Positions 1-64,000 of a stretch of DNA of 64,000 nucleotides are shown piece after piece. A program made the position numbers and the translations under genes. The number at the start of each line of letters is the position of its first letter. Within the stretch, counting starts at the first letter, position 1. The stretch lies in the IMG/VR virus record IMGVR_UViG_3300005326_000004. The stretch is one strand, 5' to 3'. The notes beneath the pieces are model-generated. The model did no database searches and had not been told where the DNA came from. It worked only from the letters and a program-made list of their open reading frames with translations. The DNA is from an uncultured virus (IMG/VR IMGVR_UViG_3300005326_000004) (taxonomy: Duplodnaviria; Heunggongvirae; Uroviricota; Caudoviricetes).

Positions 1-401
1 CGGGGAACTTTGGCAGTGAATCCCGTGGAAGCCGTGGTGAGTGTTCCCAGGTCCGTGGTGGAGCCGGTCTGCTCAAGATAAATGGTCTGATAATTGCTTG
101 CGTTTGCAGCGGCAGTGGTATCAGCACCAATGCTACACGTTACAATGGTAATGTCGTTTCTCGCTCTGAACAACGGATATGTATATGCGTCATTATCCCC
201 GGCAACGTCACCAATACCAACGGAGGCATGACGAGTAGCCCATCCGGAAGTAGTACGGATAAAACCATCACTCATAAGAGCGAATACTTCCGTACCGTTG
301 AGGTAATGAGCGAGAATATCACGTCCATTACTTACATCAAAATCGAAGCTCGGCTCGTTACCACGTCCGGTATCGAGTAGTATCACACTGGTTGCTCCCA
401 T
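1..401 (-). CDS. Virion structural protein, runs off the window edge; paralog of 494..1042
   Basis: Not in the ORF track. ATG at 401 follows GGAGG. My translation begins MGATSVILLDTGRGNEPSFDF and continues EVFALMSDG...GIGDVAGDND...YQTI, resembling EVFSIDANG...YGDIVADSD...RQTI in the upstream ORF. Confidence 0.7.
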   Translation of the reverse strand, partial: MGATSVILLDTGRGNEPSFDFDVSNGRDILAHYLNGTEVFALMSDGFIRTTSGWATRHASVGIGDVAGDNDAYTYPLFRARNDITIVTCSIGADTTAAANASNYQTIYLEQTGSTTDLGTLTTASTGFTAKVP

Positions 402-493
402 TAAATTATATCCTCCATATCAATGTTGGTACCTTGAAATGAAAAGCATCGAAATTTGGTCATAAGAAAACGCCTTGGCTGCCTTGCTGGATA

Positions 494-1042
494 TTACCCA
501 GCGAGGGTATATTCCACCAGGAACGTAAGCCCGCTCATTGCTAACCCAGCGGATGCTTTTGTGAATGTCGCGTAAAGGTATTCATCCGCTCCAATAGCAG
601 CGTTGGTAACGGCTCCCATTGTAGTCCAGGTTGATTGAGCCAGACCGGGATTTGCAGCAGCGGTCTGGTAAGAACATACTCCCCCATCATCGGAGGAACG
701 TTTAACGGCAATGGTCTGCCTGTTTGTACTTCCATCCGCAGTAGCCGTATCTACCGCAACGTAGATATTGGTAATCGTAACCGCTTTTTCAAACCGGATA
801 AGGAACGGGGTAATGGTATCACTATCCGCTACAATATCCCCATACTGGATAGAAACGGAGCGTTTGGCATCACCACCACCAGGATCAGGGAGACCGTTGG
901 CATCAATGGAAAACACTTCGCTGGACGCTTTGTCAAATTCGATAAAGTCCCGAGCAGCACCCGCACCAGCACCTTGATCATTCCGGATGATCGGACCAGA
1001 CCCAGGAGGGTTTACAAATTTAAAAGAAGCTCTATCAGCCAT
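494..1042 (-). CDS. Putative virion structural protein
   Basis: 182-aa Ala/Gly/Thr-rich ORF in the structural operon. Confidence 0.6.
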   Translation of the reverse strand: MADRASFKFVNPPGSGPIIRNDQGAGAGAARDFIEFDKASSEVFSIDANGLPDPGGGDAKRSVSIQYGDIVADSDTITPFLIRFEKAVTITNIYVAVDTATADGSTNRQTIAVKRSSDDGGVCSYQTAAANPGLAQSTWTTMGAVTNAAIGADEYLYATFTKASAGLAMSGLTFLVEYTLAG

Positions 1043-1044
1043 GT

Positions 1045-1191
1045 TTACGCAACCCCTTTCTTTTTGTTTTTCTTTTGCAATTCCAATTTAGCGGCTTTCA
1101 ACACCACTGGGAACTGCGCTATGAACAACTGTTCTTCTTGTGTAAGTGTTCCATTCACAAGACCATTAACTAATTGTAATCTGGTTTTCAA
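1045..1191 (-). CDS. Small hypothetical protein (48 aa)
   Basis: TTG start after AGGAGG; MKTRLQLVNGLVNG...KKKGVA fills the gap between neighbours. Confidence 0.45.
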   Translation of the reverse strand: MKTRLQLVNGLVNGTLTQEEQLFIAQFPVVLKAAKLELQKKNKKKGVA

Positions 1192-1537
1192 GGTACTCCC
1201 TCCTTCGTACTGTGGTAATACGGTAGTAATCCACTCTTCCAGAAATTAAATCGTAGTCATATATGATACCCCCTGGAATAATATCATATATATACCCATC
1301 GAATAAAATTTTGTCAACCTCGGTTATTGGTTTAGCCATCACAAAAATACCTGAAATGTAAACGTCTTCCCCTTTGGAATCCCGAACAACTTTCCCTTCC
1401 TTGTTGATGAATATACATGGAATATCATCACCGGGAGCATATTGGTATTTGTTCCAGGAATCCATTGCCGTTTGTCCAGTCGCAGTTGTTTGCCTGGATA
1501 ATATTTTACACGTAGTATTGAACAATGCATCAATCAT
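1166..1537 (-). CDS. Putative head-closure/stopper protein
   Basis: Size, position after the connector-like gene, and DKILFDGYIYDI motif. Confidence 0.5.
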   Translation of the reverse strand: MIDALFNTTCKILSRQTTATGQTAMDSWNKYQYAPGDDIPCIFINKEGKVVRDSKGEDVYISGIFVMAKPITEVDKILFDGYIYDIIPGGIIYDYDLISGRVDYYRITTVRRREYLENQITIS

Positions 1538-2067
1538 ATTACGTAAAACTCCGGAGGTTTGGGAATGGGGGAAAGTAATCGTAACAGATGAGCATCAGAA
1601 AATTGTAATGTGTATCCAGTGGATGGTCCAACGGCATCCAACATAAGTGGATTCTTATACAAGTACAATGCAATACGGGCTTCCGCATTTTTCACCAACG
1701 GGAATGTATCAGCATACAGACGGTGAGCACTGGTATACCCGTACGTGTATACTACGGTAATGTTATCATGTCCGTACGGTAATCCCTCATATACCCGAAG
1801 GGATCCTTCATCATGCCGTATCTCATAATCCGTTTCTTCCACAAGAGCTATATCATCAATAGTAAGGGATGTTACGGATATGATCGGGGGAGTCAAAAAC
1901 AAAAACCGATCACCCGCACTTGTACCGGATAGCACCCGTGTTTCAGTGGTGGAAGTCCACCGGTAGGGAGTATACCGGTGGATCTCCGCTTGTGCTGCAT
2001 CCAATACATCTTGTGGTATTGTCACCCGTGTAAGGGCTTCGGCTTGTGCAATGCTACAATAAGACAT
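1534..2067 (-). CDS. Putative head-tail connector/adaptor
   Basis: N-terminal SYCSIAQ..., PPIISVTSL and ITVVYTYGY motifs typical of phage adaptor proteins. Confidence 0.6.
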   Translation of the reverse strand: MSYCSIAQAEALTRVTIPQDVLDAAQAEIHRYTPYRWTSTTETRVLSGTSAGDRFLFLTPPIISVTSLTIDDIALVEETDYEIRHDEGSLRVYEGLPYGHDNITVVYTYGYTSAHRLYADTFPLVKNAEARIALYLYKNPLMLDAVGPSTGYTLQFSDAHLLRLLSPIPKPPEFYVI

Positions 2068-2076
2068 ATTGGTTCC

Positions 2077-5000
2077 TTACTTTATGAAAATGGGGTAAAT
2101 GTAGTCCCATAAGAAAATCTTACCAATGAAGTCAGGTAATTTTGTTTTTTGTGGTCCGGGTCTCCATTCGATTGCACCAATATCAGGGGCTTTGTACAAT
2201 TCTTTGGAGTAGAAGTCAATCGTAAGTCCAACGGATGCACCACGATTAATAGCCGGGCTATTCGTTTTCAATGAGAAGTTTGAGTACGGATTCACGAACA
2301 TAGGGTCTCCAGATATACCGTTTGCTTCTTTACCGGATGTGCTTTTTAGATTTGCAAACGTAGCGCAGTACGTACCCAACCACATAGCGTAAGATGTTCC
2401 ATACCAAAGGTTGTAATCCATTGTAATGTCCTCAGGATCATTCCACGAAGCCAAGTATAACAGATTGCTGGTGGCTTCGTTCTTTCGGAAGATGTTGTTT
2501 TTGATCACAAAGTTGGTAAGGTTCCCGGACGTTCCAGCATTCTGTTGCATCATTAAACAATTAGAGTTGTTCTTAACAGGACGTTGTGAATGGAACAACT
2601 GCCCCCCTGAATTGTACGTGGTATTATTGAGAATGAAAATACTATCCATCGTACAACCGGCTACGGAATTAAAGAACTCAAAATTGTATTCACAGTTGTA
2701 AACAATGTTGTTATTGAACAACAGATTGTTGGCAGTAGATGAACCAGACGGGTTCTGCCAAGATATACCCGCATCAAAACATTCAAACACGGTATTCCTT
2801 CGTACCTTACAATTGTTGGTGGATTGGATAAACTGTATACCATTTCCATAGAATGTGGAATCAGTACCACCTTGTTTACCACCACCAAGATAACTGAATA
2901 CACAATCCTGGATGGTTACATTGTTGGTAGCACTGGCATTGTATCCATGAGCACCACCAAACTTTACGGAAAGGTTTTGAATGATCAGATTACTCTTGCT
3001 ACCACCACTCAAAATATCCTTATTCAATCCGGCTTCAATCGAATCATACGCATTGCCGGGATTGATAGTGGAGTACATCCATACGGTACTATCCGCTTCT
3101 TGGGAATAAAAATCACCTTGTTGTGTGATATTCACTTTATTCCACTTTTTCGTACCAACGTATGTACCACCATTGAAGAATAAGGAACCCACATCCGGAG
3201 TGTTTACATGAGCATACCAGAAGCTTCCGGTTTCAGTAACAATCCTTGCGGAATTGTCCAACGAAATATCATCCCAATACGAAGTCCACCCTGTACCCGT
3301 AGCAGGTTGTCCGAAACGTATTTGAGTACAATCATTCGTTCCCGTATTAAGTCCAGTTACCGCTATGGCTACCGCACCATCGAGCCAGCACGTAATCTTT
3401 CCAACGGTAGCAGATTTTACCCACATCAATTCTAACTTATGCCAAGCACCCGTTGATACAACCAACGCATTCCCAGCACCCCCGGAACTACTCGGGTCAT
3501 TGTAGTACTCAATTTGTCCCGTGGTGTTATCCGTACCACGAAGGTAAATAGTCATCAAACGAGTTGGAGTTCCACCATAATACAGGTTCAATACTTCGGC
3601 TGATTGTCCACCGGGAGTATACAAGAACACGTACCCGCTAAAGAACAGTGTATCGGTAGCGGTAAATGTTTTTGCCAAGCATTCGGTACTGTCCATCTTT
3701 ACAGAGTATTGCCCTGAATATGATTGGAACGTTGTATCAATAGGAGTACCCACACTGGTATATGCACTTATGTACGTTGTGGGCTCGAAACTTTCACCAT
3801 TGATAATGTTCCCTAAATCGTACGTACCGGATGAACTGTATGTCCATAGCGATGAATCCGATAAATCCATTGAACCATACAGAATAGGCAATGAACCAAC
3901 TCCGTATGCTCCGTATACAATCGGATTTGCAGTAGTACCATTGTTGGACAAAGTCAAGTATTCACGCCATGAACCACCACGGCTAAACAAAATACTATCA
4001 CCAGCAGCAGGGGTATATGCGTTGACTTTGGCAATCGTAGCCCATGCTTCATAGGGATGGATACCGCTGTTATCATCATCTCCATACTGTGAATCCACGT
4101 AGTGTGTTTGCAGCATCCAAATCGCAAAAGCCCCATTGGATTGATCAACGATTGTTGAATCATTCTTTGCATACACCTTTACCAAACACGTATTAGATTT
4201 CACAGACGGAATGGTCCAACTGTATGACTTCGCAGTTGCACTTACGGACAGATTAATTGCTATCCAAGATGTTCCTGAATTCGTGGAATACCACAATTTC
4301 ACGGAATCACCAATAGTTGACGTGTAGTCCCAGTTGATGGATATGGAAGAACCCGCTTGGTATGTTTCACCACCATTTGGATACGAAAGCGTAAGTACAG
4401 GTTTGGCAGGAGTAGCCAACGTATACGAGTTACTGTATCCATACGTACCAGCAGAATCAACGATGGCTTGCCATGTGTATGTTACACCGGGAGTCAATCC
4501 CCCAATGGTTTTTACCGTATCCTGCTTTCCAGTAAAGTACGAAACCAACGACTTTGTAGCGTACGAATATACACCAAAGTTGGTAACGCTTGCAGAATGG
4601 TGAGGAGTCACATGGACCTTCAATGAATCATACCGTACTGCAGTCATAAAGAATCCAGTAGGATCATTCACTTTCGGAATGGTAACGTACCCACAAAACG
4701 CTCCCTTGTCATACTTCACACTTTGGGATTTTATCAGTACACTGGCAGGCCATGAACTCAACGGGTCCAATCCATAATCATACGGAGCACCAAGGGTCAC
4801 ACCCGAATCAATACATGCAGACGCTGCTTGTAATGTCAACGTAGCCGGGGGAGATGTAAATAGCGGGTCTCCCCATGTAGACGAAGCATCACTGGAGCAA
4901 ATGTTCTTCCAAGCACCTATACTCATGGAAGTAGCATTGGTTGTGAAGTACACATTTGAAGCAGCACGGTAATACCGATTATACCCGAATGTGTTCAGTG

Positions 5001-8000
5001 CATAATCTCCATTGGCGAGTGTGAAAAATATACCTTGATTGCCTTCGGAAACAATATTGTTTTTGAACGTATTTCCACTTATCGAACCAGCACCATTTGT
5101 AAATAACACACCTGTATTATTACCGTACAGTGAGTTATTGTATATGGTATTGTTGTTACCAAGAGCAATATTTTCCATTGAAGCGGTAGGTGTTCCATAC
5201 ACATCAATACCAACGGCATTCGAGTAGAGAACGTTGGCAATGATCACCCCGTAATTACCCGTACGTATACCCGTACCATTTTGGTATACTTTGTTGTACT
5301 TGATGGTATTCCCAAGCGTGGAACTACCAATTGCGCTGATACCATACGAAGTATTTCCATATACCAAATTACCATCAATGGTATTCCCGGTGGCTTTGTA
5401 CCGAACGGAAATTCCTACGTAGCAATTTGAAACCGTATTGTTCTTGATGGTATTCGTAATGGCAGGGTAGCTCATTGTGTCATACGATGAACCGATTGCA
5501 ATACCCGCACCATCGCTTACATTGGTGCTCTTACAATTTGAAATCGTACAATTCTGTATTGTGTTGTTTGTGGATGTTTTTGCGAAATAAAGACCCACAG
5601 GCCACGAACCAACCAAGCAACTATCCACTACACAACCATCAATTGTATTGTAGTTACTGTTGGTAACATCAATACCCGAAGTGGTAAAATATTTGATGGT
5701 TAATCCAAGAACTTTTACATAGCTGCTATTGACCAGAACAATACCATTGTTCAAAGTGTTACCACCAATAATTCTCGGAGACGAACTTGTTCCATACGTA
5801 GTGATCACAATGGGACTACTGGCAGTACCAGTCAAACCAGTTAACGAAAGGGATTCATTGAACGTAGAACCAGTTGCTATGTATAACGTATCCCCAGGAT
5901 TATATATGTGACCACTGGCAGTAGATAAGGATTTCCATGCAGTAGATACGGATGAACCAGAAGCCGTATCATTACCCGAATTTGAAACGTAATGACCAGA
6001 CGGAGAAGAAGGATTTCCTCCACCCGTATAATATTCAAACGCTCCCATATCGTACACACTATTTTGTGGTAAACCCGTACCATCACCATCGTACAGATGA
6101 AAATATGGATTACCACTTACATTCATTCCAGCATCAATACACGGGGAAGTTGAAAGTAAATGGAAATTACCATCAGTTACGTTTACAAATTGTGGGTCTG
6201 TTATTTTACTGTTTATATCCAGCCCATTTGTACCGGGGGATGTGGAATATGATCTATATGCGCTCCAAGTCATGCTTGGCTGATCGGGTACACCCGTACC
6301 ACCACCACCATACGCAGCAAAATACGTTTGGGTATTGTACCAATTATTATAGTTAATACGTTTACCTTGCGATGTGCAAAGACGTATATGCCGGTAATAG
6401 TTTGCACCAGGATATGCAATATTATTGTACATGAAGATATTACCGTACGAACCAGCGGAGTACCCAGTAAGAATAGCGAAACTGTAATAGTTATTGTATG
6501 AAACGCAATTGATAAAGAATATGGAATCCGCACATGCACCCGCACCCGTACCGAAACCGGTATCTATACCAGGGCAATACGGTACATTCTTCGCAATACA
6601 TCCCAAGTACTTTATATTCCTAACGATTCCGTAAATATCCCCACAATAAAACCCATTACACGTCTCACCAGAGAGTCGAACGAATTTGGAATTGTAATCA
6701 GCCAAACAATACTTATACGTAACGTCACGAACCGGAGCGTACTTTATGTCATAATTTCCATGATGTGAATTGTATGCAGCGCACGATTCCAAAGTGGTAC
6801 GGGAACCACGAACATCAAACCCATTACCACCACATTCCATAGAAATACAGCGGCGAAGCAAACAGTCCGCACCATCAATACAGAAGCCAAGTCTATCCCA
6901 TACCCCATATACATCTTCATGGGAATATCCATTGTAGCCACCATAACAATCCACCAAAATGTTATGATGAGCATTGGAAGTTATTTGTGCGAATTTCTGC
7001 CAAGCCCCCAACGTTTTGATATTACGAATGGTAACATACGGCTTGTCACAGTAAATACCATATTGATATCTACATGCTTCCACATCGCTACCGGGATTAC
7101 CACCCGTGGTGTACAGGTACACGTACGAACCATCATAGTACCAATCACCTTCGTTTGTACAAGTAAGGAATGAAGATCGGGCTTGTCCATTACGAGTCCA
7201 ATTGTGATAAACGTTATCAAACGTACGAACAGCGCCCGAAGTCCCAATGGCTCCATATGAAGATGACAGAGGAGCACGGTACAAATTCGGGTAAGACAGA
7301 TACAACGTCCATGTAGGTATGTTGGTGCTACCGTAAATGATTGGGGAAGAACCCGTACCATATGAACCGTAATATACCCGGCTTGTGGCGTTTCCACCGG
7401 AGGGAATGGTTAATTGTCCTCTCCATGAGCCATTGCATTTAAAGAAAATGGAATCACCGGGGGAGAATGTTCTCCCGGTTATTTTTGACAATGAAGCCCA
7501 AGGACCATTGCTACCGGATGTGAAAGTAGGATAATTACCAGAGAAGGTATCATTACCATTTACACTGTCAACATAGTAATGGTTTGCTCCACCTGTTTGA
7601 TAAACCCCAGGATCGGGGTCATTCGTACCACCACCAACCGGGGGCTCCACCGGGGGCTCAACGGGAGGGGCTACGATTCCAGTATATTCCCATGCTCCAT
7701 AATCCGAACCATCCCCATAGGGAACAGTAACCCCCATTCGATCAAGGGGGTAATAATCAATGTACGTACCAGCATTGATCAACGGAGAAGTGCTTGCCAA
7801 TGTGTAATTACCCGTATACTGATCAAAGAATACCGGGTCAACATCGTTCCCGTACGAATCAAACGTAGGTTGTGCTATACGGTACAAATCGAAAGTTGCG
7901 TAATCAAAATACCCATTAGGAGTACCAGACGTAGCAGGAACTCCGGTGGAAGCACCAAATTGAGCCATTGTCAACGTAGGGTATACATACCAATCATTGT

Positions 8001-10515
8001 AGTTTACAACTTTGTTTGTGGTATTGATACACCTGAATGCAACTCCCAATGTACTCCGGTAATGGTAAATGATGTTGTTACGCATCCACACTTTACCCGT
8101 ACCATTATTGAACGTAATACCAACATGACAAGATGCAATTGTGTTATTGTCAATAAAGATTGAATCACCATGAGCAGCTTGGTAATCAGCATTACCCAAT
8201 GCATCCGTACCACCGCCTAACGCAATACCGGAGGATATACCACCAAAAGGAACACCATAAATCAAGTTACCATAAATATGTACAAACTTCGGGTAACCTA
8301 TGGCACTATCGGTATCCCCGGCATAAATTCCGGTGTATTGTTCAGCACCTTGATTTATAAAGAAGTCATCCCATTCAACGGTATTGAACCGGAAGGTATT
8401 ACCCCATGTGGTTTTTGAATCAATACCCGCATGGTGAGCGTTGATAATATTGCAATACTCAACGGTCATTGAATCGGATTGGCAGTCAATACCATTACCA
8501 CCAACTTCCTTCACTGTGGTGTATGCAATGTAATTACCCCTACCCCCAACGTACGAGAATCCCAGGTTATCCCAAATACTACCAACAGTAGCCCCGTATG
8601 ATTGCCCGGAAAAACCACCATAGCAATGTGTGGTACGAGTATAGCTCCCGGTAATGTTCGTGGTATGATGCCAGAATCCCCGAATGTCCAAGTTATCAAA
8701 TGTGTTGTAATTCACCGCACATGTAATACCATATTCCAAACTGGTCACTTCCACATCCGAACCGGGGGGAGCAGCAGAACATAAATACACAACGCCACTG
8801 GAATAGCACCAATCATCCTGCGTAGTACAGTCAGCAATAAGAGCTTTTTTGAAACCCCGATTCCAATTGTGATACAACATAGAAGGATTGGAAGCATACG
8901 TTGCTATGTATATCACATTGCCATTCCCGAGTGCTTGGTATGAGGTCCACGATGAAAGGTTGGCTGATCCTAACAGTTTGGGTCTACCAAGTGTGGAATC
9001 CCCATACGCAGTATACACAACGGGACTGGAGGCCGTACCTGCTACGGATGCAACCAACGACTCCCGCCATGTTTCACCATATTTAAATTTGATTGTATCA
9101 CCAACAGAGAAAGCGTAACCATTAACCTTGCTTACGGTTTTCCAGGGGAGGGCAAGCGTACCCGCATTGGAATCATTACCCCCGGTCATATCCACATAGA
9201 ATACGTGCTGTGGGGGTCCGGTAATCCGTTCGTATGCTCCAATGTCCGGGGCTATTCCCTGTGGTACAGTAGTACCGATAATATCCAATGTGAACCCCAA
9301 ATCCGTACCAGCATTGAAACACGGGGAAACCGATTGGATATTATAATTGGATGCACTTACAAAGTCGGGGTTCTCATTCAAACCGCTGGCATTGTAACCG
9401 GCAGACGTGAAACCCGCATACGTTGTGATTCCTTCGTAACTGAAAATAGTCGAGGAACCCGAATTGTATATAAGGTTATGGGTAAACGTGTTGGAAGTAC
9501 CACCACCATCATTACCTTCTATTTCTATTTTACTGGCGTAGGTAACTTCATTGTTGTATATAATATTGTTCTTTAATATCGCACCTTGAGCATACAATAC
9601 AATCCCTCGTCCTGTATACCCCGTTCTTTGTCCGTTACCCGTAATTGTGCAGTTCTCAAGCGTGAATCCAACGGTATACGGGGGAGTACGATTTGTGTCT
9701 TCAACGAACACTCCAACCAAACCATTATCAGAAAAACGGGAATACGTTACCGTGAAATTGGTAATACTTCTACCGGTTTCCTGATCAAGAAATATACCTT
9801 GGTCCGTGTTGCTATCCGCTACACAATACCGCATTGTAACATTTTGTAAGTTTTTGGTATTGTATAATTCAGATACTTGGAAGTCAAAACCAGTATGATC
9901 ATTATTATGAGAATGACAATTCTCAACAAGGATATCTCCGTAATCAGAAGAAGCCCCGTACGCTTGGCAAGCCAAACCATTCCATTCATTCAGGGTTGTT
10001 TCACAATTACGGAAAGTACAGCTATGAGCGGCTTTAAAGTTTAATCCATTACCACCCCCAGTAGCTGCATCTGCATGATGCACGTACAAACTATCACAAA
10101 CCCAACCAGTGGGATTGCCTTCAACATTGATCGAATAATACGAACCGTATCCAGCATTTAAATTGAGGAGGGTCACATAGTTCTTACCATCGGAACTAAT
10201 TGCGTAATCGTTTGCACCATTCGCGTTGATGTATGGTTTGGCCCCTGTTCCATAAGCCCCGTATACAATATTATTTCCAGAAGTACCACTGGAAGTTATT
10301 GTAAGCTTTCCTACCCACGTACTCCCCCGTTTAAAAAGAATGGAGTCCCCAGCAGAAAAAGCCCGGCCACTTATCTTTGCCAACGTTTCCCATGCTTGTG
10401 CATCGGAAAGTCCTGTATTTGAATCGTTTCCACCATTCTTTATATAGTAATTCGTACCATATCCAAGGGAAGGGGAAAACAACAAACTTACAAGGAGAAG
10501 CAGGAACCAACGCAT
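2077..10515 (-). CDS. Giant (2812 aa) signal-peptide protein with five parallel beta-helix modules plus FN3/Ig-like and LamG-like domains
   Basis: Hydrophobic N-terminus MRWFLLLLVSLLFSPSLGYG. Five modules start Y(V/I)..G.D...G....(A/P)W and end S(P/A).(I/F)(D/N).G...D.GA(Y/W/F/I). Asn-rich ladder repeats. Confidence 0.8.
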   Translation of the reverse strand: MRWFLLLLVSLLFSPSLGYGTNYYIKNGGNDSNTGLSDAQAWETLAKISGRAFSAGDSILFKRGSTWVGKLTITSSGTSGNNIVYGAYGTGAKPYINANGANDYAISSDGKNYVTLLNLNAGYGSYYSINVEGNPTGWVCDSLYVHHADAATGGGNGLNFKAAHSCTFRNCETTLNEWNGLACQAYGASSDYGDILVENCHSHNNDHTGFDFQVSELYNTKNLQNVTMRYCVADSNTDQGIFLDQETGRSITNFTVTYSRFSDNGLVGVFVEDTNRTPPYTVGFTLENCTITGNGQRTGYTGRGIVLYAQGAILKNNIIYNNEVTYASKIEIEGNDGGGTSNTFTHNLIYNSGSSTIFSYEGITTYAGFTSAGYNASGLNENPDFVSASNYNIQSVSPCFNAGTDLGFTLDIIGTTVPQGIAPDIGAYERITGPPQHVFYVDMTGGNDSNAGTLALPWKTVSKVNGYAFSVGDTIKFKYGETWRESLVASVAGTASSPVVYTAYGDSTLGRPKLLGSANLSSWTSYQALGNGNVIYIATYASNPSMLYHNWNRGFKKALIADCTTQDDWCYSSGVVYLCSAAPPGSDVEVTSLEYGITCAVNYNTFDNLDIRGFWHHTTNITGSYTRTTHCYGGFSGQSYGATVGSIWDNLGFSYVGGRGNYIAYTTVKEVGGNGIDCQSDSMTVEYCNIINAHHAGIDSKTTWGNTFRFNTVEWDDFFINQGAEQYTGIYAGDTDSAIGYPKFVHIYGNLIYGVPFGGISSGIALGGGTDALGNADYQAAHGDSIFIDNNTIASCHVGITFNNGTGKVWMRNNIIYHYRSTLGVAFRCINTTNKVVNYNDWYVYPTLTMAQFGASTGVPATSGTPNGYFDYATFDLYRIAQPTFDSYGNDVDPVFFDQYTGNYTLASTSPLINAGTYIDYYPLDRMGVTVPYGDGSDYGAWEYTGIVAPPVEPPVEPPVGGGTNDPDPGVYQTGGANHYYVDSVNGNDTFSGNYPTFTSGSNGPWASLSKITGRTFSPGDSIFFKCNGSWRGQLTIPSGGNATSRVYYGSYGTGSSPIIYGSTNIPTWTLYLSYPNLYRAPLSSSYGAIGTSGAVRTFDNVYHNWTRNGQARSSFLTCTNEGDWYYDGSYVYLYTTGGNPGSDVEACRYQYGIYCDKPYVTIRNIKTLGAWQKFAQITSNAHHNILVDCYGGYNGYSHEDVYGVWDRLGFCIDGADCLLRRCISMECGGNGFDVRGSRTTLESCAAYNSHHGNYDIKYAPVRDVTYKYCLADYNSKFVRLSGETCNGFYCGDIYGIVRNIKYLGCIAKNVPYCPGIDTGFGTGAGACADSIFFINCVSYNNYYSFAILTGYSAGSYGNIFMYNNIAYPGANYYRHIRLCTSQGKRINYNNWYNTQTYFAAYGGGGTGVPDQPSMTWSAYRSYSTSPGTNGLDINSKITDPQFVNVTDGNFHLLSTSPCIDAGMNVSGNPYFHLYDGDGTGLPQNSVYDMGAFEYYTGGGNPSSPSGHYVSNSGNDTASGSSVSTAWKSLSTASGHIYNPGDTLYIATGSTFNESLSLTGLTGTASSPIVITTYGTSSSPRIIGGNTLNNGIVLVNSSYVKVLGLTIKYFTTSGIDVTNSNYNTIDGCVVDSCLVGSWPVGLYFAKTSTNNTIQNCTISNCKSTNVSDGAGIAIGSSYDTMSYPAITNTIKNNTVSNCYVGISVRYKATGNTIDGNLVYGNTSYGISAIGSSTLGNTIKYNKVYQNGTGIRTGNYGVIIANVLYSNAVGIDVYGTPTASMENIALGNNNTIYNNSLYGNNTGVLFTNGAGSISGNTFKNNIVSEGNQGIFFTLANGDYALNTFGYNRYYRAASNVYFTTNATSMSIGAWKNICSSDASSTWGDPLFTSPPATLTLQAASACIDSGVTLGAPYDYGLDPLSSWPASVLIKSQSVKYDKGAFCGYVTIPKVNDPTGFFMTAVRYDSLKVHVTPHHSASVTNFGVYSYATKSLVSYFTGKQDTVKTIGGLTPGVTYTWQAIVDSAGTYGYSNSYTLATPAKPVLTLSYPNGGETYQAGSSISINWDYTSTIGDSVKLWYSTNSGTSWIAINLSVSATAKSYSWTIPSVKSNTCLVKVYAKNDSTIVDQSNGAFAIWMLQTHYVDSQYGDDDNSGIHPYEAWATIAKVNAYTPAAGDSILFSRGGSWREYLTLSNNGTTANPIVYGAYGVGSLPILYGSMDLSDSSLWTYSSSGTYDLGNIINGESFEPTTYISAYTSVGTPIDTTFQSYSGQYSVKMDSTECLAKTFTATDTLFFSGYVFLYTPGGQSAEVLNLYYGGTPTRLMTIYLRGTDNTTGQIEYYNDPSSSGGAGNALVVSTGAWHKLELMWVKSATVGKITCWLDGAVAIAVTGLNTGTNDCTQIRFGQPATGTGWTSYWDDISLDNSARIVTETGSFWYAHVNTPDVGSLFFNGGTYVGTKKWNKVNITQQGDFYSQEADSTVWMYSTINPGNAYDSIEAGLNKDILSGGSKSNLIIQNLSVKFGGAHGYNASATNNVTIQDCVFSYLGGGKQGGTDSTFYGNGIQFIQSTNNCKVRRNTVFECFDAGISWQNPSGSSTANNLLFNNNIVYNCEYNFEFFNSVAGCTMDSIFILNNTTYNSGGQLFHSQRPVKNNSNCLMMQQNAGTSGNLTNFVIKNNIFRKNEATSNLLYLASWNDPEDITMDYNLWYGTSYAMWLGTYCATFANLKSTSGKEANGISGDPMFVNPYSNFSLKTNSPAINRGASVGLTIDFYSKELYKAPDIGAIEWRPGPQKTKLPDFIGKIFLWDYIYPIFIK

Positions 10516-10517
10516 AT

Positions 10518-11123
10518 TTACCTCTTTTTACAAAAAAGTGGTGTAACGTCAATGTAATGTGAAAGAAGAGCACGGGGTCTATAAACAATTAGGTATTCTT
10601 GTGGGGAAACCGTCCCAGCAGTAGCAAACACTTTACGCTGCCATGAATCTATAACGGTAGGGTAAACTGTTTGGTTGAAAACGGTAGTACCATCCCGACC
10701 TGTCAATTTAATTGTTACCCCTGCGTATTGTGAACTTGTATCCGAACGAACATACACGATAAACGAATCAACCGGGGAAGCAGAATTTACGATGCCGGAA
10801 AGCCCAATACTATCAATGGTAGCCGTACCATTCCCCAACGAACGCACAAATATGGATGTATCAATTGCAGATGTTACGGCTGAATATTGGGTAATGTCCA
10901 GTGAGTCCGTGGTTGCAATCGTTGTATCCACACCAGTAGGTACCGGAATAACCCAGGTCAGTGGGGCTCGAAAATAACGAGCCAGCATCTGTATTGTGGC
11001 GTAGGAATTTTGTGAATGTGAATACATAACGCTGCAAGTAAGTCCGGTAAACGTACAAGCGAGAATGAGACCCACAATGTATTTATGGAACTTCATCATG
11101 AACCTCTTTCCGCTACATACCAT
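10518..11123 (-). CDS. Hypothetical protein with N-terminal hydrophobic/signal segment
   Basis: MKFHKYIVGLILACTFTGLTCSV; the true start is probably one of the ATGs near 11096-11099. Confidence 0.55.
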   Translation of the reverse strand: MVCSGKRFMMKFHKYIVGLILACTFTGLTCSVMYSHSQNSYATIQMLARYFRAPLTWVIPVPTGVDTTIATTDSLDITQYSAVTSAIDTSIFVRSLGNGTATIDSIGLSGIVNSASPVDSFIVYVRSDTSSQYAGVTIKLTGRDGTTVFNQTVYPTVIDSWQRKVFATAGTVSPQEYLIVYRPRALLSHYIDVTPLFCKKR

Positions 11124-11491
11124 TCATGATCGAACGTGCGATATGTTCCAGCAGTTTGCTGTACGGTAATCTTTACCCCGTAGTAGTTGGATAAATTACC
11201 AATGGCAATAGCCGGGATGGCTTGACCATCGTAATACGTTTCATTGCTTGTAAGTAAATACGTACCACCGCTCTTTATCTTCACATACGTTTTTACCGTA
11301 ACAGCATCCCCGGTAGTCATGTTGGTTAAATCAATCCAGCCACCTCCGAATTGGAACACATACGTAGTGGAAGATTTCTCAAAGAGTGTTTGTTCAGAAC
11401 CAGTCATCAACGTAGATGCTGATGCTGTATCCCTTTGCATAACCAAATTATCCACCTTGTAAATCAACATTGGTAATCTATGATCACTCAT
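11096..11491 (-). CDS. Hypothetical structural protein
   Basis: Tightly packed ORF in the head operon. Confidence 0.55.
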   Translation of the reverse strand: MSDHRLPMLIYKVDNLVMQRDTASASTLMTGSEQTLFEKSSTTYVFQFGGGWIDLTNMTTGDAVTVKTYVKIKSGGTYLLTSNETYYDGQAIPAIAIGNLSNYYGVKITVQQTAGTYRTFDHEWYVAERGS

Positions 11492-11847
11492 TGTCTATGA
11501 GCCCCCACTAATGCAACAATTGCCAACGTAGCCGCTGTACCACCAGCTTCACTTACAAAATACATACGCGCACGGTTGAGGATTCCCTCATAATGGAATC
11601 CATACGTACCATTTGCCGTGTATGTAAATGTCTCTTCCGCAGTAGCCAGATTAAAGAAATTCGTACCGTCAAGGGAACCCTCCACCCGTAGTACCACGTT
11701 TGTATCTATGGCTGCAACGGTAACGGCAAACGCTATGCTGTCGCAACCTGCCATACGTATTTCTTCCGAGGCACCAGGAGCGGAGAGGGAAGCAAGGGTA
11801 ATCTCTTTTCCTTGTAAGGCATAATAATAACCGACATATTCAGCCAT
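11488..11847 (-). CDS. Putative head decoration protein, paralog of 12331..12723
   Basis: Shares EGSLDG.N.F.L, YTA.GTY and E.GGTAAT with 12331..12723. Confidence 0.6.
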   Translation of the reverse strand: MAEYVGYYYALQGKEITLASLSAPGASEEIRMAGCDSIAFAVTVAAIDTNVVLRVEGSLDGTNFFNLATAEETFTYTANGTYGFHYEGILNRARMYFVSEAGGTAATLAIVALVGAHRQ

Positions 11848-11863
11848 TTCCCTCTCCCTTTAA

Positions 11864-12334
11864 TTAGACAGCAGCGATGGAAGCACCGCTTACATTGCGA
11901 ACAAAAGTCATGGTAATCACCAACGAACCAGTCCCAGTAGTATTACCAGCAACTGCTTTGATACCAACCTTTTTACCGACCTGTAAAGGATACCCGATGT
12001 CAACGGAAACAAAACCGCTTGCAGCAAAGACCGCATTGGTAAGGGAAACGTTCAAAGGGTACGTAGCATCATCTGTATAGATGATGGCTCCACCCGTATT
12101 TCCACCGGTAACAGTGGAGTCATTCTGCAACGTCACCCGTTTCAAAATCAATTCGCCAGTGGTGGAAGCCGCAGTGAGAAGCAGGCCCCCGGTTACAATT
12201 GTGGTTTTGTCCGTAATGGCTTTTTTGATGGAAAATTCAGTTCCAGCAATCGTAGGAAGAGCATCAACCAAACCATCCACAACGGCAAGATTGGCTACAA
12301 TTGTCGCATCGGAACTATGATCTAAATACCTCAT
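11864..12334 (-). CDS. Hypothetical structural protein
   Basis: Thr/Ala/Val-rich ORF in the operon. Confidence 0.55.
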   Translation of the reverse strand: MRYLDHSSDATIVANLAVVDGLVDALPTIAGTEFSIKKAITDKTTIVTGGLLLTAASTTGELILKRVTLQNDSTVTGGNTGGAIIYTDDATYPLNVSLTNAVFAASGFVSVDIGYPLQVGKKVGIKAVAGNTTGTGSLVITMTFVRNVSGASIAAV

Positions 12335-12723
12335 GGTCTATTCGCTCCTTTCGGACCAAAAATCTTTGCTACAACGTCAATCGTAGCCGCTGTACCACCC
12401 GTTTCAGTTTCAAAATAGAAACGGATGAAATTTATTTCTCCGGTTCCTTCCCATCTCAATGCATACGTTCCATCAGCCGTGTAGTTGATAGCATCATCAT
12501 CATTGGACAGATAGAACCAATTGATACCATCCAAAGAACCTTCAAGGATTATATCCACGCTGGTAGTCATACCAGCAATGGTAGCCACAAACAGGGCACT
12601 GCTCCAATACATGAGCCCATCATGTGACAACAATTCTATGTGATCGGTTCTTCCTGTAGCGGTCAATTGGGGAAACGTAATGATCGAATTGGAAGGAGCG
12701 TAATCCTGTGCTTTATACGGCAT
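12331..12723 (-). CDS. Putative head decoration protein, paralog of 11488..11847
   Basis: Shared motifs as above. Confidence 0.6.
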   Translation of the reverse strand: MPYKAQDYAPSNSIITFPQLTATGRTDHIELLSHDGLMYWSSALFVATIAGMTTSVDIILEGSLDGINWFYLSNDDDAINYTADGTYALRWEGTGEINFIRFYFETETGGTAATIDVVAKIFGPKGANRP

Positions 12724-12958
12724 TGTCTACGTCCTCTTTATTGGGAATTGCTTTCACTACCCCTTTTTTCACAACCGGAGCTTGGGCTTTACCATTGGGG
12801 GCTTTATCAAAAAGGTGTTTGACTTTCGCCAAAAGGTATTTACCCAATTCATCCGGTACTTCATGGGGATTCATTTCATACCGAAAACGGTACTTTTGTC
12901 CATTCCAAACCATTGTATACGTTTGCTCGGCAGGTATGGGCTTGAAATTGAGGAACAT
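12713..12958 (-). CDS. Small hypothetical protein
   Basis: RBS AAAGG; overlaps the next gene. Confidence 0.55.
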   Translation of the reverse strand: MFLNFKPIPAEQTYTMVWNGQKYRFRYEMNPHEVPDELGKYLLAKVKHLFDKAPNGKAQAPVVKKGVVKAIPNKEDVDNAV

Positions 12959-13028
12959 GAAATGACCTTTCTGGTTTTATAAGGAGGAGCTTATATAATG
13001 CTCCCCCTTATTCACGAACCACCACGGA

Positions 13029-14072
13029 TTAGTTTTCAGTGGTGGAAGCGAGGATCTGTACGTACTGATCACCTTTTTTGATGGTTGCACCGGTGGATGC
13101 TTCCAGAGCTTTTGCAAAGCCCTGCTCACCATCGGAAGTTCCCGCACCAGCGGACACAACAGCAACATCCGAACCGAGTTTGATACCATGTCCAATAGCA
13201 GCACCGGTATCATCACCACGAACGAGAACAATAGCCCCTTCCGTAGCAACCAGCACTTCACGAAGAACGGTATCAGTGGCAGCCCAACCAGTGGCAGGAT
13301 CACCAATGGCTTGACAAGCAATCCCAACAATGGAAATGTCACCAGCAGAGCCGGTAGTCACGCCAGGAGCAACGAAGTTGACAGCATCACCGGGAACAAT
13401 GGTAGTTCCGGTATTCGCCAGGAACGTACGCACGGGACCGATCACGGGACCAGTACCAACTGCAGCAGCATCACCAATACCGGTAATCAAATCGGTAGCG
13501 ATAATGTAATCCACCAGAACAACAGCACCCGCACTTGCTCCTCTACGATGCACGAACCGGAAACCATCAACGTTATTCCGCTGCTCACCAGAGATATCCA
13601 TGCACTGGAATTCCCAGGTAGTAGCAGTGGTATTGATGTTGAGGGCAATTTCATTACCCCACACGCCAGCGTTACGAATCTGGAACGTGTAGTTAGCCGC
13701 AGCAGTCCGAAGCGTGGTTGTATCATGGATGAACATGCAAACCCATCCGAATTCAGTCCAGTCTTCGCCTTGGGGTCTGTGGGCTTCATCCATCGTAAGC
13801 GTATCACCAGCGGTAGTAGTGGTATTTACGAGGGATACAGACCCATTACCTTCCCTGGCAGTACCGGAAGCAACACACGCAAAGTTGGTAGTACTACCAA
13901 CATCCCAATCATCAATACCTTCACAGTTGGAAATGAGGTGAATGGTGCTTCCCTGCGTAGCCCAGCGAAGCCGTTTCAACTCATCCTTGGACGGGGAGCC
14001 CAAGCGATCCTGTTCAGCACGGGAAAGCCAAGTTTTGGTTTTAATTTGCGGAAACCCGCCTCCACTTGCCAT
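13029..14072 (-). CDS. Capsid-associated (cement/fibre-like) protein
   Basis: Directly after the capsid gene; C-terminal TIVPGDAV...IVGIA...GFAKALEA resembles capsid cement proteins. Confidence 0.55.
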   Translation of the reverse strand: MASGGGFPQIKTKTWLSRAEQDRLGSPSKDELKRLRWATQGSTIHLISNCEGIDDWDVGSTTNFACVASGTAREGNGSVSLVNTTTTAGDTLTMDEAHRPQGEDWTEFGWVCMFIHDTTTLRTAAANYTFQIRNAGVWGNEIALNINTTATTWEFQCMDISGEQRNNVDGFRFVHRRGASAGAVVLVDYIIATDLITGIGDAAAVGTGPVIGPVRTFLANTGTTIVPGDAVNFVAPGVTTGSAGDISIVGIACQAIGDPATGWAATDTVLREVLVATEGAIVLVRGDDTGAAIGHGIKLGSDVAVVSAGAGTSDGEQGFAKALEASTGATIKKGDQYVQILASTTEN

Positions 14073-14160
14073 ATTGATATACTCCCTTTCTACAAATAAT
14101 GAAAAATGAAATGTACAAAGAACGTAAGTGGGCTACATTTGTTATAACCCACTTATTAAA

Positions 14161-15492
14161 TTACTTGGTAACGGCATACATCCAGCCAATCATCGGCTCG
14201 GTAGTCGTATTATACACGGACTTCCAAATACGTCTGGAAGTAGCGACCAGGTAGGAGACACCACGCTCGGGCTTGTCCACGCGCTGCATACGGAAGTCCC
14301 GCATGATACCACGCCAGAAACCGGGCTTGTAGACCAGAAGCATTTGAGTGGTATTGACCGTGGAACCATCGTAAATACCAGACGCATTCTGGTGCTCTTC
14401 CACATGAGCCGAAAGAACGATTTCAACACCATCAAAACTCTTGATCTCACCATTGAGAATGGTAGCCGCTCCACCAATTTTGTCCATCGTGAGAACTTCG
14501 GAGATGTTCTTCATCTTGGCGTACATATTGGTGTTCATGATATACATGAGATCGGAGGAGTTCAGACCGTAAATACCCATGTCCTCACGGATACCACGGA
14601 TAAGACCGGTAGCAGTGGCAGCAGCCCAAGTGCTTCCACTCTGTTTCAGACCAGATTGGCACATATCACGGAGACCATCCCAAGCCCTACGAGGATCATC
14701 AGCGGCAACGGTGTAACCGGTATCAAGGTGAGTAGTCGTGGTATCACCGTTGATAATGGCATTGTCTTCCGCTTTCGCGTGTGCGCGAGCGATGGACCGT
14801 TTGAGCATGGGGAGAACAGGAACAATACTGTCTTCTTCCATTTCCTCGGTAATGACGTTACGGGAAATAAGCTTCTTGGCAGCGAAGGTAAGCTGTCCAG
14901 TGGTAGCCGTGGACGCTTTGTACATATCCGGAGTGTCCGTTGTGGGCTCCGTACCAATGTACGCTTCACCATCAGCAAGAAGCATCGGGAACGTATACGG
15001 GGAAGAAGGCATGGTGAACGACTGGAACTTGGAAGCTACAACGGCTTCCAACTGAACCAATTCGATCAACTGCGAGGAGAACCCTTCGGGAACCCAATCA
15101 GCACCAGCACCGGAGGTAACCGTATTGAGGGCTTTCGCCAATTCGGACCAACGCGCCTGATAATTGGAATAGGACTTGAGCTGAAACGGGGAAACGTTCA
15201 GGGCTTTGGTAAGGATGTGTATATCATCATTCCAATCCTGGAGTTTCTTGGCGACTTCGTCCTGTCCCGCAGGTTCGTACAACTTTTTCTCGATGTTGAA
15301 GATGTCCATCGGGGAAAGCTGCTCACCCCAGGGGGCTATACGACTGTTGGACTTGGCAATAAGATCTTTTACGGTATTATTGATGAGGGCTTTCATCGTG
15401 TTCTCATCCTTAATAAACCCGTATTGATCACGAAGAACTGCTCCCAACGCTTTTCCCAGTTCTTCCAGTTCAAGGGCAGAAAGATTTTTCAT
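14161..15492 (-). CDS. Major capsid protein (HK97 fold)
   Basis: GADWVPEGFSSQLI, AAKKL...ITEEMEEDS and AEDNAIINGD motifs. Start moved to the ATG at 15492 after AAGGAG. Confidence 0.9.
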   Translation of the reverse strand: MKNLSALELEELGKALGAVLRDQYGFIKDENTMKALINNTVKDLIAKSNSRIAPWGEQLSPMDIFNIEKKLYEPAGQDEVAKKLQDWNDDIHILTKALNVSPFQLKSYSNYQARWSELAKALNTVTSGAGADWVPEGFSSQLIELVQLEAVVASKFQSFTMPSSPYTFPMLLADGEAYIGTEPTTDTPDMYKASTATTGQLTFAAKKLISRNVITEEMEEDSIVPVLPMLKRSIARAHAKAEDNAIINGDTTTTHLDTGYTVAADDPRRAWDGLRDMCQSGLKQSGSTWAAATATGLIRGIREDMGIYGLNSSDLMYIMNTNMYAKMKNISEVLTMDKIGGAATILNGEIKSFDGVEIVLSAHVEEHQNASGIYDGSTVNTTQMLLVYKPGFWRGIMRDFRMQRVDKPERGVSYLVATSRRIWKSVYNTTTEPMIGWMYAVTK

Positions 15493-15535
15493 ACCGAACG
15501 TGCTCCTTCTTTGTTTTATTTGATGTGGGGCTGTA

Positions 15536-16048
15536 TTACTTCTTTTCGAGGATCTTGGAAACTGCTTCCGCAATTGCGTTGATCATGGTTTCGGACTGTT
15601 GGTTGTCTTTGTTTTCCGAAGTGGTCATAGCCGACTTCAACCCTTTGGCAATGTTGGCATTGATCTCTTCCGGAGTGAGCGTCTTTTTCGTACTCTCACC
15701 TTCGTGGTTCTGTTCATCCAATGCACCCGCACCTTCCAACAAATACGAAAGTGCTTGATGCATTGCACGAAGCTGCGCGGTAGTGGCAGAACTGAACTTG
15801 GCTCCAACCTTCGCAAGTTCTTCCTTGGTAGGTTCAAGCGCTTTGATACGGGCATCCTGGGAATCCAAACGGATAACCATATCATTCAAATGCTTTTCAA
15901 TCTTTTCAAGTACTTCCTTCATTTCCGTACCCCCTTCATCGTTTTTGACCACAAGAAATTTTCGCATGTTTGCCGGAGTATCCACAACGGATACTTCGTG
16001 TGTATCAATATTAAACAAGCGTCGTTTAGCTTTCGAGTTTAATAGCAT
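15536..16048 (-). CDS. Scaffold-like protein carrying the protease-type EVSVVDTPAN motif
   Basis: RRLFNIDTHEVSVVDTPAN followed by a coiled-coil region; lies between protease and capsid. Confidence 0.6.
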   Translation of the reverse strand: MLLNSKAKRRLFNIDTHEVSVVDTPANMRKFLVVKNDEGGTEMKEVLEKIEKHLNDMVIRLDSQDARIKALEPTKEELAKVGAKFSSATTAQLRAMHQALSYLLEGAGALDEQNHEGESTKKTLTPEEINANIAKGLKSAMTTSENKDNQQSETMINAIAEAVSKILEKK

Positions 16049-16697
16049 TGGATTTCCCCCTTATTGAATAACCATTGATTTGCTTTTCTTTAACCCCTTT
16101 CCATATTTCTTCATCAAGGAATAAAGTACTCATTAACCAACTACCCTTTTTGACGACTTCCCCGTTTATGGTCATATCCACGGGAGCAATGTACGATTCC
16201 ACAATCTTCATCTTCGCACTGCCATACGTTTTATGCATCCAACCGTTACCCTGCCCGTAATAGTTGGACAAAAACGAATGAGCCGTCTTCCTAACTTCTT
16301 CTTCTGAAAAAATATCCCCTTGTCCGTCAACGGTTTCAGGTTCAAGAACGATTCCGGTTGCTATCCGAAGTTCTTCACCTTTTTTAATCGTTGTATCACC
16401 AATAACAAAATCATCCGGACTAATGTAAGATTCATGGGATAAAAATTTACCAACAACTTCAAAGTCCGCTTCATCATTCCCTTCTTCGTTGGTCTTCAAG
16501 GAATCAATACCCAAATCAATACGTTTTTCGGTTTTGCTTTGGAACATCCCATAACACTTACCCTGGGCTTGCTTCTTGTCCAAACCCTCCGCCTTCATAA
16601 CATACGGGATACAACGAGCCATGTAGTCCTGCTCGGATTCACCGGACTTTACGGATGGCTTGGATATATCCGTTGTTATAATATTGATCTTGTTCAC
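16026..16697 (-). CDS. XkdF-like prohead serine protease
   Basis: GIVLEPETVDGQGD, MH, VESYIAPVD, KKGSWL and INGYSIRG motifs. Confidence 0.8.
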   Translation of the reverse strand: MNKINIITTDISKPSVKSGESEQDYMARCIPYVMKAEGLDKKQAQGKCYGMFQSKTEKRIDLGIDSLKTNEEGNDEADFEVVGKFLSHESYISPDDFVIGDTTIKKGEELRIATGIVLEPETVDGQGDIFSEEEVRKTAHSFLSNYYGQGNGWMHKTYGSAKMKIVESYIAPVDMTINGEVVKKGSWLMSTLFLDEEIWKGVKEKQINGYSIRGKSNAIKLES

Positions 16698-17003
16698 TTA
16701 CCCCTCACTTTCAAATATTTCACCCGCACGTACACGGGAACCGGAAAACGCATATTTCAAATTGTCCAGGAATAGCAACCCTTGATTGAGACGGTACTTC
16801 TTTCGATTCTTACCCACAATAAACGAACCTTTTTCATCCGTATACAGTAACTTGTCTAATGAGAAAACCTCTATCATTTCGGGTACAACAATCCTGTCAC
16901 CTTCATACAATTTGAACCGTGCAAACGTATGCACATTGCCATCACTATCAAGTCGTTTTATGTCCACATAATAAAAACGCACCGTGTCAATTCTCCGATT
17001 CAT
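16698..17003 (-). CDS. Small hypothetical protein (candidate immunity partner of the MuF-kinase)
   Basis: Overlaps the 3' end of the MuF gene; function inferred from position only. Confidence 0.5.
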   Translation of the reverse strand: MNRRIDTVRFYYVDIKRLDSDGNVHTFARFKLYEGDRIVVPEMIEVFSLDKLLYTDEKGSFIVGKNRKKYRLNQGLLFLDNLKYAFSGSRVRAGEIFESEG

Positions 17004-18648
17004 CAGCTATCATTTGTTCCAAAACTACAACACTTGTACCCGCAGGAGCAACGGCATATGCCAATTTGTTATCTGAAAATATTTCACTCAATGACTTATC
17101 CTGGTTCTTCATCAATACCAGAAGTTTACGAAGTACAATAGAATATTCATTTTCAGACAACAAACCCGAATCAAACAATACGGAATGTAATGCTTCAACG
17201 GTGGCTTTGTTGAATCCCTTTATGATCATTGAAATTTCTGGAGTAATCTTTTCCCCAGGTATTGGAGGGAATTGCGTATACCTATCAAACATGAATGGTT
17301 CATCTTTGAATGAATACCCATGATCAATAAGGGCTATTTTCCCATCCTTCGTAATGATAACATTACCTTCATTCCGATCACTGTTGCTAATAATGTAATC
17401 AAACAAAGTCAACTTTTGTCGTTCTGTTATGGGTAAACTGGTTAAATCTTCCCCGGAGCGGATACGGTTATTAATGAGATAGGAAATGAAATCATCCCCT
17501 TCTTCCCACTTTTGTGCACTACCGATCCTATCATCAATGGTTCTATGCACCGTTACAGGTACACGATTTATACCAAGGATTCTATCCACTTCGTAAGCAG
17601 CGACTTCTTTATTGTCAACATCCCCCATAATTGGGGATCTTGGCTTCCACACTGCTTTTTTACCCGAAGCCGTTATCATGATATGACCTTCGGTAGAACC
17701 CCCTTCCAATTTGGTGAATGAAGAAATTGATTCGTTTTTGAGAATATCCTCCATCACCAAATCCTCACCCGTCTTCATTGATACGCTACTTGGGGCTATT
17801 GTATCGGGGACTTCCTCAACCGTGGATTCGTAATAACTGGTATACGGTTTATTCAAATTACCAGCAGGTATTGTACTTTCAATGGGTTTACGTCCGATCA
17901 CAGCAGCCACACCACAACGGCAATTCATAATATTATCGGGTTTCCCTTTGGCATCTCCTGGATAAAGTAATAATTCACCATGCACGAAAAACGAACCGAT
18001 CAAAGGGCGTTCCTGTCCATTCACTACCAAGTGCCAAGGGCGAACATTCCCCATTAAATTGACTACCCACTTTTTCCCGGTGGCTACACCTGACTTTGCA
18101 TACCCCATCAACGAACCATCATTGAATACCCGTGTAGCCATTGTGGCAGCGGCATTCCTTGCTCTACCACGGGATGTATCCTTCAACGCTTTCAATCGTT
18201 GAGTCAATGCAAGCGTATCCTCCCCGGCTTTCCTGGATTCTGATATGGTATTTGAAATTGTTTCGTATATACCACCAGCCATCTTCTTTGTTGGTTCAGC
18301 AACATGGTTAATGATGATCACGGATGGACCAGGTAACCCAACATGAAGCACATCCTTCAAACCCAAAGGACGGGAATTCTTCCCTTTCTCAATACCTTTA
18401 ACGAATGGTAGCTTTTTACCATATTTCTGTTGCACTTCATTCATACCACGAAGCACACCCGCATAATAAGTATTCACAGTTAACTGTGTTGTAGTTTTAC
18501 GTATTGCGTTTTCAATGAACGTTAGATCAGGTACACCCTTGATCTCAATTGCTTTTTCGTATATACGATTGAATGCAGTTACATAACCCTTGTACAAACG
18601 CTTATCGCTGATTACCCGTTTATTCCAATATGGTCTATATTCATTCAT
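16987..18648 (-). CDS. MuF (SPP1 gp7-like) head protein fused to a PI3/4-kinase/HipA-like domain
   Basis: MuF: KKW...VRPWH...YPGD...NCRC. Kinase: AVWKP, EVAAY, FDYIISNSDRNEGN, LIDHGYSF. Start at the ATG at 18648. Confidence 0.8.
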   Translation of the reverse strand: MNEYRPYWNKRVISDKRLYKGYVTAFNRIYEKAIEIKGVPDLTFIENAIRKTTTQLTVNTYYAGVLRGMNEVQQKYGKKLPFVKGIEKGKNSRPLGLKDVLHVGLPGPSVIIINHVAEPTKKMAGGIYETISNTISESRKAGEDTLALTQRLKALKDTSRGRARNAAATMATRVFNDGSLMGYAKSGVATGKKWVVNLMGNVRPWHLVVNGQERPLIGSFFVHGELLLYPGDAKGKPDNIMNCRCGVAAVIGRKPIESTIPAGNLNKPYTSYYESTVEEVPDTIAPSSVSMKTGEDLVMEDILKNESISSFTKLEGGSTEGHIMITASGKKAVWKPRSPIMGDVDNKEVAAYEVDRILGINRVPVTVHRTIDDRIGSAQKWEEGDDFISYLINNRIRSGEDLTSLPITERQKLTLFDYIISNSDRNEGNVIITKDGKIALIDHGYSFKDEPFMFDRYTQFPPIPGEKITPEISMIIKGFNKATVEALHSVLFDSGLLSENEYSIVLRKLLVLMKNQDKSLSEIFSDNKLAYAVAPAGTSVVVLEQMIADESEN

Positions 18649-18658
18649 CGTATCATCG

Positions 18659-18790
18659 TTCCGGCCTGGGGAAGTAGTCACCTCTGCTACTCCCCCCGGA
18701 CCTAATTGTTTCGATTAATCAATTACCTCGCTCCACCCCTACCCTTCCGAATGGACAGGCCGAAGTCGCCTGTGTGACTGGGGCAGTCAC
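18659..18790 (-). ncRNA. Candidate structured RNA (several hairpins) upstream of the MuF gene
   Basis: On the minus strand: GTGACTG/CAGTCAC, ACAGGC/GCCTGT, TAATTG/CAATTA and GGGGAGTAG/CTACTTCCC stems in a GC-rich intergenic gap. Confidence 0.4.
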
Positions 18791-18793
18791 AAT

Positions 18794-19090
18794 TTATACA
18801 ACCGGGGGATTCTCCCCTTCCCCTTCGGCTACGCTTTTATCATCGTAATCCAATCCAGTTTCAAAACCACTCTGGAGAGCCCAAATCTTGGATTCGATGA
18901 TTTCCTCGATGGAATCCCATTTGTCAGGGAGCTTGTCCTTGGCGTTATCGGTAACGAACATACCGCCTCTACGTCCAAGTTCAAACAACGTTTCTTCCTT
19001 GATCTGATCATTGATCAATTTAAGGAAAATGTCAATGGCAACATTCATAAGAATACTTTTGAACGGAGCAACGATTTCTTCCAATACCAT
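18794..19090 (-). CDS. Hypothetical protein
   Basis: 98-aa ORF with a purine-rich RBS. Confidence 0.6.
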   Translation of the reverse strand: MVLEEIVAPFKSILMNVAIDIFLKLINDQIKEETLFELGRRGGMFVTDNAKDKLPDKWDSIEEIIESKIWALQSGFETGLDYDDKSVAEGEGENPPVV

Positions 19091-19104
19091 GTTCTACCCC
19101 TTTG

Positions 19105-20463
19105 TTACGCTGCGAACAGCCATATCTCATCTTCAAGCAAAGCTTTATCATAATCCAACGGGGCTTTGCCTGTACACGTTACAACGGAATTACCATCCAC
19201 GATTGCTTTTATACGTTCGATCTTTGAAGTGTTACCATCTCCTATTGCACGTAAGGTGCTTGTACCATGAATCTTGCTACGTACACGGACATGTACAACC
19301 AACGACTCCGGGGGTTTTGTGAATTCAGGAATAAGCGGCTTGCCATAATTCTTGGCTTGGCTTTCGGGCTCCAACGCATTATTTACGTCAACGATACTAC
19401 CCGATATGGTACTTGTACCAGCAACACTACTACGTATATACGATGGTCCATTGAATTCCGTGGTGCTCGTACCCGTAACGGCAACTTGCAATACACCCTT
19501 ACCAACAATGGTTGATGTAACGGATGAAGTACCAGAAATGTTGCTTTGTATTTGGGTAGCCCCAACTTGACACGTACCCGCTATGGTGGATGTATTGGTT
19601 ATGGTGGCTTGTAGTTCACCCGCACCTTCCACATATCCATTTATCGTAGCAACATTACTTGAACTTCCATCTAATACACCAGCACCAACGGTTGTACCCG
19701 ATACGGTTGCTACCCCGTTGATTGTAGCAGCTATGCTTTGCTCATCCCGAACAGTAGCACTTAATGCACCACTACCAGCAATGGCTGTTTGTAATTCACC
19801 CGCACCAACAAGATCATCTACTACGGAAACAGTACCCGCAATATCAACATTCAATACACCCTTACCAACAGCAAAGGGATTGATGGTGGAAGTACCCGCA
19901 ATATCCGAATCCGCAACACCCTTACCAACAATATTGCTTGTTACTGTGGTGGATGCTGTAATGGCACTGGCGAGAATACCCTTTACCGTACTGGTAACGG
20001 TTAATGAACCACTACCCGCTATTGTGGTCCGTAATTCCCCAACGCCAATTGTATCAGCAGCGATTGTAGGAACGTTTGTGATCGAACTTACAATTACACC
20101 ACTGGCTTCCAAATTGGATGTACTGGAAGCAACGGCTGTAACACTTGCAACAAGAACACCACTTGATTCCAAATTGGATGTTACGGTGGATGTTCCTGTA
20201 ATGCTGGATTGTGATTCACCCGCACCAACAAGATCACTCGTTATTGTAGGAGTTGCTGTAACACTTGCAACAGCAACACCCTTTGCTTTCAAATCCGCAG
20301 TAATGGAAGCAACGTTTGTGATCGAACTACCAAGTATACCCTTACCAACGGTATTGGCTGTAATGGTGGAACTACCCGTAATTGCAGCTGCTATGCTGGG
20401 GTAATTCTCCGGTAAACCCCTATCGGGAATACCTCTACTTGGTAAACTTCTTTTCACATCCAT
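19105..20463 (-). CDS. Fibre-like protein with 20-aa tandem repeats
   Basis: Repeats such as VGKGILGSSITNVASITADL and VGAGESQSSITGTSTVTSNL. Confidence 0.65.
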   Translation of the reverse strand: MDVKRSLPSRGIPDRGLPENYPSIAAAITGSSTITANTVGKGILGSSITNVASITADLKAKGVAVASVTATPTITSDLVGAGESQSSITGTSTVTSNLESSGVLVASVTAVASSTSNLEASGVIVSSITNVPTIAADTIGVGELRTTIAGSGSLTVTSTVKGILASAITASTTVTSNIVGKGVADSDIAGTSTINPFAVGKGVLNVDIAGTVSVVDDLVGAGELQTAIAGSGALSATVRDEQSIAATINGVATVSGTTVGAGVLDGSSSNVATINGYVEGAGELQATITNTSTIAGTCQVGATQIQSNISGTSSVTSTIVGKGVLQVAVTGTSTTEFNGPSYIRSSVAGTSTISGSIVDVNNALEPESQAKNYGKPLIPEFTKPPESLVVHVRVRSKIHGTSTLRAIGDGNTSKIERIKAIVDGNSVVTCTGKAPLDYDKALLEDEIWLFAA

Positions 20464-21194
20464 TACGTGAGTGTCCTTGTCACGGCACTACGATTACCAT
20501 TTGCATCCACGGTAAGAACCAATCTATCTGCATCGTCTGCAATATTCCGATACGTGATTGTAGACGTACCACCACCGGAAGCTTTGCCACATGCGAACGC
20601 GAGCAATGCACGGCATGCTTGAGCAATCGTAACCGTACCCTCCACGGCTCCAGCCATGATGGAAGAAACGGCGCTTGCGCCGATTGTTTTAGCATTAACG
20701 TCCAATGTACCGGATAGGTCCTGAGCGTCCGTTGAAAGCAGGATCTTGTGGTCAGTACCTTTTGCCGTTTCAATGATCAATTCCAAATTATCGGCAGCGG
20801 TTGCATCGGTACTTATCTGTACCATGTTGACTCCTAATTGAGCCGTGGTAGTGGATACCGCTGAACCGGCAATGTTTACCAAATTGGCATTTTGATTTGT
20901 GGTATTGATCAAAATTGTTTGTGTCAATGCTCCAGTGGTGGATGATTTTATCTGGATAACAATATAATCATGGTTCATTTCTGCTTGAGTAATGGACAGG
21001 TAGTATATACCCGTTGTCCCGATTTCCGTTGCTTCATTCGTGCAATCCGTGAATGTTGCTTGTGGGGCATTCCCATCATCCCAATAATTCAACTCGGAAT
21101 CTAACCCGGCTGCGCTGGTTATGTACGTACCATCATTTTTCTGTATGGGAAACGTAACGTAAGTTGCTAAATTCTTTGTACGCCGTAATTCCAT
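20463..21194 (-). CDS. Putative structural protein
   Basis: C-terminus RLVLTVDANGNRSAVT; tightly packed with its neighbours. Confidence 0.55.
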   Translation of the reverse strand: MELRRTKNLATYVTFPIQKNDGTYITSAAGLDSELNYWDDGNAPQATFTDCTNEATEIGTTGIYYLSITQAEMNHDYIVIQIKSSTTGALTQTILINTTNQNANLVNIAGSAVSTTTAQLGVNMVQISTDATAADNLELIIETAKGTDHKILLSTDAQDLSGTLDVNAKTIGASAVSSIMAGAVEGTVTIAQACRALLAFACGKASGGGTSTITYRNIADDADRLVLTVDANGNRSAVTRTLT

Positions 21195-22640
21195 TTAGTA
21201 ACTCCCTCGCATAACCCCATTCATAATACCACGCCTTGCAGAAGAATGTACCCATCCGGTACTTGCAGCATGATACGTTACTACCAATTTGGGAATGTAC
21301 CCAACACCTTGCTCAGCAGTATAGCCTTGTGTGTAGCAATAACTACCACTTTTGTATGACGGGGTAGTTCCCCCCACATCATATTGAGTGTTTCTCCAAC
21401 CAATCTTTGTAATCGTAGCACCATCAGTGGGGATAGCTGCTAAACCGGTTGCATTCAAAGCCCAATTATTAAATCCAGTGGTACTATAACTTGCATACGT
21501 TACGGCAGTATCACAATACGCAGTCGTACCATATGCATCATAATCTCCCATTGCTATAGTTGTATTCGAGGCGGGAGCCCAGGAGAAAATGTTGGACGCT
21601 GGATTGTTCTTCGTGGTTGTTTGATCATACTTGGCTTGTCCATATACGGAAACGGTTGCACTATCAATAATCATACCACTCAACGTGGCTGCTGTATTGA
21701 ACGTTGCACCACCACGCCAAAGCTGACTGAACCGTGTAGTAGTAGTTCCACATTGGAAACCCCCGGTATGAAAATATATACTATCGGAATCCCCATATGT
21801 TCCAGCCCCTGCTAATAACGTAGCCCATGTGCTATTAGCAGCTTCATGCAATGTAAACCCATCTACACTACTTGTTTCTGCATGAGCATCCGGATTGAAT
21901 GTATGGGGGGAATCCCCGATCATTACCGGAAATGTTGCATTAGCCCAACTACTCTTACTTATGAACTCTACATTCTTTGTAGTTGTATCAACGGGAAAAC
22001 GATTATGACCAATGGATGAATCGTACGCATGTCCGAGTACCAATGGCATTGTTCCTGATGTTTGATACGCAATGTAACAATCCCATCTTACCGCTTGGGG
22101 GAATATCCATGTACCCCGTATTCTACCATTTACAATACGGATACGATGAGTACATACCGTTGAATACTGAAAGTCGATTACATTATCCGTCATATTGAAA
22201 TTGGTAGGGTCAATGGAATAATGCGTATACCCCGTGCATTTTATCGGGGATGAATTCACATACAAAGTAGGAACAACGTGCAATTCATCACCCGCCAAAC
22301 GTCCATCAGGTTGATCATTGAGACAGGATATATGCATCTCACCCGTATTTGTAACATACCCTTCAAACAGATTGTTCTTGATGTTGTATACACCATTTGA
22401 CAATTGTTCGAAACCAGGCACAATCAATGTACCATCAGTTACCCTTGCTCCCGGTAATCCATTGATACATGCAATCTTGGTATTCGATTGCAGATCAGTG
22501 TACACCTTTGCAAAGGGTGCTGCTTTGTCATAATCCTTGGTGAATTCCACATAGGATGTATCAATACCCACATTGCTCAATTCATTTAACACAAGTGGGT
22601 CTGTTACCATCTTATCCGGGTCTGTTACGGGAAGAGCCAT
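21195..22640 (-). CDS. Putative structural/carbohydrate-binding protein
   Basis: 481-aa ORF rich in Thr, Gly and aromatic residues. Confidence 0.5.
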   Translation of the reverse strand: MALPVTDPDKMVTDPLVLNELSNVGIDTSYVEFTKDYDKAAPFAKVYTDLQSNTKIACINGLPGARVTDGTLIVPGFEQLSNGVYNIKNNLFEGYVTNTGEMHISCLNDQPDGRLAGDELHVVPTLYVNSSPIKCTGYTHYSIDPTNFNMTDNVIDFQYSTVCTHRIRIVNGRIRGTWIFPQAVRWDCYIAYQTSGTMPLVLGHAYDSSIGHNRFPVDTTTKNVEFISKSSWANATFPVMIGDSPHTFNPDAHAETSSVDGFTLHEAANSTWATLLAGAGTYGDSDSIYFHTGGFQCGTTTTRFSQLWRGGATFNTAATLSGMIIDSATVSVYGQAKYDQTTTKNNPASNIFSWAPASNTTIAMGDYDAYGTTAYCDTAVTYASYSTTGFNNWALNATGLAAIPTDGATITKIGWRNTQYDVGGTTPSYKSGSYCYTQGYTAEQGVGYIPKLVVTYHAASTGWVHSSARRGIMNGVMRGSY

Positions 22641-23051
22641 TTAATCCTCGGTAATTGACAAGTCACCTATGGCGAATTCAGGGCGTACATTCGTGGACAC
22701 AGCCAAAGGAGTGGTAAGAGCACCTGAATAGATGATCTGTCCCGCACCAGTATCAGTCGTACCAACCGCTACATGGGTAATCGTTTCAGTACCACTTGCG
22801 GCAGTTGGGAATTGTATCAACGCAGCATTGGTAGCAGCATTACCTGTTACGGTCCATCCCGCAGCAGAACGTACAACCGCTTGCCGTGCGTACGAGCCGT
22901 ACGTTGCTTCACTGGTAGTCTGACTACCGGCTTCCCCAGGATCGGCAGTATGCAATGATACATAAAAATTGGTCAACGGCAACCATGCAAATGCAGTTGT
23001 CTGAAACACAAACTTCATTACATCATTCTCAAATGTATTACCTTTACTCAT
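22641..23051 (-). CDS. Small fibre-associated structural protein
   Basis: YVSLHTADPGEAG...YARQAV...FPTA...ITHVAV motif common in phage structural genes. Confidence 0.6.
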   Translation of the reverse strand: MSKGNTFENDVMKFVFQTTAFAWLPLTNFYVSLHTADPGEAGSQTTSEATYGSYARQAVVRSAAGWTVTGNAATNAALIQFPTAASGTETITHVAVGTTDTGAGQIIYSGALTTPLAVSTNVRPEFAIGDLSITED

Positions 23052-24639
23052 TGTCCTCAACCTCCTTTATTTCTTTGATCAATCCGGTAACATTATCCCG
23101 AATAGGAATCTTTTTCATTCTCTTTACAGCAGGAACAATTACGTTTACTGTAGGGGTTTCCACATTGATTGGATTAGCAGGAACATTCACAGTAACCGTA
23201 TATGGTTCTGTTGCGTTCATCCGTTTCACCGGTTCAAACAATTCAGGCATCTTGACCGGGGGTGCTGTTTCACCGGGGAATGGACCAAGTGTATTCTGTG
23301 GTTCTTCGGGCATCGGATTGAACATGTCCTCAACGGGAACCAGGGAAGACAACATAACATACGCTTCACCAAATTCATCTTCCTTAATATCTTCTTCTCC
23401 CAATTCCCCCAACACCTGATTACGGTTGTATATCCCATGTTCAAACAAGGATAGCAAACGTTCTGTTTTGGCTTTGGGGTCTTCTTCCAATGCAGCAATA
23501 TGGTCCGTATCAAAACGAAATTCATACGTAGGTTTGACCTTACGCAACAATCCACGGATGATACCACCGGACAATGTTCTCAACTTGGGGGGAATGGCAA
23601 CATTCCAGAATATCTTGATCTGCTCAACGGTATTGGCGTAATTGGCAAATTCAAATAACCCAACCAATGCCGGGGATACACCCGATGAACCAAGTACACG
23701 CTCACGTAGGGATTTCTCCAATTCCCTATAATGCATATCCTGTACTGCTTCGGTCAATGTGCTTATATCCAAACCATCACCAAGAATAACTGGCTTACGT
23801 GACTTACGTGGTCCTTGGAATGCTTCTTGCCATTTACGTTTGATACGCTCCGCATCCAGATCAGTCAAAGAACGCACACCCCTGGTAGGATCAGCATTGT
23901 GTTTCAATATCACATCGGGTCTTGCTTCATTCTCCAGAAATGACTTGGTGTACTGTTCCCGGTTCAATTCCGTGATCACCGTATTCTGTAATGCTTTGAT
24001 GGTCCCTTGTCCATAAAACGGGGAAGAAGGATTGGCGTACTTGAAATGGATAATACGGGAAGGGTCATACGGTATCTTCTTCGCACCCGTACCAGGATCA
24101 TAGATGTACTTTTCTATCTTCTTTTCCGGATGTGATACACAATACATCTTTTCCGATTCCAACACGTACAATCCAACAGGTATACCATCAGTCCCATCTT
24201 CGGACAATTCCCAATATGCATTTCCCGTGGTTTCCAAATAGATCATAGTCAATTCTATAATATCGGACCATGAATCAAATGGATTGGGATTCATGAGCAA
24301 TTGGCGTAAGGGATGCTGAATATCTAATTCGGTTTCGGTATCCCCTTCTACTTCGTATATACTCCATGACAATGAAGACACGGATGTGGCAATATTCCAG
24401 AATGCGGTATATATCCACGGTACGGCTCCATACGTACGGATGAAAGAAGCATAATCTGCTTCATGCGGTACGTACCCCGTGCCTTTCAATTCTTCATTGA
24501 TAGGTACCCAGGTTTGGGATTTTTCAATGGACTGGGAAGGAGTACCATCATATGAAATATATGGTACTTCATTAAAAGGGATATTGATTCCGTGGCTGTC
24601 CCCTATTTGTTTGACTATGTCGAGAAGTCCCATCCTCAA
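23044..24639 (-). CDS. Portal protein (HK97 family)
   Basis: LLMNPNPF, TGNAYW, IIHFK..NP..PFYG and GVSPALVG motifs; follows the terminase. Confidence 0.92.
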   Translation of the reverse strand: MRMGLLDIVKQIGDSHGINIPFNEVPYISYDGTPSQSIEKSQTWVPINEELKGTGYVPHEADYASFIRTYGAVPWIYTAFWNIATSVSSLSWSIYEVEGDTETELDIQHPLRQLLMNPNPFDSWSDIIELTMIYLETTGNAYWELSEDGTDGIPVGLYVLESEKMYCVSHPEKKIEKYIYDPGTGAKKIPYDPSRIIHFKYANPSSPFYGQGTIKALQNTVITELNREQYTKSFLENEARPDVILKHNADPTRGVRSLTDLDAERIKRKWQEAFQGPRKSRKPVILGDGLDISTLTEAVQDMHYRELEKSLRERVLGSSGVSPALVGLFEFANYANTVEQIKIFWNVAIPPKLRTLSGGIIRGLLRKVKPTYEFRFDTDHIAALEEDPKAKTERLLSLFEHGIYNRNQVLGELGEEDIKEDEFGEAYVMLSSLVPVEDMFNPMPEEPQNTLGPFPGETAPPVKMPELFEPVKRMNATEPYTVTVNVPANPINVETPTVNVIVPAVKRMKKIPIRDNVTGLIKEIKEVEDNE

Positions 24640-24648
24640 TATCCCCTT

Positions 24649-24807
24649 TTATTCTTCCATCGCTTCCGTATCAAATGCACCATCATTATAATTGTTGCAA
24701 TCCCCACACGTACGGTTTATACAATACTTACATGGGTTCTGTTTACATTCCTGAATGAACGCTTCCATGTATTCCTGTATATCGGGGGGAACCGGTTCAT
24801 AATACAT
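24649..24807 (-). CDS. Small Cys-rich hypothetical protein
   Basis: My translation MYYEPVPPDIQEYMEAFIQECKQNPCKYCINRTCGDC... Confidence 0.4.
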   Translation of the reverse strand: MYYEPVPPDIQEYMEAFIQECKQNPCKYCINRTCGDCNNYNDGAFDTEAMEE

Positions 24808-24814
24808 GGTTGTT

Positions 24815-25054
24815 TTATCCAAAGTATATTTTCATGTTGATCACGTTCATAAGGATATTGGCAAAAATAAAAGCCATAGTCAGAACGACTACAGCTATCA
24901 TACCAATAATCCATGCAACACCATGATACCAAATCACCCTACCAATAAGATCAGCTTGCGGTGCTCTTTTACCCACAAAGCAAAAATACATCGTTGTCAC
25001 GGTGAATACGGTATAAATCAATATGGCTATACTCAATAATAATTGTGAGAACAT
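24815..25054 (-). CDS. Small membrane protein (two hydrophobic segments)
   Basis: Hydrophobic stretches. Confidence 0.5.
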   Translation of the reverse strand: MFSQLLLSIAILIYTVFTVTTMYFCFVGKRAPQADLIGRVIWYHGVAWIIGMIAVVVLTMAFIFANILMNVINMKIYFG

Positions 25055-25142
25055 TTATTCCTGTGTCCTTATTACGATGATTATATCACGTTCATCAACG
25101 GTAACTTCCAAGTATTCCGGTGAATTGGGGTCTTCCCATACT

Positions 25143-25343
25143 TCATGATTCACCATATACATGTACATAATCTACATTCCCTATATCAAACGGATAAAAC
25201 AATGAATCCCAATCTATCTCTACTACTTGGCTTCCACATACCGGACAGGTGGGTATTTCTGTTTCTTCGTGCTTACGTTCCCGTGTTGATAACCAACCAC
25301 ATTTATTTGATTCACAAAAGTAAATCTTTTCCATGTCAATCAT
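25143..25343 (-). CDS. Small zinc-ribbon protein
   Basis: CESNKC...CPVCG. Confidence 0.55.
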   Translation of the reverse strand: MIDMEKIYFCESNKCGWLSTRERKHEETEIPTCPVCGSQVVEIDWDSLFYPFDIGNVDYVHVYGES

Positions 25344-25472
25344 ACATCCTGGGGAATCGTTTTCTTTCGTACGCTGCTATGTCACTGATCAACGTATCAT
25401 CAATTTCCAATTCTTGTTCAAAGCATTTATTCAATTCATCCAACGCAGCATCGTATTCTTCATCATTGTTTA

Positions 25473-26867
25473 TCATAGGATCCTACCGGAGGAAGTATTC
25501 AACATTGCCACAACGCCACTGGTTGCATCCACTTGATCATCATGAGCGCCTTTGTCGAATTTACACATTTCATCAATGTAATCATCTACCCAAAGACCAT
25601 TCTCAATATACAACTTACCAGTTTCACCCTTTGCTGCTACGGGTAATGCTCGTATCCGTTTATCCGTATTCACGGGAATACCCACAATACCCAAACCCGC
25701 TAAATCTTCATCCTTGTACATTTCCTGGACCATGCCCTTTTGTGTGCCTACCGATTCAATACCCACTAATGCACATTGTTCTGCTATTGTGGTTGTTTTA
25801 ATCTTTTTACGCACATCAGGCCATTCCCAACGTCCACGAATCATGTCTTTCAGGAATATGTTTCCTTCACTGTCCTTTGCTGCTTTCAATGATGCTGTGT
25901 AATCCGCTGATACCTTTGTTGATGTTGCCAAATCCCAAAAACGGAAGTATGGTAAATGTTCAGGGGCTTTGGGAATAACTTGGAAATACGAACGCTTGAA
26001 CAATGCTCCTTCCGGATCTATCGGTTCCCCTTGGTATAATGCGGAAAAATCATATGAGCCCAAATTTATCTTTTGAGCAAGGAGCATGTCTGCTGAAAAC
26101 TTATCAGGCCATAATGCAATACCCGGTTCACGTCCTAATACATCATCCTCTTCTGCTAAACCGGCTAACTTGATATACCGGAATTTGGGGAATGCATGTT
26201 TCAACAAATAACCCGTTAAATCTTCTTCATGCCAACGAGTCATCATTACTATAACAATGGCGTCTTTGTGCAAACGGGTAGACAACGTTGTCTTCCATGC
26301 GTCAATTTGCTTTTCCCGTATAACGGATGATTCTGCTTCTTCCCGGTTTTTCAAAGGATCATCAATAATCAACAGATCTGATGGCTTACCGGTAATACGT
26401 CCCATTATACCGGCAGCATGGAATTCACCGGAATATGGATATGCTAATTCCCAATGCTCAACTGCTTTACTATCCCGTGCTAATTCAACCCCTGGGAATA
26501 TATGCTTGTATTCCCGTGTATCAACGATATTCCTTACAAACCGGGAAAACGATTGAGCATGACTATCCCCATACGATACCTCAATAATATGCTTGTCCGG
26601 GAATTTACCACGATACCATGCCGGGAATATTTTAGAGCAGTAAAGGGACTTACCATGCTGGGGAGGTGCATGGAAAGCCAACCGGTTCCATCCAGATTCA
26701 CCATTTACTGCTCTCTCCAAGCATTCACTTATGTACAAGTGATGCTGTGTGACTTCAAAGGAGGGATAAACATAACGGGCGAAATTCGCCAAATGCCTAC
26801 GGCAAATTTCCCGTTCTGCTTTAACTGTCAGTGCTTGATTCTTTGTCACAGTTAGCAATGATTGCAT
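25473..26867 (-). CDS. terL: Terminase large subunit
   Basis: Walker A APPQHGKS, LLIIDDP, TRWHEED, WDLA and HDDQVDA motifs. Confidence 0.95.
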   Translation of the reverse strand: MQSLLTVTKNQALTVKAEREICRRHLANFARYVYPSFEVTQHHLYISECLERAVNGESGWNRLAFHAPPQHGKSLYCSKIFPAWYRGKFPDKHIIEVSYGDSHAQSFSRFVRNIVDTREYKHIFPGVELARDSKAVEHWELAYPYSGEFHAAGIMGRITGKPSDLLIIDDPLKNREEAESSVIREKQIDAWKTTLSTRLHKDAIVIVMMTRWHEEDLTGYLLKHAFPKFRYIKLAGLAEEDDVLGREPGIALWPDKFSADMLLAQKINLGSYDFSALYQGEPIDPEGALFKRSYFQVIPKAPEHLPYFRFWDLATSTKVSADYTASLKAAKDSEGNIFLKDMIRGRWEWPDVRKKIKTTTIAEQCALVGIESVGTQKGMVQEMYKDEDLAGLGIVGIPVNTDKRIRALPVAAKGETGKLYIENGLWVDDYIDEMCKFDKGAHDDQVDATSGVVAMLNTSSGRIL

Positions 26868-27267
26868 TAAGCTCCTCGTCCGTACAATTACTTAAATCAT
26901 ACAGACTGTGATCAATATATCCTGTATGATTCATATCCACCGTTTGCTTATCCAAACCTTTCCATTTACCAATCAGTGTAAGTGTATTCAATTGTATTGA
27001 CAATGCATCCACTTCACGTTCGTTAACTACTCTACCCTCATGTTGGAAAAATTTGGTTTCTTTGGCATTGAGTAGGTCTTTGGCTTTTTTGGCGAGACAA
27101 TCCTCGGTGAGTCCTTGTCGCTCCAAAGCCTCTTGCATGGCTTGAATTACATGGGGCCTTTTTAATGTACGGTCAGCATTACGCTCCGTGCATTTCTCAA
27201 TGTTCCCATTTTCCAAATATTCGTTCAAAGTTCTGCGCTCTTTTATTGTTAATTTCCGATTTACCAT
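26821..27267 (-). CDS. terS: Terminase small subunit (putative)
   Basis: Overlaps the terL start; DLSNCTDEEL-type C-terminus. Start moved to the ATG at 27267. Confidence 0.7.
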   Translation of the reverse strand: MVNRKLTIKERRTLNEYLENGNIEKCTERNADRTLKRPHVIQAMQEALERQGLTEDCLAKKAKDLLNAKETKFFQHEGRVVNEREVDALSIQLNTLTLIGKWKGLDKQTVDMNHTGYIDHSLYDLSNCTDEELNAIIANCDKESSTDS

Positions 27268-27374
27268 AGGACATACCTTTTGCTTACAATCCACCCGCTT
27301 TTGTACATATAAATGTAATACATTTATGGAAAAAAACAATATACGATTTTCTATAAACAATTTTATACAAACAA

Positions 27375-27396
27375 AAACCCCCAATTAAGGGGGTTT
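27375..27396 (-). terminator. Intrinsic terminator
   Basis: AAACCCCC-AATTAA-GGGGGTTT hairpin followed by a T-rich run on the minus strand, just after the 27404 stop. Confidence 0.65.
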
Positions 27397-27403
27397 ATTT
27401 ACA

Positions 27404-27859
27404 TTATTTCTTGTACATGCTTCGCTTACAGAATGGACAAAAATACAACTTAGCCCATTCATCTTCACCATATATCAGATTTGCTTCTTTTCCCCCGGCT
27501 ACATCGGTAAGGAAATCCGCTTTTGCCAGGGTAATATCAAATACGTAATACCTTGCCAAATGGGGAGTGACATGGAATTCCTTTGCTATCGCTTGGAGAC
27601 ATTTGTTGTCCGTACGGTAATTGTGGCGTGTTTCCCAATACCGTAATTGCATACATAACCCTTGTAACTCCCGTGGTATAAACGTACCATGATCAACACG
27701 CTTCTCAATACGCTTCAATTCACATATGATGTATTCCACATCCCGGCATAATTCAAGAAGCTCTTTGTTCCTTTCTTCCGTGCGCTCATGAAAGTACGCT
27801 TCCCGTACGGATTGGTACCTACCACGATTTTCAAATTTTGATTTGTGGCATTCTTCCAT
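27404..27859 (-). CDS. Hypothetical protein
   Basis: ORF in the operon. Confidence 0.5.
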   Translation of the reverse strand: MEECHKSKFENRGRYQSVREAYFHERTEERNKELLELCRDVEYIICELKRIEKRVDHGTFIPRELQGLCMQLRYWETRHNYRTDNKCLQAIAKEFHVTPHLARYYVFDITLAKADFLTDVAGGKEANLIYGEDEWAKLYFCPFCKRSMYKK

Positions 27860-28134
27860 TGTTATGCACCCTTGTCAAAACCATTCACTCCATTCATACG
27901 TTGGTACACCTTTACGTGTCACCCGTATCTTTATACGCAATTGTGTTTCACCACAGTACTTGCAATTGTGCGTTTGTGCGTTCATCGTAACCTCCGAGTC
28001 ATCATACCAATCCTTACCCACATATATGCTATGGTACGGGACTGGCTCGGACCAGGTATGCTCATTAAACAAATGACAATTCAGATATCTACATACTGCG
28101 ACTACTTTGTACCATATAAACCAAAACAGAAACA

Positions 28135-28698
28135 TCAGAATATACCCCTTTCCATCGGAGAAAAACAATCGTGTACCCGTCCACATATATCCTTACTGCA
28201 TCTCAAATTGAAATTGGGGTAACAATCTTTGTAACGGGAATACAAATCGAGCAATAACGATTCAATGTTCTCCCTGAACAAATCATCCGTTGATCTGATT
28301 GTATCGGGAAAATTGTATGGATGTACTTCGGTACAATGAAAGTACACCGTATCATACGTTTTCATATGAACCACCGCTTGCTCATACATCTTTTCCCAAT
28401 CGAAACCACGATAACGGGTATATGCAACTGCATCCATCACAGTCCGATCACAAATAAGAATACTATCGTATGGACGTGTTCTTTTTGTGTAATCGTTTTC
28501 CCTGCGTATCTGCTCATTGAATATCCACCATTGGGAATCTTCCGTGGAATTGGTATTGATCGGGAATGGACTTTCCCGTGCGACTTCTGAAATGATGGAT
28601 ACAATACCAGATGGGTACTTCATCTTCATCTCATACGCCAACTTGTACATGGCTGTGGTTTTCCCGGTCCCTTGCGTACCACTGAATGCTATTTTCAT
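28135..28698 (-). CDS. P-loop nucleotide kinase-like (NadR/AAA_28-type) protein
   Basis: KIAFSGTQGTGKTT, EVAR and ICDRTVMD motifs. Confidence 0.75.
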   Translation of the reverse strand: MKIAFSGTQGTGKTTAMYKLAYEMKMKYPSGIVSIISEVARESPFPINTNSTEDSQWWIFNEQIRRENDYTKRTRPYDSILICDRTVMDAVAYTRYRGFDWEKMYEQAVVHMKTYDTVYFHCTEVHPYNFPDTIRSTDDLFRENIESLLLDLYSRYKDCYPNFNLRCSKDICGRVHDCFSPMERGIF

Positions 28699-28889
28699 TG
28701 TAAACCATTCCTCCTGTGTTCATCACAATAGTACTCTTCGTAGCAATTTTGAACCACGTTTGTGTTTACGTTCGTTGCGGGCTTACCACAAATACAACAC
28801 GCTAAAATGAGTAAAGAGCACGCTTTACTTTTAGGTCGTTTCAAAATGGCACTACCAGCTTTTACGTAAACAAATTCTTCTTCACTCAT

Positions 28890-29570
28890 TTAATCCTCCC
28901 AATTGATTATATCGTTGAATACCACTTTGTAATTGCTCGCAAGCATCAACGTGATTTTACGAGCCAACAGGTACATGTCTTCGGAGCAGCACTTCTTTGT
29001 ACGCTCCTTTAATATGTGCCTCCATTCACGGAAATTATGGGTAACAACCATCTCCGATTTCAAACACAACGATAATGATTGACTGGATTCTTCCCCAGTC
29101 AAACCTTCTTCCAAACCATGCAGATACCCGCGCTCATTCTCCAATAAACAACGGATGAAATGGTTTTCTTGGTCCGTGTACAGCGTGGATTCTTTGAATG
29201 TGTAATAATTGTATTCCCCCGGTTCAATATTCTTACACCATGCCGGGATAATATACGTTACGCCATCCTTATACACGTTGTAACGTCTACTTTCAATGGA
29301 ATATGCGGCTATACGGTGTCTGGTCCATTGCTGCTGTGTAATCCGGGAACACACCATATTAACTGTTATACTGGCATGCTCCAACGGGGATTCATGACCA
29401 CGAACAATCAAATTCTGTATGAATAAATGACGTTCCAGCGGACCCTTTATCTTACCCCGTGATTGATAACATGTCCTACCCGCATACTCGATCAATTCCA
29501 AAGCATCCGGAGTTGCAGAAACGATTTTTGTACTACTTTCTATGAGTTGCATTTCCTCCCCCTTCATCAA
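28890..29570 (-). CDS. thyX: Flavin-dependent thymidylate synthase
   Basis: AGRTCY, GHESPLEH, RHRIAAYSIESRRY and NFREWRH motifs. Confidence 0.92.
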   Translation of the reverse strand: MMKGEEMQLIESSTKIVSATPDALELIEYAGRTCYQSRGKIKGPLERHLFIQNLIVRGHESPLEHASITVNMVCSRITQQQWTRHRIAAYSIESRRYNVYKDGVTYIIPAWCKNIEPGEYNYYTFKESTLYTDQENHFIRCLLENERGYLHGLEEGLTGEESSQSLSLCLKSEMVVTHNFREWRHILKERTKKCCSEDMYLLARKITLMLASNYKVVFNDIINWED

Positions 29571-29859
29571 CGTACTTTATTATGTACAAGCAAAGACAAA
29601 AAATACCGAGAAGGATAAAAATAAGACCCGTGGTTAAATGATCATACGACAAAAGAAAACCCGTTATGTAACAAAACAACGTGGTAATCAGAAATAGTAA
29701 TTTTTTCATCGTATCCTCAATGACAAACCAAACCCATAATACCAATACCCATAACCAACACAAACAGACCAAGAATCATCATGAAACAACCGGAAAACAC
29801 CCGTAACAAAATCGTACCAATCTTTGAATTCATTGTAACCTCATTGTAAATTGTTTTTA

Positions 29860-29958
29860 ATACCTGCCTTCGCAGTCAGGGATAAACCCCTCTGTTCATC
29901 GGCAGGTATCGCACCAGAGAGACCAGTGGAGTATTCCGCGCCCTCCACCAAGGCGCTT
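29860..29958 (-). ncRNA. Candidate structured RNA (H-type pseudoknot plus long hairpin)
   Basis: GCGCC/GGCGC stem whose loop GTGGAG can pair with the downstream CTCCAC; then an ATACCTGCC/GGCAGGTAT stem with internal loops. Confidence 0.4.
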
Positions 29959-29963
29959 ATTCG

Positions 29964-30167
29964 TTACTCCCCGTTTTGTGTTTCACCTTCAACCATTTCA
30001 TCTATGTAATCAGCCATACGTTCTTCCAAGGCAAGCATTGCGATATGCTCATCTTCCCCTTTGTTCAAATCACGTTCCATACCAAGGTCAATACGAAGTG
30101 ATTCATAATTTCCAAGGTTGACCGTGCGTCCCAAGACAACTTTGATTCGTGTACCAGCCATGATCAA
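29964..30167 (-). CDS. Small hypothetical phage protein
   Basis: LGRTVNLGNYESLRID; tightly packed. Confidence 0.6.
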   Translation of the reverse strand: MIMAGTRIKVVLGRTVNLGNYESLRIDLGMERDLNKGEDEHIAMLALEERMADYIDEMVEGETQNGE

Positions 30168-30670
30168 TAACCCTCACATAATTTCAATGCGTTGTAAAAA
30201 ATACTATCATCCAATGCCATAGGCATCAGCCATTTCAAATTAGGAACCAACTCCTTACATTTCAATATACGATTGTACAATGTAAGTGTGGTGAACCCTT
30301 CATCCGTTTCAAACAAACCCATATCGAACGATTCAAAATGTTTACTCAAAACGTGACCAGGTAAAAATGCTTTGTAAAAGTATACGACATACCCAGTCCC
30401 ATACATAACAGTAAACAACTTCCATTCCGTTGACGGAACTTCCAATCCGGTCTCTTCTTTGAATTCACGAGCCATCGCCATTTCATGCTGCTGGCTTACC
30501 CGTTCAGCATCTTCAACTTTACCACCTACCCCGTTGATGTATCCACCGCACCAACTTGGCTGCTTTCGTTTGATCAGAACAACACGTTCCCGATCAGCCG
30601 AAAAACAAAACCCACACACATATAACTTTTCATTCATTTCTATCATCGTTATCCGTACCTTCGGTATCAT
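30164..30670 (-). CDS. Nudix hydrolase
   Basis: Nudix box GGKVE...AMAREFKEETGL, with a short insertion. Confidence 0.85.
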   Translation of the reverse strand: MIPKVRITMIEMNEKLYVCGFCFSADRERVVLIKRKQPSWCGGYINGVGGKVEDAERVSQQHEMAMAREFKEETGLEVPSTEWKLFTVMYGTGYVVYFYKAFLPGHVLSKHFESFDMGLFETDEGFTTLTLYNRILKCKELVPNLKWLMPMALDDSIFYNALKLCEGY

Positions 30671-31025
30671 CCAAACATATCAACCTGGCAACCGGTTTTA
30701 TGGATGAGGTAACACTTGGATTTACCAAATATTCACTAACCTTTGACAAATCCCGAACCTCCACCACAACCAACGTATACGGGGAATTACCCGAACGCAA
30801 TACAACCACGGGAACCTTTTTCTCCCGCCTGGCTAATTCCTTCGTTCGCCTCCACAATTCAAATGCTGCATGACTCGCCCGTTTTTTCACTTCTATAAAC
30901 AATTTAGGGTGTAATGTGTCCGAACGAGTCATCTTGGAATTACCACCGGACAACGGAGTACGTTCAGTTCCAAACATCCGGGATACCAAACGCTCATCCC
31001 CTTTCCAATTCGATTTATTCCCCAT
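30630..31025 (-). CDS. Holliday junction resolvase-like PD-(D/E)xK nuclease
   Basis: ER..., SG, D and FIEVK motifs. Confidence 0.7.
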   Translation of the reverse strand: MGNKSNWKGDERLVSRMFGTERTPLSGGNSKMTRSDTLHPKLFIEVKKRASHAAFELWRRTKELARREKKVPVVVLRSGNSPYTLVVVEVRDLSKVSEYLVNPSVTSSIKPVARLICLDDTEGTDNDDRNE

Positions 31026-31211
31026 CGTTTTCAGTATCCTTTTCCTTGTGACCATCACACGTATATGTATTCATAGGGGAACTATATATCTTGAATGAGA
31101 TCACATTCAAGTACTGGGTTATGTCCCGAATATACGCTATGTGTGCGTAAACTGCCAATACAAAAAGGGCAAATAGGATAATAAAAACAATGGATGCTAT
31201 TATCAAAAACA

Positions 31212-32249
31212 TCAACGCTCCTTTACTTTCCGTGGTACTGTTGAATAAACAGTTTTCCACACATTATATACTTCCTGTTCCAACACGCTTTCCAATTGGT
31301 TCTCCTCAATGAACTCAATGGCTTCTTCCATCGAATTGAACTTTTTATCAGCACCGGGAATAGTAAACCAAGCGCTTTTCTTTGTGGAATCACCACCCGT
31401 ATTATCTTTCAACCATTGGATATTAGTACGGATGTTGTCAATACCATAATCAAAAATCAAAGAGAAATCCCCCGACCTGAACGGAGGGGCTATTTTGTTT
31501 TTCGTGACTTTAAAATGAACTTCAACACCAATGATCTTCTTGTTTTTGTTTTCAATATCCTTTTTCTTTTCCAACAAAACACGGGTAGATGCATAAAATT
31601 TTAATGCTTCACCACCGGAGACGGTGTACTTTGTACCCATCCCGATATTCATACGTGTTTGATCAACGAACAGCAACGCCAAATCACCATGTAATGAACC
31701 AATCAACTTCCGGAATCCCGCGCTCAATTTGATTGGACGGGAAGTTCCGTACGAAGCATCCCCCAAACTTGATTCTACTTCCTTCATCGCTGGGATTGAT
31801 GATAAACTGTCAATACCCAATGCACACGGTTTACCAAGATCACTTGCACGTTCAATGGCTTTTTGGAACGCATAATCGAATAAATATTCAATGGTTATGG
31901 CATCGTATATCTTTGCTACTTCGGGTATTGGCTGATTTTCGTAAAAAAGTGAACGAACATCTACCCCAAACAATCCTGCTCTCCCAAAGTCGAACGTGCC
32001 TTCCTGATCAATCAATTGCGCGAATCCACCAGCACGCTGTGCAGCCCCCAATGGTTCCTGTAAAATTACGGACTTTGCAGAGGATTCCGGTCCATAAATG
32101 TGTGAAATCCTCCCGGCAGCGAAACCCCCTGGCAACCTATCGGCAATTGCCAAATCCAAAATAGTACAGCCCGTGGACAAATACGACTTAACAGGTTGGG
32201 AGTCAATCCCCAGGCCACCAGCAAAAGAATCGGATTCCTGTATTGCCAT
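31212..32249 (-). CDS. recA: RecA/UvsX-like recombinase
   Basis: STGCTILD, GRISHIYGPESSAKS, IDSL, SGGEALKFYASTR and KNKIAPPF motifs. Confidence 0.92.
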   Translation of the reverse strand: MAIQESDSFAGGLGIDSQPVKSYLSTGCTILDLAIADRLPGGFAAGRISHIYGPESSAKSVILQEPLGAAQRAGGFAQLIDQEGTFDFGRAGLFGVDVRSLFYENQPIPEVAKIYDAITIEYLFDYAFQKAIERASDLGKPCALGIDSLSSIPAMKEVESSLGDASYGTSRPIKLSAGFRKLIGSLHGDLALLFVDQTRMNIGMGTKYTVSGGEALKFYASTRVLLEKKKDIENKNKKIIGVEVHFKVTKNKIAPPFRSGDFSLIFDYGIDNIRTNIQWLKDNTGGDSTKKSAWFTIPGADKKFNSMEEAIEFIEENQLESVLEQEVYNVWKTVYSTVPRKVKER

Positions 32250-32251
32250 TG

Positions 32252-32758
32252 TTATCTCCTTTTCAAACTTGTAGCGTATTCTTTCACTGGGGTTTCCCCG
32301 GCATCAATAACTTTGTTCATGATCAAATCCGTAATGTTGTTCAGCATGGAACGTCTGTGTTCAAACGCATTCTTCAATGCTTCCACTTTATCAAGAAGCT
32401 TCTCTGCTTCAAACACACAGTCACCAATGGCTAACAATTCCACATCAGAACAAAGAAGATTATCAAGCGCCCCTTCGGACATTTTGACAATACCCGCTTT
32501 TTTGGGGTCCTTCCGGATGATCAACGATTTCTTACCTTTTTGCTCTTTTTCGTACTGCTTTACTTTTTTGACCAAAAAGTTTGCTCGAGCCCACAAATGG
32601 GAAACGACATAATAATGCTCTGAATGTGTTGCCAACTCACCATTTATATCCGTAATAACAATGCCGATATATTTTTCTTCGTTGGCAATCGTTTCCTTAC
32701 AATCGTTGGCTAAATTTTCCAGCAGCAAATCAATGGTCTCTAATGTTATTTCCGGCAT
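32252..32758 (-). CDS. Putative UvsY-like recombination mediator
   Basis: Helical protein between SSB and RecA; ALKNAFEHRRSML. Confidence 0.45.
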   Translation of the reverse strand: MPEITLETIDLLLENLANDCKETIANEEKYIGIVITDINGELATHSEHYYVVSHLWARANFLVKKVKQYEKEQKGKKSLIIRKDPKKAGIVKMSEGALDNLLCSDVELLAIGDCVFEAEKLLDKVEALKNAFEHRRSMLNNITDLIMNKVIDAGETPVKEYATSLKRR

Positions 32759-32800
32759 TGTAACGTGATTCTCCTACCCAAAAATCGAGGATCATAGGCA

Positions 32801-32820
32801 GGGGGTATGTTCGTACCCCC
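32801..32820. terminator. Hairpin after the SSB gene
   Basis: GGGGGTA-TGTTCG-TACCCCC. Confidence 0.4.
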
Positions 32821-32839
32821 TACCCACATTTAACCGAAA

Positions 32840-33751
32840 TTATTCATCCTGGGGAATAGCCCTTCTCCTGGTACGTACGGTTGTTTTTGCGGTCTCCCGT
32901 GCCTTATCCAGTGCTTCTTCTTCCGTTGTGGCAAACGGAGCTTGATCTTCCCCTGATTCGTTTTCCCCGTCATCTTCAATCGTTTCAAATTGACCATCCT
33001 CCACAACCGGTCTGGAAACACGGGCATTGGGTCCAACCGTCTTGGTTTCATTGCGAACCACGGGTTTACTGTTGGCGGCTGAAATACCGAGTGCTTTCTC
33101 CATTTCAACAGGATCAGGGTGAACGATAACTTCCTCGAATGAAGGAACGGATTCATAATACACATCGGGAATCTTCCGCTGCCAATCCTCCCGCTGGAAA
33201 CCAAGGTACTCCGTGTTGTTCTGTCCCGTACCCTGGCGAGTGAACACCATTGTAAACCCTTCGTTCTTATCGGAAATGTCCAATATCTCCGAAGTACGGG
33301 GGTTTTCGGAAAGACCAATAATCCCCTTCATAATTGCAAAGGGGGCTTCGTACAACATCACCCCTTTCTTTATCGTTTCGGGAGACGCCATATTCAATAC
33401 AAAGAACAAATACCGTGTACCAGGCCAGAACACTTTGGTAACTTCCCGTGGTTCTCCGGAATGCTCCAACTCCAAACGATAATTACAAATCGGGCATTCC
33501 TCACCCCACATACGGGAAGGGCACAAGTAATTACTGCGCTCCGAACCAATGTTGTTATGAACGAATGCTTCCAGGAAGAAATCTCCACCATCGGGCTGAG
33601 GAAGGAACGTCAAAAAGTTTTTCCCGGTTACACATTTGAATTGAGTGATACCCAGGGAATCCAAAACAGAAGTCGGCTGGAGGATGGAGGAAAATGTTCT
33701 CCGCTCACGGATGGCTTGATAACGGTCTTTTAAACTGCGTTTAGTATTCAT
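32840..33751 (-). CDS. Single-stranded DNA-binding protein (gp32-like)
   Basis: FLP, H..., CP...CPIC zinc site, DISD..EG and acidic C-terminus. Confidence 0.75.
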   Translation of the reverse strand: MNTKRSLKDRYQAIRERRTFSSILQPTSVLDSLGITQFKCVTGKNFLTFLPQPDGGDFFLEAFVHNNIGSERSNYLCPSRMWGEECPICNYRLELEHSGEPREVTKVFWPGTRYLFFVLNMASPETIKKGVMLYEAPFAIMKGIIGLSENPRTSEILDISDKNEGFTMVFTRQGTGQNNTEYLGFQREDWQRKIPDVYYESVPSFEEVIVHPDPVEMEKALGISAANSKPVVRNETKTVGPNARVSRPVVEDGQFETIEDDGENESGEDQAPFATTEEEALDKARETAKTTVRTRRRAIPQDE

Positions 33752-34770
33752 TCGTCAATACTCCCTAATTCGTCAATGTTTCCTGGGGCATAATTTTTTG
33801 TAGACAATGTGGACAGACCACTTAAATCACGGCTCATTGATACCCGTGCATGTGCTCCATATAAGTCCAATATAAGTCCGGATTCCCCAGTATCGTAATA
33901 GTTATCACGGAATAAACAAGCAATAGCGTATATATCACCCGCATTTTTGCCGTTTTGCAAAAGAACACTTTTGAAATACCCGAGCATAGCCCTCCGGATT
34001 GCTTCGGGGTCCGTTTGTGGAATCGCTTTGTAAATGGTGCTTATTTCCTTCCAAGAAGCTCCACGAATCAATGCTCTGCATAAATCCAATACATCATTTT
34101 GAAGTTCTTCCCCACATATAACTTCTAATTGGTCCTCCTCTTTTTCCAAATTCAACACCTGTTCCAACAAAACCAATCCCCTACGGGGTGAACCGTTTGC
34201 TGCTTCAATCAACTTATCAAGAACATTATCGGACACGGCCTCCTGATCATGTCCGGATTTGTCAATTGTCGTGGTGAATAAATCCATCATTTCTTGATCA
34301 CGTAAACATTGTACTTGGAAGGAAGTACAACGGTTACGCAACGTTAAAATGATTTTTTCCGGTTCAGTCGTACATAAAATGAAATACGTGGACGGGGGAG
34401 TATCCTCCGTGGATTTCAACAATGTTTCCTGTGACAGTTTGGGTAATTCGTGTGCTTCATCAATCAAAAACACACGGCAAGAACCATCCAATGGAGAATA
34501 CTGTGCATCCGCAACAATTCCCCGAACTGCTTCCACACTCCTATCTTTGGCTGCATCCATTTCCGTAAAATCCAAATCAGAACAGCCAAACCCTTTCGCT
34601 ACAATGCGTGCTAATGTGGTTTTTCCACAACCGGAAGGGCCATAAAACATAATCGCATGAGGGCGCTTGTCCGGTGCTTTCTTCACCATAGCGGAAAGTG
34701 ATTTACACGTTGATTCATTACCGAAAACATCTTTAAACGTTTTCGGCCTCATATCTTGGTATAAACTCAT
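33748..34770 (-). CDS. dnaX: DnaX (gamma/tau)-like clamp-loader ATPase
   Basis: RPKTF, GPSGCGKTT, IDEAH, LLKSTED and FILCTTEP motifs; start at 34770. Confidence 0.88.
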   Translation of the reverse strand: MSLYQDMRPKTFKDVFGNESTCKSLSAMVKKAPDKRPHAIMFYGPSGCGKTTLARIVAKGFGCSDLDFTEMDAAKDRSVEAVRGIVADAQYSPLDGSCRVFLIDEAHELPKLSQETLLKSTEDTPPSTYFILCTTEPEKIILTLRNRCTSFQVQCLRDQEMMDLFTTTIDKSGHDQEAVSDNVLDKLIEAANGSPRRGLVLLEQVLNLEKEEDQLEVICGEELQNDVLDLCRALIRGASWKEISTIYKAIPQTDPEAIRRAMLGYFKSVLLQNGKNAGDIYAIACLFRDNYYDTGESGLILDLYGAHARVSMSRDLSGLSTLSTKNYAPGNIDELGSIDE

Positions 34771-34903
34771 TTTTTCTCCAGCCAAACAGAAAGTAGGTGA
34801 ACACCACCGGCTACAATGGCTAACCCGCAAAGGATCATGATGGTATTACCTATAACGTAAACCGTGTATAGAAGATTCTGAAAATGGACATATAATGCCT
34901 CCA

Positions 34904-37339
34904 TTATGCAACCTCTTTCATATCCAGCCAATTGGGGCCTTCCTGCCACTCAACTTCAAGTTCAGCCCCCTTATAAAAATTCCACCGGTATTTATCCCGT
35001 GAAATATTGTTTATAACTTCCTGTGCGTCCTCCCTTTCGGCTTTTACGGTATCAAGCACCATCGAGTCGTGAATCTGCAAAACCACCCGTGACTTCAACC
35101 CTTCCTTCTCCAACGCTTTGTTGACAAAAACCCGAATAAGTGAGTCCAACAAGCAATGGAACGTAGTTCCCTGTATTGGGGTATTCACCACTTGCATATA
35201 TGTCAACGGTCCACGTCTCCGGAAACCCGTAGGTATTTCAACATACCCATTTTCCAAGTAAAATTTCCATTGATGTTCCTGCCATTTTTTCACACCCGAA
35301 TACATCGTGTAAAACTCTTCTTCAACGGAAACAACATGCTTTTCCGGTAAACCCAATTGTGGAGCACATGACCGAGCGGACGCTCCATAAAACTCCGGGA
35401 ACACAAATTTGTTTTTGGCAAGGAACCGTTGTAATTTGGTTACAGCACTTTCAGGAACCTGGAACAACCGGGAAGCCCAAAACCGATGAGAGTTGAAATG
35501 TTCGTTGATTTGTTGCAATAAATTGCGGTCCTGTGCAAGAATGGCCTGAACCGTAACTTCCGCACCTTTATAGTCCGCTTCCATGAACAAATCGAATTCA
35601 GGGACGAACATCCTCCGGAAATTCTTCATGTATTCATCCCGTTTCGGAGCATTCTGTAAATTCGGGGAATCACACGAAGAACGCAATGTCCTTGCAATAT
35701 GTAAGTTGTATATGGCATGAAGTTTACCATCTTCACCAATATACTTCGGTATTGAATCCAGATACGTATTGGTCAATTTACCCAAACTCTTCTTGATCTG
35801 GATATTTTTTACAAGTTCCCCAATGTAATCTTCTCTTTGTTCGAGAACCTCAAACAATGCATCATTTACCTGGGGCTGCCCCTTGTCCGTTGTACTCAAC
35901 GGTTTCAACTTCAACATATCAAAAAGGAGCCGCTGCATATCCAAATTTGATGAAACATTCGGGACTTCCCCGTAACGTTTCTTGAAACTACCCCATGTAG
36001 CATCTTCCGCAAAGAACGTATTCACTTCCTTGGATTTGTCAGCCACTTCATTCCGAAAACGGTTGTATTCCTCCATATCTATTTTCACACCGTTTTCTTC
36101 CAATTCTGCTAACGCTTTGCTCCCGTCCATAAGGAACTTCATACCATCGGAATAACCCAACTCCTGAATTTCTTCATTATGGATTATCTGAATGTGATAC
36201 GGGAATATGGCATCCAATCCGGAATAATTTACCGCTTGATCGAAATTTTCAACCAATTCCTTTTTAAAGTCATCCTTGTTCACCGTTTGCTTGTATTCTT
36301 CCCCGGTTGTTTCAAACGTCAAGAATTCCAAGCTCTTCTTTTTCCTACGTTCATCAAGGATGTGTTTGGAAATCATTATATCCCAAACCCAGTTAGTAAT
36401 ACCAAAACCGAAAACGGCACGGGTACAGGAATCATCATACTTATGGCAATTGATCGGGTTATTCCGCAAAAACCAAGCAACCGATTTGAAAATATCCTCA
36501 TCTTTCGGGTACAACGGAATAACGTATCCGACTTCACCATCAAAACACACGGACATAAGAAGCAACTCAAACCCTTTGGCATACGGATGTAAACCCGTTG
36601 TCTCATAATCCATACTTACATACGTATCGTATTTTTTATTCAGGATGGACAATGCGAGTTCTTTATCGCAATATATCCGTTTCGTTGTGTCAAGGATGGA
36701 GACCGGGAATTCATAATCCAGATATTTCAAACCCCGCTCAATATCATCAAAGAATACATCCGACATATCCGGATTACGCATTATAAATGCTGGATGGTAG
36801 TTCAAACTTACCCAGGCATTATACCTACGTATCGGGTAAACATCCCCGTGAATCGTTTTGAACCCTTCCGCTTTTCCACTTAACCCTGGAATCTGAATGT
36901 TTTCCGTTTCGATCAATCGCTTGGCTGCTCTTTGTCCGAACGCAAAAATAAGATAAGGATTGAACTCCTGGATTTGACGTTCCAAACGATGATAACAAAA
37001 TTCCACTTTGGTTTCATCAAATTCATTGTTCTTCGGCCTACATTGGAGAACGTTTGTCCGGATACAATCCCTATCCAAATCAACGCCATACAAACCAAAC
37101 GCTTCTTTTAAACGTTCCCCACTTTCACCAATGAACGGGATACCGGTATCATCTTCGTTTGCTCCAGGAGCTTCCCCCACAATCATTATTTTCTTTTTGC
37201 CTTCACCATACGGCTTGATCATGGGGGACTTCACACCTCGAAACATCCCGCAGTATGTACAGGAATTTTCATCCATCGGGTTATGTATAATTATCTTACC
37301 CGCAATTTCATTAGGATCAAAAAAGAAACCGTTTCCCAT
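34904..37339 (-). CDS. polA: Family A DNA polymerase with N-terminal uracil-DNA glycosylase (family 4-like) domain
   Basis: UDG: VGEAPG..ED..G.PF.G, CRP, YHPA. Exonuclease: DYETTGL. Polymerase: PNLQN, ADY...E, R..AK, QIHDS. Confidence 0.92.
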   Translation of the reverse strand: MGNGFFFDPNEIAGKIIIHNPMDENSCTYCGMFRGVKSPMIKPYGEGKKKIMIVGEAPGANEDDTGIPFIGESGERLKEAFGLYGVDLDRDCIRTNVLQCRPKNNEFDETKVEFCYHRLERQIQEFNPYLIFAFGQRAAKRLIETENIQIPGLSGKAEGFKTIHGDVYPIRRYNAWVSLNYHPAFIMRNPDMSDVFFDDIERGLKYLDYEFPVSILDTTKRIYCDKELALSILNKKYDTYVSMDYETTGLHPYAKGFELLLMSVCFDGEVGYVIPLYPKDEDIFKSVAWFLRNNPINCHKYDDSCTRAVFGFGITNWVWDIMISKHILDERRKKKSLEFLTFETTGEEYKQTVNKDDFKKELVENFDQAVNYSGLDAIFPYHIQIIHNEEIQELGYSDGMKFLMDGSKALAELEENGVKIDMEEYNRFRNEVADKSKEVNTFFAEDATWGSFKKRYGEVPNVSSNLDMQRLLFDMLKLKPLSTTDKGQPQVNDALFEVLEQREDYIGELVKNIQIKKSLGKLTNTYLDSIPKYIGEDGKLHAIYNLHIARTLRSSCDSPNLQNAPKRDEYMKNFRRMFVPEFDLFMEADYKGAEVTVQAILAQDRNLLQQINEHFNSHRFWASRLFQVPESAVTKLQRFLAKNKFVFPEFYGASARSCAPQLGLPEKHVVSVEEEFYTMYSGVKKWQEHQWKFYLENGYVEIPTGFRRRGPLTYMQVVNTPIQGTTFHCLLDSLIRVFVNKALEKEGLKSRVVLQIHDSMVLDTVKAEREDAQEVINNISRDKYRWNFYKGAELEVEWQEGPNWLDMKEVA

Positions 37340-38409
37340 TATTTTTCATCCTTGATCGCTATAACCACTTCAAATTTATTGTCTTCGGATTCACTTGCAC
37401 CATACAAAAGCGGGGTTTTCTCCGTGCAAAATGAAAACATATCGCAGGTGTTGAGCATGGCTACAAAGTGATACGGATTGACATTGAAGGGTTTATTGTA
37501 CAACGTATTCCCGAAATTGAAGTACTCCTTGATCTCCGTGGTATCCCCTTCATACGACAACTTCAACGAATCCCCAAACTCAATTGTAACGGATTTCTTT
37601 TCAGATATTTCATCCGAAAAATCCCCGATACGTTTCAAACCCTCCACCAATTCAGAACCGGGGAATTCAACCAACTCCGGTGCTTTCGGGAAAAATTTGT
37701 TGGCTTGAATTTTGAACACCACTTGCATGTTTGCACCAAACACAATAACCTGTTTTCCCGTTTCAGGATCAACGGTATGTATGGCAATCGAGTTTGCTTC
37801 ATCGGAGTAAAACGAATCAATTTCAGGGATACCCCGTAACCCCAAAATGAAATCCCTGGACAGAACCACCTGTCGGGTATCCGGGAATATCTTGGTTTTG
37901 AGTGTCATACGGGAAATCCGTTTACCATCCGTACTCAATACAATTTTGTCACTGAAATAAACACCCGATGAATCGAAATTCTCCACCGCTGAAAACATGC
38001 TGCATTTCCGCAAACCATCCAGGAAACCGGCAGGGGGAACAACGAACTTTTCTTTTTGTTCGTTCACTATGGTATTGATCACCGTGAATTCAGGGAACAT
38101 ACTTTTATCAAGTAAGCTGATGGAAACGGAAGCCCTGCCGGCTTTCAACTTCAAAACGGTATCGGTATTTTCCTCAACATCAACATTTTCCGCTCGAACG
38201 GACTTGACGAACGTATACAATTTCCCAAACGGTATCAACCCTTGTATCTCATTCCCCACACCCGTTACTTTCGTACCAACTGAACGGTTGTATGTAACTG
38301 CCGAATCGTTGGCAAACATAACACACTGCAATGCTGGTACTACGTCCCGTTTATCAACGGTATTTTTTACCGTTTCCAATACGGATAACAATGCTGCTGT
38401 ATTCATCAA
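37339..38409 (-). CDS. dnaN: DNA sliding clamp (beta subunit-like)
   Basis: 356 aa; V.K....P.L, FP, SGVY and STDGKR motifs. Confidence 0.75.
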   Translation of the reverse strand: MMNTAALLSVLETVKNTVDKRDVVPALQCVMFANDSAVTYNRSVGTKVTGVGNEIQGLIPFGKLYTFVKSVRAENVDVEENTDTVLKLKAGRASVSISLLDKSMFPEFTVINTIVNEQKEKFVVPPAGFLDGLRKCSMFSAVENFDSSGVYFSDKIVLSTDGKRISRMTLKTKIFPDTRQVVLSRDFILGLRGIPEIDSFYSDEANSIAIHTVDPETGKQVIVFGANMQVVFKIQANKFFPKAPELVEFPGSELVEGLKRIGDFSDEISEKKSVTIEFGDSLKLSYEGDTTEIKEYFNFGNTLYNKPFNVNPYHFVAMLNTCDMFSFCTEKTPLLYGASESEDNKFEVVIAIKDEK

Positions 38410-39767
38410 TCCCTCTCTGGTATGTACGAATAATTGTAAAAACGACCTATCTCCAAATTCCTACCGATTACGCAGGATACCCCTTGTGCTTTATTCCGGT
38501 TGGCAAAACAACCGATAACTGCCTCGCCTTGTTCCTCCAATTCACGGGGTACAACTACAAAGAAACCTTTGTCCACTGTCCCTATTTTACGTATGTCTTC
38601 CGCTATATGTGTTGCATCAATTTTACCACAATGATATGCTTCTTTTAAACCTTCCCGGTTTATTTGCGACATTGTAATCATTACAAGTTGGCGTTCATCC
38701 GCAATTTGTTTCAGGTATTGGTAAATATCGTTTAAGTTATCCCGTCCTTCCTTATTGGCCTTCAATGGTTTCATCACATCAGCATAGTCATTTATAACAA
38801 CGTCCGGATGAATACCCATAAATGATTCTATTTTGCCAAGGTATGAATTCAATTCCAACGGTGAACAACTACCCATAGGAAATTTCTTAATTATTAACTT
38901 ACCCCCAAATTTTTTCACTTTTTTACGGTTTCTGATCACCAATTCACGATTGTATACGGTATCCCGTAATTCCACTTTTTCGTGTATTCTACCCCTTTCA
39001 TCCATCCAACGTAGGGTTACCTCCGTTGGCTTTTCTTCATTTACCAAACCCCCGAACATCATATCATACCGTAAGCAGACTTCCTCAGCAGAGTTTTCAT
39101 GGGATACATGAACTACGTTCAAACCCTTCATTAAAGATACTTTGGACAAATGATTTCCAAACCAGGATTTTCCACCTTTGTACGGACCAGCAATACAAAT
39201 CAATTCACTTTTGCAAAAACCACCAATACTCCTATCGAGCAACGGGATACCTGTATCGGTTATATAATTGGGCTTATCGCCCCGAAGGGGCAGATCTGAA
39301 TAATCATCTAAAAAATCTTCATACAACGGTGAATCATCAATTCCAGCTTTTAATGCATCTTGCATTAATAAAGTAGCTTTTTCAAATTGTTGCTGTTCCA
39401 CCAACTCAGCAAATTCATATGTTACTTTCATCAGAGATGAACTTTTGATAAAAGAATCCAAACGGGAAATGATATAACTTTTATCAGGACAATTCATATT
39501 ACGTATACCATAAAGGTACCTGGCAATACTCTCCTTTTCATCCGGGGATAAGTTAGCAGTAACTTTTAACATTTCATCATGGAAATGATCCTTTGGAGCT
39601 GTATTAAATTTCTTAAAATATTCAACTCCCGTTTTGAAACACAGTTGCGTAATTTCTGATGAAAACAATTCATACGGTACATGGATACAAAGTTTACAAA
39701 ATTCAGTATCTGTAATTATTAAATATATAATACTGTTTTGTAAATGTTTTGAGAAGTCTTCCATCAT
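38406..39767 (-). CDS. Replicative helicase (DnaB/gp41-like)
   Basis: TGIPLLD, GPYKGGKS, SHEN, DYADV and SQINR motifs. Confidence 0.88.
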   Translation of the reverse strand: MMEDFSKHLQNSIIYLIITDTEFCKLCIHVPYELFSSEITQLCFKTGVEYFKKFNTAPKDHFHDEMLKVTANLSPDEKESIARYLYGIRNMNCPDKSYIISRLDSFIKSSSLMKVTYEFAELVEQQQFEKATLLMQDALKAGIDDSPLYEDFLDDYSDLPLRGDKPNYITDTGIPLLDRSIGGFCKSELICIAGPYKGGKSWFGNHLSKVSLMKGLNVVHVSHENSAEEVCLRYDMMFGGLVNEEKPTEVTLRWMDERGRIHEKVELRDTVYNRELVIRNRKKVKKFGGKLIIKKFPMGSCSPLELNSYLGKIESFMGIHPDVVINDYADVMKPLKANKEGRDNLNDIYQYLKQIADERQLVMITMSQINREGLKEAYHCGKIDATHIAEDIRKIGTVDKGFFVVVPRELEEQGEAVIGCFANRNKAQGVSCVIGRNLEIGRFYNYSYIPERD

Positions 39768-39796
39768 TGATCCCTGTTAGGTTTTCGTTCCAACCA

Positions 39797-40253
39797 CCCC
39801 ATATATATATTATAGGCTAAAACGGGTATGTCCTCCCTAAAATTTTTGAAAGAAAATGAAAATTTTTTAAAATATTTTAATTTTCCCCATTTTCGTATAT
39901 AATGTACCCGTGCATACGTGCGTGTACGCACCCGCGCACGGTAATTTTAATTATATTTTATAATTATATTTTATATTATAATTTATTATTAAATATAATT
40001 TATTTATTACCAGACCCCCAAAGGGGGTCTGGATAAATAATAATTATATATATCCCGCGCACACGCGCACCCCCGCACGTCATACGTGCGTACATTATAT
40101 AGCGAACCCATATAGCACATAGTATATACCTTATAACAGGGTAGCAAAACCGCTATAACAGGGTAGCAAAATTGCTATGAAAAAAAATTCAATTATTTTT
40201 AAAAAAATGCCCGAGGACATACCCGTTTTAGCCTATAATATATATATATGGGG
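39797..40253. repeat. Nested inverted-repeat, AT-rich region (candidate origin or divergent promoter pair)
   Basis: Outer IR 39797-39835 / 40213-40253. Inner IR TATATAATGTAC / GTACATTATATA. Central CCAGACCCCC-AAA-GGGGGTCTGG. An 18-bp direct repeat at 40132 and 40154. Confidence 0.85.
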
Positions 40254-40291
40254 CATGATGATCACAAAAAAATAAAAATCCTTTAAAAAAA

Positions 40292-40332
40292 TGGAACGTA
40301 TTACTATTGGAAACGTGTAATATATATGGGGG
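40292..40332 (+). promoter_or_regulatory. ECF-sigma-like promoter
   Basis: TGGAAC-N16-CGTGTAATATATATGGGGG. Confidence 0.55.
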
Positions 40333-40384
40333 AGGAACAAGATACCCCAATGACAATTACACAATCGTTTGAAAGGACATTACA

Positions 40385-41131
40385 ATGGATGCTACTACTA
40401 ACTCGAATGACTTTGTTGGTCTCGCCAACAAACTGATGGAAACGGGAACGCCCCTGACTGACTTCGTTGGAAAATGGGTTAAGGGTATTGATGGTGAAGG
40501 GAACGTGATCGAAGGCGAAGTGGTTTCCGTCAATGAAACCGAAGGAACCCTCACTTTCCGTGACAAAACCGGAAAGGGTTACACTGCCACTCCGGAGGAT
40601 GTGGAAATCGTTGAAAAGCGTACCAAGAAATCCACCAAGAAAACCGAAGCGAAAGTGAAACCCCCGAAGGAACCGAAGGCCCCGAAGGAGCCGAAAGTGG
40701 CCAAACCGAAGAAAACCATTCAGGAGAAAATGCACGAAAAGTACTTTGACAAGTACATTATCGTGAAAGCCACCAAGGAGGAAGGGCTGGTTATCGGAGC
40801 AACCGAAGATGGAAAACTCGAAGTCGAGTTACCTGATTCCACTGCCGTGTTCGCTCCGGAGGAAGTCCGCATGAAGTCCACTCGGGTTCTCAAACCGAAA
40901 AAGGAGAAACCCCCGAAGGTGGAACGTGAAGTCAATTTCGAGTACCACCGTTCGCTCCTCAATCTGTTCAAAGCCGGGGGAGCCAAGAAAGACATCATGG
41001 CGAAAATGCTGGAAACGCACCCCGAACTCGGACGTGGAACCATCAGCGTTATGCTTTACGAATGTTCCAAATTCGCAGTTGCTGCCGGGATGATCACCAT
41101 GACCCGGAAGGATATTACCCCCGTGGTGTAA
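40385..41131 (+). CDS. Lys/Glu-rich hypothetical protein
   Basis: PKEPK/PK repeats between two small beta-barrel-like segments; first gene of the plus-strand block. Confidence 0.7.
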   Translation: MDATTNSNDFVGLANKLMETGTPLTDFVGKWVKGIDGEGNVIEGEVVSVNETEGTLTFRDKTGKGYTATPEDVEIVEKRTKKSTKKTEAKVKPPKEPKAPKEPKVAKPKKTIQEKMHEKYFDKYIIVKATKEEGLVIGATEDGKLEVELPDSTAVFAPEEVRMKSTRVLKPKKEKPPKVEREVNFEYHRSLLNLFKAGGAKKDIMAKMLETHPELGRGTISVMLYECSKFAVAAGMITMTRKDITPVV

Positions 41132-41274
41132 CCAGCGGGGTAGTGAACCAACCAGAAGGGGGTATCGGATGCCGTTCTACCGTGATTCTTATGCCCAAAA
41201 TTCGATTATCGCCTATTAACCCCTATTCCGATGCCCCCTTACCAAAAACGTTGAAAAAATGGGGAATTCTCATA

Positions 41275-41652
41275 ATGTTCACAATTGAAACCACATTTGT
41301 AATTTCCGCAGCCCACAAATTGAATCTTCCGTACAAATCGAAATGCTCTGAATTCCACGGGCATAATTGGACTATCACCGTAGGTCTTGCGGCTGAAAAC
41401 ACGAACCGGTATGGTATGATTGTTGACTTCGGGAAGATCAAGGAATTGCTCCACCACCTTGATCATAGCAACTTGAACACGTTCATTATCCAGCCCACTG
41501 CTGAAAACATTTCCGAATACATTTTTGATATTGTTGAAAGAGCGTGCATCAACGAGTACCCGAATGTAGCCATACCAGAAAGACCGTTCGTGCGCTTTGT
41601 CGATGTGGAGGAAAGTGAAGGTAACTGCGCTACATATTACCGGGAGTATTAA
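41275..41652 (+). CDS. queD: 6-carboxytetrahydropterin synthase
   Basis: SAAH, C...HGHNW, DFG, LDH..LN and PTAEN motifs; start at the ATG at 41275. Confidence 0.92.
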   Translation: MFTIETTFVISAAHKLNLPYKSKCSEFHGHNWTITVGLAAENTNRYGMIVDFGKIKELLHHLDHSNLNTFIIQPTAENISEYIFDIVERACINEYPNVAIPERPFVRFVDVEESEGNCATYYREY

Positions 41653-42270
41653 ATGCATACATACCGGGTAAACAGCATTTTCAGAAGTTTCCAAGGGGAA
41701 GGATTATATACCGGATGCCGGACTGTTTTTGTCCGGTTTTCTGGTTGTAATTTGCAATGCCCGTTCTGTGATACCGCATATGATACATATACGGAAATGA
41801 CTTCACAGGAAATATTCCTCGAAATAATGCATGTTAGTAATTACAATCCACCACCCCAGTTTGTGGTATTGACCGGGGGAGAACCATCATTGCAAGTTGA
41901 TATGGAGTTGATGGAGAAACTTCGGACATACTACCAAGTTCATATGGAAACGAACGGGGAAATTGAAATTGATCAACGTATTGTGGATATGATCGAATGT
42001 TTGACTGTTTCCCCGAAAACATATACATTCAAACAACGGGAAGGGACCGTTCTCAAGTTATTATGGCATGGGGAGACATACCAGGAAATCCAATCGTACC
42101 TCGCCAATACGTGTTTTTCCGAGTTCTTTATCCAGCCGGATTCAACATATGTCCATATACCAGTAAATAACCAGATTGATTTGCATAAACTCGAGAATTA
42201 CTTGTATGTCGCAAATATGTTGGACTTACGGTTGAGTTTACAAATTCATAAAATATTAGGGATTTCATAA
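41653..42270 (+). CDS. queE: 7-carboxy-7-deazaguanine synthase (radical SAM)
   Basis: SFQGEG, GCNLQCPFCDT, TGGEP, ETNG, SPK and SLQIHK motifs. Confidence 0.95.
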   Translation: MHTYRVNSIFRSFQGEGLYTGCRTVFVRFSGCNLQCPFCDTAYDTYTEMTSQEIFLEIMHVSNYNPPPQFVVLTGGEPSLQVDMELMEKLRTYYQVHMETNGEIEIDQRIVDMIECLTVSPKTYTFKQREGTVLKLLWHGETYQEIQSYLANTCFSEFFIQPDSTYVHIPVNNQIDLHKLENYLYVANMLDLRLSLQIHKILGIS

Positions 42271-42271
42271 T

Positions 42272-42835
42272 ATGGCGAATATATGGAATGATTATCAAGA
42301 TGCTAAAAGGCACTTGGTATGTCTATTACAATACATCGGGGAAGACCCGTTGAGGGAAGGATTGATAGATACTCCTGAACGGATACTCCGATCATGGAAG
42401 GAATTGTTTTCCGGGTATCAAGCCAACCCGGATGATATATTAACGTGTTTTGAAGACGGTGCTTGTAATGAAATGATTGCCATTCGTGGTATTGAGTTCT
42501 TCTCAACGTGTGAACATCATTTCCTTCCGTTCTTTGGAACCGTTGATATTGGGTATATTCCGAATGGTCGAGTTATCGGATTGTCCAAACCCGCCCGATT
42601 GGTGGAAATATTTTCGAGACGGTTACAAATTCAAGAACGGTTGACAACGCAGATTGCTGATGCTCTTGTTGAGTATTTGCAACCAAAGGGAGTCATGGTT
42701 GTAGTGAAAGCGAAACACTTTTGTATGACTTGCCGTGGTGTAAAACAGCCCAACAGCACTGCCGTGACCAGTGCAATACGGGGAGTGTTCCAGGACCTGG
42801 ATGCCCGTACCGAATTTATGAGGTTGACACAATGA
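42272..42835 (+). CDS. folE: GTP cyclohydrolase I
   Basis: REGL.DTP.R, CEHH, GLSK, RRLQIQE and HFCM..RG motifs. Confidence 0.95.
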   Translation: MANIWNDYQDAKRHLVCLLQYIGEDPLREGLIDTPERILRSWKELFSGYQANPDDILTCFEDGACNEMIAIRGIEFFSTCEHHFLPFFGTVDIGYIPNGRVIGLSKPARLVEIFSRRLQIQERLTTQIADALVEYLQPKGVMVVVKAKHFCMTCRGVKQPNSTAVTSAIRGVFQDLDARTEFMRLTQ

Positions 42836-43551
42836 GTAAAGCAATGGTTGTTTTTTCAGGTGGTCAAGATTCCACTACGTGCCTCGCATTAGCGCGGGAA
42901 GGAGTGAAAGATGGTGAGTACGAGGGTGTAATTGCCATTTCATTCATGTACGAGCAAAAGCATGCAACAGCCGAGTTGAATGCTGCTCGGCAAATTGTAC
43001 GGGAATGGGATATTCCACACAAACTTGTATATTTGAATATCCCATCAGTATCCGCGCTCCTTACCAGAAATGGGAGGTACGTTGCTGATGTTAATGGACC
43101 ACACCCGCAGCATCCCGATCTCCCGGCCTCGTTCGTTCCTGATCGGAATGCATATTTTTTGCTTATTGCTCACATGAATGCACAAGTGTATGGATGTGAT
43201 ACCATAATGGCTGGAATGAACCAAACGGATTACAGTGGTTATCCGGATTGCCGGGAGGAATTTCTCGTTCCATACATGAATGCTCTCAACATTGGGAGTG
43301 GAACCAACATAAAAGCGAAATTCCCATTGTTGCACAAATCGAAAGCAGAAATATGGAAAATGGCTTTTGACTTGGGAGTGTACCGTACCATCGTGTATGA
43401 AACCCATACGTGCTACAATGGGGAAACCACATCACTTCACGCTTGGGGCTTTGGTTGTGGTGAATGTCCCGCATGTGTGATCAGGCGGGAATCATGGGAA
43501 CAATTCATGAAAGACATAGGAGGAGATATCAATGCCAAGATCCGAGGGTAA
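42832..43551 (+). CDS. queC: 7-cyano-7-deazaguanine synthase
   Basis: FSGGQDS, VP.RN, GYPDCR, TCY and GCGECPAC motifs; start at 42832. Confidence 0.95.
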   Translation: MSKAMVVFSGGQDSTTCLALAREGVKDGEYEGVIAISFMYEQKHATAELNAARQIVREWDIPHKLVYLNIPSVSALLTRNGRYVADVNGPHPQHPDLPASFVPDRNAYFLLIAHMNAQVYGCDTIMAGMNQTDYSGYPDCREEFLVPYMNALNIGSGTNIKAKFPLLHKSKAEIWKMAFDLGVYRTIVYETHTCYNGETTSLHAWGFGCGECPACVIRRESWEQFMKDIGGDINAKIRG

Positions 43552-43930
43552 ACGATTCAGACGGAAAAGCCCGTCTCACATCAAAGTGAATTTTTTGGAG
43601 ACGATTCCGTTTGATTGTGTTACGCAAAAGATCGTAATCGAAACGAAGGAGTTCTCTGCTGTATGCCCGTTCTCCGGTCTTCCGGATATTGCCAAAGTGG
43701 TTATTGTATATTACCCAGTTGGCAAAAGGATCATTGAATTGAAATCGTTGAAGTACTACTTCATGTCGTTTCGGGACGTAGGAGTGTACCAGGAACAAGC
43801 CACCGCAATTATCTTTGAAGATTTGAGCAGAGTATTGGGTATTTCCGAGGAAGGCCTCCAGGTCATAACCACGTATAATACCCGTGGTGGAATGGACGTT
43901 GTTTGCCAAATGGGATGTAATATTTTATGA
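43532..43930 (+). CDS. queF: preQ0 reductase (type I QueF)
   Basis: EFSAVCPFSGLPD, the QueF motif ELKSLKYY and C-terminal RGG. Confidence 0.88.
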   Translation: MPRSEGKRFRRKSPSHIKVNFLETIPFDCVTQKIVIETKEFSAVCPFSGLPDIAKVVIVYYPVGKRIIELKSLKYYFMSFRDVGVYQEQATAIIFEDLSRVLGISEEGLQVITTYNTRGGMDVVCQMGCNIL

Positions 43931-44697
43931 AGTACTTTTTCTCTTCACCGTCTTCCAGCTCCCTCCCGGTAATGAGGGAGCTGGGAGTTAATAATTATCT
44001 GTTCAGTTTCATGGTAGGCGGGAAAACATGGTATAAAGTTGTGCAACCAACGGAAACCGTATTGATGGATTCCGGAGCGTTTTCCGTATGGAACAGTGGG
44101 AAAACGATTGACATTGTGCAATACAAGAATTTCCTGAAAACGTTACCCGATCATTTTTTGAAGGTATCGTTGGATGTTATACCCAAAACCGGGAGTACCC
44201 CCAAAGAAATTGAGCATTGTTGTGAACAAGGAATTGAGAATTACAAGTTCCTGTGTGATGGAGTGAAAAACGTTATGCCCGTATATCATTACGGGGAACA
44301 TGAACGGTTTCTCAAAACGTATATGGAATATACGGATTACATTGGAATCAGTCCCGCAAATGACACATCCGAAAAATGCAAACGTCAATTCTTTTCCCAA
44401 GTATTTTCCATATTGGGGAGTAAAATACGTACCCATGCTTTTGGCTATTCATCTTTTTCTGGATTGGTTTTATATCCCTTCACCTCGGTTGATAGCATTA
44501 CTTACAACCGCTGGCAAAAACCAAGGGGAAAGAGAGGATGTATGTTTCGTGAGGATGATTATACCATCAAAAATATCCGAATCAATTCAACGTCATTGAA
44601 CTATTTTTTATATGAACGAATTCGGGTATTCTTGGAATACGAAAAGTTCATAACCGAATTATGGGAAGGTCGGGGTATCTCATGGAGCACAACGTAA
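43927..44697 (+). CDS. dpdA: DpdA-like DNA-guanine transglycosylase (TGT fold)
   Basis: MDSGAFS, LDVIP, PVYH, HAFG and SVDS motifs; adjacent to the que genes. Confidence 0.78.
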   Translation: MKYFFSSPSSSSLPVMRELGVNNYLFSFMVGGKTWYKVVQPTETVLMDSGAFSVWNSGKTIDIVQYKNFLKTLPDHFLKVSLDVIPKTGSTPKEIEHCCEQGIENYKFLCDGVKNVMPVYHYGEHERFLKTYMEYTDYIGISPANDTSEKCKRQFFSQVFSILGSKIRTHAFGYSSFSGLVLYPFTSVDSITYNRWQKPRGKRGCMFREDDYTIKNIRINSTSLNYFLYERIRVFLEYEKFITELWEGRGISWSTT

Positions 44698-45158
44698 TAC
44701 CAATTGACCAATTATATACCCCTGAATGGTATTGTAAGCAAGACGTGGAATCAGCCGTTCGTTTCAAATTGACGAATTCAATAAAACGTTATGGATACGG
44801 AGTTATCATTGTAAATGTTAGTTTTAATGGTTGTTATGATATAATTGATGGTAACACCCGTGTTGACATTTTGAAAGAAATGGGGTACAAAGAAGTCCAT
44901 TGTGAAATGCATAAACTTTCTGAATGGGAAGCCATCATATTTTCCTACAACCTCAACCGACATTGGAGTGAGGAGCACATAATTAAATTTTCACGGATAT
45001 TGGTTGATAGGGTACTTCCTTATATCAGCCCCGTGGAAATGTCAAACTTCGTGCCCGAAAGTGTGGGGCAGATAAACAGTTTGATGAATTTGTGTACGTT
45101 TGAATGGGAGAAGCACTTGAAAACCGATAACAATTTATTTGATTGGATGGATGAATGA
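44682..45158 (+). CDS. ParB/Srx-like domain protein
   Basis: L.NSIKRYG...IIV...YDIIDGNTRV motif. Confidence 0.75.
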   Translation: MEHNVIPIDQLYTPEWYCKQDVESAVRFKLTNSIKRYGYGVIIVNVSFNGCYDIIDGNTRVDILKEMGYKEVHCEMHKLSEWEAIIFSYNLNRHWSEEHIIKFSRILVDRVLPYISPVEMSNFVPESVGQINSLMNLCTFEWEKHLKTDNNLFDWMDE

Positions 45159-45673
45159 TCATAAATATGTTATTCCATGAAGATGCTATCCTGAAACGCA
45201 TCAATGATACTGCACTGTTTATTCGGGAGCGTTACCGTGTTACCGGGGGGAACAAAGAGATCGTTTTGGTTATACTGGCAAATGGGGGTTTACGTTTCGG
45301 AAGAAAATTGATCAAATTGTTGGAGTACTACAACGTACCGTTCATTTCCGAAATTGTACGAGCAAACTCATATGAAGGAACCGAACGGAAAGATGTACAC
45401 ATTCGGAAACGTAAACTTGATGTGACGGGTAAACTCGTTTTCGTGATTGATGATATTATTGATTCTGGTGAAACAATGCAATCCGTAACAACGTGGCTTG
45501 GTTCATACGCTCCACATCGGTTATATGTGATCACGTTGCTTACCCGTAAGCCTGGTACAGCGGACTTTGAGGGTTTTGATATTAGCGAGGAAAACCGTTT
45601 TGTGATCGGTTTCGGTATGGATTACAATGGTAATTTCCGTGGTGTAAACGACATTTACACATTGGTTTTATGA
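45155..45673 (+). CDS. hpt: Hypoxanthine/guanine phosphoribosyltransferase-like protein
   Basis: SY loop, VFVIDDIIDSGETM PRPP-binding motif and FVIGFGMDY motif. Confidence 0.88.
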   Translation: MIINMLFHEDAILKRINDTALFIRERYRVTGGNKEIVLVILANGGLRFGRKLIKLLEYYNVPFISEIVRANSYEGTERKDVHIRKRKLDVTGKLVFVIDDIIDSGETMQSVTTWLGSYAPHRLYVITLLTRKPGTADFEGFDISEENRFVIGFGMDYNGNFRGVNDIYTLVL

Positions 45674-47259
45674 TCAAAGAAATTAAACGAATCAATTACA
45701 AATCATTACCACGGGAGGAGTTTGAGTCGTGGCTCGATGGTTACATTACCTTCGAGCCATCGTTACTCACTCACCAGTTGGCTTCTGTGTGCTTTGCATT
45801 GGGGGAGGGGCTGACTCGGGTAATGTTTACAAACGATATTGGTACATGCAAAACATATACTTCTTTGGCGTTGTCCATGTGCTGGAAACCCAAAGGGCGA
45901 ATATTGGTTGTATGCCCGAATACCGTTGTATACACCACATGGGAAAAGCAAGTAAAGAAGTATACCAATTACGACTTTGAGGTGTTGACGGGTACGAAGT
46001 TGGAACGTGAAAAAACCCTTTTCACAACCAACAAAGATATGTACATTATCAATTACGAAGGATTACGGGTACTGTTTTGGGATACAATCGAAAACAACAA
46101 AGGTACCAAGAAAGGTGTTGTGAATTTAGCAAGAATAAAACAAGCAGGTTTCGAGCAAATTATATTCGATGAAATGCACCACCTGAAAGACGAAACCACA
46201 CAGCAAACGAAAATAGCCCGTGAGTTGTCCAAACGCGCTCGGTACGTGATCGGATTGACTGGTACTCCATTGGGTAAAAGTGTTTCCGATTTGTTTTCAC
46301 AATATTTGGTTCTGGACAATGGTGCTACATTGGGGGATAACCGTTTCTTATTTGAACGGGAGTACTTTTATAAACCGAGCATAAAAGTTCCTTACAAAAT
46401 GGAACCAAAACGGATATGTAGTATCTGTGGTGAACTGTATGATCACAAATTGAAACATTTGGAATTTCATAGAATATCCTTACCTGAATACCGTAAAAAG
46501 TTCCCGGTGGAAAAGACGGCTACCGATTTAATTTTAGATCGTGTGTCGTATTGTACATTACGGTACAGTAAGGAAGAATGTTTGGATTTACCAGACCAGA
46601 TATATCAGGTGCGTACGGTTGAACCATCCGTTGAGCAAACGCAAGTTACTCAAGAAGTCGTTTTAGGAATTCACGTCAACTCTCTTACCGAAAGCAACGT
46701 TGAGTACCATACGCAAAAATTGGTACAAATCACCGGGGGTTTCTTACTGGATAAGGAAGGTAGTTGTGAAGTATACAAAACAAATCCGAAGTTGCAGGAA
46801 TTGGGAGAAACCCTTTCACAAATATCTGGTAAGTGTATCATATATCATTATTACGTCAAAGAATCCGAATTGATCAGTGAGTACCTGAAAGATATGGGGT
46901 ACTCGTTTGTTGTGGTAAATGGTAACGTAAGTAAAGCCGAACAGAAAAAGCAAATTGATTCATTTATCAACGGGAATGTACAAGTACTTCTCGCAAATCC
47001 AAATAGTGGAGGTGAAGGGATTGATGGTTTACAAGTATCATCCACCATCATATATTACAGCAGAAGTTATATGGGTAGTATATTGCGTCAACAATCGGAA
47101 GGGCGTATACACCGGCAGGGCCAAAAAAACAACTGCGTGTATATAGACTTGGTTATGCATAACACAATAGACGAAATACTTTTTGATAATATGTCCAATT
47201 GTTCAAAACAATTTAAGAGTGTACTTACGTATTTGCAAAAAAAGTATAAAAAAGGTTGA
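45670..47259 (+). CDS. SNF2-family helicase/ATPase
   Basis: DIGTCKT, INYE, DEMH, LTGTP and QSEGRIHRQGQ motifs. Confidence 0.88.
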   Translation: MIKEIKRINYKSLPREEFESWLDGYITFEPSLLTHQLASVCFALGEGLTRVMFTNDIGTCKTYTSLALSMCWKPKGRILVVCPNTVVYTTWEKQVKKYTNYDFEVLTGTKLEREKTLFTTNKDMYIINYEGLRVLFWDTIENNKGTKKGVVNLARIKQAGFEQIIFDEMHHLKDETTQQTKIARELSKRARYVIGLTGTPLGKSVSDLFSQYLVLDNGATLGDNRFLFEREYFYKPSIKVPYKMEPKRICSICGELYDHKLKHLEFHRISLPEYRKKFPVEKTATDLILDRVSYCTLRYSKEECLDLPDQIYQVRTVEPSVEQTQVTQEVVLGIHVNSLTESNVEYHTQKLVQITGGFLLDKEGSCEVYKTNPKLQELGETLSQISGKCIIYHYYVKESELISEYLKDMGYSFVVVNGNVSKAEQKKQIDSFINGNVQVLLANPNSGGEGIDGLQVSSTIIYYSRSYMGSILRQQSEGRIHRQGQKNNCVYIDLVMHNTIDEILFDNMSNCSKQFKSVLTYLQKKYKKG

Positions 47260-47284
47260 CATATATACTATCATATGGTATATT
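47256..47284 (+). promoter_or_regulatory. Sigma70-type promoter
   Basis: TTGACA-N17-TATATT with an extended -10 TG. Confidence 0.65.
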
Positions 47285-47327
47285 ATAATTGTGGGGGGAG
47301 GTGATACCGAACCCCATAAAAATAAGA

Positions 47328-47372
47328 TGAAACCATATAACATACCGGACGTATAATATTATATGGGGGGGG
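47328..47372 (+). promoter_or_regulatory. ECF-sigma-like promoter
   Basis: TGAAAC-N16-CGTATAATATTATATGGGG. Confidence 0.55.
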
Positions 47373-47403
47373 AAGGGAAGCCACCAATTGAAAGGGAAGG
47401 ACA

Positions 47404-47670
47404 ATGAATATAAACACCACTGATACCACCCCAACGCCAAAGGATTATGATAATGCGTTGGATATTTTCTCACTGGAAAAACGGTATGACAAACATACCT
47501 ACACCAAGGAAGAAAATATCGTGTTGTTCAATGCTATCCTGGCGTTCGTTATCCGTTACCGGGCTCACATCGAATATTACGGATTGGAAGAGTTCCTTAC
47601 CAAGTTTGCTGAAACGTACGTTAAGGACGGATTGAATGCCGCTCTTGACAATGTTATCATGAAAGGGTAA
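47404..47670 (+). CDS. Early hypothetical protein (related to 47675..48160)
   Basis: TTP..D..NA..IF and FV.RY...I...GL..F...F...Y shared with the next ORF. Confidence 0.65.
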   Translation: MNINTTDTTPTPKDYDNALDIFSLEKRYDKHTYTKEENIVLFNAILAFVIRYRAHIEYYGLEEFLTKFAETYVKDGLNAALDNVIMKG

Positions 47671-47674
47671 GACA

Positions 47675-48160
47675 ATGAAACGTTACATTGAAAAAACCAC
47701 ACCCGAGCAGGACGAAAAAAACGCCATACGTATTTTCCGTATTTACAAAATGGCCAGGAACGGTAATATTGTACTTGATAAAGTGTTGAGAGAAATCTCC
47801 CTGGATATTCGGGGGGCTTGCACTCCCGGCCAGAAGAAGCGTTTTTACACGCAAATTTCTGCTATGAAGGATGCCGGTCTGTTCGCTCCGGATGAAACGG
47901 ATGAAGAGAACATCTTTTACATCTCCGCTGCTACTGAATTTGTCCTTCGTTACACAGATATCATTGATCAGTGCGGTCTGAATTATTTTATTGAGGACTT
48001 TTCCAGGTGGTACATTGAGCGGTCTAACAATGAATCCCATGCGGAGTATACCAATGAATCGTTTGGACCGGGAAACGGGCTCGATCCTGATGGAACCAAA
48101 CCCGTGTATGACGCTTGGGCTGCCGGGGATACCAAACACAACCGTACTGACGAGGCGTAA
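47675..48160 (+). CDS. Early hypothetical protein
   Basis: RBS present; shares segments with 47404..47670 and 48497..48742; the stop codon lies inside hammerhead 1. Confidence 0.7.
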   Translation: MKRYIEKTTPEQDEKNAIRIFRIYKMARNGNIVLDKVLREISLDIRGACTPGQKKRFYTQISAMKDAGLFAPDETDEENIFYISAATEFVLRYTDIIDQCGLNYFIEDFSRWYIERSNNESHAEYTNESFGPGNGLDPDGTKPVYDAWAAGDTKHNRTDEA

Positions 48161-48199
48161 AGCGCCGAAACGGGAGAATACTCTCTCCCGTATACGGTT
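48140..48199 (+). ncRNA. Type I hammerhead ribozyme 1
   Basis: AACCGTA-CTGACGA-GGCG(TAAAG)CGCC-GAAA-CGGGAGA(ATACTC)TCTCCCG-TA-TACGGTT. Full core; predicted cleavage after GUA at 48192. Confidence 0.92.
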
Positions 48200-48228
48200 A
48201 GCAGTACCAGCAACAAAGGAGGTTTATT

Positions 48229-48420
48229 ATGTACGAAGTCACTTCCACAAGAAACGGTTATGTTCTGTGCTATGTCAATGTCCGGAGCATTGCGGATGCC
48301 AGACATATGGCAGAATGCCTTGAAAAGGAAGACCCGTCCATAAAGGTGATTATTTACCATGTTCATTACGTTTTGACCAAGGGTTCTTTTTGCAAGATTA
48401 TCCGTGAAATTGAAAGATAA
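48229..48420 (+). CDS. Small early hypothetical protein
   Basis: Strong RBS AAGGAGG. Confidence 0.65.
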   Translation: MYEVTSTRNGYVLCYVNVRSIADARHMAECLEKEDPSIKVIIYHVHYVLTKGSFCKIIREIER

Positions 48421-48463
48421 TGGAACCACCCCGTAGGTCCAAACGTGTAATATATATGGGGGG
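48421..48463 (+). promoter_or_regulatory. ECF-sigma-like promoter
   Basis: TGGAAC-N17-CGTGTAATATATATGGGGG; the 22-mer AAACGTGTAATATATATGGGGG is identical to 40311-40332. Confidence 0.55.
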
Positions 48464-48496
48464 ATGGATAACGTACTCAACAAAAGGAGCAATACA

Positions 48497-48742
48497 ATGG
48501 AAAAGAATAACAACTACAATCCGTCCAAGCACACGATGGAGACCGCGCTTCACATCTACAAAATGGTGAAATATGATAACATTGCGATGGAAGACGCAGT
48601 GAAGGAAATCGCTCTCACAATCGAAGAATGCCGGGAACACGAAAATCAGCATGACATTGCCGAAGTCATGGAAGTTCTGATGGAGAAGAAGAAGGAAATG
48701 GAATTGGAGGAAATGCTCAAAAATGTTTCGATTACGGCGTAG
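48497..48742 (+). CDS. Small early hypothetical protein
   Basis: RBS AAGGAG; IYKM....NI......EI.L.I shared with 47675..48160. Confidence 0.7.
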   Translation: MEKNNNYNPSKHTMETALHIYKMVKYDNIAMEDAVKEIALTIEECREHENQHDIAEVMEVLMEKKKEMELEEMLKNVSITA

Positions 48743-48806
48743 TTATCCTGACGAGTCGTGTAGCGACGAAACAGAGTGAACCCAATCCGTTCACTCTGTC
48801 GATAAC
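48742..48806 (+). ncRNA. Type I hammerhead ribozyme 2
   Basis: GTTATC-CTGACGA-GTCG(TGTAG)CGAC-GAAA-CAGAGTGAAC(CCAATCC)GTTCACTCTG-TC-GATAAC. Predicted cleavage after GUC at 48800. Confidence 0.93.
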
Positions 48807-48838
48807 AACCAAAAACCCATAACGAAAAGGAGCAACCA

Positions 48839-49012
48839 ATGGATGAATTAATTCACTACTTTGGTTGCGGTATTTTTGAAGGTTTTGGAGTGGTATTATT
48901 CGTGTATATCAAAAATAAGTTTTTCAGCAAAGTGGAACAAAAGGAATCCGAATTGAAGGAAGCGTTTCCGAACTTCCATTTTCCGATTGAAGAAGGTGAG
49001 TTGTATGATTAG
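48839..49012 (+). CDS. Small membrane protein (57 aa)
   Basis: RBS AAGGAG; MDELIHYFGCGIFEGFGVVLFVYIK...; below the ORF-track cutoff. Confidence 0.55.
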   Translation: MDELIHYFGCGIFEGFGVVLFVYIKNKFFSKVEQKESELKEAFPNFHFPIEEGELYD

Positions 49013-49392
49013 CATTATTGGTGTTGCAATCATTTGGGGAGCCGTTTACTACGTAATATGGAGGATGAACTAATGGAAACATTATTGACTCCTTTGGTCC
49101 AGGGACTGGTATTCGGATGTGGCACAGCGGTCACTTTCGGAATCGTTATGCTCGCTGAATGGTTGATCAAGGAAACGTTCAAGCACAGGGGAGGGGGTAA
49201 TCCCCTCCTCCATTGGGGGATACAATGTTTTTACGCAATGCAGAAGAAGTACTCCATATATTGGAGCAAAACGCAATAATTCGTAACCGGGGAGAAGTGG
49301 TTGACATGCACATTGTACGGCAATTGTTCAGCCAATTTATGGTGGAGGATGTCGAAGATTTGGAAGATTCCCCTACATTCAAGGAATAAGAC

Positions 49393-49683
49393 ATGGCTCG
49401 ATTGCCGTATTACAGCGTACACAAAATCAAGAAATTCCATGAAGAACACGGAGGTACGTTTTTTGATAAAAAACGTTTCGAGTTCAACCGATGGCATATG
49501 ATTGACTTTGGGTACAAACGTTACAAGGGGGAAACATACCTATACAAAAAAGTTGGTAAACTGGTTGTATGGCGTTTGGATAAAGTCACCGGGGAATTAA
49601 TCGAAACCTCGTTTAGTGACTTTGATCATTCCGTTGTTTTTTGCAGACCAGCAACACGGTGGAATTCACGGAGGAATAAGTAA
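49393..49683 (+). CDS. Hypothetical protein
   Basis: RBS AAGGA; coupled to the next ORF. Confidence 0.6.
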   Translation: MARLPYYSVHKIKKFHEEHGGTFFDKKRFEFNRWHMIDFGYKRYKGETYLYKKVGKLVVWRLDKVTGELIETSFSDFDHSVVFCRPATRWNSRRNK

Positions 49684-49988
49684 TGGCTATAAAATCAACA
49701 GAAATTGAATGTGTTGATGTATACGCTTATGGCCTCGCTGCCGAATATCGGTTTACCATGCGAGTCCCAAAAATGCCCGATTCCAAACAGCAGATCCTGC
49801 TGGCAATCAAGGACGCACAAACGTTAAACGAAGGAGATCTCTACCCACACCTGATCAACAATCCCATCCGGTATATTTCGTTACCGGGAGGCAAAAGTTA
49901 TTTTGCCGTGAACAAAACAAAATGTGTTGGCTATTCATTCAGGGAAGTTATTGAAATCAGTAAAAAGGAGATGAAATATGAAGTTTGA
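49683..49988 (+). CDS. Hypothetical protein
   Basis: RBS GGAGG; TAATG stop/start overlap. Confidence 0.6.
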   Translation: MAIKSTEIECVDVYAYGLAAEYRFTMRVPKMPDSKQQILLAIKDAQTLNEGDLYPHLINNPIRYISLPGGKSYFAVNKTKCVGYSFREVIEISKKEMKYEV

Positions 49989-50307
49989 AGTGGCAAAACG
50001 GGAGAGACCTTCCCATTACCGGAAAAACATGGACCCCACTGTCTGGTCTTTTTTGGAGGCCGTGGATGCATTGGAAAACCAAGATGGATTGTGTATTCTC
50101 GTCCCTTGGGAACCGAGTGATACAGGATTAACACTGAAAGCCAAGAAGCAAAGAATCCTTTCGTACCTACATCGGTACCTTTCAAACAAAAAATTCTCCG
50201 TTCTCAAAATGGATGAAGACAATACGTTGGGGATTTTCCGCAGGTCTGATACCCCAGTGGTGAAGGGTAAAATACACAACGTCAATAAAATGGAAAAAAC
50301 ATGTTGA
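49978..50307 (+). CDS. Hypothetical protein
   Basis: RBS AAGGAG. Confidence 0.6.
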   Translation: MKFEVAKRERPSHYRKNMDPTVWSFLEAVDALENQDGLCILVPWEPSDTGLTLKAKKQRILSYLHRYLSNKKFSVLKMDEDNTLGIFRRSDTPVVKGKIHNVNKMEKTC

Positions 50308-50332
50308 CATAACATATAATATGTATTATATT
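50304..50332 (+). promoter_or_regulatory. Sigma70-type promoter
   Basis: TTGACA-N17-TATATT, followed by a GC-rich leader hairpin (about 50343-50395). Confidence 0.6.
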
Positions 50333-50420
50333 ATATGTCTTGGTACAGGGGTGGGGCTTTTCACGGTAACGGTTCATCCACCCCCATCCCTGTACATAAA
50401 TACAATTATGGAGGCACACA

Positions 50421-50603
50421 ATGAAATTAGGTGAATTGGTTGACTTGTTGACCAGTTTGCTGGAAAACGGCTCAAGCAATCCGGATGATACCGTAATCGT
50501 GGAAGCGTACCCACACAGTTACGATATTGAAGATATTCAAATCGGGTACGAAAGTGGGGAGCATTTTGTTTCCATCGTTGCAAAGGAAGGGCGAGCATGG
50601 TAG
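50421..50603 (+). CDS. Small acidic hypothetical protein
   Basis: RBS GGAGG. Confidence 0.6.
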   Translation: MKLGELVDLLTSLLENGSSNPDDTVIVEAYPHSYDIEDIQIGYESGEHFVSIVAKEGRAW

Positions 50604-51373
50604 GTACAGATCGTGAATTGGTCAAAAACAATTTCCGCACAACGGAAGATGCTGTTATGAACGTACCGCAGCCGGAGTTCACTAACACATGGAGGCCGTA
50701 CGCACACAACATTATCATTGAAGGGCTCACCCGAGTGACCAGGGAAATGGGGCTTACGGTTGTTCACAAACAGTATTCCCTGAATGAGAAAGGTACGCAA
50801 ATGTATGGGGCCTGGGGAATTGATACCGATATGAAAAAAGGGTCCGAAGGTCACCACATATATCAAGCCATCATATTTCGTAATTCGATTGACAAGGCGT
50901 TTTCTTTCGGCATTGCGGGAGGAACGGACACCTGGGTATGTGAGAACCTGGCTGTGTGGGGAAATTTCATTGAAATCCGGAAACACTCGAGTTCTTTGGA
51001 CAGGACGGAATTGGTTTCGGCAATGTTCAAAGGAATCAAATCCCTCAAGCCCGAATTGGATAAAGTCATTGAATGGCATGATCTCATGAGGGAAATTCGG
51101 CTGGATACCAAGACGGTTGAAGCCCTGGCATATCAAGCCATCATGCAAGGGGTAATCAATCTGAAAAAGTTACCCGTGTTCCATCGGTTGCTTTTCGGTG
51201 AGGATCACCCGTACGATAACACTACGTTGTTTGGATTCCACGGGGCATGTACCGAGGTTTTGAGGGATGGTCAAATCAATTCAACGATGATCGAACGCCA
51301 GGAGAAGTTGAATACGTTGATCAAGATGGAATGTCCCGCACTGCATGAGGTGTATGGTCCTAACGACATATAA
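50597..51373 (+). CDS. DUF932-like protein
   Basis: RNSID.....IAGG...WVCEN and H motifs. Confidence 0.7.
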   Translation: MVGTDRELVKNNFRTTEDAVMNVPQPEFTNTWRPYAHNIIIEGLTRVTREMGLTVVHKQYSLNEKGTQMYGAWGIDTDMKKGSEGHHIYQAIIFRNSIDKAFSFGIAGGTDTWVCENLAVWGNFIEIRKHSSSLDRTELVSAMFKGIKSLKPELDKVIEWHDLMREIRLDTKTVEALAYQAIMQGVINLKKLPVFHRLLFGEDHPYDNTTLFGFHGACTEVLRDGQINSTMIERQEKLNTLIKMECPALHEVYGPNDI

Positions 51374-51412
51374 AGGGGTTTTATGCAAGGCACAACGTGT
51401 AAGGGTCCACGC

Positions 51413-51546
51413 GCACCCCCGATGGTAAACACATAAGTAATCAAGAAGTACCATACCTAAACCCAGGTCAAAAACCATAGGTAATAAAAACATAAGGGTA
51501 CAGCAACGTAAATGTACATACGAGCACCCCCGATGGTAAACACATA
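51413..51546. repeat. 23-bp perfect direct repeat, 111 bp apart
   Basis: GCACCCCCGATGGTAAACACATA at 51413-51435 and 51524-51546. Confidence 0.85.
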
Positions 51547-51624
51547 TAGTATATGAAGTCAAAATATGGTGAAAGGGGAGGCATGGGAAGCACTCCCCTT
51601 TTAAAACCAATTCGGAGCCAGCAT

Positions 51625-52602
51625 ATGAATGTCAAAAAAATACTCAATGCATTTGGAATCATGTACGAGGAAACGCATCCAGCGGTTTCCAAAAAGTGCG
51701 TTGGCATTGACTGCCCGTACTGCCATGATACCGGTAAGCATATGGGTATTTTTCTTGACACGGGGAAAGCGTTTTGTTGGAAATGTCAAAAAACCCGGTT
51801 CATATCCCAAGTACTTTACAAATTGAAAGGGGTAACACAGGAACAGTTTGAAGCGGTTTCCGGTATACGGGTACGAAATGATGATCAACCAAAGAACAAT
51901 TTGGACCGGATATTCAAAAAAACGAATACCAATTATGTACAGGTGGAGGCAGATAACTCTGAAATCATAAAACACTTTTTATCATTTGAATCCATCAGCA
52001 GTAAACCGTATTTATCAGCAATCCATCATGTAATGTTGGATTATGTTACATCCCGTTTCACTTGGGATGAATTGAAGTTATACGGTGCTGGGTATGCTCT
52101 CAGCGGGCCTATGATGAATCGGCTTGTAATCCCGTACCCAGCACCGTTTATTGGACCACCAATAGGTTTTGTGGGGAGGGATTTTACCGGGATAGCCCAA
52201 CGGAAATATTTTGTTACACCAGGGCTCTCACTACATTCACACGTATACCCAAATAGTGCATTTGGGGATAGACGAACGGATGTACTGGTTGTGGTAGAAG
52301 GCATTTTCGATTCATGGGCTATTACGGATTATTTGGCAGTGGCTTTATGCGGAAAAGCCATTTCAATCAAGCAGATTTCAAAAGTTATATCAATGTACCC
52401 AACAATGGATATGACCCTTGTAATCTGTTTGGATGGAGATACGTCAATCCGTGATCGGGGAAATGTACAACGTGAGTTAGGGGTATTTTTCAAAAATTCG
52501 GTTATGGTGAACTTACCGGAGTTATTGGACCCGTCAAGTATACCAACCAATGAATTATCGTATTACATTGACAAAGGAGTTGAGTCACATGGGAAAGATT
52601 AA
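51625..52602 (+). CDS. DNA primase (zinc finger plus TOPRIM)
   Basis: CPYC...CWKC, RLVIP, GR, VVEGIFD and CLDGD motifs; start at the ATG at 51625. Confidence 0.88.
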   Translation: MNVKKILNAFGIMYEETHPAVSKKCVGIDCPYCHDTGKHMGIFLDTGKAFCWKCQKTRFISQVLYKLKGVTQEQFEAVSGIRVRNDDQPKNNLDRIFKKTNTNYVQVEADNSEIIKHFLSFESISSKPYLSAIHHVMLDYVTSRFTWDELKLYGAGYALSGPMMNRLVIPYPAPFIGPPIGFVGRDFTGIAQRKYFVTPGLSLHSHVYPNSAFGDRRTDVLVVVEGIFDSWAITDYLAVALCGKAISIKQISKVISMYPTMDMTLVICLDGDTSIRDRGNVQRELGVFFKNSVMVNLPELLDPSSIPTNELSYYIDKGVESHGKD

Positions 52603-52774
52603 AACGGATTTGAAGGAATTGAGTCCGAACGAATACAAAAAGAAGTGGTTGACCATCAGAGCATATTCGGAAAAATACGGATGGAACAAAGACACAATCT
52701 ACAAATGGGTAAAGAAAGGGAAAATTGAAGCGCGGAAATTCGGAAAAATGATCCTCGTTCTCGATGCCAAATGA
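52589..52774 (+). CDS. Excisionase/MerR-like HTH protein
   Basis: WLTIRAYSEKYG...TIYKWVKKGKIEARKFG. Confidence 0.75.
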   Translation: MGKIKTDLKELSPNEYKKKWLTIRAYSEKYGWNKDTIYKWVKKGKIEARKFGKMILVLDAK

Positions 52775-52795
52775 TAATCTTCTTGGGGGTTAATT

Positions 52796-53302
52796 GTGGA
52801 TACGGTAATTCATAAAACAATCGTTAAATTCTGTTATGAATTTAAAAAAAGGAACCCTCATATATTGGATGAAGTGGATGATCTGATCTGTGAAGCATAC
52901 GTGCTACTTCCAAAAATTGAAAAAATGTACGACAAGGAACAACACGTTTTGTTTACCACATTCCTTTGGAATGGGTTATACAGATACTTTTTGGATATGG
53001 TTGAATCAGACCGTAGTGGGGTATTCACATCATTGGATGAATTAACGGAGTCCGAAGAATACCCCATTGAATTTCCATCCCAACGGATAACCTCATTTCC
53101 ACCCGCCTTCCTGAACAGTTTATCCAACAATGCCCGTTTGTATGTTGAAACCATCTTGGACTTTCCGGAAGAGTTGGAAACGTTCATGAGTCGTAAAAAC
53201 AAAAAGTACCCGTTCAAGTACCAGGTGGGTCAATATTTGGGATTCAATAAAACGGAGGTTCACCGTATTCAACAGGAAGTTTTGGAGAAGTACATTTATT
53301 AA
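52796..53302 (+). CDS. Sigma factor-like protein
   Basis: Region 2-like DDLICEAY...YD.....FTTFLW....YFLD and a C-terminal HTH-like segment. Confidence 0.55.
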   Translation: MDTVIHKTIVKFCYEFKKRNPHILDEVDDLICEAYVLLPKIEKMYDKEQHVLFTTFLWNGLYRYFLDMVESDRSGVFTSLDELTESEEYPIEFPSQRITSFPPAFLNSLSNNARLYVETILDFPEELETFMSRKNKKYPFKYQVGQYLGFNKTEVHRIQQEVLEKYIY

Positions 53303-53317
53303 AAAAGGAGTAAATCC

Positions 53318-53728
53318 ATGTGTCTTAATATACGACTTGGTAAACGGATAATGAAAAAGGATACCACGATTTATAGAGTAGTAGAAGTACGTGATGGTTT
53401 ATATTACTCTTGCCTTTTCGATAAGGATAGTGGTTTTCATCACGGAGTAAACCGTGCAGTAGTCTGTCCTGTTGTGTATATGACAAAAAAAGGTAGACGA
53501 ATGTATCCATCCGGTTATCATTGTTTCACAAAACGTAGTGATGCAAAAATATATAAAGAAGAATTTTTGGAAGCGCTTTACAAGTGTCTTGACTTACCGT
53601 TACCATACTATAAAATTGTTGTGTTCACTATTCCACAAGGAGTAAAAACATATGCGGGATATACTAAATTAGAAAACACAGATAGAAAAATGTATACGTT
53701 GGTTTCCCCCATACTTGTTTTGAAATGA
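53318..53728 (+). CDS. Tandem paralog 1, unknown function
   Basis: MCL.IRLG...YPSGYHCF...YTLVSP. Confidence 0.75.
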   Translation: MCLNIRLGKRIMKKDTTIYRVVEVRDGLYYSCLFDKDSGFHHGVNRAVVCPVVYMTKKGRRMYPSGYHCFTKRSDAKIYKEEFLEALYKCLDLPLPYYKIVVFTIPQGVKTYAGYTKLENTDRKMYTLVSPILVLK

Positions 53729-53743
53729 ATGAAAGGGTAAACT

Positions 53744-54178
53744 ATGTGTCTTGATATACGCCTTGGTAAACGGATAATGAAAAAGGCTACCACGGTTTAC
53801 AAAGTGGTACGGGTTATTTACCTACGCGGTCAGGAGATTTATACACCATGCTTTTTCCCGTTGTCCCCTGTTTTTAAAAAAGGTGTTAATCATGCGGATG
53901 TGACTGCAATTTTGTATTCCACATATAGGGGCTACCATACATATCCATCGGGTTATCATTGTTTCCAGAAAGTGGGGGATGCCGAAGCATATATGAAGGA
54001 GTACTTGAATGGTGAGCTTGCACATGATGAATCCGTCAAAATTGTTGAATTCACCATCCCGCGAGGAGTGGAAGTATATGCGGGCTACACCTCGGTATTA
54101 CCATCCACACATTTGAGGAATAGTCCAGTAGTTGGCAAACTGTATACGTTGGTTTCCCCAATTCTCATTTTGGAATAA
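53744..54178 (+). CDS. Tandem paralog 2, unknown function
   Basis: Same motifs. Confidence 0.75.
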   Translation: MCLDIRLGKRIMKKATTVYKVVRVIYLRGQEIYTPCFFPLSPVFKKGVNHADVTAILYSTYRGYHTYPSGYHCFQKVGDAEAYMKEYLNGELAHDESVKIVEFTIPRGVEVYAGYTSVLPSTHLRNSPVVGKLYTLVSPILILE

Positions 54179-54195
54179 ACGAAAGGAATACACTT

Positions 54196-54618
54196 ATGTG
54201 TTTAGATATCCGCCTGGGAGACAAAGTTCTAATGAGGGACACGGTTGTTTACAAAGTGGTAAGGTATTACAAACAAGGTGCAATGTCGTTTTTTGAACCG
54301 TGTTTCTTTGGAAGATACAGACATTTCAAAAAAGGTGTAAACTACGCAAGTGTACAACCAATTGAATATTATACATCGAAAGGGTTACGTACGTACCCGT
54401 CCGGGTATCATTGCTTTACGAGACGGGAAGCTGCAAAAATCTACATGGAAGAATTTTTTCAGGAGGAAGGTGCAACAATTTTGGAGTTTGTTATCCCAAA
54501 AGGTACCAAAGTATCCACCGGGTATACGGAAGTGTTTGATATAGTTGAACTTCGCAAATTGTATACGTTGGTTTCCCCGGTAATTGTGTGGAATAGAGAA
54601 GAAAGGTATGGTATATAA
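54196..54618 (+). CDS. Tandem paralog 3, unknown function
   Basis: Same motifs. Confidence 0.75.
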   Translation: MCLDIRLGDKVLMRDTVVYKVVRYYKQGAMSFFEPCFFGRYRHFKKGVNYASVQPIEYYTSKGLRTYPSGYHCFTRREAAKIYMEEFFQEEGATILEFVIPKGTKVSTGYTEVFDIVELRKLYTLVSPVIVWNREERYGI

Positions 54619-54833
54619 TGATTCAGGATAGAATTAATGCATTATTGACGTGGTTAAAAACCCGATTTATCGAGGAAGAGCCCGCACCAAAACCATCTGA
54701 ACCAATAAAGAAAAGTTGTATCAGTTGTAAATACGGATTACATGATATGGATAAACCACCATGTAAGGAATGTCAGGCTGTACAGCAAACAGACGGGTCT
54801 TTCATATTCACCAACTGGGAAAGGACATTGTAA
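54618..54833 (+). CDS. Small Cys-containing protein
   Basis: CISCKY...PCKEC. Confidence 0.55.
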   Translation: MIQDRINALLTWLKTRFIEEEPAPKPSEPIKKSCISCKYGLHDMDKPPCKECQAVQQTDGSFIFTNWERTL

Positions 54834-54836
54834 CAT

Positions 54837-55139
54837 ATGAACAGTCCATTATACATCAAAATACACTATGACAATGTAAACGTGAAGTTCACGCACGAAA
54901 CGAATATCAAAGCATCAAAGGTCAATGATATTCTTTGGGATTACCTGGAGACCCAGCAAGGGAAGGGTAAAGACCTGCGAATGCCGAACAAGCAAGCGGT
55001 GTATGATATAACCATCAAACTTGATCTTACCGAAGATACGTTTTCCGTGTCCGACAATTGCGGAAATGATTCCCTTCGGGATGGTATCATAATGTACTTT
55101 ACAAAAGGTAACAAAGAGGGTTCAGACGGGGAGGAGTAG
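54837..55139 (+). CDS. Hypothetical protein
   Basis: ORF with RBS AAGGA. Confidence 0.55.
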   Translation: MNSPLYIKIHYDNVNVKFTHETNIKASKVNDILWDYLETQQGKGKDLRMPNKQAVYDITIKLDLTEDTFSVSDNCGNDSLRDGIIMYFTKGNKEGSDGEE

Positions 55140-55141
55140 TT

Positions 55142-55336
55142 ATGCCGTTGGATGTGATCATAAGAGGAAAAACAATCCACATTGAAGATAGTGAACGTGT
55201 TCAATGTGAGATATGGACTCGGGTAATGGGTTATTACCGACCTGTAAGTGAGTTCAATATCGGGAAGGTCCAGGAATTCAAAGACCGTGTTTCCTTTATT
55301 GAAAGGGGAATAGATGGCAACACGTCATTACCATAA
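55142..55336 (+). CDS. Stand-alone NrdD C-terminal (glycyl-radical loop) protein
   Basis: CEIWTRVMGYYRPV..FN.GK..EF..R matches the class III RNR C-terminus. Confidence 0.8.
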   Translation: MPLDVIIRGKTIHIEDSERVQCEIWTRVMGYYRPVSEFNIGKVQEFKDRVSFIERGIDGNTSLP

Positions 55337-55685
55337 TACCGGAATGAAATTGTATGTAAGTCGATTGAGTTCTTTTGTGACGGAGGCCAAGGACGTTCAA
55401 AAGAAGTACGATTCACAAATCGCTGAATTGACTCGGCAGGTTGTACGGGGTGAGAAAACCATTGAACGGTTGATCAATGCCCTTCCTAAAACGTGTTCTA
55501 ATTGTCCACGGGAAAAGCATTGTAAACTTAATTCGTTGAATGGTGTACAACCAACAGCGGAAGATTGTTTTGAAGCAATAAAAGAGTGGGCTTATTCAGG
55601 AAGGAGCACACCAAGAAAACAATGGAAGAAAAACCCGTTTTGTGTAAGTGTGGTTGCGGAATGCCCGCCCCAATCTGTAAAGTGA
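55314..55685 (+). CDS. Hypothetical protein (coiled coil plus Cys cluster)
   Basis: CSNCP...C...C. Confidence 0.5.
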   Translation: MATRHYHNTGMKLYVSRLSSFVTEAKDVQKKYDSQIAELTRQVVRGEKTIERLINALPKTCSNCPREKHCKLNSLNGVQPTAEDCFEAIKEWAYSGRSTPRKQWKKNPFCVSVVAECPPQSVK

Positions 55686-55798
55686 ACAACAAAGCAAAAG
55701 GGCTGGTTAAAGGCCAGCCCCGTGATTACATAAAAGGACATTATATAAAATTGTTAGATCGTGGAAAGAAACACCCTTGGAGAGTTTGGCATGAGTGA
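55622..55798 (+). CDS. Small CxCGCG zinc-binding protein
   Basis: LCKCGCG...YIKGH. Confidence 0.55.
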   Translation: MEEKPVLCKCGCGMPAPICKVNNKAKGLVKGQPRDYIKGHYIKLLDRGKKHPWRVWHE

Positions 55799-56013
55799 AG
55801 TATTAAAACGTTATGTTGAAAAAGAAGTTTTTGACAAAATAGAATGGAAGATTACCGTTACGGCAACCGTTGAAGGTGTTGAATACATACAAGGTGAAAT
55901 CTTCCACGAAGGCAATTTGAAATTCATTATGATTGACAAGAGATCGTTTTTGGGTATGCATATTGAAAAAATTATGTCCACCATAAAAACAAGAATACTT
56001 GTGAAGAAAAACA

Positions 56014-56211
56014 TCATTGTTTTTTAGCGTCCTTCAAAGCCGCACGTAAAGCAGCACCACCTAAACCAAGTAGTATATTTCCAACTACGGTGGAAACGTT
56101 AGGGGGGATAACACCGTACGCTTCGGCAACATTCACGGCAATGTATCCACCAGCACAAATGTACGTACGTTTGCCTTTCAACCAATTCCATATTTTTTCA
56201 GTCGTTTTCAT
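56014..56211 (-). CDS. Putative holin
   Basis: WLKGKRTY plus two hydrophobic segments, next to the endolysin. Confidence 0.6.
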   Translation of the reverse strand: MKTTEKIWNWLKGKRTYICAGGYIAVNVAEAYGVIPPNVSTVVGNILLGLGGAALRAALKDAKKQ

Positions 56212-56225
56212 AACATTCCTTTCAT

Positions 56226-56267
56226 AAGCCCCCATTAATTTTATCGGGAGATAATGGGGGCTTTTTT
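56226..56267 (+). terminator. Hairpin plus T-tract near the convergence of the two blocks
   Basis: AAGCCCCCATTA...TAATGGGGGCTT followed by TTTT. Confidence 0.5.
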
Positions 56268-56295
56268 GAGTATGGACCAGCCCATTAATCCATAC

Positions 56296-56724
56296 TCATT
56301 TTCCGTATGTCCACCTGATCACAGGTCGATCTTTTTGTGTGTGTCTCATATCCAAGTGGATGAATGAATCGTCTACCCCAATTCCGGTAAATCCGTAATC
56401 AGGAGCCATTGCTACAATGAGTGACAAGTCCGCTTTGAATTGAATCCGATCATCATTTGTAATCGGTTTCACATCGGTAGCGAATATGAGGTGTTGGGAA
56501 CTTTCCGCACCACCTACTTCTTTGTTATGCTTTTTACAACGGTATCCGGAAACGATACGAAGGCCAGACCCCAGTTCCACACGTAACCCTTCCAATGCAG
56601 CCATATGCTTGAAAAATTGGTCCGATATACGCAGGGTATCACAGCACTTACAACGTATCCATTCCTCATCATAATCAAAATGCTCCGTTATGGATTTGTT
56701 CACTTGTATAATGCTCATAATCAA
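56296..56724 (-). CDS. Endolysin, peptidase M15A family
   Basis: SGYRC..HN..VGGA..SQH...A.D and FIHLD motifs. Confidence 0.9.
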   Translation of the reverse strand: MIMSIIQVNKSITEHFDYDEEWIRCKCCDTLRISDQFFKHMAALEGLRVELGSGLRIVSGYRCKKHNKEVGGAESSQHLIFATDVKPITNDDRIQFKADLSLIVAMAPDYGFTGIGVDDSFIHLDMRHTQKDRPVIRWTYGK

Positions 56725-57005
56725 CTCTTCTTTCCAGGACCGTTTAATAAGTAATCCAGGATTTGCGCTTGGCCTGTTTTCAAATCATTCAACGAGGAAA
56801 GAACTTCATGACGGCAAGATGTTTGCCTATCCGAGCATCTCCCTTCACAAACCAAATGACTTATTTGCTCATCGTGACGGGTAAGGTGTTCATCGGTATT
56901 TTTCTTGTATTCCATGAACGTTCCTTTTACCATCCCGAAAACGATACCCACTCCAATTGCTGTTGAAAGTAGAGTTATGACTGTTTGTTCTGCAAGATTT
57001 ACCAT
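56721..57005 (-). CDS. Membrane protein (holin-like or lysis accessory)
   Basis: N-terminal transmembrane segment plus coiled coil; start at the ATG at 57005. Confidence 0.5.
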   Translation of the reverse strand: MVNLAEQTVITLLSTAIGVGIVFGMVKGTFMEYKKNTDEHLTRHDEQISHLVCEGRCSDRQTSCRHEVLSSLNDLKTGQAQILDYLLNGPGKKS

Positions 57006-57015
57006 TGTACCACCT

Positions 57016-57939
57016 TTACTCGTTTGTGGCAATAACCAATCCTGCTGCTCCAGCTCCACCTGTTTCTCCCCCGGTTGCAGTTGTACCGACTCCACCCGCA
57101 CCACCATTAGCGGTAACTTGCGTAAGGGCAACGGTCCCTTCCCTGTATCGGATGATCACCACACCTCCACCACCACCTCCACCACCACCCGCAACGCTTC
57201 CAGCGGTTGCAGCACTTCCTGCTCCCCCATTTGCGGAAATTAATGCACTTGTACCAAGGGTCACTGTACCAGCACACTCAATGTAAATGAATCCACCACC
57301 ATTACCACCCGCCCCACTTGCGGCTACTCCATCCGATGCCCCACTACCACCACCCGCACCAAACGACTCAAACAAGGAATCTTTGTTGCCAAACATACGG
57401 GATATTTTTTTCCACAAGACGGTAGCCGTACCCGCTGCACCCGTATTTGATGCTGTGCCTACTCCACCAGCAGCTCCTGCTCCACCTCCATCTCCACCAA
57501 GGTTTGTATCATCACCACCACCCGCACCACCCGCACCACCAAGGCAATTCATCATTTCATCTTTTTTCGCTGAACCGAACGGGAAACCCCCTTGCGTTCC
57601 TGGATTCCCGGCAGCTGCAGTTGATACCGCAGCACCACCCGCTGCACCTTTACCATCCAATGATATTTTGGAACTTACCCCTAACGTGAGATCACCGGAG
57701 ATCAAAAGGACCAATACACCATTGGTTGAATCGGAGCAACCCAACGTAAACAAGGTTGTGATTGTTAAGGAAGTGTACTCATAAATACCGGATGCAAGAT
57801 TTTCATCTCCGGTTACGGACTTGGCTCCATCTTTACCGGAGCCCCCAAATGTCCAACTACCAAATGGATTTCCATTTACAAGATCGGTATTTGTATTTAA
57901 TGCTGTTCCCAGCACGGCAGCAACTAACCCTGTGCTCAT
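57016..57939 (-). CDS. Glycine-rich tail fibre-like protein
   Basis: GGAGG runs. Confidence 0.7.
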   Translation of the reverse strand: MSTGLVAAVLGTALNTNTDLVNGNPFGSWTFGGSGKDGAKSVTGDENLASGIYEYTSLTITTLFTLGCSDSTNGVLVLLISGDLTLGVSSKISLDGKGAAGGAAVSTAAAGNPGTQGGFPFGSAKKDEMMNCLGGAGGAGGGDDTNLGGDGGGAGAAGGVGTASNTGAAGTATVLWKKISRMFGNKDSLFESFGAGGGSGASDGVAASGAGGNGGGFIYIECAGTVTLGTSALISANGGAGSAATAGSVAGGGGGGGGGVVIIRYREGTVALTQVTANGGAGGVGTTATGGETGGAGAAGLVIATNE

Positions 57940-57950
57940 GTAAAATGTCC

Positions 57951-58292
57951 TTACGTTATGACTCTGGTAACGGCAGTACAGGTATTACCAGTCCATGTTA
58001 GTGTTTCGGTAACAGTCCGGGAAAGTCGGCTATACACGGAAACAATCGTTGTAGGTTTATTTCCAGACCATGTAATCGTAGTTGTGCAATCAATATCTGT
58101 TGTGGTACTGCCATCTGAATCCGCTACGGTAACAGTAGCCAACTTACCACTGGTGTACGACATAGTGAGATCAACGGTATGTAATGACTGCCCTTCCGCA
58201 GCTGCTTTCACTTCTGCTCGCAAATTATTGTATTGGGAAGCTTCAATATCGTTTACACCATCCACTACTTCTGTTGTACGTGCATACGCCAT
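57951..58292 (-). CDS. Tail-associated protein
   Basis: Position; I.A.QYN.L motif. Confidence 0.5.
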   Translation of the reverse strand: MAYARTTEVVDGVNDIEASQYNNLRAEVKAAAEGQSLHTVDLTMSYTSGKLATVTVADSDGSTTTDIDCTTTITWSGNKPTTIVSVYSRLSRTVTETLTWTGNTCTAVTRVIT

Positions 58293-58792
58293 TACTTAAC
58301 CTCAATTGTGGATTCAATCGTTAATGTTTTTGAGGATGTTTTCTCTTCATTTATCAAAGCGTGAATGATCATCGTACCGGAATCAATCAAGGATGTGGCT
58401 GATTCCCCAAATAATCCGTATTCCCGTAATGAACCATTCCCTTCCGCTGCAGTAAAATACACGGTAATTTTTACCAATGCACCTGATACGTTAATGGATG
58501 ATACTGCTTTTCTGGATAGTTCAGCACCTAATGTGGTATCAGAATCAACCGGGGCTATGGCAAGTGTACCAACGGCTCCATATGTGATATTGCAAAAGTT
58601 CCCTTGTCCACCAAGACGCTGTGCAATCATATTTTTACATGAATTCACAACCAGGTTTTTGTATTCCTTTGTGGTAACTTCCCCGGTTTCAACATCGGTA
58701 AAAATGAATTTGTGCTTTCCAGTTAACCCAACATTGTTACCTTGTAACCGTTTCAACATTTGGGATACGGTAAGGCCAATTCTTTTTATCAT
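58292..58792 (-). CDS. Tail/baseplate-associated protein
   Basis: NLVV, AVGT...P...DT.L..E..R and EYGLF motifs. Confidence 0.65.
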   Translation of the reverse strand: MIKRIGLTVSQMLKRLQGNNVGLTGKHKFIFTDVETGEVTTKEYKNLVVNSCKNMIAQRLGGQGNFCNITYGAVGTLAIAPVDSDTTLGAELSRKAVSSINVSGALVKITVYFTAAEGNGSLREYGLFGESATSLIDSGTMIIHALINEEKTSSKTLTIESTIEVK

Positions 58793-60252
58793 AAGCTTTC
58801 ACCCCACTTTGTGGATGAGCCCCACTTTTTGGAACCCCATTTGATACGTGTATCCAAGTTCAATAATATTTGGGTAACCTCTTCAATCGTTACTTCGCCA
58901 TTCAACAGGTTCAAATTGTCAACCATTTCATCTTCACGGTACACCAAAGACTTCTTGTTGTTCTTTAACATATTCAACAGTAAATCTTTTAATTCGTACA
59001 ACGTGGAAGCGAACGTGACTTGATACTGTATTACATCGGGAGCAAGTAGCCGTATCAATACCCGTTGAATTTGATAATTCCCAACATAACTTTCATATCC
59101 ACTACACGCCACGGTTATGTATTGCCCTGATTTGAAGCCATGCTCATACGTAGTGAATGAACCAGTTACAAGGGCATCCCCAAATGTGTTTACTTCCACA
59201 CGTGCTCTATCATGAGCCATTTCTTTGCTCATTATGGAATCATCCACAATGATATGCTCATAAACACCCGTACCACCTTCAACAGCTGCAATGGCAATTT
59301 GTGAAGCGTAGTTATCCGCACATACAAGGATTGGAATTTCATATTGATAATCTATATCTATCAAATCACCTTCGGCGGGAGTAGGGAAATCATTAGCACA
59401 ACGGAAATACTTTTCTTCGTAGTTCCAAAAGAAATCAAACGTTCCATCATCTGCATTGATATAATCCACGGCAGAAGTATAACTATCCTGTCCACCATAA
59501 TAATGAGTCAGTAATATGGAGGATACCGCATGGGGTTTATGAGCCAGCGGCCAAATACGTGTTCTTCCATCGGGAGCAAAGAATTCCCTGAATGTATCGG
59601 AGAGGTAATAACCCCCACGTACGTACACGCGATTACGTACTTGTGTAAAGTCGGGAGTCAATTGGAAATTATCAACTTTCGTGGCTAACACGGTATCATT
59701 GATTGTAAATGGGGCTGGTCTGGTTTCATATGCAAAGAAATGTATATCTTTGTTGTAATCAACATACCAGTCATATTTGGTCATTGTACAAAGTTGGGTA
59801 ATTGCTTCCGAAGGACGAATGTAATTGAACGATACTTCTTTTATCGTTGGACCGGTAGCTACATTGTTTGTAGTGTACCCAATGGATAAATCCGTATAAT
59901 TGGCAACAATGTCTTGTATGATTTCACCACATGTAATATCTTCGTATACGCATTTAACCAAGTACCTATCCAACATACGTTGGTAATCTGTGCAAACAAT
60001 ATCATATGAGTATAACCGATTTGCCGGGACACTACTGGGAGCTAACCGTCTTTTGTTCACGGATAAAATAGAACCACCAAACAAAATGTTGGTAATGGTA
60101 TCCCGGTAAATCAAAACAGACATACCTGGTATAGGAACAACACTGGGATCTTCCATAGAAAACGAAGCCATATCAGGGGCATGGGTAAGCTCGTTTTCGA
60201 TCACCAAATTTTTTGAGTTTACGATTGTGTTATTTACCAATACGTATATCAC
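58789..60252 (-). CDS. Tail hub/distal tail protein
   Basis: Follows the tape measure; WYVD...IHF and RNRVYVRG motifs. Confidence 0.65.
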   Translation of the reverse strand: MIYVLVNNTIVNSKNLVIENELTHAPDMASFSMEDPSVVPIPGMSVLIYRDTITNILFGGSILSVNKRRLAPSSVPANRLYSYDIVCTDYQRMLDRYLVKCVYEDITCGEIIQDIVANYTDLSIGYTTNNVATGPTIKEVSFNYIRPSEAITQLCTMTKYDWYVDYNKDIHFFAYETRPAPFTINDTVLATKVDNFQLTPDFTQVRNRVYVRGGYYLSDTFREFFAPDGRTRIWPLAHKPHAVSSILLTHYYGGQDSYTSAVDYINADDGTFDFFWNYEEKYFRCANDFPTPAEGDLIDIDYQYEIPILVCADNYASQIAIAAVEGGTGVYEHIIVDDSIMSKEMAHDRARVEVNTFGDALVTGSFTTYEHGFKSGQYITVACSGYESYVGNYQIQRVLIRLLAPDVIQYQVTFASTLYELKDLLLNMLKNNKKSLVYREDEMVDNLNLLNGEVTIEEVTQILLNLDTRIKWGSKKWGSSTKWGESL

Positions 60253-60263
60253 ACTGAATCCCC

Positions 60264-63200
60264 TTAAAATGAAAGTGATTCACGTAAACGAATTTTACGG
60301 AGGATTTCATCACCGGCTATTCTACCAAGTTCACGAACATCCAATGCACTGTTGATATTATTACCGGATATGATTACGGTGAATCCAGCCCCTATGTTGT
60401 CTTTGTGCCTGGGGTCATTACGGGTTAAAACTTCTTCACCAGCCAATGCAACGATTTGTTTTTCCTGCCCGATCATACCGGGGATGATACCGCCTTGATG
60501 GAAGGTGCTACCGAATTTGTAATCAGAGCCCCAATACTCAACTTTTTGTTGTTTTATTCGTTCAAAAGCTTCAGAACGGCTTTCCCCAGTTTTGGCTCTC
60601 TCTGCATCAATTTCAGCCAGTATATTTTGTGGAAGAACGGAATTTGAAGTAAGCCCATTCCACATACCAACATTACCCAAAGCAGTACTGTAGCCAGAAG
60701 GTTTTGTACCGGAATTTATTTGTTTAGCCCAAGAACCCACTTTTGTAGTGTTCGCTAATAAAGAAGCTTTTTCTTGATCGGTTAAAAAATAAGCCCAAAC
60801 TTCGGTAAGATGTTGGAAGGTTCGCATATTTAATTCATTTTGAGAAGCTCCCGCAGTAAACGCTTTTAGAGCAGTTCCCCCATTTTCTTGTATGAAAAGA
60901 CTACCATGTTTTTTACGGGTTTCTTCGGACGTTCCCGTAACACCCTCAAACAAATCCATAAGGGCTTTACCACCAAAATACACGGCAGCTCCTACCGCAC
61001 CCGCACCCGCAATTGTTCCAGCAGCTCCTAACGCTCCTCCAATGATTCCACCCGCACCACCACTACCACTGAACAATCCACTTATTGCAGACCCCAATTG
61101 TGATAGCAAACCACCTTCACCCGACATACCGGAAAACAGTGCAGCCCCCATTTGTTTACCGTAGTTTACAAGTTGACTCGTAATCCAATTGGAAAGAGCG
61201 GAGGACAATTTGCTGATCAGGTTTTCTTTGATCGAATCGAAGGCATTGGCAAAACCGGCCTTCATGTTTTCTATACCCTGATGAAACTTCCCGTGCAATA
61301 CATCATTAACAAAACCATCCCCAACCTTTTGGAATGATTCATTTGCAATCACTCGCAATTCGTTGAAGTAGGTGTCAATGCGGACTTGCATACGAGCCCA
61401 CGGACCCTTCTCGCTAATGATGTTATTGGCGTATGCCTCCCAATCCAGCCCCATCTCTTTCAGTCGTTCGTATGTGTTACGCTGCATCTCATTCATATGT
61501 CCAACGTACACATCTTTAATAGCGAACAAAGTTCCTTTTTGTGTAGCGGGATTTCCACTCTTGGAAGCCCCCAATGCCCGAGCGTACCCTTCCCAATCCA
61601 AACCCATTTGATTTAATTTCAAAACGGTTTCTTGTTCGGACTTGGTAAGTGTATCCTTGTACTTATTGAGAATGGCTTCTATTTGTGGGGTAACGATACC
61701 TTCAACATATGTCTTCCAATCAAGACCCATTGCGAACAATGTTCTGGCTTGAGCCATCTGTTCTTCGGACAAATACCGTTTGTATTGGTCCAAATATTGA
61801 GCGTTCTCTTTGTTACAGAGTTCAATGTATTCCTTATAATTTTTACCGGCTTTTTGGAGTTTTTCAATTTCCTTTAACTGTTGCTCGGTAAGGAATTCCC
61901 CGTACATTTTACGAAGTTCCGCAATGTGCTGCTCTTCGGTAGTTTTTTGTTTTGCAACAGATTCCTTTTTTACCTTCTCTGTAGCAGCAGCATTATCTTT
62001 CGTGTCTTGAAGTTGAATATCTAAACTATCAACATGGTTCTTTACTATTTTTTTATTTTCTAAATCATTTTTTATAGCATTCATTTCCATATGCAAAGCA
62101 AACTCATTTTTGAATGCTTCCCATTTATTGGAAACGGCGCTGGCTGCATTTTCCCCAGTTTCTTTGATCTTCCCGAATATATCACTCAACTCAGGAAGTT
62201 CCACTCCCAACTTATCCAACATCCACCGGAATGCATTGTACATTTTACTGATCACTGCAGTGGCTTTATCCCATACCCACGTAAATACCTTGTCAACTAC
62301 TTGCCAAATCGTATTAAATCCCTGTATAAAGAAATCTATTACAGGCATAAGAGCTTTACCTATACCAGTAAGTACTTCTCTTACTTTGTGATCAATCCAA
62401 TTCCAAGTATCTTTTACTGCTCCCCACACAGTATTGAAAGCAGTAACAAGGGCGTTTGTTACAGGAACAGCAACTTGGTTGTAAAAAGTAAGCATAGCAG
62501 CGGAAACCACATCCCAATGTTTTGCGATTTCATACAAAGCAATAGCAACAGCGGCAAGGGCTAATCCGAATGGACCAGTCCCGGCTAAAAGTGAGCTCAT
62601 CTTTGTGAACAAACCAATCAGAGCAGGAAGTCCGGTTGAGGCCACAAGCAAACCACCAACAGCAGTGAGAATCAATCCCAATGCGGTAGCCACCCCACCT
62701 AATATTTGTGCAAACCGTTCATGTTCCCGAAGGAAGTCAACTACTTTGGCCGCTAAATCGGTAATCGCTTCAATCACGGGGGTAATCGCTGGGAGCAGGG
62801 TATACCCGAATTGACGGGCTACACCCGCAATAGCCATCTTCATGGTATCAAACGAATCATTGAATTCACCCGCTTGCTTTGCCGTAAGTGAATCAATGGT
62901 CATACCGTACTTTTCCGCATCCTTCATCAATTTACGGATACCCTCACCACCTAATTCAAACACGGGTAAAAGGTCCGTTCCTGAACGTCCAAAGATCTTT
63001 TGAGCCAAAGCTGCTTTCATGGTTTCGTCTTCCATGTCAGCAGTTTTATCCGCAAAGTCGATCATAACATCAACAGCATCACGAAGTGAACCATCAGAAT
63101 TCTTTATGGAAATACCAAGTTGATTAAAAGCTTCTTGTGCTTGTTTGGAACCATTTGCGGCTTCATACAAGTTCCGTTGAGCGCGTTTTATTGAGGTTTC

Positions 63201-63524
63201 CAGGGTATCCATTGAACCACCGGACGTCTCGACAGCCAAAGCCAATGCGGAAAGCTTTTCCGTTGAGACCCCCGTCCGGGAGCTCATTTCATCCATTTCA
63301 TCACCAAAGTTGGCTGCAGATGTTACGGCAAGAGCCAAAGAACCGGTAATAGCCGCACCAATACCGGCAATGACAGTACCTGCCTTCCGAAGCTGTTCTT
63401 TATGATCTTCGATTTTATCCGAAACACTTTTAATTCCAGCAGAAGTCTTTTCCATCTCCTGCTGGAATCCTTCCATCATGGCCTTGATTCGGACTGCTAA
63501 TGTCGCTGCAAGAATATCACTCAT
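60264..63524 (-). CDS. Tail tape measure protein
   Basis: 1086 aa, helical, periodic W/F repeats, IFGRSG..LLP motif and C-terminal FHQGG...GEEVL. Confidence 0.92.
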   Translation of the reverse strand: MSDILAATLAVRIKAMMEGFQQEMEKTSAGIKSVSDKIEDHKEQLRKAGTVIAGIGAAITGSLALAVTSAANFGDEMDEMSSRTGVSTEKLSALALAVETSGGSMDTLETSIKRAQRNLYEAANGSKQAQEAFNQLGISIKNSDGSLRDAVDVMIDFADKTADMEDETMKAALAQKIFGRSGTDLLPVFELGGEGIRKLMKDAEKYGMTIDSLTAKQAGEFNDSFDTMKMAIAGVARQFGYTLLPAITPVIEAITDLAAKVVDFLREHERFAQILGGVATALGLILTAVGGLLVASTGLPALIGLFTKMSSLLAGTGPFGLALAAVAIALYEIAKHWDVVSAAMLTFYNQVAVPVTNALVTAFNTVWGAVKDTWNWIDHKVREVLTGIGKALMPVIDFFIQGFNTIWQVVDKVFTWVWDKATAVISKMYNAFRWMLDKLGVELPELSDIFGKIKETGENAASAVSNKWEAFKNEFALHMEMNAIKNDLENKKIVKNHVDSLDIQLQDTKDNAAATEKVKKESVAKQKTTEEQHIAELRKMYGEFLTEQQLKEIEKLQKAGKNYKEYIELCNKENAQYLDQYKRYLSEEQMAQARTLFAMGLDWKTYVEGIVTPQIEAILNKYKDTLTKSEQETVLKLNQMGLDWEGYARALGASKSGNPATQKGTLFAIKDVYVGHMNEMQRNTYERLKEMGLDWEAYANNIISEKGPWARMQVRIDTYFNELRVIANESFQKVGDGFVNDVLHGKFHQGIENMKAGFANAFDSIKENLISKLSSALSNWITSQLVNYGKQMGAALFSGMSGEGGLLSQLGSAISGLFSGSGGAGGIIGGALGAAGTIAGAGAVGAAVYFGGKALMDLFEGVTGTSEETRKKHGSLFIQENGGTALKAFTAGASQNELNMRTFQHLTEVWAYFLTDQEKASLLANTTKVGSWAKQINSGTKPSGYSTALGNVGMWNGLTSNSVLPQNILAEIDAERAKTGESRSEAFERIKQQKVEYWGSDYKFGSTFHQGGIIPGMIGQEKQIVALAGEEVLTRNDPRHKDNIGAGFTVIISGNNINSALDVRELGRIAGDEILRKIRLRESLSF

Positions 63525-63790
63525 CTAAACTTTCCTGTTTTGCGTAACTTGCTTGAACCCGTTCTTGTAACGCTTTAACGGAAGCGAAACCTTCATCCTG
63601 CCGTTGTTTGACGAATGTATTGCTCTTGAGCTCACCGCGTTCCATTTGGGAAGCCCGAGTCATTATTGCTGCATCGAAATCCAAAGCCATTATTTCTGTT
63701 GGATCTATACCCATCAATGCCGAAGGTCGGGTATGATACCGTTGAGCGATTGTATCCAAAATAAAGACGTATCCGTCATTATTTACGAAA
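63517..63790 (-). CDS. Tail assembly chaperone C-terminal extension (gpT-like), probably reached by frameshift
   Basis: IAQRYHTRPS....D...A..FD; lies between the chaperone and the tape measure. Confidence 0.6.
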
Positions 63791-64000
63791 GGGCTCAGCC
63801 ACCAAACTCTGTGCAGCCATGACCGCACCAAATACGGCAATAAGATCTTCATCCGGAATATCATTTACATGGATTTCATCTTCTGAACAGTTAGGGTCTT
63901 CGGAAACTTTTGGTGAGATAACGGTAACGGCTGCAATCTTCCGAACCACCCGCATAAACAACGTAAAATCCTCTTGGTTGATTCCATCCCAGCCATTGGG
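63779..64000 (-). CDS. Tail assembly chaperone (gpG-like), 5'-truncated by the window
   Basis: I.VNDIPDEDL..VF; the frame stays open to the window edge. Confidence 0.6.
   Translation of the reverse strand, partial: PNGWDGINQEDFTLFMRVVRKIAAVTVISPKVSEDPNCSEDEIHVNDIPDEDLIAVFGAVMAAQSLVAEPFRK

Follow-up and report, generated by a model that had tools for sequence, protein, structure and literature searches.

In the deazaguanine clusters of phages, it is established that DpdA swaps preQ1 for guanine in finished DNA, and the function of phage QueF has been described (PMC10516641). According to the same work, attempts to obtain activity from phiSM DpdA1, DpdA3 and DpdA4 in E. coli failed, phiSM DpdA1 alone being inactive there; the DpdA of phage 9g is active alone in this host (PMC6884629). 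Bacterial DpdA requires DpdB, a ParB-fold ATPase, and the DpdA/B pair is assayed by [14C]guanine exchange, with free guanine as a substrate that is exchanged into DNA in vitro (PMC10164549). That a phage ParB may act like DpdB has already been suggested in print, for the ParB-like ORF1 of mycobacteriophage CRB2 (PMC6392294). Among phosphoribosyltransferases (PRTases), TubE converts CDG and PRPP to CDG ribonucleotide and is encoded with folE, queD and queE (PMC6112128). Our literature search returned nothing that links a PRTase to phage DpdA or deazaguanine, and nothing on this point was seen in the accessible parts of PMC7824862, PMC13282480, PMC5699537 and two preprints; a work on Campylobacter phage DNA, a 2024 review and a 2013 survey may treat it. 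For DpdA or deazaguanine together with a sliding clamp, the search gave one review only, with unrelated uses, and the same three works may treat this subject as well.

The window studied here, that is, the whole stretch of 64,000 nucleotides, is a phage genome whose plus strand carries the run queD-queE-folE-queC-queF-dpdA-parB-hpt-SNF2, with all genes abutting or overlapping. Its biosynthetic part comprises queD for CPH4 synthase (41062..41652, +; PF01242, E 2e-24; TIGR03367 below cut-off; start codon uncertain), queE for the radical SAM CDG synthase (41653..42270, +; phrog_2076, E 1e-31), folE for GTP cyclohydrolase I, the GTP-consuming step (42272..42835, +; TIGR00063 above cut-off), queC for preQ0 synthase (42832..43551, +; TIGR00364 above cut-off) and a unimodular queF for preQ0 reductase (43532..43930, +; TIGR03139, 85.9 bits against a cut-off of 86.9). 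These are followed by dpdA (43927..44697, +; phrog_887, E 7e-39), encoding a DNA-guanine transglycosylase of the phiSM DpdA1 type with a C-terminal W..RG..W tail (tail profile score 51.6 bits) whose closest cultured relative is phiSM gp52 (46.5% identity). The set of DpdA with FolE, QueD, QueE as well as QueC and QueF that makes up the phage DpdA1 dPreQ1 system is complete, so that the operon would lead from GTP to preQ1 and DpdA would insert the latter in place of guanine. Because QueF is present and no DpdM-like gene was found in the window, we predict from the sequence, following PMC10516641, that the DNA of this phage would carry dPreQ1 as a protective substitute for guanine.

Downstream of dpdA lie a gene for a short ParB/Srx-fold protein of 158 amino acids (44682..45158, +; phrog_16545, E 3.2e-9), a gene for an HPRT-type purine PRTase of 172 amino acids (45155..45673, +; PF00156, E 7.8e-18) and a gene for an SNF2-family helicase with a putative role in modification (45670..47259, +), which holds an equal position in the related phage L084. 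As the first-pass annotation had read it, the two accessory genes overlap dpdA and each other: the ParB-like gene covers the 3' end of dpdA by 16 bp (an in-frame ATG at 44661 is an alternative start giving 165 amino acids) and shares an ATGA overlap with the HPRT-like gene. Since the SNF2 gene overlaps hpt by the same ATGA, overlap alone is little proof of a link to dpdA, and the case for such a link comes from the recurrence of the gene order in other phages. Within the operon, scans for promoters and terminators stayed at chance level (26 against 23.8 and 11 against 7.7, respectively). A divergent replication operon encodes DnaB, a phage beta-type sliding clamp (37339..38409, −; PF00712, E 3e-4; phrog_947, E 5e-25), PolA, a clamp-loader-like ATPase, a Nudix protein, ThyX and a thymidylate-kinase-like protein; the PolA (34904-37339, −) bears an N-terminal family-4 uracil-DNA-glycosylase domain. 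Ahead of queD, a Lys/Glu-rich protein without a Pfam match is encoded at 40385-41131 (+), and low-complexity proteins that resemble it are encoded within or next to the clusters of L084, L142 and phiSM (gp55). Three tandem ORFs of 136-144 amino acids at 53318-54618 (+) have a near-terminal LYTLVSP-like motif in common and are likely paralogues.

By its sequence and its structural model, the hpt product is an HPRT-type 6-oxopurine PRTase in predicted activity. The TIGR01203 model matches at E 2.5e-27, yet with 95.7 bits against an equivalog cut-off of 150, and the predicted structure superimposes on solved HPRTs with TM values of 0.80-0.82, displaying a type I PRTase fold with a hood. The protein keeps S72-Y73, D99-D100, D103, F149-V150, D156 and R162, which we take to include the SY loop, the acids of the PRPP loop (D99 and D100, with the invariant D103) and the late D156 and R162. 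PDB titles of solved HPRTs term the equivalent of D103 invariant; this residue is presumably the Asp that contacts purine N7, a role for which our literature search found no text. At position 131 the window protein has Arg where solved HPRTs have a Lys that presumably binds the 6-oxo group, and the same replacement is found in 60 of 69 que-linked HPRTs, a weak point of the salvage reading discussed below.

To place these genes, 96 DpdA relatives were aligned, and 218 dpdA loci (the best 80 out of 511 from viruses, the best 80 out of 502 from metagenomes and 58 from genomes) were combined with the window, phiSM and Mufasa8 into 172 clusters at 80% identity. Alignments were required, as single-sequence searches recovered only the window's own HPRT and ParB proteins and single-sequence locus scans recovered nothing. 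Within the loci listed, the order dpdA-parB-hpt was found in two other phage lineages, once in L087/L164 and once in L084, where it reads dpdA-parB-parB-hpt-SNF2. The linkage to dpdA proposed by the first-pass annotation, which had named its absence from related phages as evidence to the contrary, is thus present in the listed loci. The L084 region (L084:3680-6614) further contains a DpdM-like gene (44% to phiSM gp53) besides its pair of ParB-like paralogues, and its HPRT has a D100N replacement.

PRTases of some kind occur in 23 of the 172 dereplicated dpdA loci listed (the window included, and L010 without a PRPP loop) and in 17 of the 84 listed clusters with sufficient flank. These 23 comprise 5 HPRT-type proteins, 7 stand-alone Gpt-like proteins and 11 Gpt-FolE fusions, and all but one lie within 1.5 kb of a que or dpdA gene, compared to 49% of the DNA being that close; on a tree of 120 rows, the 20 carriers require 16 state changes. 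The PRPP-binding loop is lost in Gpt-like proteins of two que clusters (L010:6882-7235 and L025:5962-6336). A reverse search started from 243 confirmed viral HPRT loci and retained the best 80 by similarity to the window HPRT: in 63 of these, que genes occur no more than 8 kb away, in 47 of them within 200 bp, and the commonest que neighbour is folE. The 63 que-linked proteins form 8 clusters at 50% identity, with 46 of them in a single cluster, so that about 8 is closer to the number of independent cases. Of the remaining 17, 9 belong to one cluster resembling host hpt at prophage edges, and 3 are truncated members of a que-linked cluster. Wherever at least 5.5 kb downstream was available among these best 80, a TGT-like gene was found in 36 of 37 que-linked loci, and its 394-amino-acid type matches DpdA weakly (E 2e-4). 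Large marine phages (L225:12681-13865 and about 45 of L221-L300) combine folE-hpt-polB with a glycosyltransferase and encode a TGT-like protein of about 400 amino acids with a PIP-box-like FNQFF at its end; QueC and QueF were not found within 8 kb in phages of this type. In Brevundimonas phage StAshley (L303:6274-7429), a folE-PRTase adjoins a dNMP kinase and a ribonucleotide reductase, and other que genes were not found in the 14 kb seen.

Cultured phages have PRTases of the Gpt-like family, with the gene beside folE in immuto_2-6A and beside queE in PA5oct, fused to folE in the VpKK5 group, and unlinked to que genes in phiST and the CP220 group; one GenBank record for such a phage protein reads 'purine phosphoribosyltransferase / queuosine biosynthesis protein'. 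A Gpt-like PRTase is present in each of the three cultured lineages for which full replacement of G is reported (immuto_2-6A, phiST and CP220; levels from PMC10516641). A tblastn search of cultured phages gave no HPRT-type gene annotated beside dpdA, the 12 and 18 matches being host-type hpt in look. The enzyme is dispensable, since none of five phages, namely phiSM, 9g (in which up to 27% of G is modified), Dp-1, Mufasa8 and L003, has a PRTase. The link between PRTases and deazaguanine clusters is real, and the gene is a recurrent, optional accessory.

The first-pass annotation had offered three roles for the PRTase, namely recycling of the guanine released by DpdA, activation of preQ0 or preQ1 to a nucleotide, and further base modification together with the ParB-like protein, of which the first is now the best supported. 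In the salvage scheme, the HPRT would join released guanine to PRPP, giving GMP on the way back towards GTP for FolE, and would also clear away free guanine, a base that DpdA enzymes are able to put back. To weigh salvage against activation, we compared the N7-site Asp with the residue found in enzymes of the TubE/ToyH type. From 401 Streptomyces genomes, 40 queC regions yielded 11 PRTases in que clusters, including one cluster with the toyocamycin gene set and two with the tubercidin-type order GMP reductase-PRTase-UbiD; the comparison used such cluster-matched homologues rather than the TubE or ToyH sequences themselves. All 11 carry Gly at the position of the invariant HPRT Asp, as do 24 of 24 closest homologues of a ToyH-type query (10 of which are the same que-cluster genes, genomic context having been checked for part of the set), and Asp is found in 6 of 6 more distant Streptomyces paralogues. 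On the phage side, the Asp is kept in 69 of 69 que-linked HPRTs and in 5 of 5 cultured-phage PRTases, and the phage Gpt-like rows show Asp in 19 of 22, Glu in 1, no loop in 2 and Gly in none. The Gly feature was derived in the present analysis and not taken from print, and the contrast is weakened by the Gpt-like nature of the Gly-bearing enzymes, which may form a single lineage. Seven of the Streptomyces queC-queD-queE clusters (L345, L346, L347, L351, L372, L373 and L374) have a Gly-type PRTase in an order unlike toy or tub and are possible undescribed deazapurine nucleoside pathways.

Because the N7-site Asp is kept in the phage enzymes and replaced by Gly in those of the ToyH/TubE type, guanine salvage is the most likely role of the HPRT. 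Judged from sequence, the enzyme probably salvages the guanine released by DpdA, both returning it towards GTP and removing a re-insertable base. As the bacterial DpdA/B pair exchanges free guanine into DNA, draining guanine should favour the modified product. Recycling as such would be of little weight at the ∼1% modification of phiSM, since each genome would then give up only some 270 of the 27,319 G in the window, and the D100N replacement counts against a plain salvage enzyme in L084. It is very unlikely that the PRTase instead ribosylates a deazaguanine base (preQ0, preQ1 or CDG) to a nucleotide that is then reduced, phosphorylated and polymerised or serves a later step, even though TubE offers a precedent beside folE, queD and queE (PMC6112128), Gpt-like PRTases accompany all three fully replaced lineages, an ADG nucleoside occurs in CP220-infected cells and DpdA3 was not reconstitutable in E. 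coli (both PMC10516641), and Arg131 could bind a 7-substituent. Besides the Asp/Gly difference, the transglycosylase-like gene in nearly all que-linked HPRT loci with enough downstream sequence argues against such a route, and the kinase (28135) that the first-pass annotation had enlisted for preQ nucleotides is the thymidylate-kinase-like gene beside thyX, 16 kb off, with the Nudix gene likewise 14-16 kb away. Nor did the suggested incorporation by the phage PolA fare better: a DpoZ-like polymerase was rejected at 57 bits against a model cut-off of 500. Incorporation of deazaguanine at the nucleotide level is unlikely.

A role in general nucleotide supply, in which the HPRT would turn host purines into GTP for FolE and replication with no tie to DpdA guanine, is improbable but deserves more weight. 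It accords with folE, not dpdA, being the commonest neighbour, with the frequency of Gpt-FolE fusions, with the distance of the PRTase from the que genes in phiST and CP220 and with five viral HPRT records among the best 80 in which no FolE was seen (0 of 5, all of them incomplete), but it does not predict that 63 of these 80 phage HPRTs sit in que clusters. That both genes are mere passengers retained by synteny would suit the SNF2 gene, which shows the same kind of overlap and holds an unchanged position in L084, and the few independent tree events behind the ParB association. Two separate PRTase families recurring in que clusters of unrelated phages, and a ParB gene that remains beside dpdA while the que genes reshuffle, make this hardly credible.

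The ParB-like protein has the ParB N-terminal fold (model pLDDT 93; best fold matches ParB/Noc, E 8e-8) and, at 158 amino acids, little beyond it. Its NTP site is partly degenerate, with G57-N-T-R60 compared to G-N-H-R in the family and with N45 and D53 where the family has Arg and Glu, and its C-terminus consists of NNLF plus five residues. A partitioning ParB was rejected, since only the N-domain matches and the helix-turn-helix and dimerisation domains are missing; no parA was found among the flanking genes scanned. phiSM gp51 overlaps dpdA in the way the window gene does, and Mufasa8, like phiSM, has its ParB gene directly after dpdA. Among the dpdA loci listed, a downstream ParB accompanies 40 of 43 DpdAs with a W..RG..W tail and sufficient flank, compared to 1 of 90 tailless DpdAs. 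In two of the three tailed misses, an ORF of 150-159 amino acids and similar look (by eye) lies over the dpdA stop, leaving L142 with a tail and no ParB; in the lone tailless exception the tail lies behind an in-frame stop. The dpdA of L006 (L006:8001-8760) has an in-frame stop just ahead of its tail, perhaps a sequencing error or a case of read-through. About a dozen distant tailless DpdAs in the listed loci have a ParB gene upstream. A quick tree built from 120 catalytic cores shows 5 changes of the tail and 7 of ParB, and the test on independent pairs found 3 pairs, not significant, so that the counts overstate the evidence. L091/L096, nested in the phiSM clade, have neither tail nor ParB, and L175 contains one fusion of a DpdA-like protein with ParB. 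Tandem DpdA-like genes occur in L175 (1419-2624, the second fused to the ParB-like domain), L068, L071, L173, L197 and L215. A predicted complex of DpdA and the ParB-like protein scored 0.13 against a mark of 0.32 and counts neither way.

From these sequence associations and the analogy with DpdB, we consider it fairly probable that this DpdA subfamily has a dedicated partner in the ParB-like protein, which would occupy the place of bacterial DpdB and be needed to load or hold DpdA on DNA, leaving the base unchanged; the inactivity of phiSM DpdA1 alone fits this reading but could have other reasons. Whether it would act as an active DpdB-like NTPase or NTP-gated clamp in itself, with no link to the replication clamp, is more doubtful: G57 and R60 are kept, 32 partners have an intact G-x-H/Q-R motif, and both DpdB (PMC10164549) and the CRB2 ORF1 suggestion (PMC6392294) are at hand as precedents, but the window protein is hardly more than an N-terminal domain without the family His, Arg and Glu, and the Arg is missing altogether in phiSM gp51 and several close partners. 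Joint chemistry with the PRTase, adding a further group to the inserted base, is extremely improbable. ParB/Srx-fold proteins do include kinases (SbnI, a serine kinase, is among the fold matches), but the two genes mostly occur apart, and in ParB-bearing phiSM no bases other than dPreQ1 and mdPreQ1 were seen, mdPreQ1 being attributed to DpdM (PMC10516641). The joint modification envisaged in the first-pass annotation is further disfavoured by phiSM having ParB without a PRTase and by most PRTase-bearing clusters having no ParB. Because each mostly occurs without the other, ParB and PRTase appear to be independent accessories.

A further lead, and not a result, concerns the sliding clamp. In the loci listed, 46 of 83 tailless DpdAs, compared to 0 of 35 tailed ones, have a clamp gene no farther than 1.5 kb downstream or are fused to a clamp, using a custom profile whose calls were confirmed in a spot check for 6 of 8 by Pfam and for one more by PHROG. 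The 9g dpdA abuts a clamp gene, and the Dp-1 DpdA ends in QRRLF with DnaN nearby. Clamp-DpdA fusions (phrog_947 plus phrog_887) were seen in two contigs of one Syntrophobacteraceae assembly (L176:6696-9071 and L181:5167-7596). Clamp-binding proteins carry a terminal QL[SD]LF-like consensus. A loose version, [LMIF]F within the last nine residues, picked after seeing the sequences, occurs among the listed loci in 45 of 94 tailless DpdAs without ParB and 10 of 16 short degenerate ParBs, compared to 2 of 62 tailed DpdAs, 3 of 32 intact ParBs and 19 of 452 Que proteins; 4 of 39 window proteins also have it. The LF ending of tailless DpdAs is independent of a clamp gene in the locus (27 of 59 compared to 10 of 24), and the terminal motif is absent from the window PolA and immuto DpdA3. 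The window ParB-like protein is short, partly degenerate and endowed with the LF motif, and, like other short degenerate ParBs, it may, tentatively, serve as an adaptor to the clamp through this C-terminal motif, the window clamp (37339-38409) being the candidate docking site. More broadly, we speculate that phage DpdA1s ride the replisome: stand-alone enzymes would dock through their own LF motif or a fusion, whereas in the phiSM-like subfamily docking would have been handed to a ParB-fold partner that grips the W..RG..W tail, bears the clamp motif and decays into a pseudo-enzyme. If true, which we regard as possible but doubtful, base exchange would follow the phage fork, explaining how phage DNA is singled out, and a recurrently recruited PRTase would drain guanine and pull the reversible exchange forward.

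Taken together, the best explanation, to which we assign a probability of roughly 0.55 on sequence comparison, is a preQ1 operon with a guanine-salvaging HPRT and a ParB-like DpdA partner as independent accessories. For the phage DpdAs that stayed inactive in E. coli, enzymes that reach 1-100% replacement in phages, two candidate missing parts would be the ParB-like protein encoded over the end of dpdA, alone or combined with the phage clamp, and a PRTase that drains guanine. The results suggest that many phage 'purine salvage' auxiliary genes would belong to DNA-modification clusters and not to host metabolism, and Asp versus Gly is a proposed one-residue marker separating guanine-salvage from deazaguanine-activating PRTases.

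Compared to described systems, the locus represents a system of known kind that includes two accessory parts, both real and of putative function. It is closest to the phiSM dPreQ1/mdPreQ1 cluster (PMC10516641), with which it shares DpdA1 (gp52, 46.5%), the complete FolE/QueD/QueE/QueC/QueF set, a ParB-like gene over the dpdA stop (gp51) and an own beta clamp nearby; phiSM has DpdM and lacks a PRTase, whereas the window carries an HPRT but no DpdM-like gene. The main text and supplement of PMC10516641, as far as available, make no mention of ParB. Like DpdA-DpdB of Salmonella Montevideo (PMC10164549), the window pairs a DNA-guanine transglycosylase with an adjoining ParB-fold partner. DpdB is an 80-95 kDa dimer with DGQQR and a long helical C-terminal domain, unlike the window protein, which has 158 amino acids and DGNTR and resembles ParB/Noc N-domains. 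With the solved enzymes of E. coli (Hpt, 1G9S/8CAG), T. cruzi (1TC1) and human (1BZY), the HPRT shares its fold, its SY loop, its PRPP loop including D103, the FV-G-G-D residues and the late Arg; it is ∼30% identical to them and below the TIGR01203 cut-off, with DD replacing ED, Asn within the pyrophosphate loop and Arg for the presumed 6-oxo Lys. The TubE/ToyH PRTases (PMC6112128) are likewise type I enzymes encoded with folE, queD and queE; those of this type are Gpt-like, carry Gly for Asp and are flanked by GMP reductase with a lyase/synthetase or UbiD and no DpdA, whereas the window enzyme is HPRT-like, carries D103 and lies in an operon that has DpdA and none of these flanking genes. The Gpt-like PRTases of immuto_2-6A, phiST, the CP220 group, PA5oct and the VpKK5-group fusions belong to another PRTase family and are described by GenBank annotation only, but they share with the window the combination of a purine PRTase that keeps the Asp with deazaguanine genes.

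What the first reader, a model, noticed from the sequence alone, without database searches (positions are those of the whole stretch)
48140..48806. Two hammerhead ribozymes sit on stop codons and bracket a 608-nt two-gene segment
Seen: two complete type I hammerheads on the same (coding) strand, each with CUGACGA, a 4-bp stem II, GAAA, stem III, an NUH site and a closing stem I. Their stems differ in sequence yet all pair, which argues against chance. In the first, the TAA of ORF 47675..48160 is in loop II. The second starts on the TAG of the related ORF 48497..48742. Each cut site is followed within about 40 nt by an A/C-rich leader, a strong RBS and a new ORF. Established: hammerhead cleavage leaves a 2',3'-cyclic phosphate and a 5'-OH, which RtcB-type ligases can join. 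Inference: the phage processes its early transcript without proteins, either setting defined mRNA ends or releasing 48193-48800 (608 nt, two ORFs) as a unit that could circularise.
Basis: partly seen in the sequence, partly recalled or inferred. Interest (0 to 1): 0.88.

Follow-up and report, generated by a model that had tools for sequence, protein, structure and literature searches.

The report
Two hammerhead ribozymes between phage genes
Two small self-cutting RNA motifs (hammerhead ribozymes) sit between short genes of a groundwater phage and most likely chop its long messenger RNA into separate pieces, an arrangement already described in other phages whose purpose is still unproven.

Summary
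Window 48140-48199 and 48742-48806 (+ strand) are complete type I hammerheads, with cut sites at 48192/48193 and 48800/48801. A descriptor scan finds 2, against 0.003 expected per window. A covariance model built only from other phages' type I hammerheads scores them 50.9 and 47.0 bits; the next best hit is 9.3. Rfam misses them at gathering score, but it also misses 8 of 8 equivalent ribozymes in other phage contigs.

The layout is stop codon, ribozyme, 36-38 nt A/C-rich leader, SD, ATG. This layout is the rule for a large class of compact phage type I hammerheads. Relatives of this phage (SNF2 helicase 25-47% identical) carry type II or III hammerheads or twister ribozymes in the same small-ORF block, sometimes in pairs.

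Clustered hammerheads flanking one or a few prophage genes, with mRNA processing as the proposed role, were published in 2011, and that study did not detect circular products. Here the two stems I are not interchangeable, no end-to-end helix is predicted, Pfam finds no RNA ligase among the 74 ORFs scanned, and a promoter-like repeat lies inside the 608-nt segment.

Verdict: a real new member of a known kind. Intercistronic mRNA processing is likely and circularisation unlikely. No RNA data exist.

The parts
47256..47284 (+). Sigma-70-like promoter candidate TTGACA-17-TATATT (11 of 12 consensus positions, TG before the -10), just after the SNF2 helicase stop. It may start the small-ORF transcription unit.
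   Evidence: The exact pattern occurs twice in the window (here and at 50304-50332) against 0.07 expected. This is a consensus match only; function is not shown.
47349..47368 (+). Copy, with a 1-nt insertion, of the promoter-like repeat ACGTnTAATATATATGGGG, upstream of ORF 47404-47670.
   Evidence: alignment A2.
47404..47670 (+). ORF of 88 aa with no family match. It resembles the C-terminal half of ORF161.
   Evidence: BLASTP 36% identity over 47 residues, E 4e-7; no family.
47675..48160 (+). ORF161, an orphan protein. Its last 7 codons (48140-48160) encode stem I 5' strand, the CUGACGA core and half of stem II of HH1. Its TAA lies in loop II.
   Evidence: Only itself is found among 5.8e9 clustered proteins and among 1.84e9 representatives by full HMMER.
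48140..48199 (+). HH1, a type I hammerhead ribozyme. The predicted cut is between 48192 and 48193.
   Evidence: 50.9 bits, E 2e-13.
48200..48228 (+). A/C-rich leader with SD AAAGGAGG (48215-48222). After the cut, the 5' UTR of ORF63 would be 36 nt long.
48229..48420 (+). ORF63, no family match.
48443..48461 (+). Promoter-like repeat ACGTGTAATATATATGGGG inside the bracketed segment, 36 nt before the ATG of ORF81. It is identical to the copy at 40313-40331 before the first + strand gene.
   Evidence: 2 exact copies against 0.05 expected.
48497..48742 (+). ORF81, no family match. A short N-terminal stretch resembles ORF161. The G of its TAG is the first base of HH2 stem I.
48742..48806 (+). HH2, a type I hammerhead ribozyme. 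The predicted cut is between 48800 and 48801.
   Evidence: 47.0 bits, E 4e-12.
48807..48838 (+). A/C-rich leader with SD AAAAGGAG (48825-48832). After the cut, the 5' UTR of ORF57 would be 38 nt long.
48839..49012 (+). ORF57, a small protein with a hydrophobic stretch. It is the first cistron of the third predicted RNA piece.
50304..50332 (+). Second sigma-70-like promoter candidate, with the same hexamers. It marks the likely end of the roughly 3-kb small-ORF block that holds both ribozymes.

Best explanation
Both elements are genuine type I hammerhead self-cleaving ribozymes, transcribed as part of a polycistronic + strand RNA. That RNA covers the block of small orphan ORFs (about 47.3-50.3 kb) downstream of the phage's SNF2 helicase gene.

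Each ribozyme folds once the RNA downstream of the preceding stop codon has been made. It then cuts between the upstream cistron and the next ribosome-binding site.

- The upstream piece keeps its stop codon. It ends in the stem II and stem III hairpins with a 2',3'-cyclic phosphate.
- The downstream piece starts with a 5'-OH, 6-7 nt of former stem I, and a short unstructured A/C-rich leader with a strong SD.
- The short stem I (6-7 bp) should let the products separate, which would make the cut effectively irreversible.

The net effect is to cut the operon RNA into three pieces: roughly 0.9 kb, 608 nt and roughly 1.5 kb. The decay and translation of each piece are then uncoupled from its neighbours.

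What is shown and what is inferred:
- Shown here: the motifs, their fold, their placement, and the recurrence of the same module in other phages.
- Taken from published work on other examples: that such clustered prophage hammerheads cleave in vitro and in E. coli.
- Inferred and untested: cleavage of these two, the transcript boundaries, and the direction of the effect on expression. A 5'-OH end can protect or expose an mRNA depending on the host's RNases, and the host is unknown.
For: 1. Every defining sequence feature is present at both sites, and the count is far above chance. The hammerhead fold is the MFE, with z of -4.3 and -4.7.

2. Model R1, built from 32 other phage type I hammerheads, hits only these two sites in 64 kb: 50.9 and 47.0 bits, next best 9.3.

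Of 117 distinct core matches, 80 complete a type I fold, 32 a type III fold, 1 both and 4 neither. The pattern does not constrain stems I or III.

4. The placement is the class rule. Among 64 evaluable de-replicated type I examples, the upstream stop overlaps the ribozyme in 38 and lies 0-5 nt before it in 14. It lies farther away in 12. An SD plus start follows within 200 nt of the cut in 39 of 49 evaluable examples (median 31 nt).

5. Relatives defined by the helicase carry self-cleaving ribozymes in the same block, on the coding strand.
 - All 9 strong descriptor hits in 1.66 Mb lie downstream of the helicase on its strand.
 - Eight of those 9 are supported by Rfam in the matching topology: 3 at gathering score and 5 at E of 0.01 or lower.
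 - Twister-P5 ribozymes occur in L140 and L144 in the same stop-ribozyme-leader-SD-ATG layout.
 - Pairs bracket 0.8-1.2 kb in L177, L253, L140 and L144.

6. + strand coding is supported by strong SDs, tight gene packing, paralogy among ORF88, ORF161 and ORF81 and purine skew.

7. Published: clustered hammerheads flank single genes or short gene blocks in prophages. Three tandem arrangements cleaved in vitro, and one also in E. coli (PMC3088659, passages).
Against: - There is no RNA evidence at all. The only run listed as holding this DNA is a DNA run.
- Rfam does not reach gathering score for either site.
- The ribozymes are not conserved at orthologous positions, because the flanking ORFs are orphans.
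- Only 7 of 90 evaluable distinct relatives have a hammerhead downstream of the helicase, and 4 of 18 at 40% identity or more. The element is therefore dispensable for the lineage.
- The conserved flank and loop signature of the compact class is only partly met. That signature is A before stem I, AA after it, and loop II U-N-A-N-N. HH1 has a seventh pair in place of the A/A. HH2 has U instead of A at loop position 3. Fast cleavage at cellular Mg2+ is therefore not assured.
- A promoter-like repeat inside the segment means that part of the ORF81 mRNA may never contain HH1.
- The direction of any effect on expression cannot be inferred.
Confidence: 0.75

Rival explanations
1. Translation-gated cleavage. 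Because the stop codon of the upstream ORF lies inside or at the edge of the ribozyme, ribosomes finishing ORF161 or ORF81 keep the 5' half of the hammerhead unfolded. Scission would then occur only when upstream translation is sparse or over. The ribozyme would act as a sensor linking upstream translation to the fate of downstream cistrons. This is a refinement of the main reading, not a contradiction of it.
For: - HH1 shares 21 nt with ORF161 coding sequence, with the stop in loop II. HH2 begins on the last base of the stop.
- In the compact class, 38 of 64 evaluable examples have the stop inside the ribozyme and 14 more within 5 nt of it.
- 'Stop codon' occurs 0 times in PMC3088659 according to the listing.
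- I saw no paper describing this feature in the listings.
Against: - Tight packing of phage genes explains the same pattern without any sensing.
- 11 of 64 examples have the stop more than 20 nt upstream.
- In relatives, type II and III hammerheads and twisters simply follow the stop.
- No kinetic or expression data exist.
Confidence: 0.15
2. Circular RNA. Double cleavage releases 48193-48800, and a host RtcB-type ligase (or the ribozyme's reverse reaction) joins the 5'-OH to the 2',3'-cyclic phosphate. The product would be a 608-nt circular two-gene mRNA.
For: - The end chemistry of hammerhead products fits RtcB (established knowledge).
- Tandem hammerheads flanking 600-1000 nt give circles in plant retrozymes (PMC5680766 and PMC4918200, abstracts seen in the listings).
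- Both ORFs carry their own SD, so they would be translatable on a circle.
Against: - Stem I of HH1 and stem I of HH2 differ. The ends therefore cannot rebuild a hammerhead across the junction.
- The centroid fold has no end-to-end helix, and the energy z-score is -1.0.
- No ligase domain was found in 74 window ORFs.
- A promoter-like repeat lies inside the segment.
- Relatives pair unlike ribozymes, a hammerhead with a twister.
- The length is not a multiple of 3, and both ORFs have stops.
- Perreault et al. did not detect circular or spliced products from their clusters.
Confidence: 0.06
3. Hitch-hiking or decaying motifs. The hammerheads came in with mobile small-gene cassettes and are neutral passengers or relics. 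They would have little or no effect on this phage's gene expression.
For: - The distribution among relatives is sporadic: 7 of 90 evaluable.
- Ribozyme type and class change from relative to relative.
- The neighbouring genes are orphans.
- Both window copies depart from the class signature at one point each.
Against: - Both cores are canonical, and all three stems pair without a mismatch.
- The same precise placement between a stop and the next SD recurs with four different ribozyme architectures. That argues for selection on the cut itself.
- There is no compositional break around the segment.
Confidence: 0.1

Closest known systems
Clustered hammerhead ribozymes of prophages (Perreault et al. 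2011, PMC3088659; passages read)
   Same: Several hammerheads lie close together on the coding strand and flank a single gene or a short block of genes whose identity is not constant. The canonical core is present. Processing of long phage transcripts into gene-length mRNAs is the proposed role, and circular or spliced products were considered.
   Different: This phage and its flanked genes are new; the flanked genes are orphans. Both ribozymes here are the compact type I form that abuts or overlaps the upstream stop codon. That feature is not mentioned in the paper ('stop codon' 0 occurrences, listing). The published cases have cleavage data, and this one has none.
Twister and other self-cleaving ribozymes that share gene neighbourhoods with bacterial hammerheads (review PMC6765202, passages read)
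   Same: The review states that unrelated ribozyme classes occupy the same kinds of loci, so the cut rather than the motif is what matters. The relatives found here show this directly: types I, II and III hammerheads and twister-P5 all occur in the block after the helicase.
   Different: No twister or other Rfam ribozyme was found in this window itself.
Retrozymes and viroid-like circular RNAs with tandem hammerheads (PMC4918200, PMC5680766; abstracts only, listings)
   Same: Two hammerheads on one strand bracket a segment of a few hundred nucleotides. The product ends are 5'-OH and 2',3'-cyclic phosphate.
   Different: In those elements the flanking ribozymes are repeats of one sequence, so the ends rebuild a ribozyme and are ligated. 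Here the two stems I differ, the segment is protein-coding phage DNA, and nothing brings the ends together.
Type I hammerheads in intergenic or 5' UTRs of fungal RNA viruses (PMC13725137; passages read)
   Same: A type I hammerhead fills a short intergenic UTR and cuts a few nucleotides to tens of nucleotides before the next ORF's start. It is proposed to serve expression of the downstream ORF.
   Different: Those are eukaryotic RNA viruses with cap-independent initiation. This is a DNA phage with SD-led initiation, and the sequences are unrelated apart from the core.
glmS ribozyme (as summarised in PMC6765202)
   Same: Self-cleavage inside an mRNA creates a 5'-OH end that decides the fate of the downstream message.
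   Different: glmS needs a metabolite cofactor and sits in a 5' UTR, and its cleavage lowers expression through RNase attack on the 5'-OH product. The hammerheads here have no known ligand and are intercistronic.

Membership tests
Hammerhead ribozyme | Conserved core: C3 U4 G5 A6 N7 G8 A9, G12 A13 A14, the A15.1-U16.1 pair, and H17 (not G) before the cut. | tested here: met
   Both sites read CUGACGA ... GAAA ... U then A (HH1) or C (HH2). The criteria are those listed in PMC3088659 methods.
Hammerhead ribozyme | Three helices around the core, with no mispair next to the core (1.1-2.1, 10.1-11.1, 15.1-16.1). | tested here: met
   HH1 has stems of 7, 4-5 and 8 bp. HH2 has stems of 6, 4-5 and 11 bp. 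All are uninterrupted, and the fold is the MFE.
Hammerhead ribozyme | Type I topology: stem I open, stems II and III closed by loops. | tested here: met
Hammerhead ribozyme | Self-cleavage by internal transesterification at H17. | not testable with these tools
   No RNA run was listed for this DNA. An in vitro assay is needed.
Hammerhead ribozyme | Score at or above the gathering threshold of an Rfam hammerhead model. | tested here: not met
   There are 0 hits at gathering score. The best is 21.8 bits against 48.5 for the type III model, mis-registered, and for HH1 only. The same library misses 8 of 8 compact type I hammerheads in L002, L014, L019, L046 and L093. This reflects the models' coverage rather than the sites.
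Hammerhead ribozyme | [quoted passage not shown] | tested here: inconclusive
   No internal loop or pseudoknot could be established. The context fold extends HH1 stem I by 10 bp across a 16-nt/1-nt internal loop, but no homologue exists to test it.
Compact phage type I hammerhead class (defined here from viral contigs) | Core plus stem II of form G-N-C-G, a 5-nt loop, then C-G-N-C, and a high score to model R1. | tested here: met
   Scores are 50.9 and 47.0 bits. The class was retrieved with a pattern taken from these two sites, so the core match is by construction. Stems I and III and the UH site are independent of that pattern.
Compact phage type I hammerhead class (defined here from viral contigs) | Exactly 6-bp stem I flanked by an unpaired A on the 5' side and AA on the 3' side, with loop II U-N-A-N-N. 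| tested here: inconclusive
   Class frequencies, in 77 rows not de-replicated: 5' A 76 of 77; 3' A 72 and A 61 of 77; loop U 74 and A 75 of 77. HH2 has the A and the AA, but its loop is UGUAG. HH1 has loop UAAAG, but it has a seventh pair A48140-U48199 and UA after stem I.
Compact phage type I hammerhead class (defined here from viral contigs) | Placement: the upstream stop inside or within 5 nt of the ribozyme, and SD plus start about 25-45 nt after the cut. | tested here: met
   Relative to the C of CUGA, the HH1 stop is at +11 and the HH2 stop at -8. The starts lie 36 and 38 nt after the cuts. In the class, 52 of 64 and 30 of 49 examples fit.
Retrozyme or viroid-like circular RNA | Flanking ribozymes are copies of one sequence, so the excised RNA's ends rebuild a ribozyme or helix for ligation. 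| tested here: not met
   The stems I (UACGGUU against GUUAUC) and the stems III differ. No end-to-end helix is predicted.
Retrozyme or viroid-like circular RNA | A detectable circular RNA or back-junction. | not testable with these tools
   No RNA run was listed.

The most novel reading that the evidence does not exclude
The hammerheads are translation-sensing switches. Because the upstream stop codon is built into the ribozyme, terminating ribosomes hold it unfolded. The rate of translation of ORF161 or ORF81 would then set when the operon RNA is cut, and so set the fate of the next cistrons.

This would apply across the compact phage class, where 38 of 64 examples have the stop inside the ribozyme. 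It would give bacterial and phage hammerheads a first defined regulatory logic.

A less likely variant is that the 608-nt piece is ligated by a host RtcB into a circular two-gene mRNA.
Probability: 0.15. Interest if true: 0.65.

Novelty: new member of a known kind. Interest (0 to 1): 0.35.

Why it matters
The biological role of the hundreds of hammerheads and other self-cleaving ribozymes in phages is still described as largely elusive (review PMC6765202). This locus does not overturn that picture, but it is a clean, compact case for testing it. It offers two canonical ribozymes, three predicted RNA pieces, strong ribosome-binding sites, and candidate promoters on either side.

The surrounding analysis adds three testable generalisations:
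- The compact phage type I hammerhead almost always abuts or contains the upstream stop codon, and it leaves a roughly 30-nt A-rich leader.
- It has a conserved A / AA flank around a 6-bp stem I, which may be its tertiary contact.
- Within one phage lineage the same intercistronic slot is filled by type I, II or III hammerheads or by twister. That points to the cut, not the motif, as the selected feature.

The analysis also shows that Rfam at gathering score misses this class, so phage annotations based on it under-count these ribozymes.

Tried and rejected
- **Rfam at gathering score on the window:** 0 matches. E-value mode on 47900-49100 and 39000-57000 gave only a mis-registered 21.8-bit type III match for HH1.
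- **Gapped IUPAC pattern for a whole hammerhead:** I replaced it with my own descriptor script.
- **Whole genome:** none is held.
- **blastn of 45000-52000 against phage records:** no match.
- **Relatives through ORF161:**
  - None in viral contigs.
  - Only itself in the clustered protein search.
  - Only itself in the full HMMER search of representatives.
- **Single-sequence helicase query in viral contigs:** none. An alignment was needed.
- **Sequencing runs:** one DNA run, possibly the source sample, and no RNA holder listed. No reads were laid.
- **Model R1 on 160 helicase-linked loci:** only one weak hit, at L140 = L215, 27.2 bits.
- **L143 type III hit (4289-4337):** it rests on my descriptor alone, and Rfam did not list it at E of 0.5 or lower.
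- **Weak descriptor hits:** L219, L233, L261, L262 and window 39304-39440 (-) were treated as chance.
- **ESM Atlas for ORF161 and ORF63:** no hit at 0.9 or above and no family.
- **PHROGs and Pfam:** nothing for the ORFs between 47404 and 50603.
- **tRNA scan of the window:** none.
- **Composition profile 46-51 kb:** no break at the segment.
- **Pseudoknot or loop II partner for HH1 or HH2:** only short ad hoc complementarities by eye, and I did not pursue them.
Full report
**1. The observation**

The sequence contains two complete type I hammerheads on the + strand.

HH1 spans 48140-48199:
- Stem I is AACCGUA/UACGGUU (7 bp).
- The core CUGACGA lies at 48147-48153.
- Stem II is GGCG/CGCC, closed by UAAAG.
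- GAAA lies at 48167-48170.
- Stem III has 8 bp, counting A15.1-U16.1.
- U16.1 is 48191 and H17 is A48192.
- The cut falls between 48192 and 48193.

HH2 spans 48742-48806:
- Stem I is GUUAUC/GAUAAC (6 bp).
- The core is CUGACGA.
- Stem II is GUCG/CGAC, closed by UGUAG, followed by GAAA.
- Stem III has 11 bp.
- H17 is C48800.
- The cut falls between 48800 and 48801.

- The TAA of ORF 47675-48160 (48158-48160) lies in loop II of HH1.
- The G of the TAG of ORF 48497-48742 is the first base of HH2 stem I.
- The piece between the cuts is 608 nt. It holds ORF 48229-48420 (63 aa) and ORF 48497-48742 (81 aa).
- The leaders after the cuts are 36 and 38 nt, A/C-rich. They carry AAAGGAGG and AAAAGGAG, each 6 nt before the ATG.

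**2. More than chance**

- A descriptor script for type I hammerheads finds these two sites. With long inserts allowed, it also finds one loose hit on the - strand at 39304-39440, which I treat as chance.
- With compact limits it finds 2 observed against a mean of 0.0033 in 300 dinucleotide-preserving shuffles. Under strict stems, 0 of 300 shuffles give any hit.
- Each motif folds into the hammerhead secondary structure as its minimum-free-energy structure (z -4.28 and -4.71). It does so again inside 131- and 141-nt contexts.

Rfam is the main result on the other side.
- It gives 0 matches at gathering score in the window.
- In E-value mode it gives only a mis-registered 21.8-bit match of HH1 to the type III model.
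- I therefore tested whether Rfam sees this kind of hammerhead at all. It reports none of 8 equivalent type I ribozymes in five other phage loci at gathering score. The miss reflects the library's coverage.

**3. A large class of the same thing in other phages**

A pattern of the core and stem II shared by HH1 and HH2 matched 3 viral contigs.

The pattern says nothing about stems I or III. Of 117 distinct matches, 80 complete a type I hammerhead, 32 a type III, 1 both and 4 neither.

From 32 diverse type I examples I built alignment A1 and covariance model R1. None of the 32 comes from the window.
- In A1, 95% of cells pair, against 68.5% in shuffles. Eleven of 16 pairs change on both sides.
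- These sequences were chosen by a descriptor that demands pairing. The count therefore shows sequence variety in the stems, not independent proof of structure.
- With filters off, R1 hits the window only at 48141-48198 (50.9 bits, E 2e-13) and at 48742-48806 (47.0 bits, E 4e-12). The next best hit scores 9.3 bits.
- There are therefore exactly two of this class in the window. Rfam finds no other ribozyme class there.

**4. 'Sitting on stop codons' is the class rule**

The de-replicated examples come from 81 rows grouped into 68 clusters, of which 64 have an evaluable upstream ORF.

| Position of the upstream stop | Examples (of 64) |
|---|---|
| Overlaps the stem I 5' strand | 26 |
| Inside CUGANGA (its UGA) | 10 |
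| In stem or loop II | 2 |
| 0-5 nt upstream of the ribozyme | 14 |
| 6-20 nt upstream | 1 |
| More than 20 nt upstream | 11 |

- An SD-led start of an ORF of 40 aa or more follows within 200 nt of the cut in 39 of 49 evaluable cases. The median distance is 31 nt, and 30 cases lie within 45 nt.
- The 20 nt after stem I are 48% A, against 28% in the background.
- HH2 belongs to the commonest arrangement, with the stop at -8 from CUGA. HH1 belongs to the rarer loop II arrangement, at +11.

The class also shows a flank signature (77 rows with a 6-bp stem I, not de-replicated).
- The base before stem I is A in 76 of 77.
- The two bases after it are A in 72 and A in 61 of 77.
- Loop II is U (74 of 77), N, A (75 of 77), N, N.
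- Stem I is 6 bp in 63 of 68 clusters.
- I suspect this is the tertiary contact, but that is inference.
- HH2 has the flanks but reads UGUAG in the loop. HH1 has a fitting loop (UAAAG) but a seventh pair in place of the A/A. Each window copy departs from the signature at one point.

**5. Genomic setting**

The window is most of a tailed-phage genome. The protein search reports a longest contig of 66,411 bases for its proteins.

The - strand, 1-39.8 kb, carries these genes:
- portal, terminase, capsid and protease;
- a 2812-aa beta-helix protein;
- PolA, DnaB-like helicase, clamp loader, RecA and ThyX.

The + strand block, 40.4-55.7 kb, runs as follows:
- a 7-deazaguanine pathway: QueD, QueE, FolE, QueC, QueF, a DpdA-like transglycosylase, a ParB-like protein and a phosphoribosyltransferase;
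- an SNF2 helicase at 45670-47259;
- a run of small ORFs with no family at 47404-50603, which holds both ribozymes;
- a DUF932-like protein, a primase and an HTH protein.

ORF161 has no relative anywhere searched. ORF88, ORF161 and ORF81 share short similar stretches.

Candidate promoters:
- The sigma-70-like pattern TTGACA-17-TATATT occurs exactly twice, at 47256-47284 and 50304-50332. This is against 0.07 expected, and the two sites bracket the small-ORF block.
- A second repeated element, ACGTnTAATATATATGGGG, stands before the first + strand gene (40313-40331) and before ORF88 (47349-47368, with a 1-nt insertion).
- A further copy runs divergently on the - strand near 39795-39815.
- Another copy lies inside the 608-nt segment, before ORF81 (48443-48461).
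- All of these are consensus matches. None is shown to act.

**6. Relatives**

The helicase has relatives at 41-54% identity. An alignment of 24 of them (A3) retrieved 160 loci. These are 128 distinct loci after de-replication.

- R1 found one weak type I-like site, at L140 = L215, 11653-11705 (27.2 bits). It has a 4-bp stem I and a C·A mismatch in stem III, and it sits 2.1 kb after the helicase.
- A generic descriptor for all three topologies over 1.66 Mb found 9 strong hits: L143, L144 and L214 (type III); L169 and L188 (type II); L177 with two (type II); L253 with two (type II).
- All 9 lie on the helicase strand, 0.27-4.2 kb downstream of the helicase. Four weak hits elsewhere I treat as chance.
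- Each strong hit directly follows a stop codon and precedes an SD and ATG by 15-35 nt.
- Rfam supports 8 of the 9 in the matching topology: 3 at gathering score and 5 at E of 0.01 or lower. L143 rests on my descriptor alone.
- Rfam also reports twister-P5 ribozymes in L140 (10473-10526) and L144 (4558-4613). Both are on the + strand in the same stop-ribozyme-leader-SD-ATG layout.
- A further twister-P5 lies on the - strand of L136.
- Pairs of ribozymes bracket 0.8-1.2 kb with two to four small ORFs in L177, L253, L140 and L144.

The element is not universal. Seven of 90 evaluable distinct relatives have a hammerhead downstream of the helicase: 4 of 18 at 40% identity or more, 2 of 38 at 30-40%, and 1 of 34 below 30%. 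My descriptor demands perfect stems, so these are lower bounds.

**7. How it most likely works**

The only feature common to types I, II and III and to twister in this slot is a cut between a stop codon and the next ribosome-binding site. That cut leaves a 2',3'-cyclic phosphate and a 5'-OH. Which product keeps the ribozyme body differs by topology.

I therefore read the function as physical separation of cistrons, rather than a particular 3' hairpin or 5' structure.

For the type I form here:
- The upstream mRNA keeps its stop codon and gains two terminal hairpins.
- The downstream mRNA starts 36-38 nt before its ATG with an unstructured leader.
- The short stem I should let the products part.

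Whether the 5'-OH stabilises or exposes the downstream piece depends on the host's RNases. In the glmS case the 5'-OH product is degraded (PMC6765202). The host here is unknown, and the source is a groundwater metagenome.

**8. Comparison with what is known**

- Perreault et al. [quoted passage not shown] - They note that spliced or circular products are conceivable but were not detected.
  - Three tandem arrangements cleaved in vitro, and one also cleaved in E. coli.
- A 2019 review (PMC6765202) still calls the bacterial roles largely elusive.
- A 2026 paper (PMC13725137) says type I hammerheads are usually DNA-encoded motifs of bacteria, bacteriophages or metazoans.

The finding is therefore a new member of a known kind.

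I did not find the stop-codon overlap or the A / AA flank signature described in the listings of four literature searches or in the passages read. I did not open the supplementary alignments of PMC3088659, which may contain them.

**9. Circular RNA**

Nothing supports it here.
- The stems I differ, so the ends cannot rebuild a ribozyme.
- The centroid fold has no end-to-end helix, and the energy is ordinary.
- No ligase domain appears in the 74 ORFs scanned.
- A promoter-like repeat sits inside the segment.
- Relatives pair unlike ribozymes.

Host RtcB cannot be excluded, so I leave it at about 0.06.

Other phage contigs are better candidates for circles. They hold two hammerheads with the same stem I, 262-300 nt apart, around a single ORF of 64-75 aa (L046, L092, L093).

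**10. Verdict**

- Observation: confirmed.
- Interpretation: partly supported. Processing is likely and circularisation is unlikely.
- Novelty: new member of a known kind.
- Interest: 0.35. The locus is a clean test bed, and the class-level regularities are useful, but a specialist would not be surprised.

Noticed in passing
window 40313-40331 (+), 47349-47368 (+), 48443-48461 (+), about 39795-39815 (-): A repeated element, ACGTnTAATATATATGGGG(GG), stands 36-62 nt before the start codons of four genes. Two copies are divergent at the 39.8-40.4 kb strand switch. It looks like a phage promoter with a -10-like AT run and a G-run start. Two copies are identical 19-mers, against 0.05 expected.
   Followed up: partly
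window 47256-47284 and 50304-50332 (+); hairpin about 50345-50396: There are two sigma-70-like promoters, TTGACA-17-TATATT, and these are the only two in the window (0.07 expected). They bracket the 3-kb small-ORF block. The leader after the second holds a long G-run/C-run inverted repeat (GTACAGGGGTGGGG ... CCACCCCCATCCCTGTAC).
   Followed up: partly
window 41062-45673 (+): A full 7-deazaguanine pathway is present: QueD, QueE, GTP cyclohydrolase I, QueC, QueF, a DpdA-like transglycosylase (phrog_887), a ParB-like protein and a phosphoribosyltransferase. It lies next to an SNF2 helicase, as in phages that modify their DNA with deazaguanines.
   Followed up: no
L046 1919-2270; L092 280-593 (and 834-885); L093 295-623: Other phage contigs carry tandem type I hammerheads with the identical stem I (ACACAA/UUGUGU), 262-300 nt apart. 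Each pair encloses one ORF of 64-75 aa. In these cases the excised RNA's 5' end could pair with the ribozyme at its own 3' end, which is the precondition for ribozyme-templated circularisation that the window lacks.
   Followed up: partly
L021-L024 (one viral contig of 82,750 bases; contig positions about 77.3-82.2 kb): Seven distinct matches to the type I hammerhead model (30.9-67 bits) lie on one strand within about 4.9 kb near a contig end. This cluster is far denser than the one in the window.
   Followed up: partly
L140 10473-10526 and 11653-11705; L144 3775-3825 and 4558-4613: Two relatives of this phage pair a twister-P5 ribozyme with a hammerhead, 0.8-1.2 kb apart, in the small-ORF block after the helicase. 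Each ribozyme sits between a stop codon and the next SD.
   Followed up: partly
77 type I hammerheads of viral contigs: The compact class has an almost invariant unpaired A before a 6-bp stem I and AA after it, together with loop II U-N-A-N-N. This is a likely tertiary-contact signature, and current Rfam models at gathering score do not capture the class (0 of 8 found).
   Followed up: partly
window 2077-10515 (-): A single ORF of 2812 aa with right-handed beta-helix repeats (Pfam Beta_helix in 4 stretches) lies among the tail genes.
   Followed up: no
window 47657-48139 (-) and 47983-48513 (-): Long antisense ORFs of 160 and 176 aa overlap ORF161, HH1 and ORF63. They start with GTG or TTG and have low-complexity translations. 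I took them as non-coding shadows of the + strand genes.
   Followed up: no
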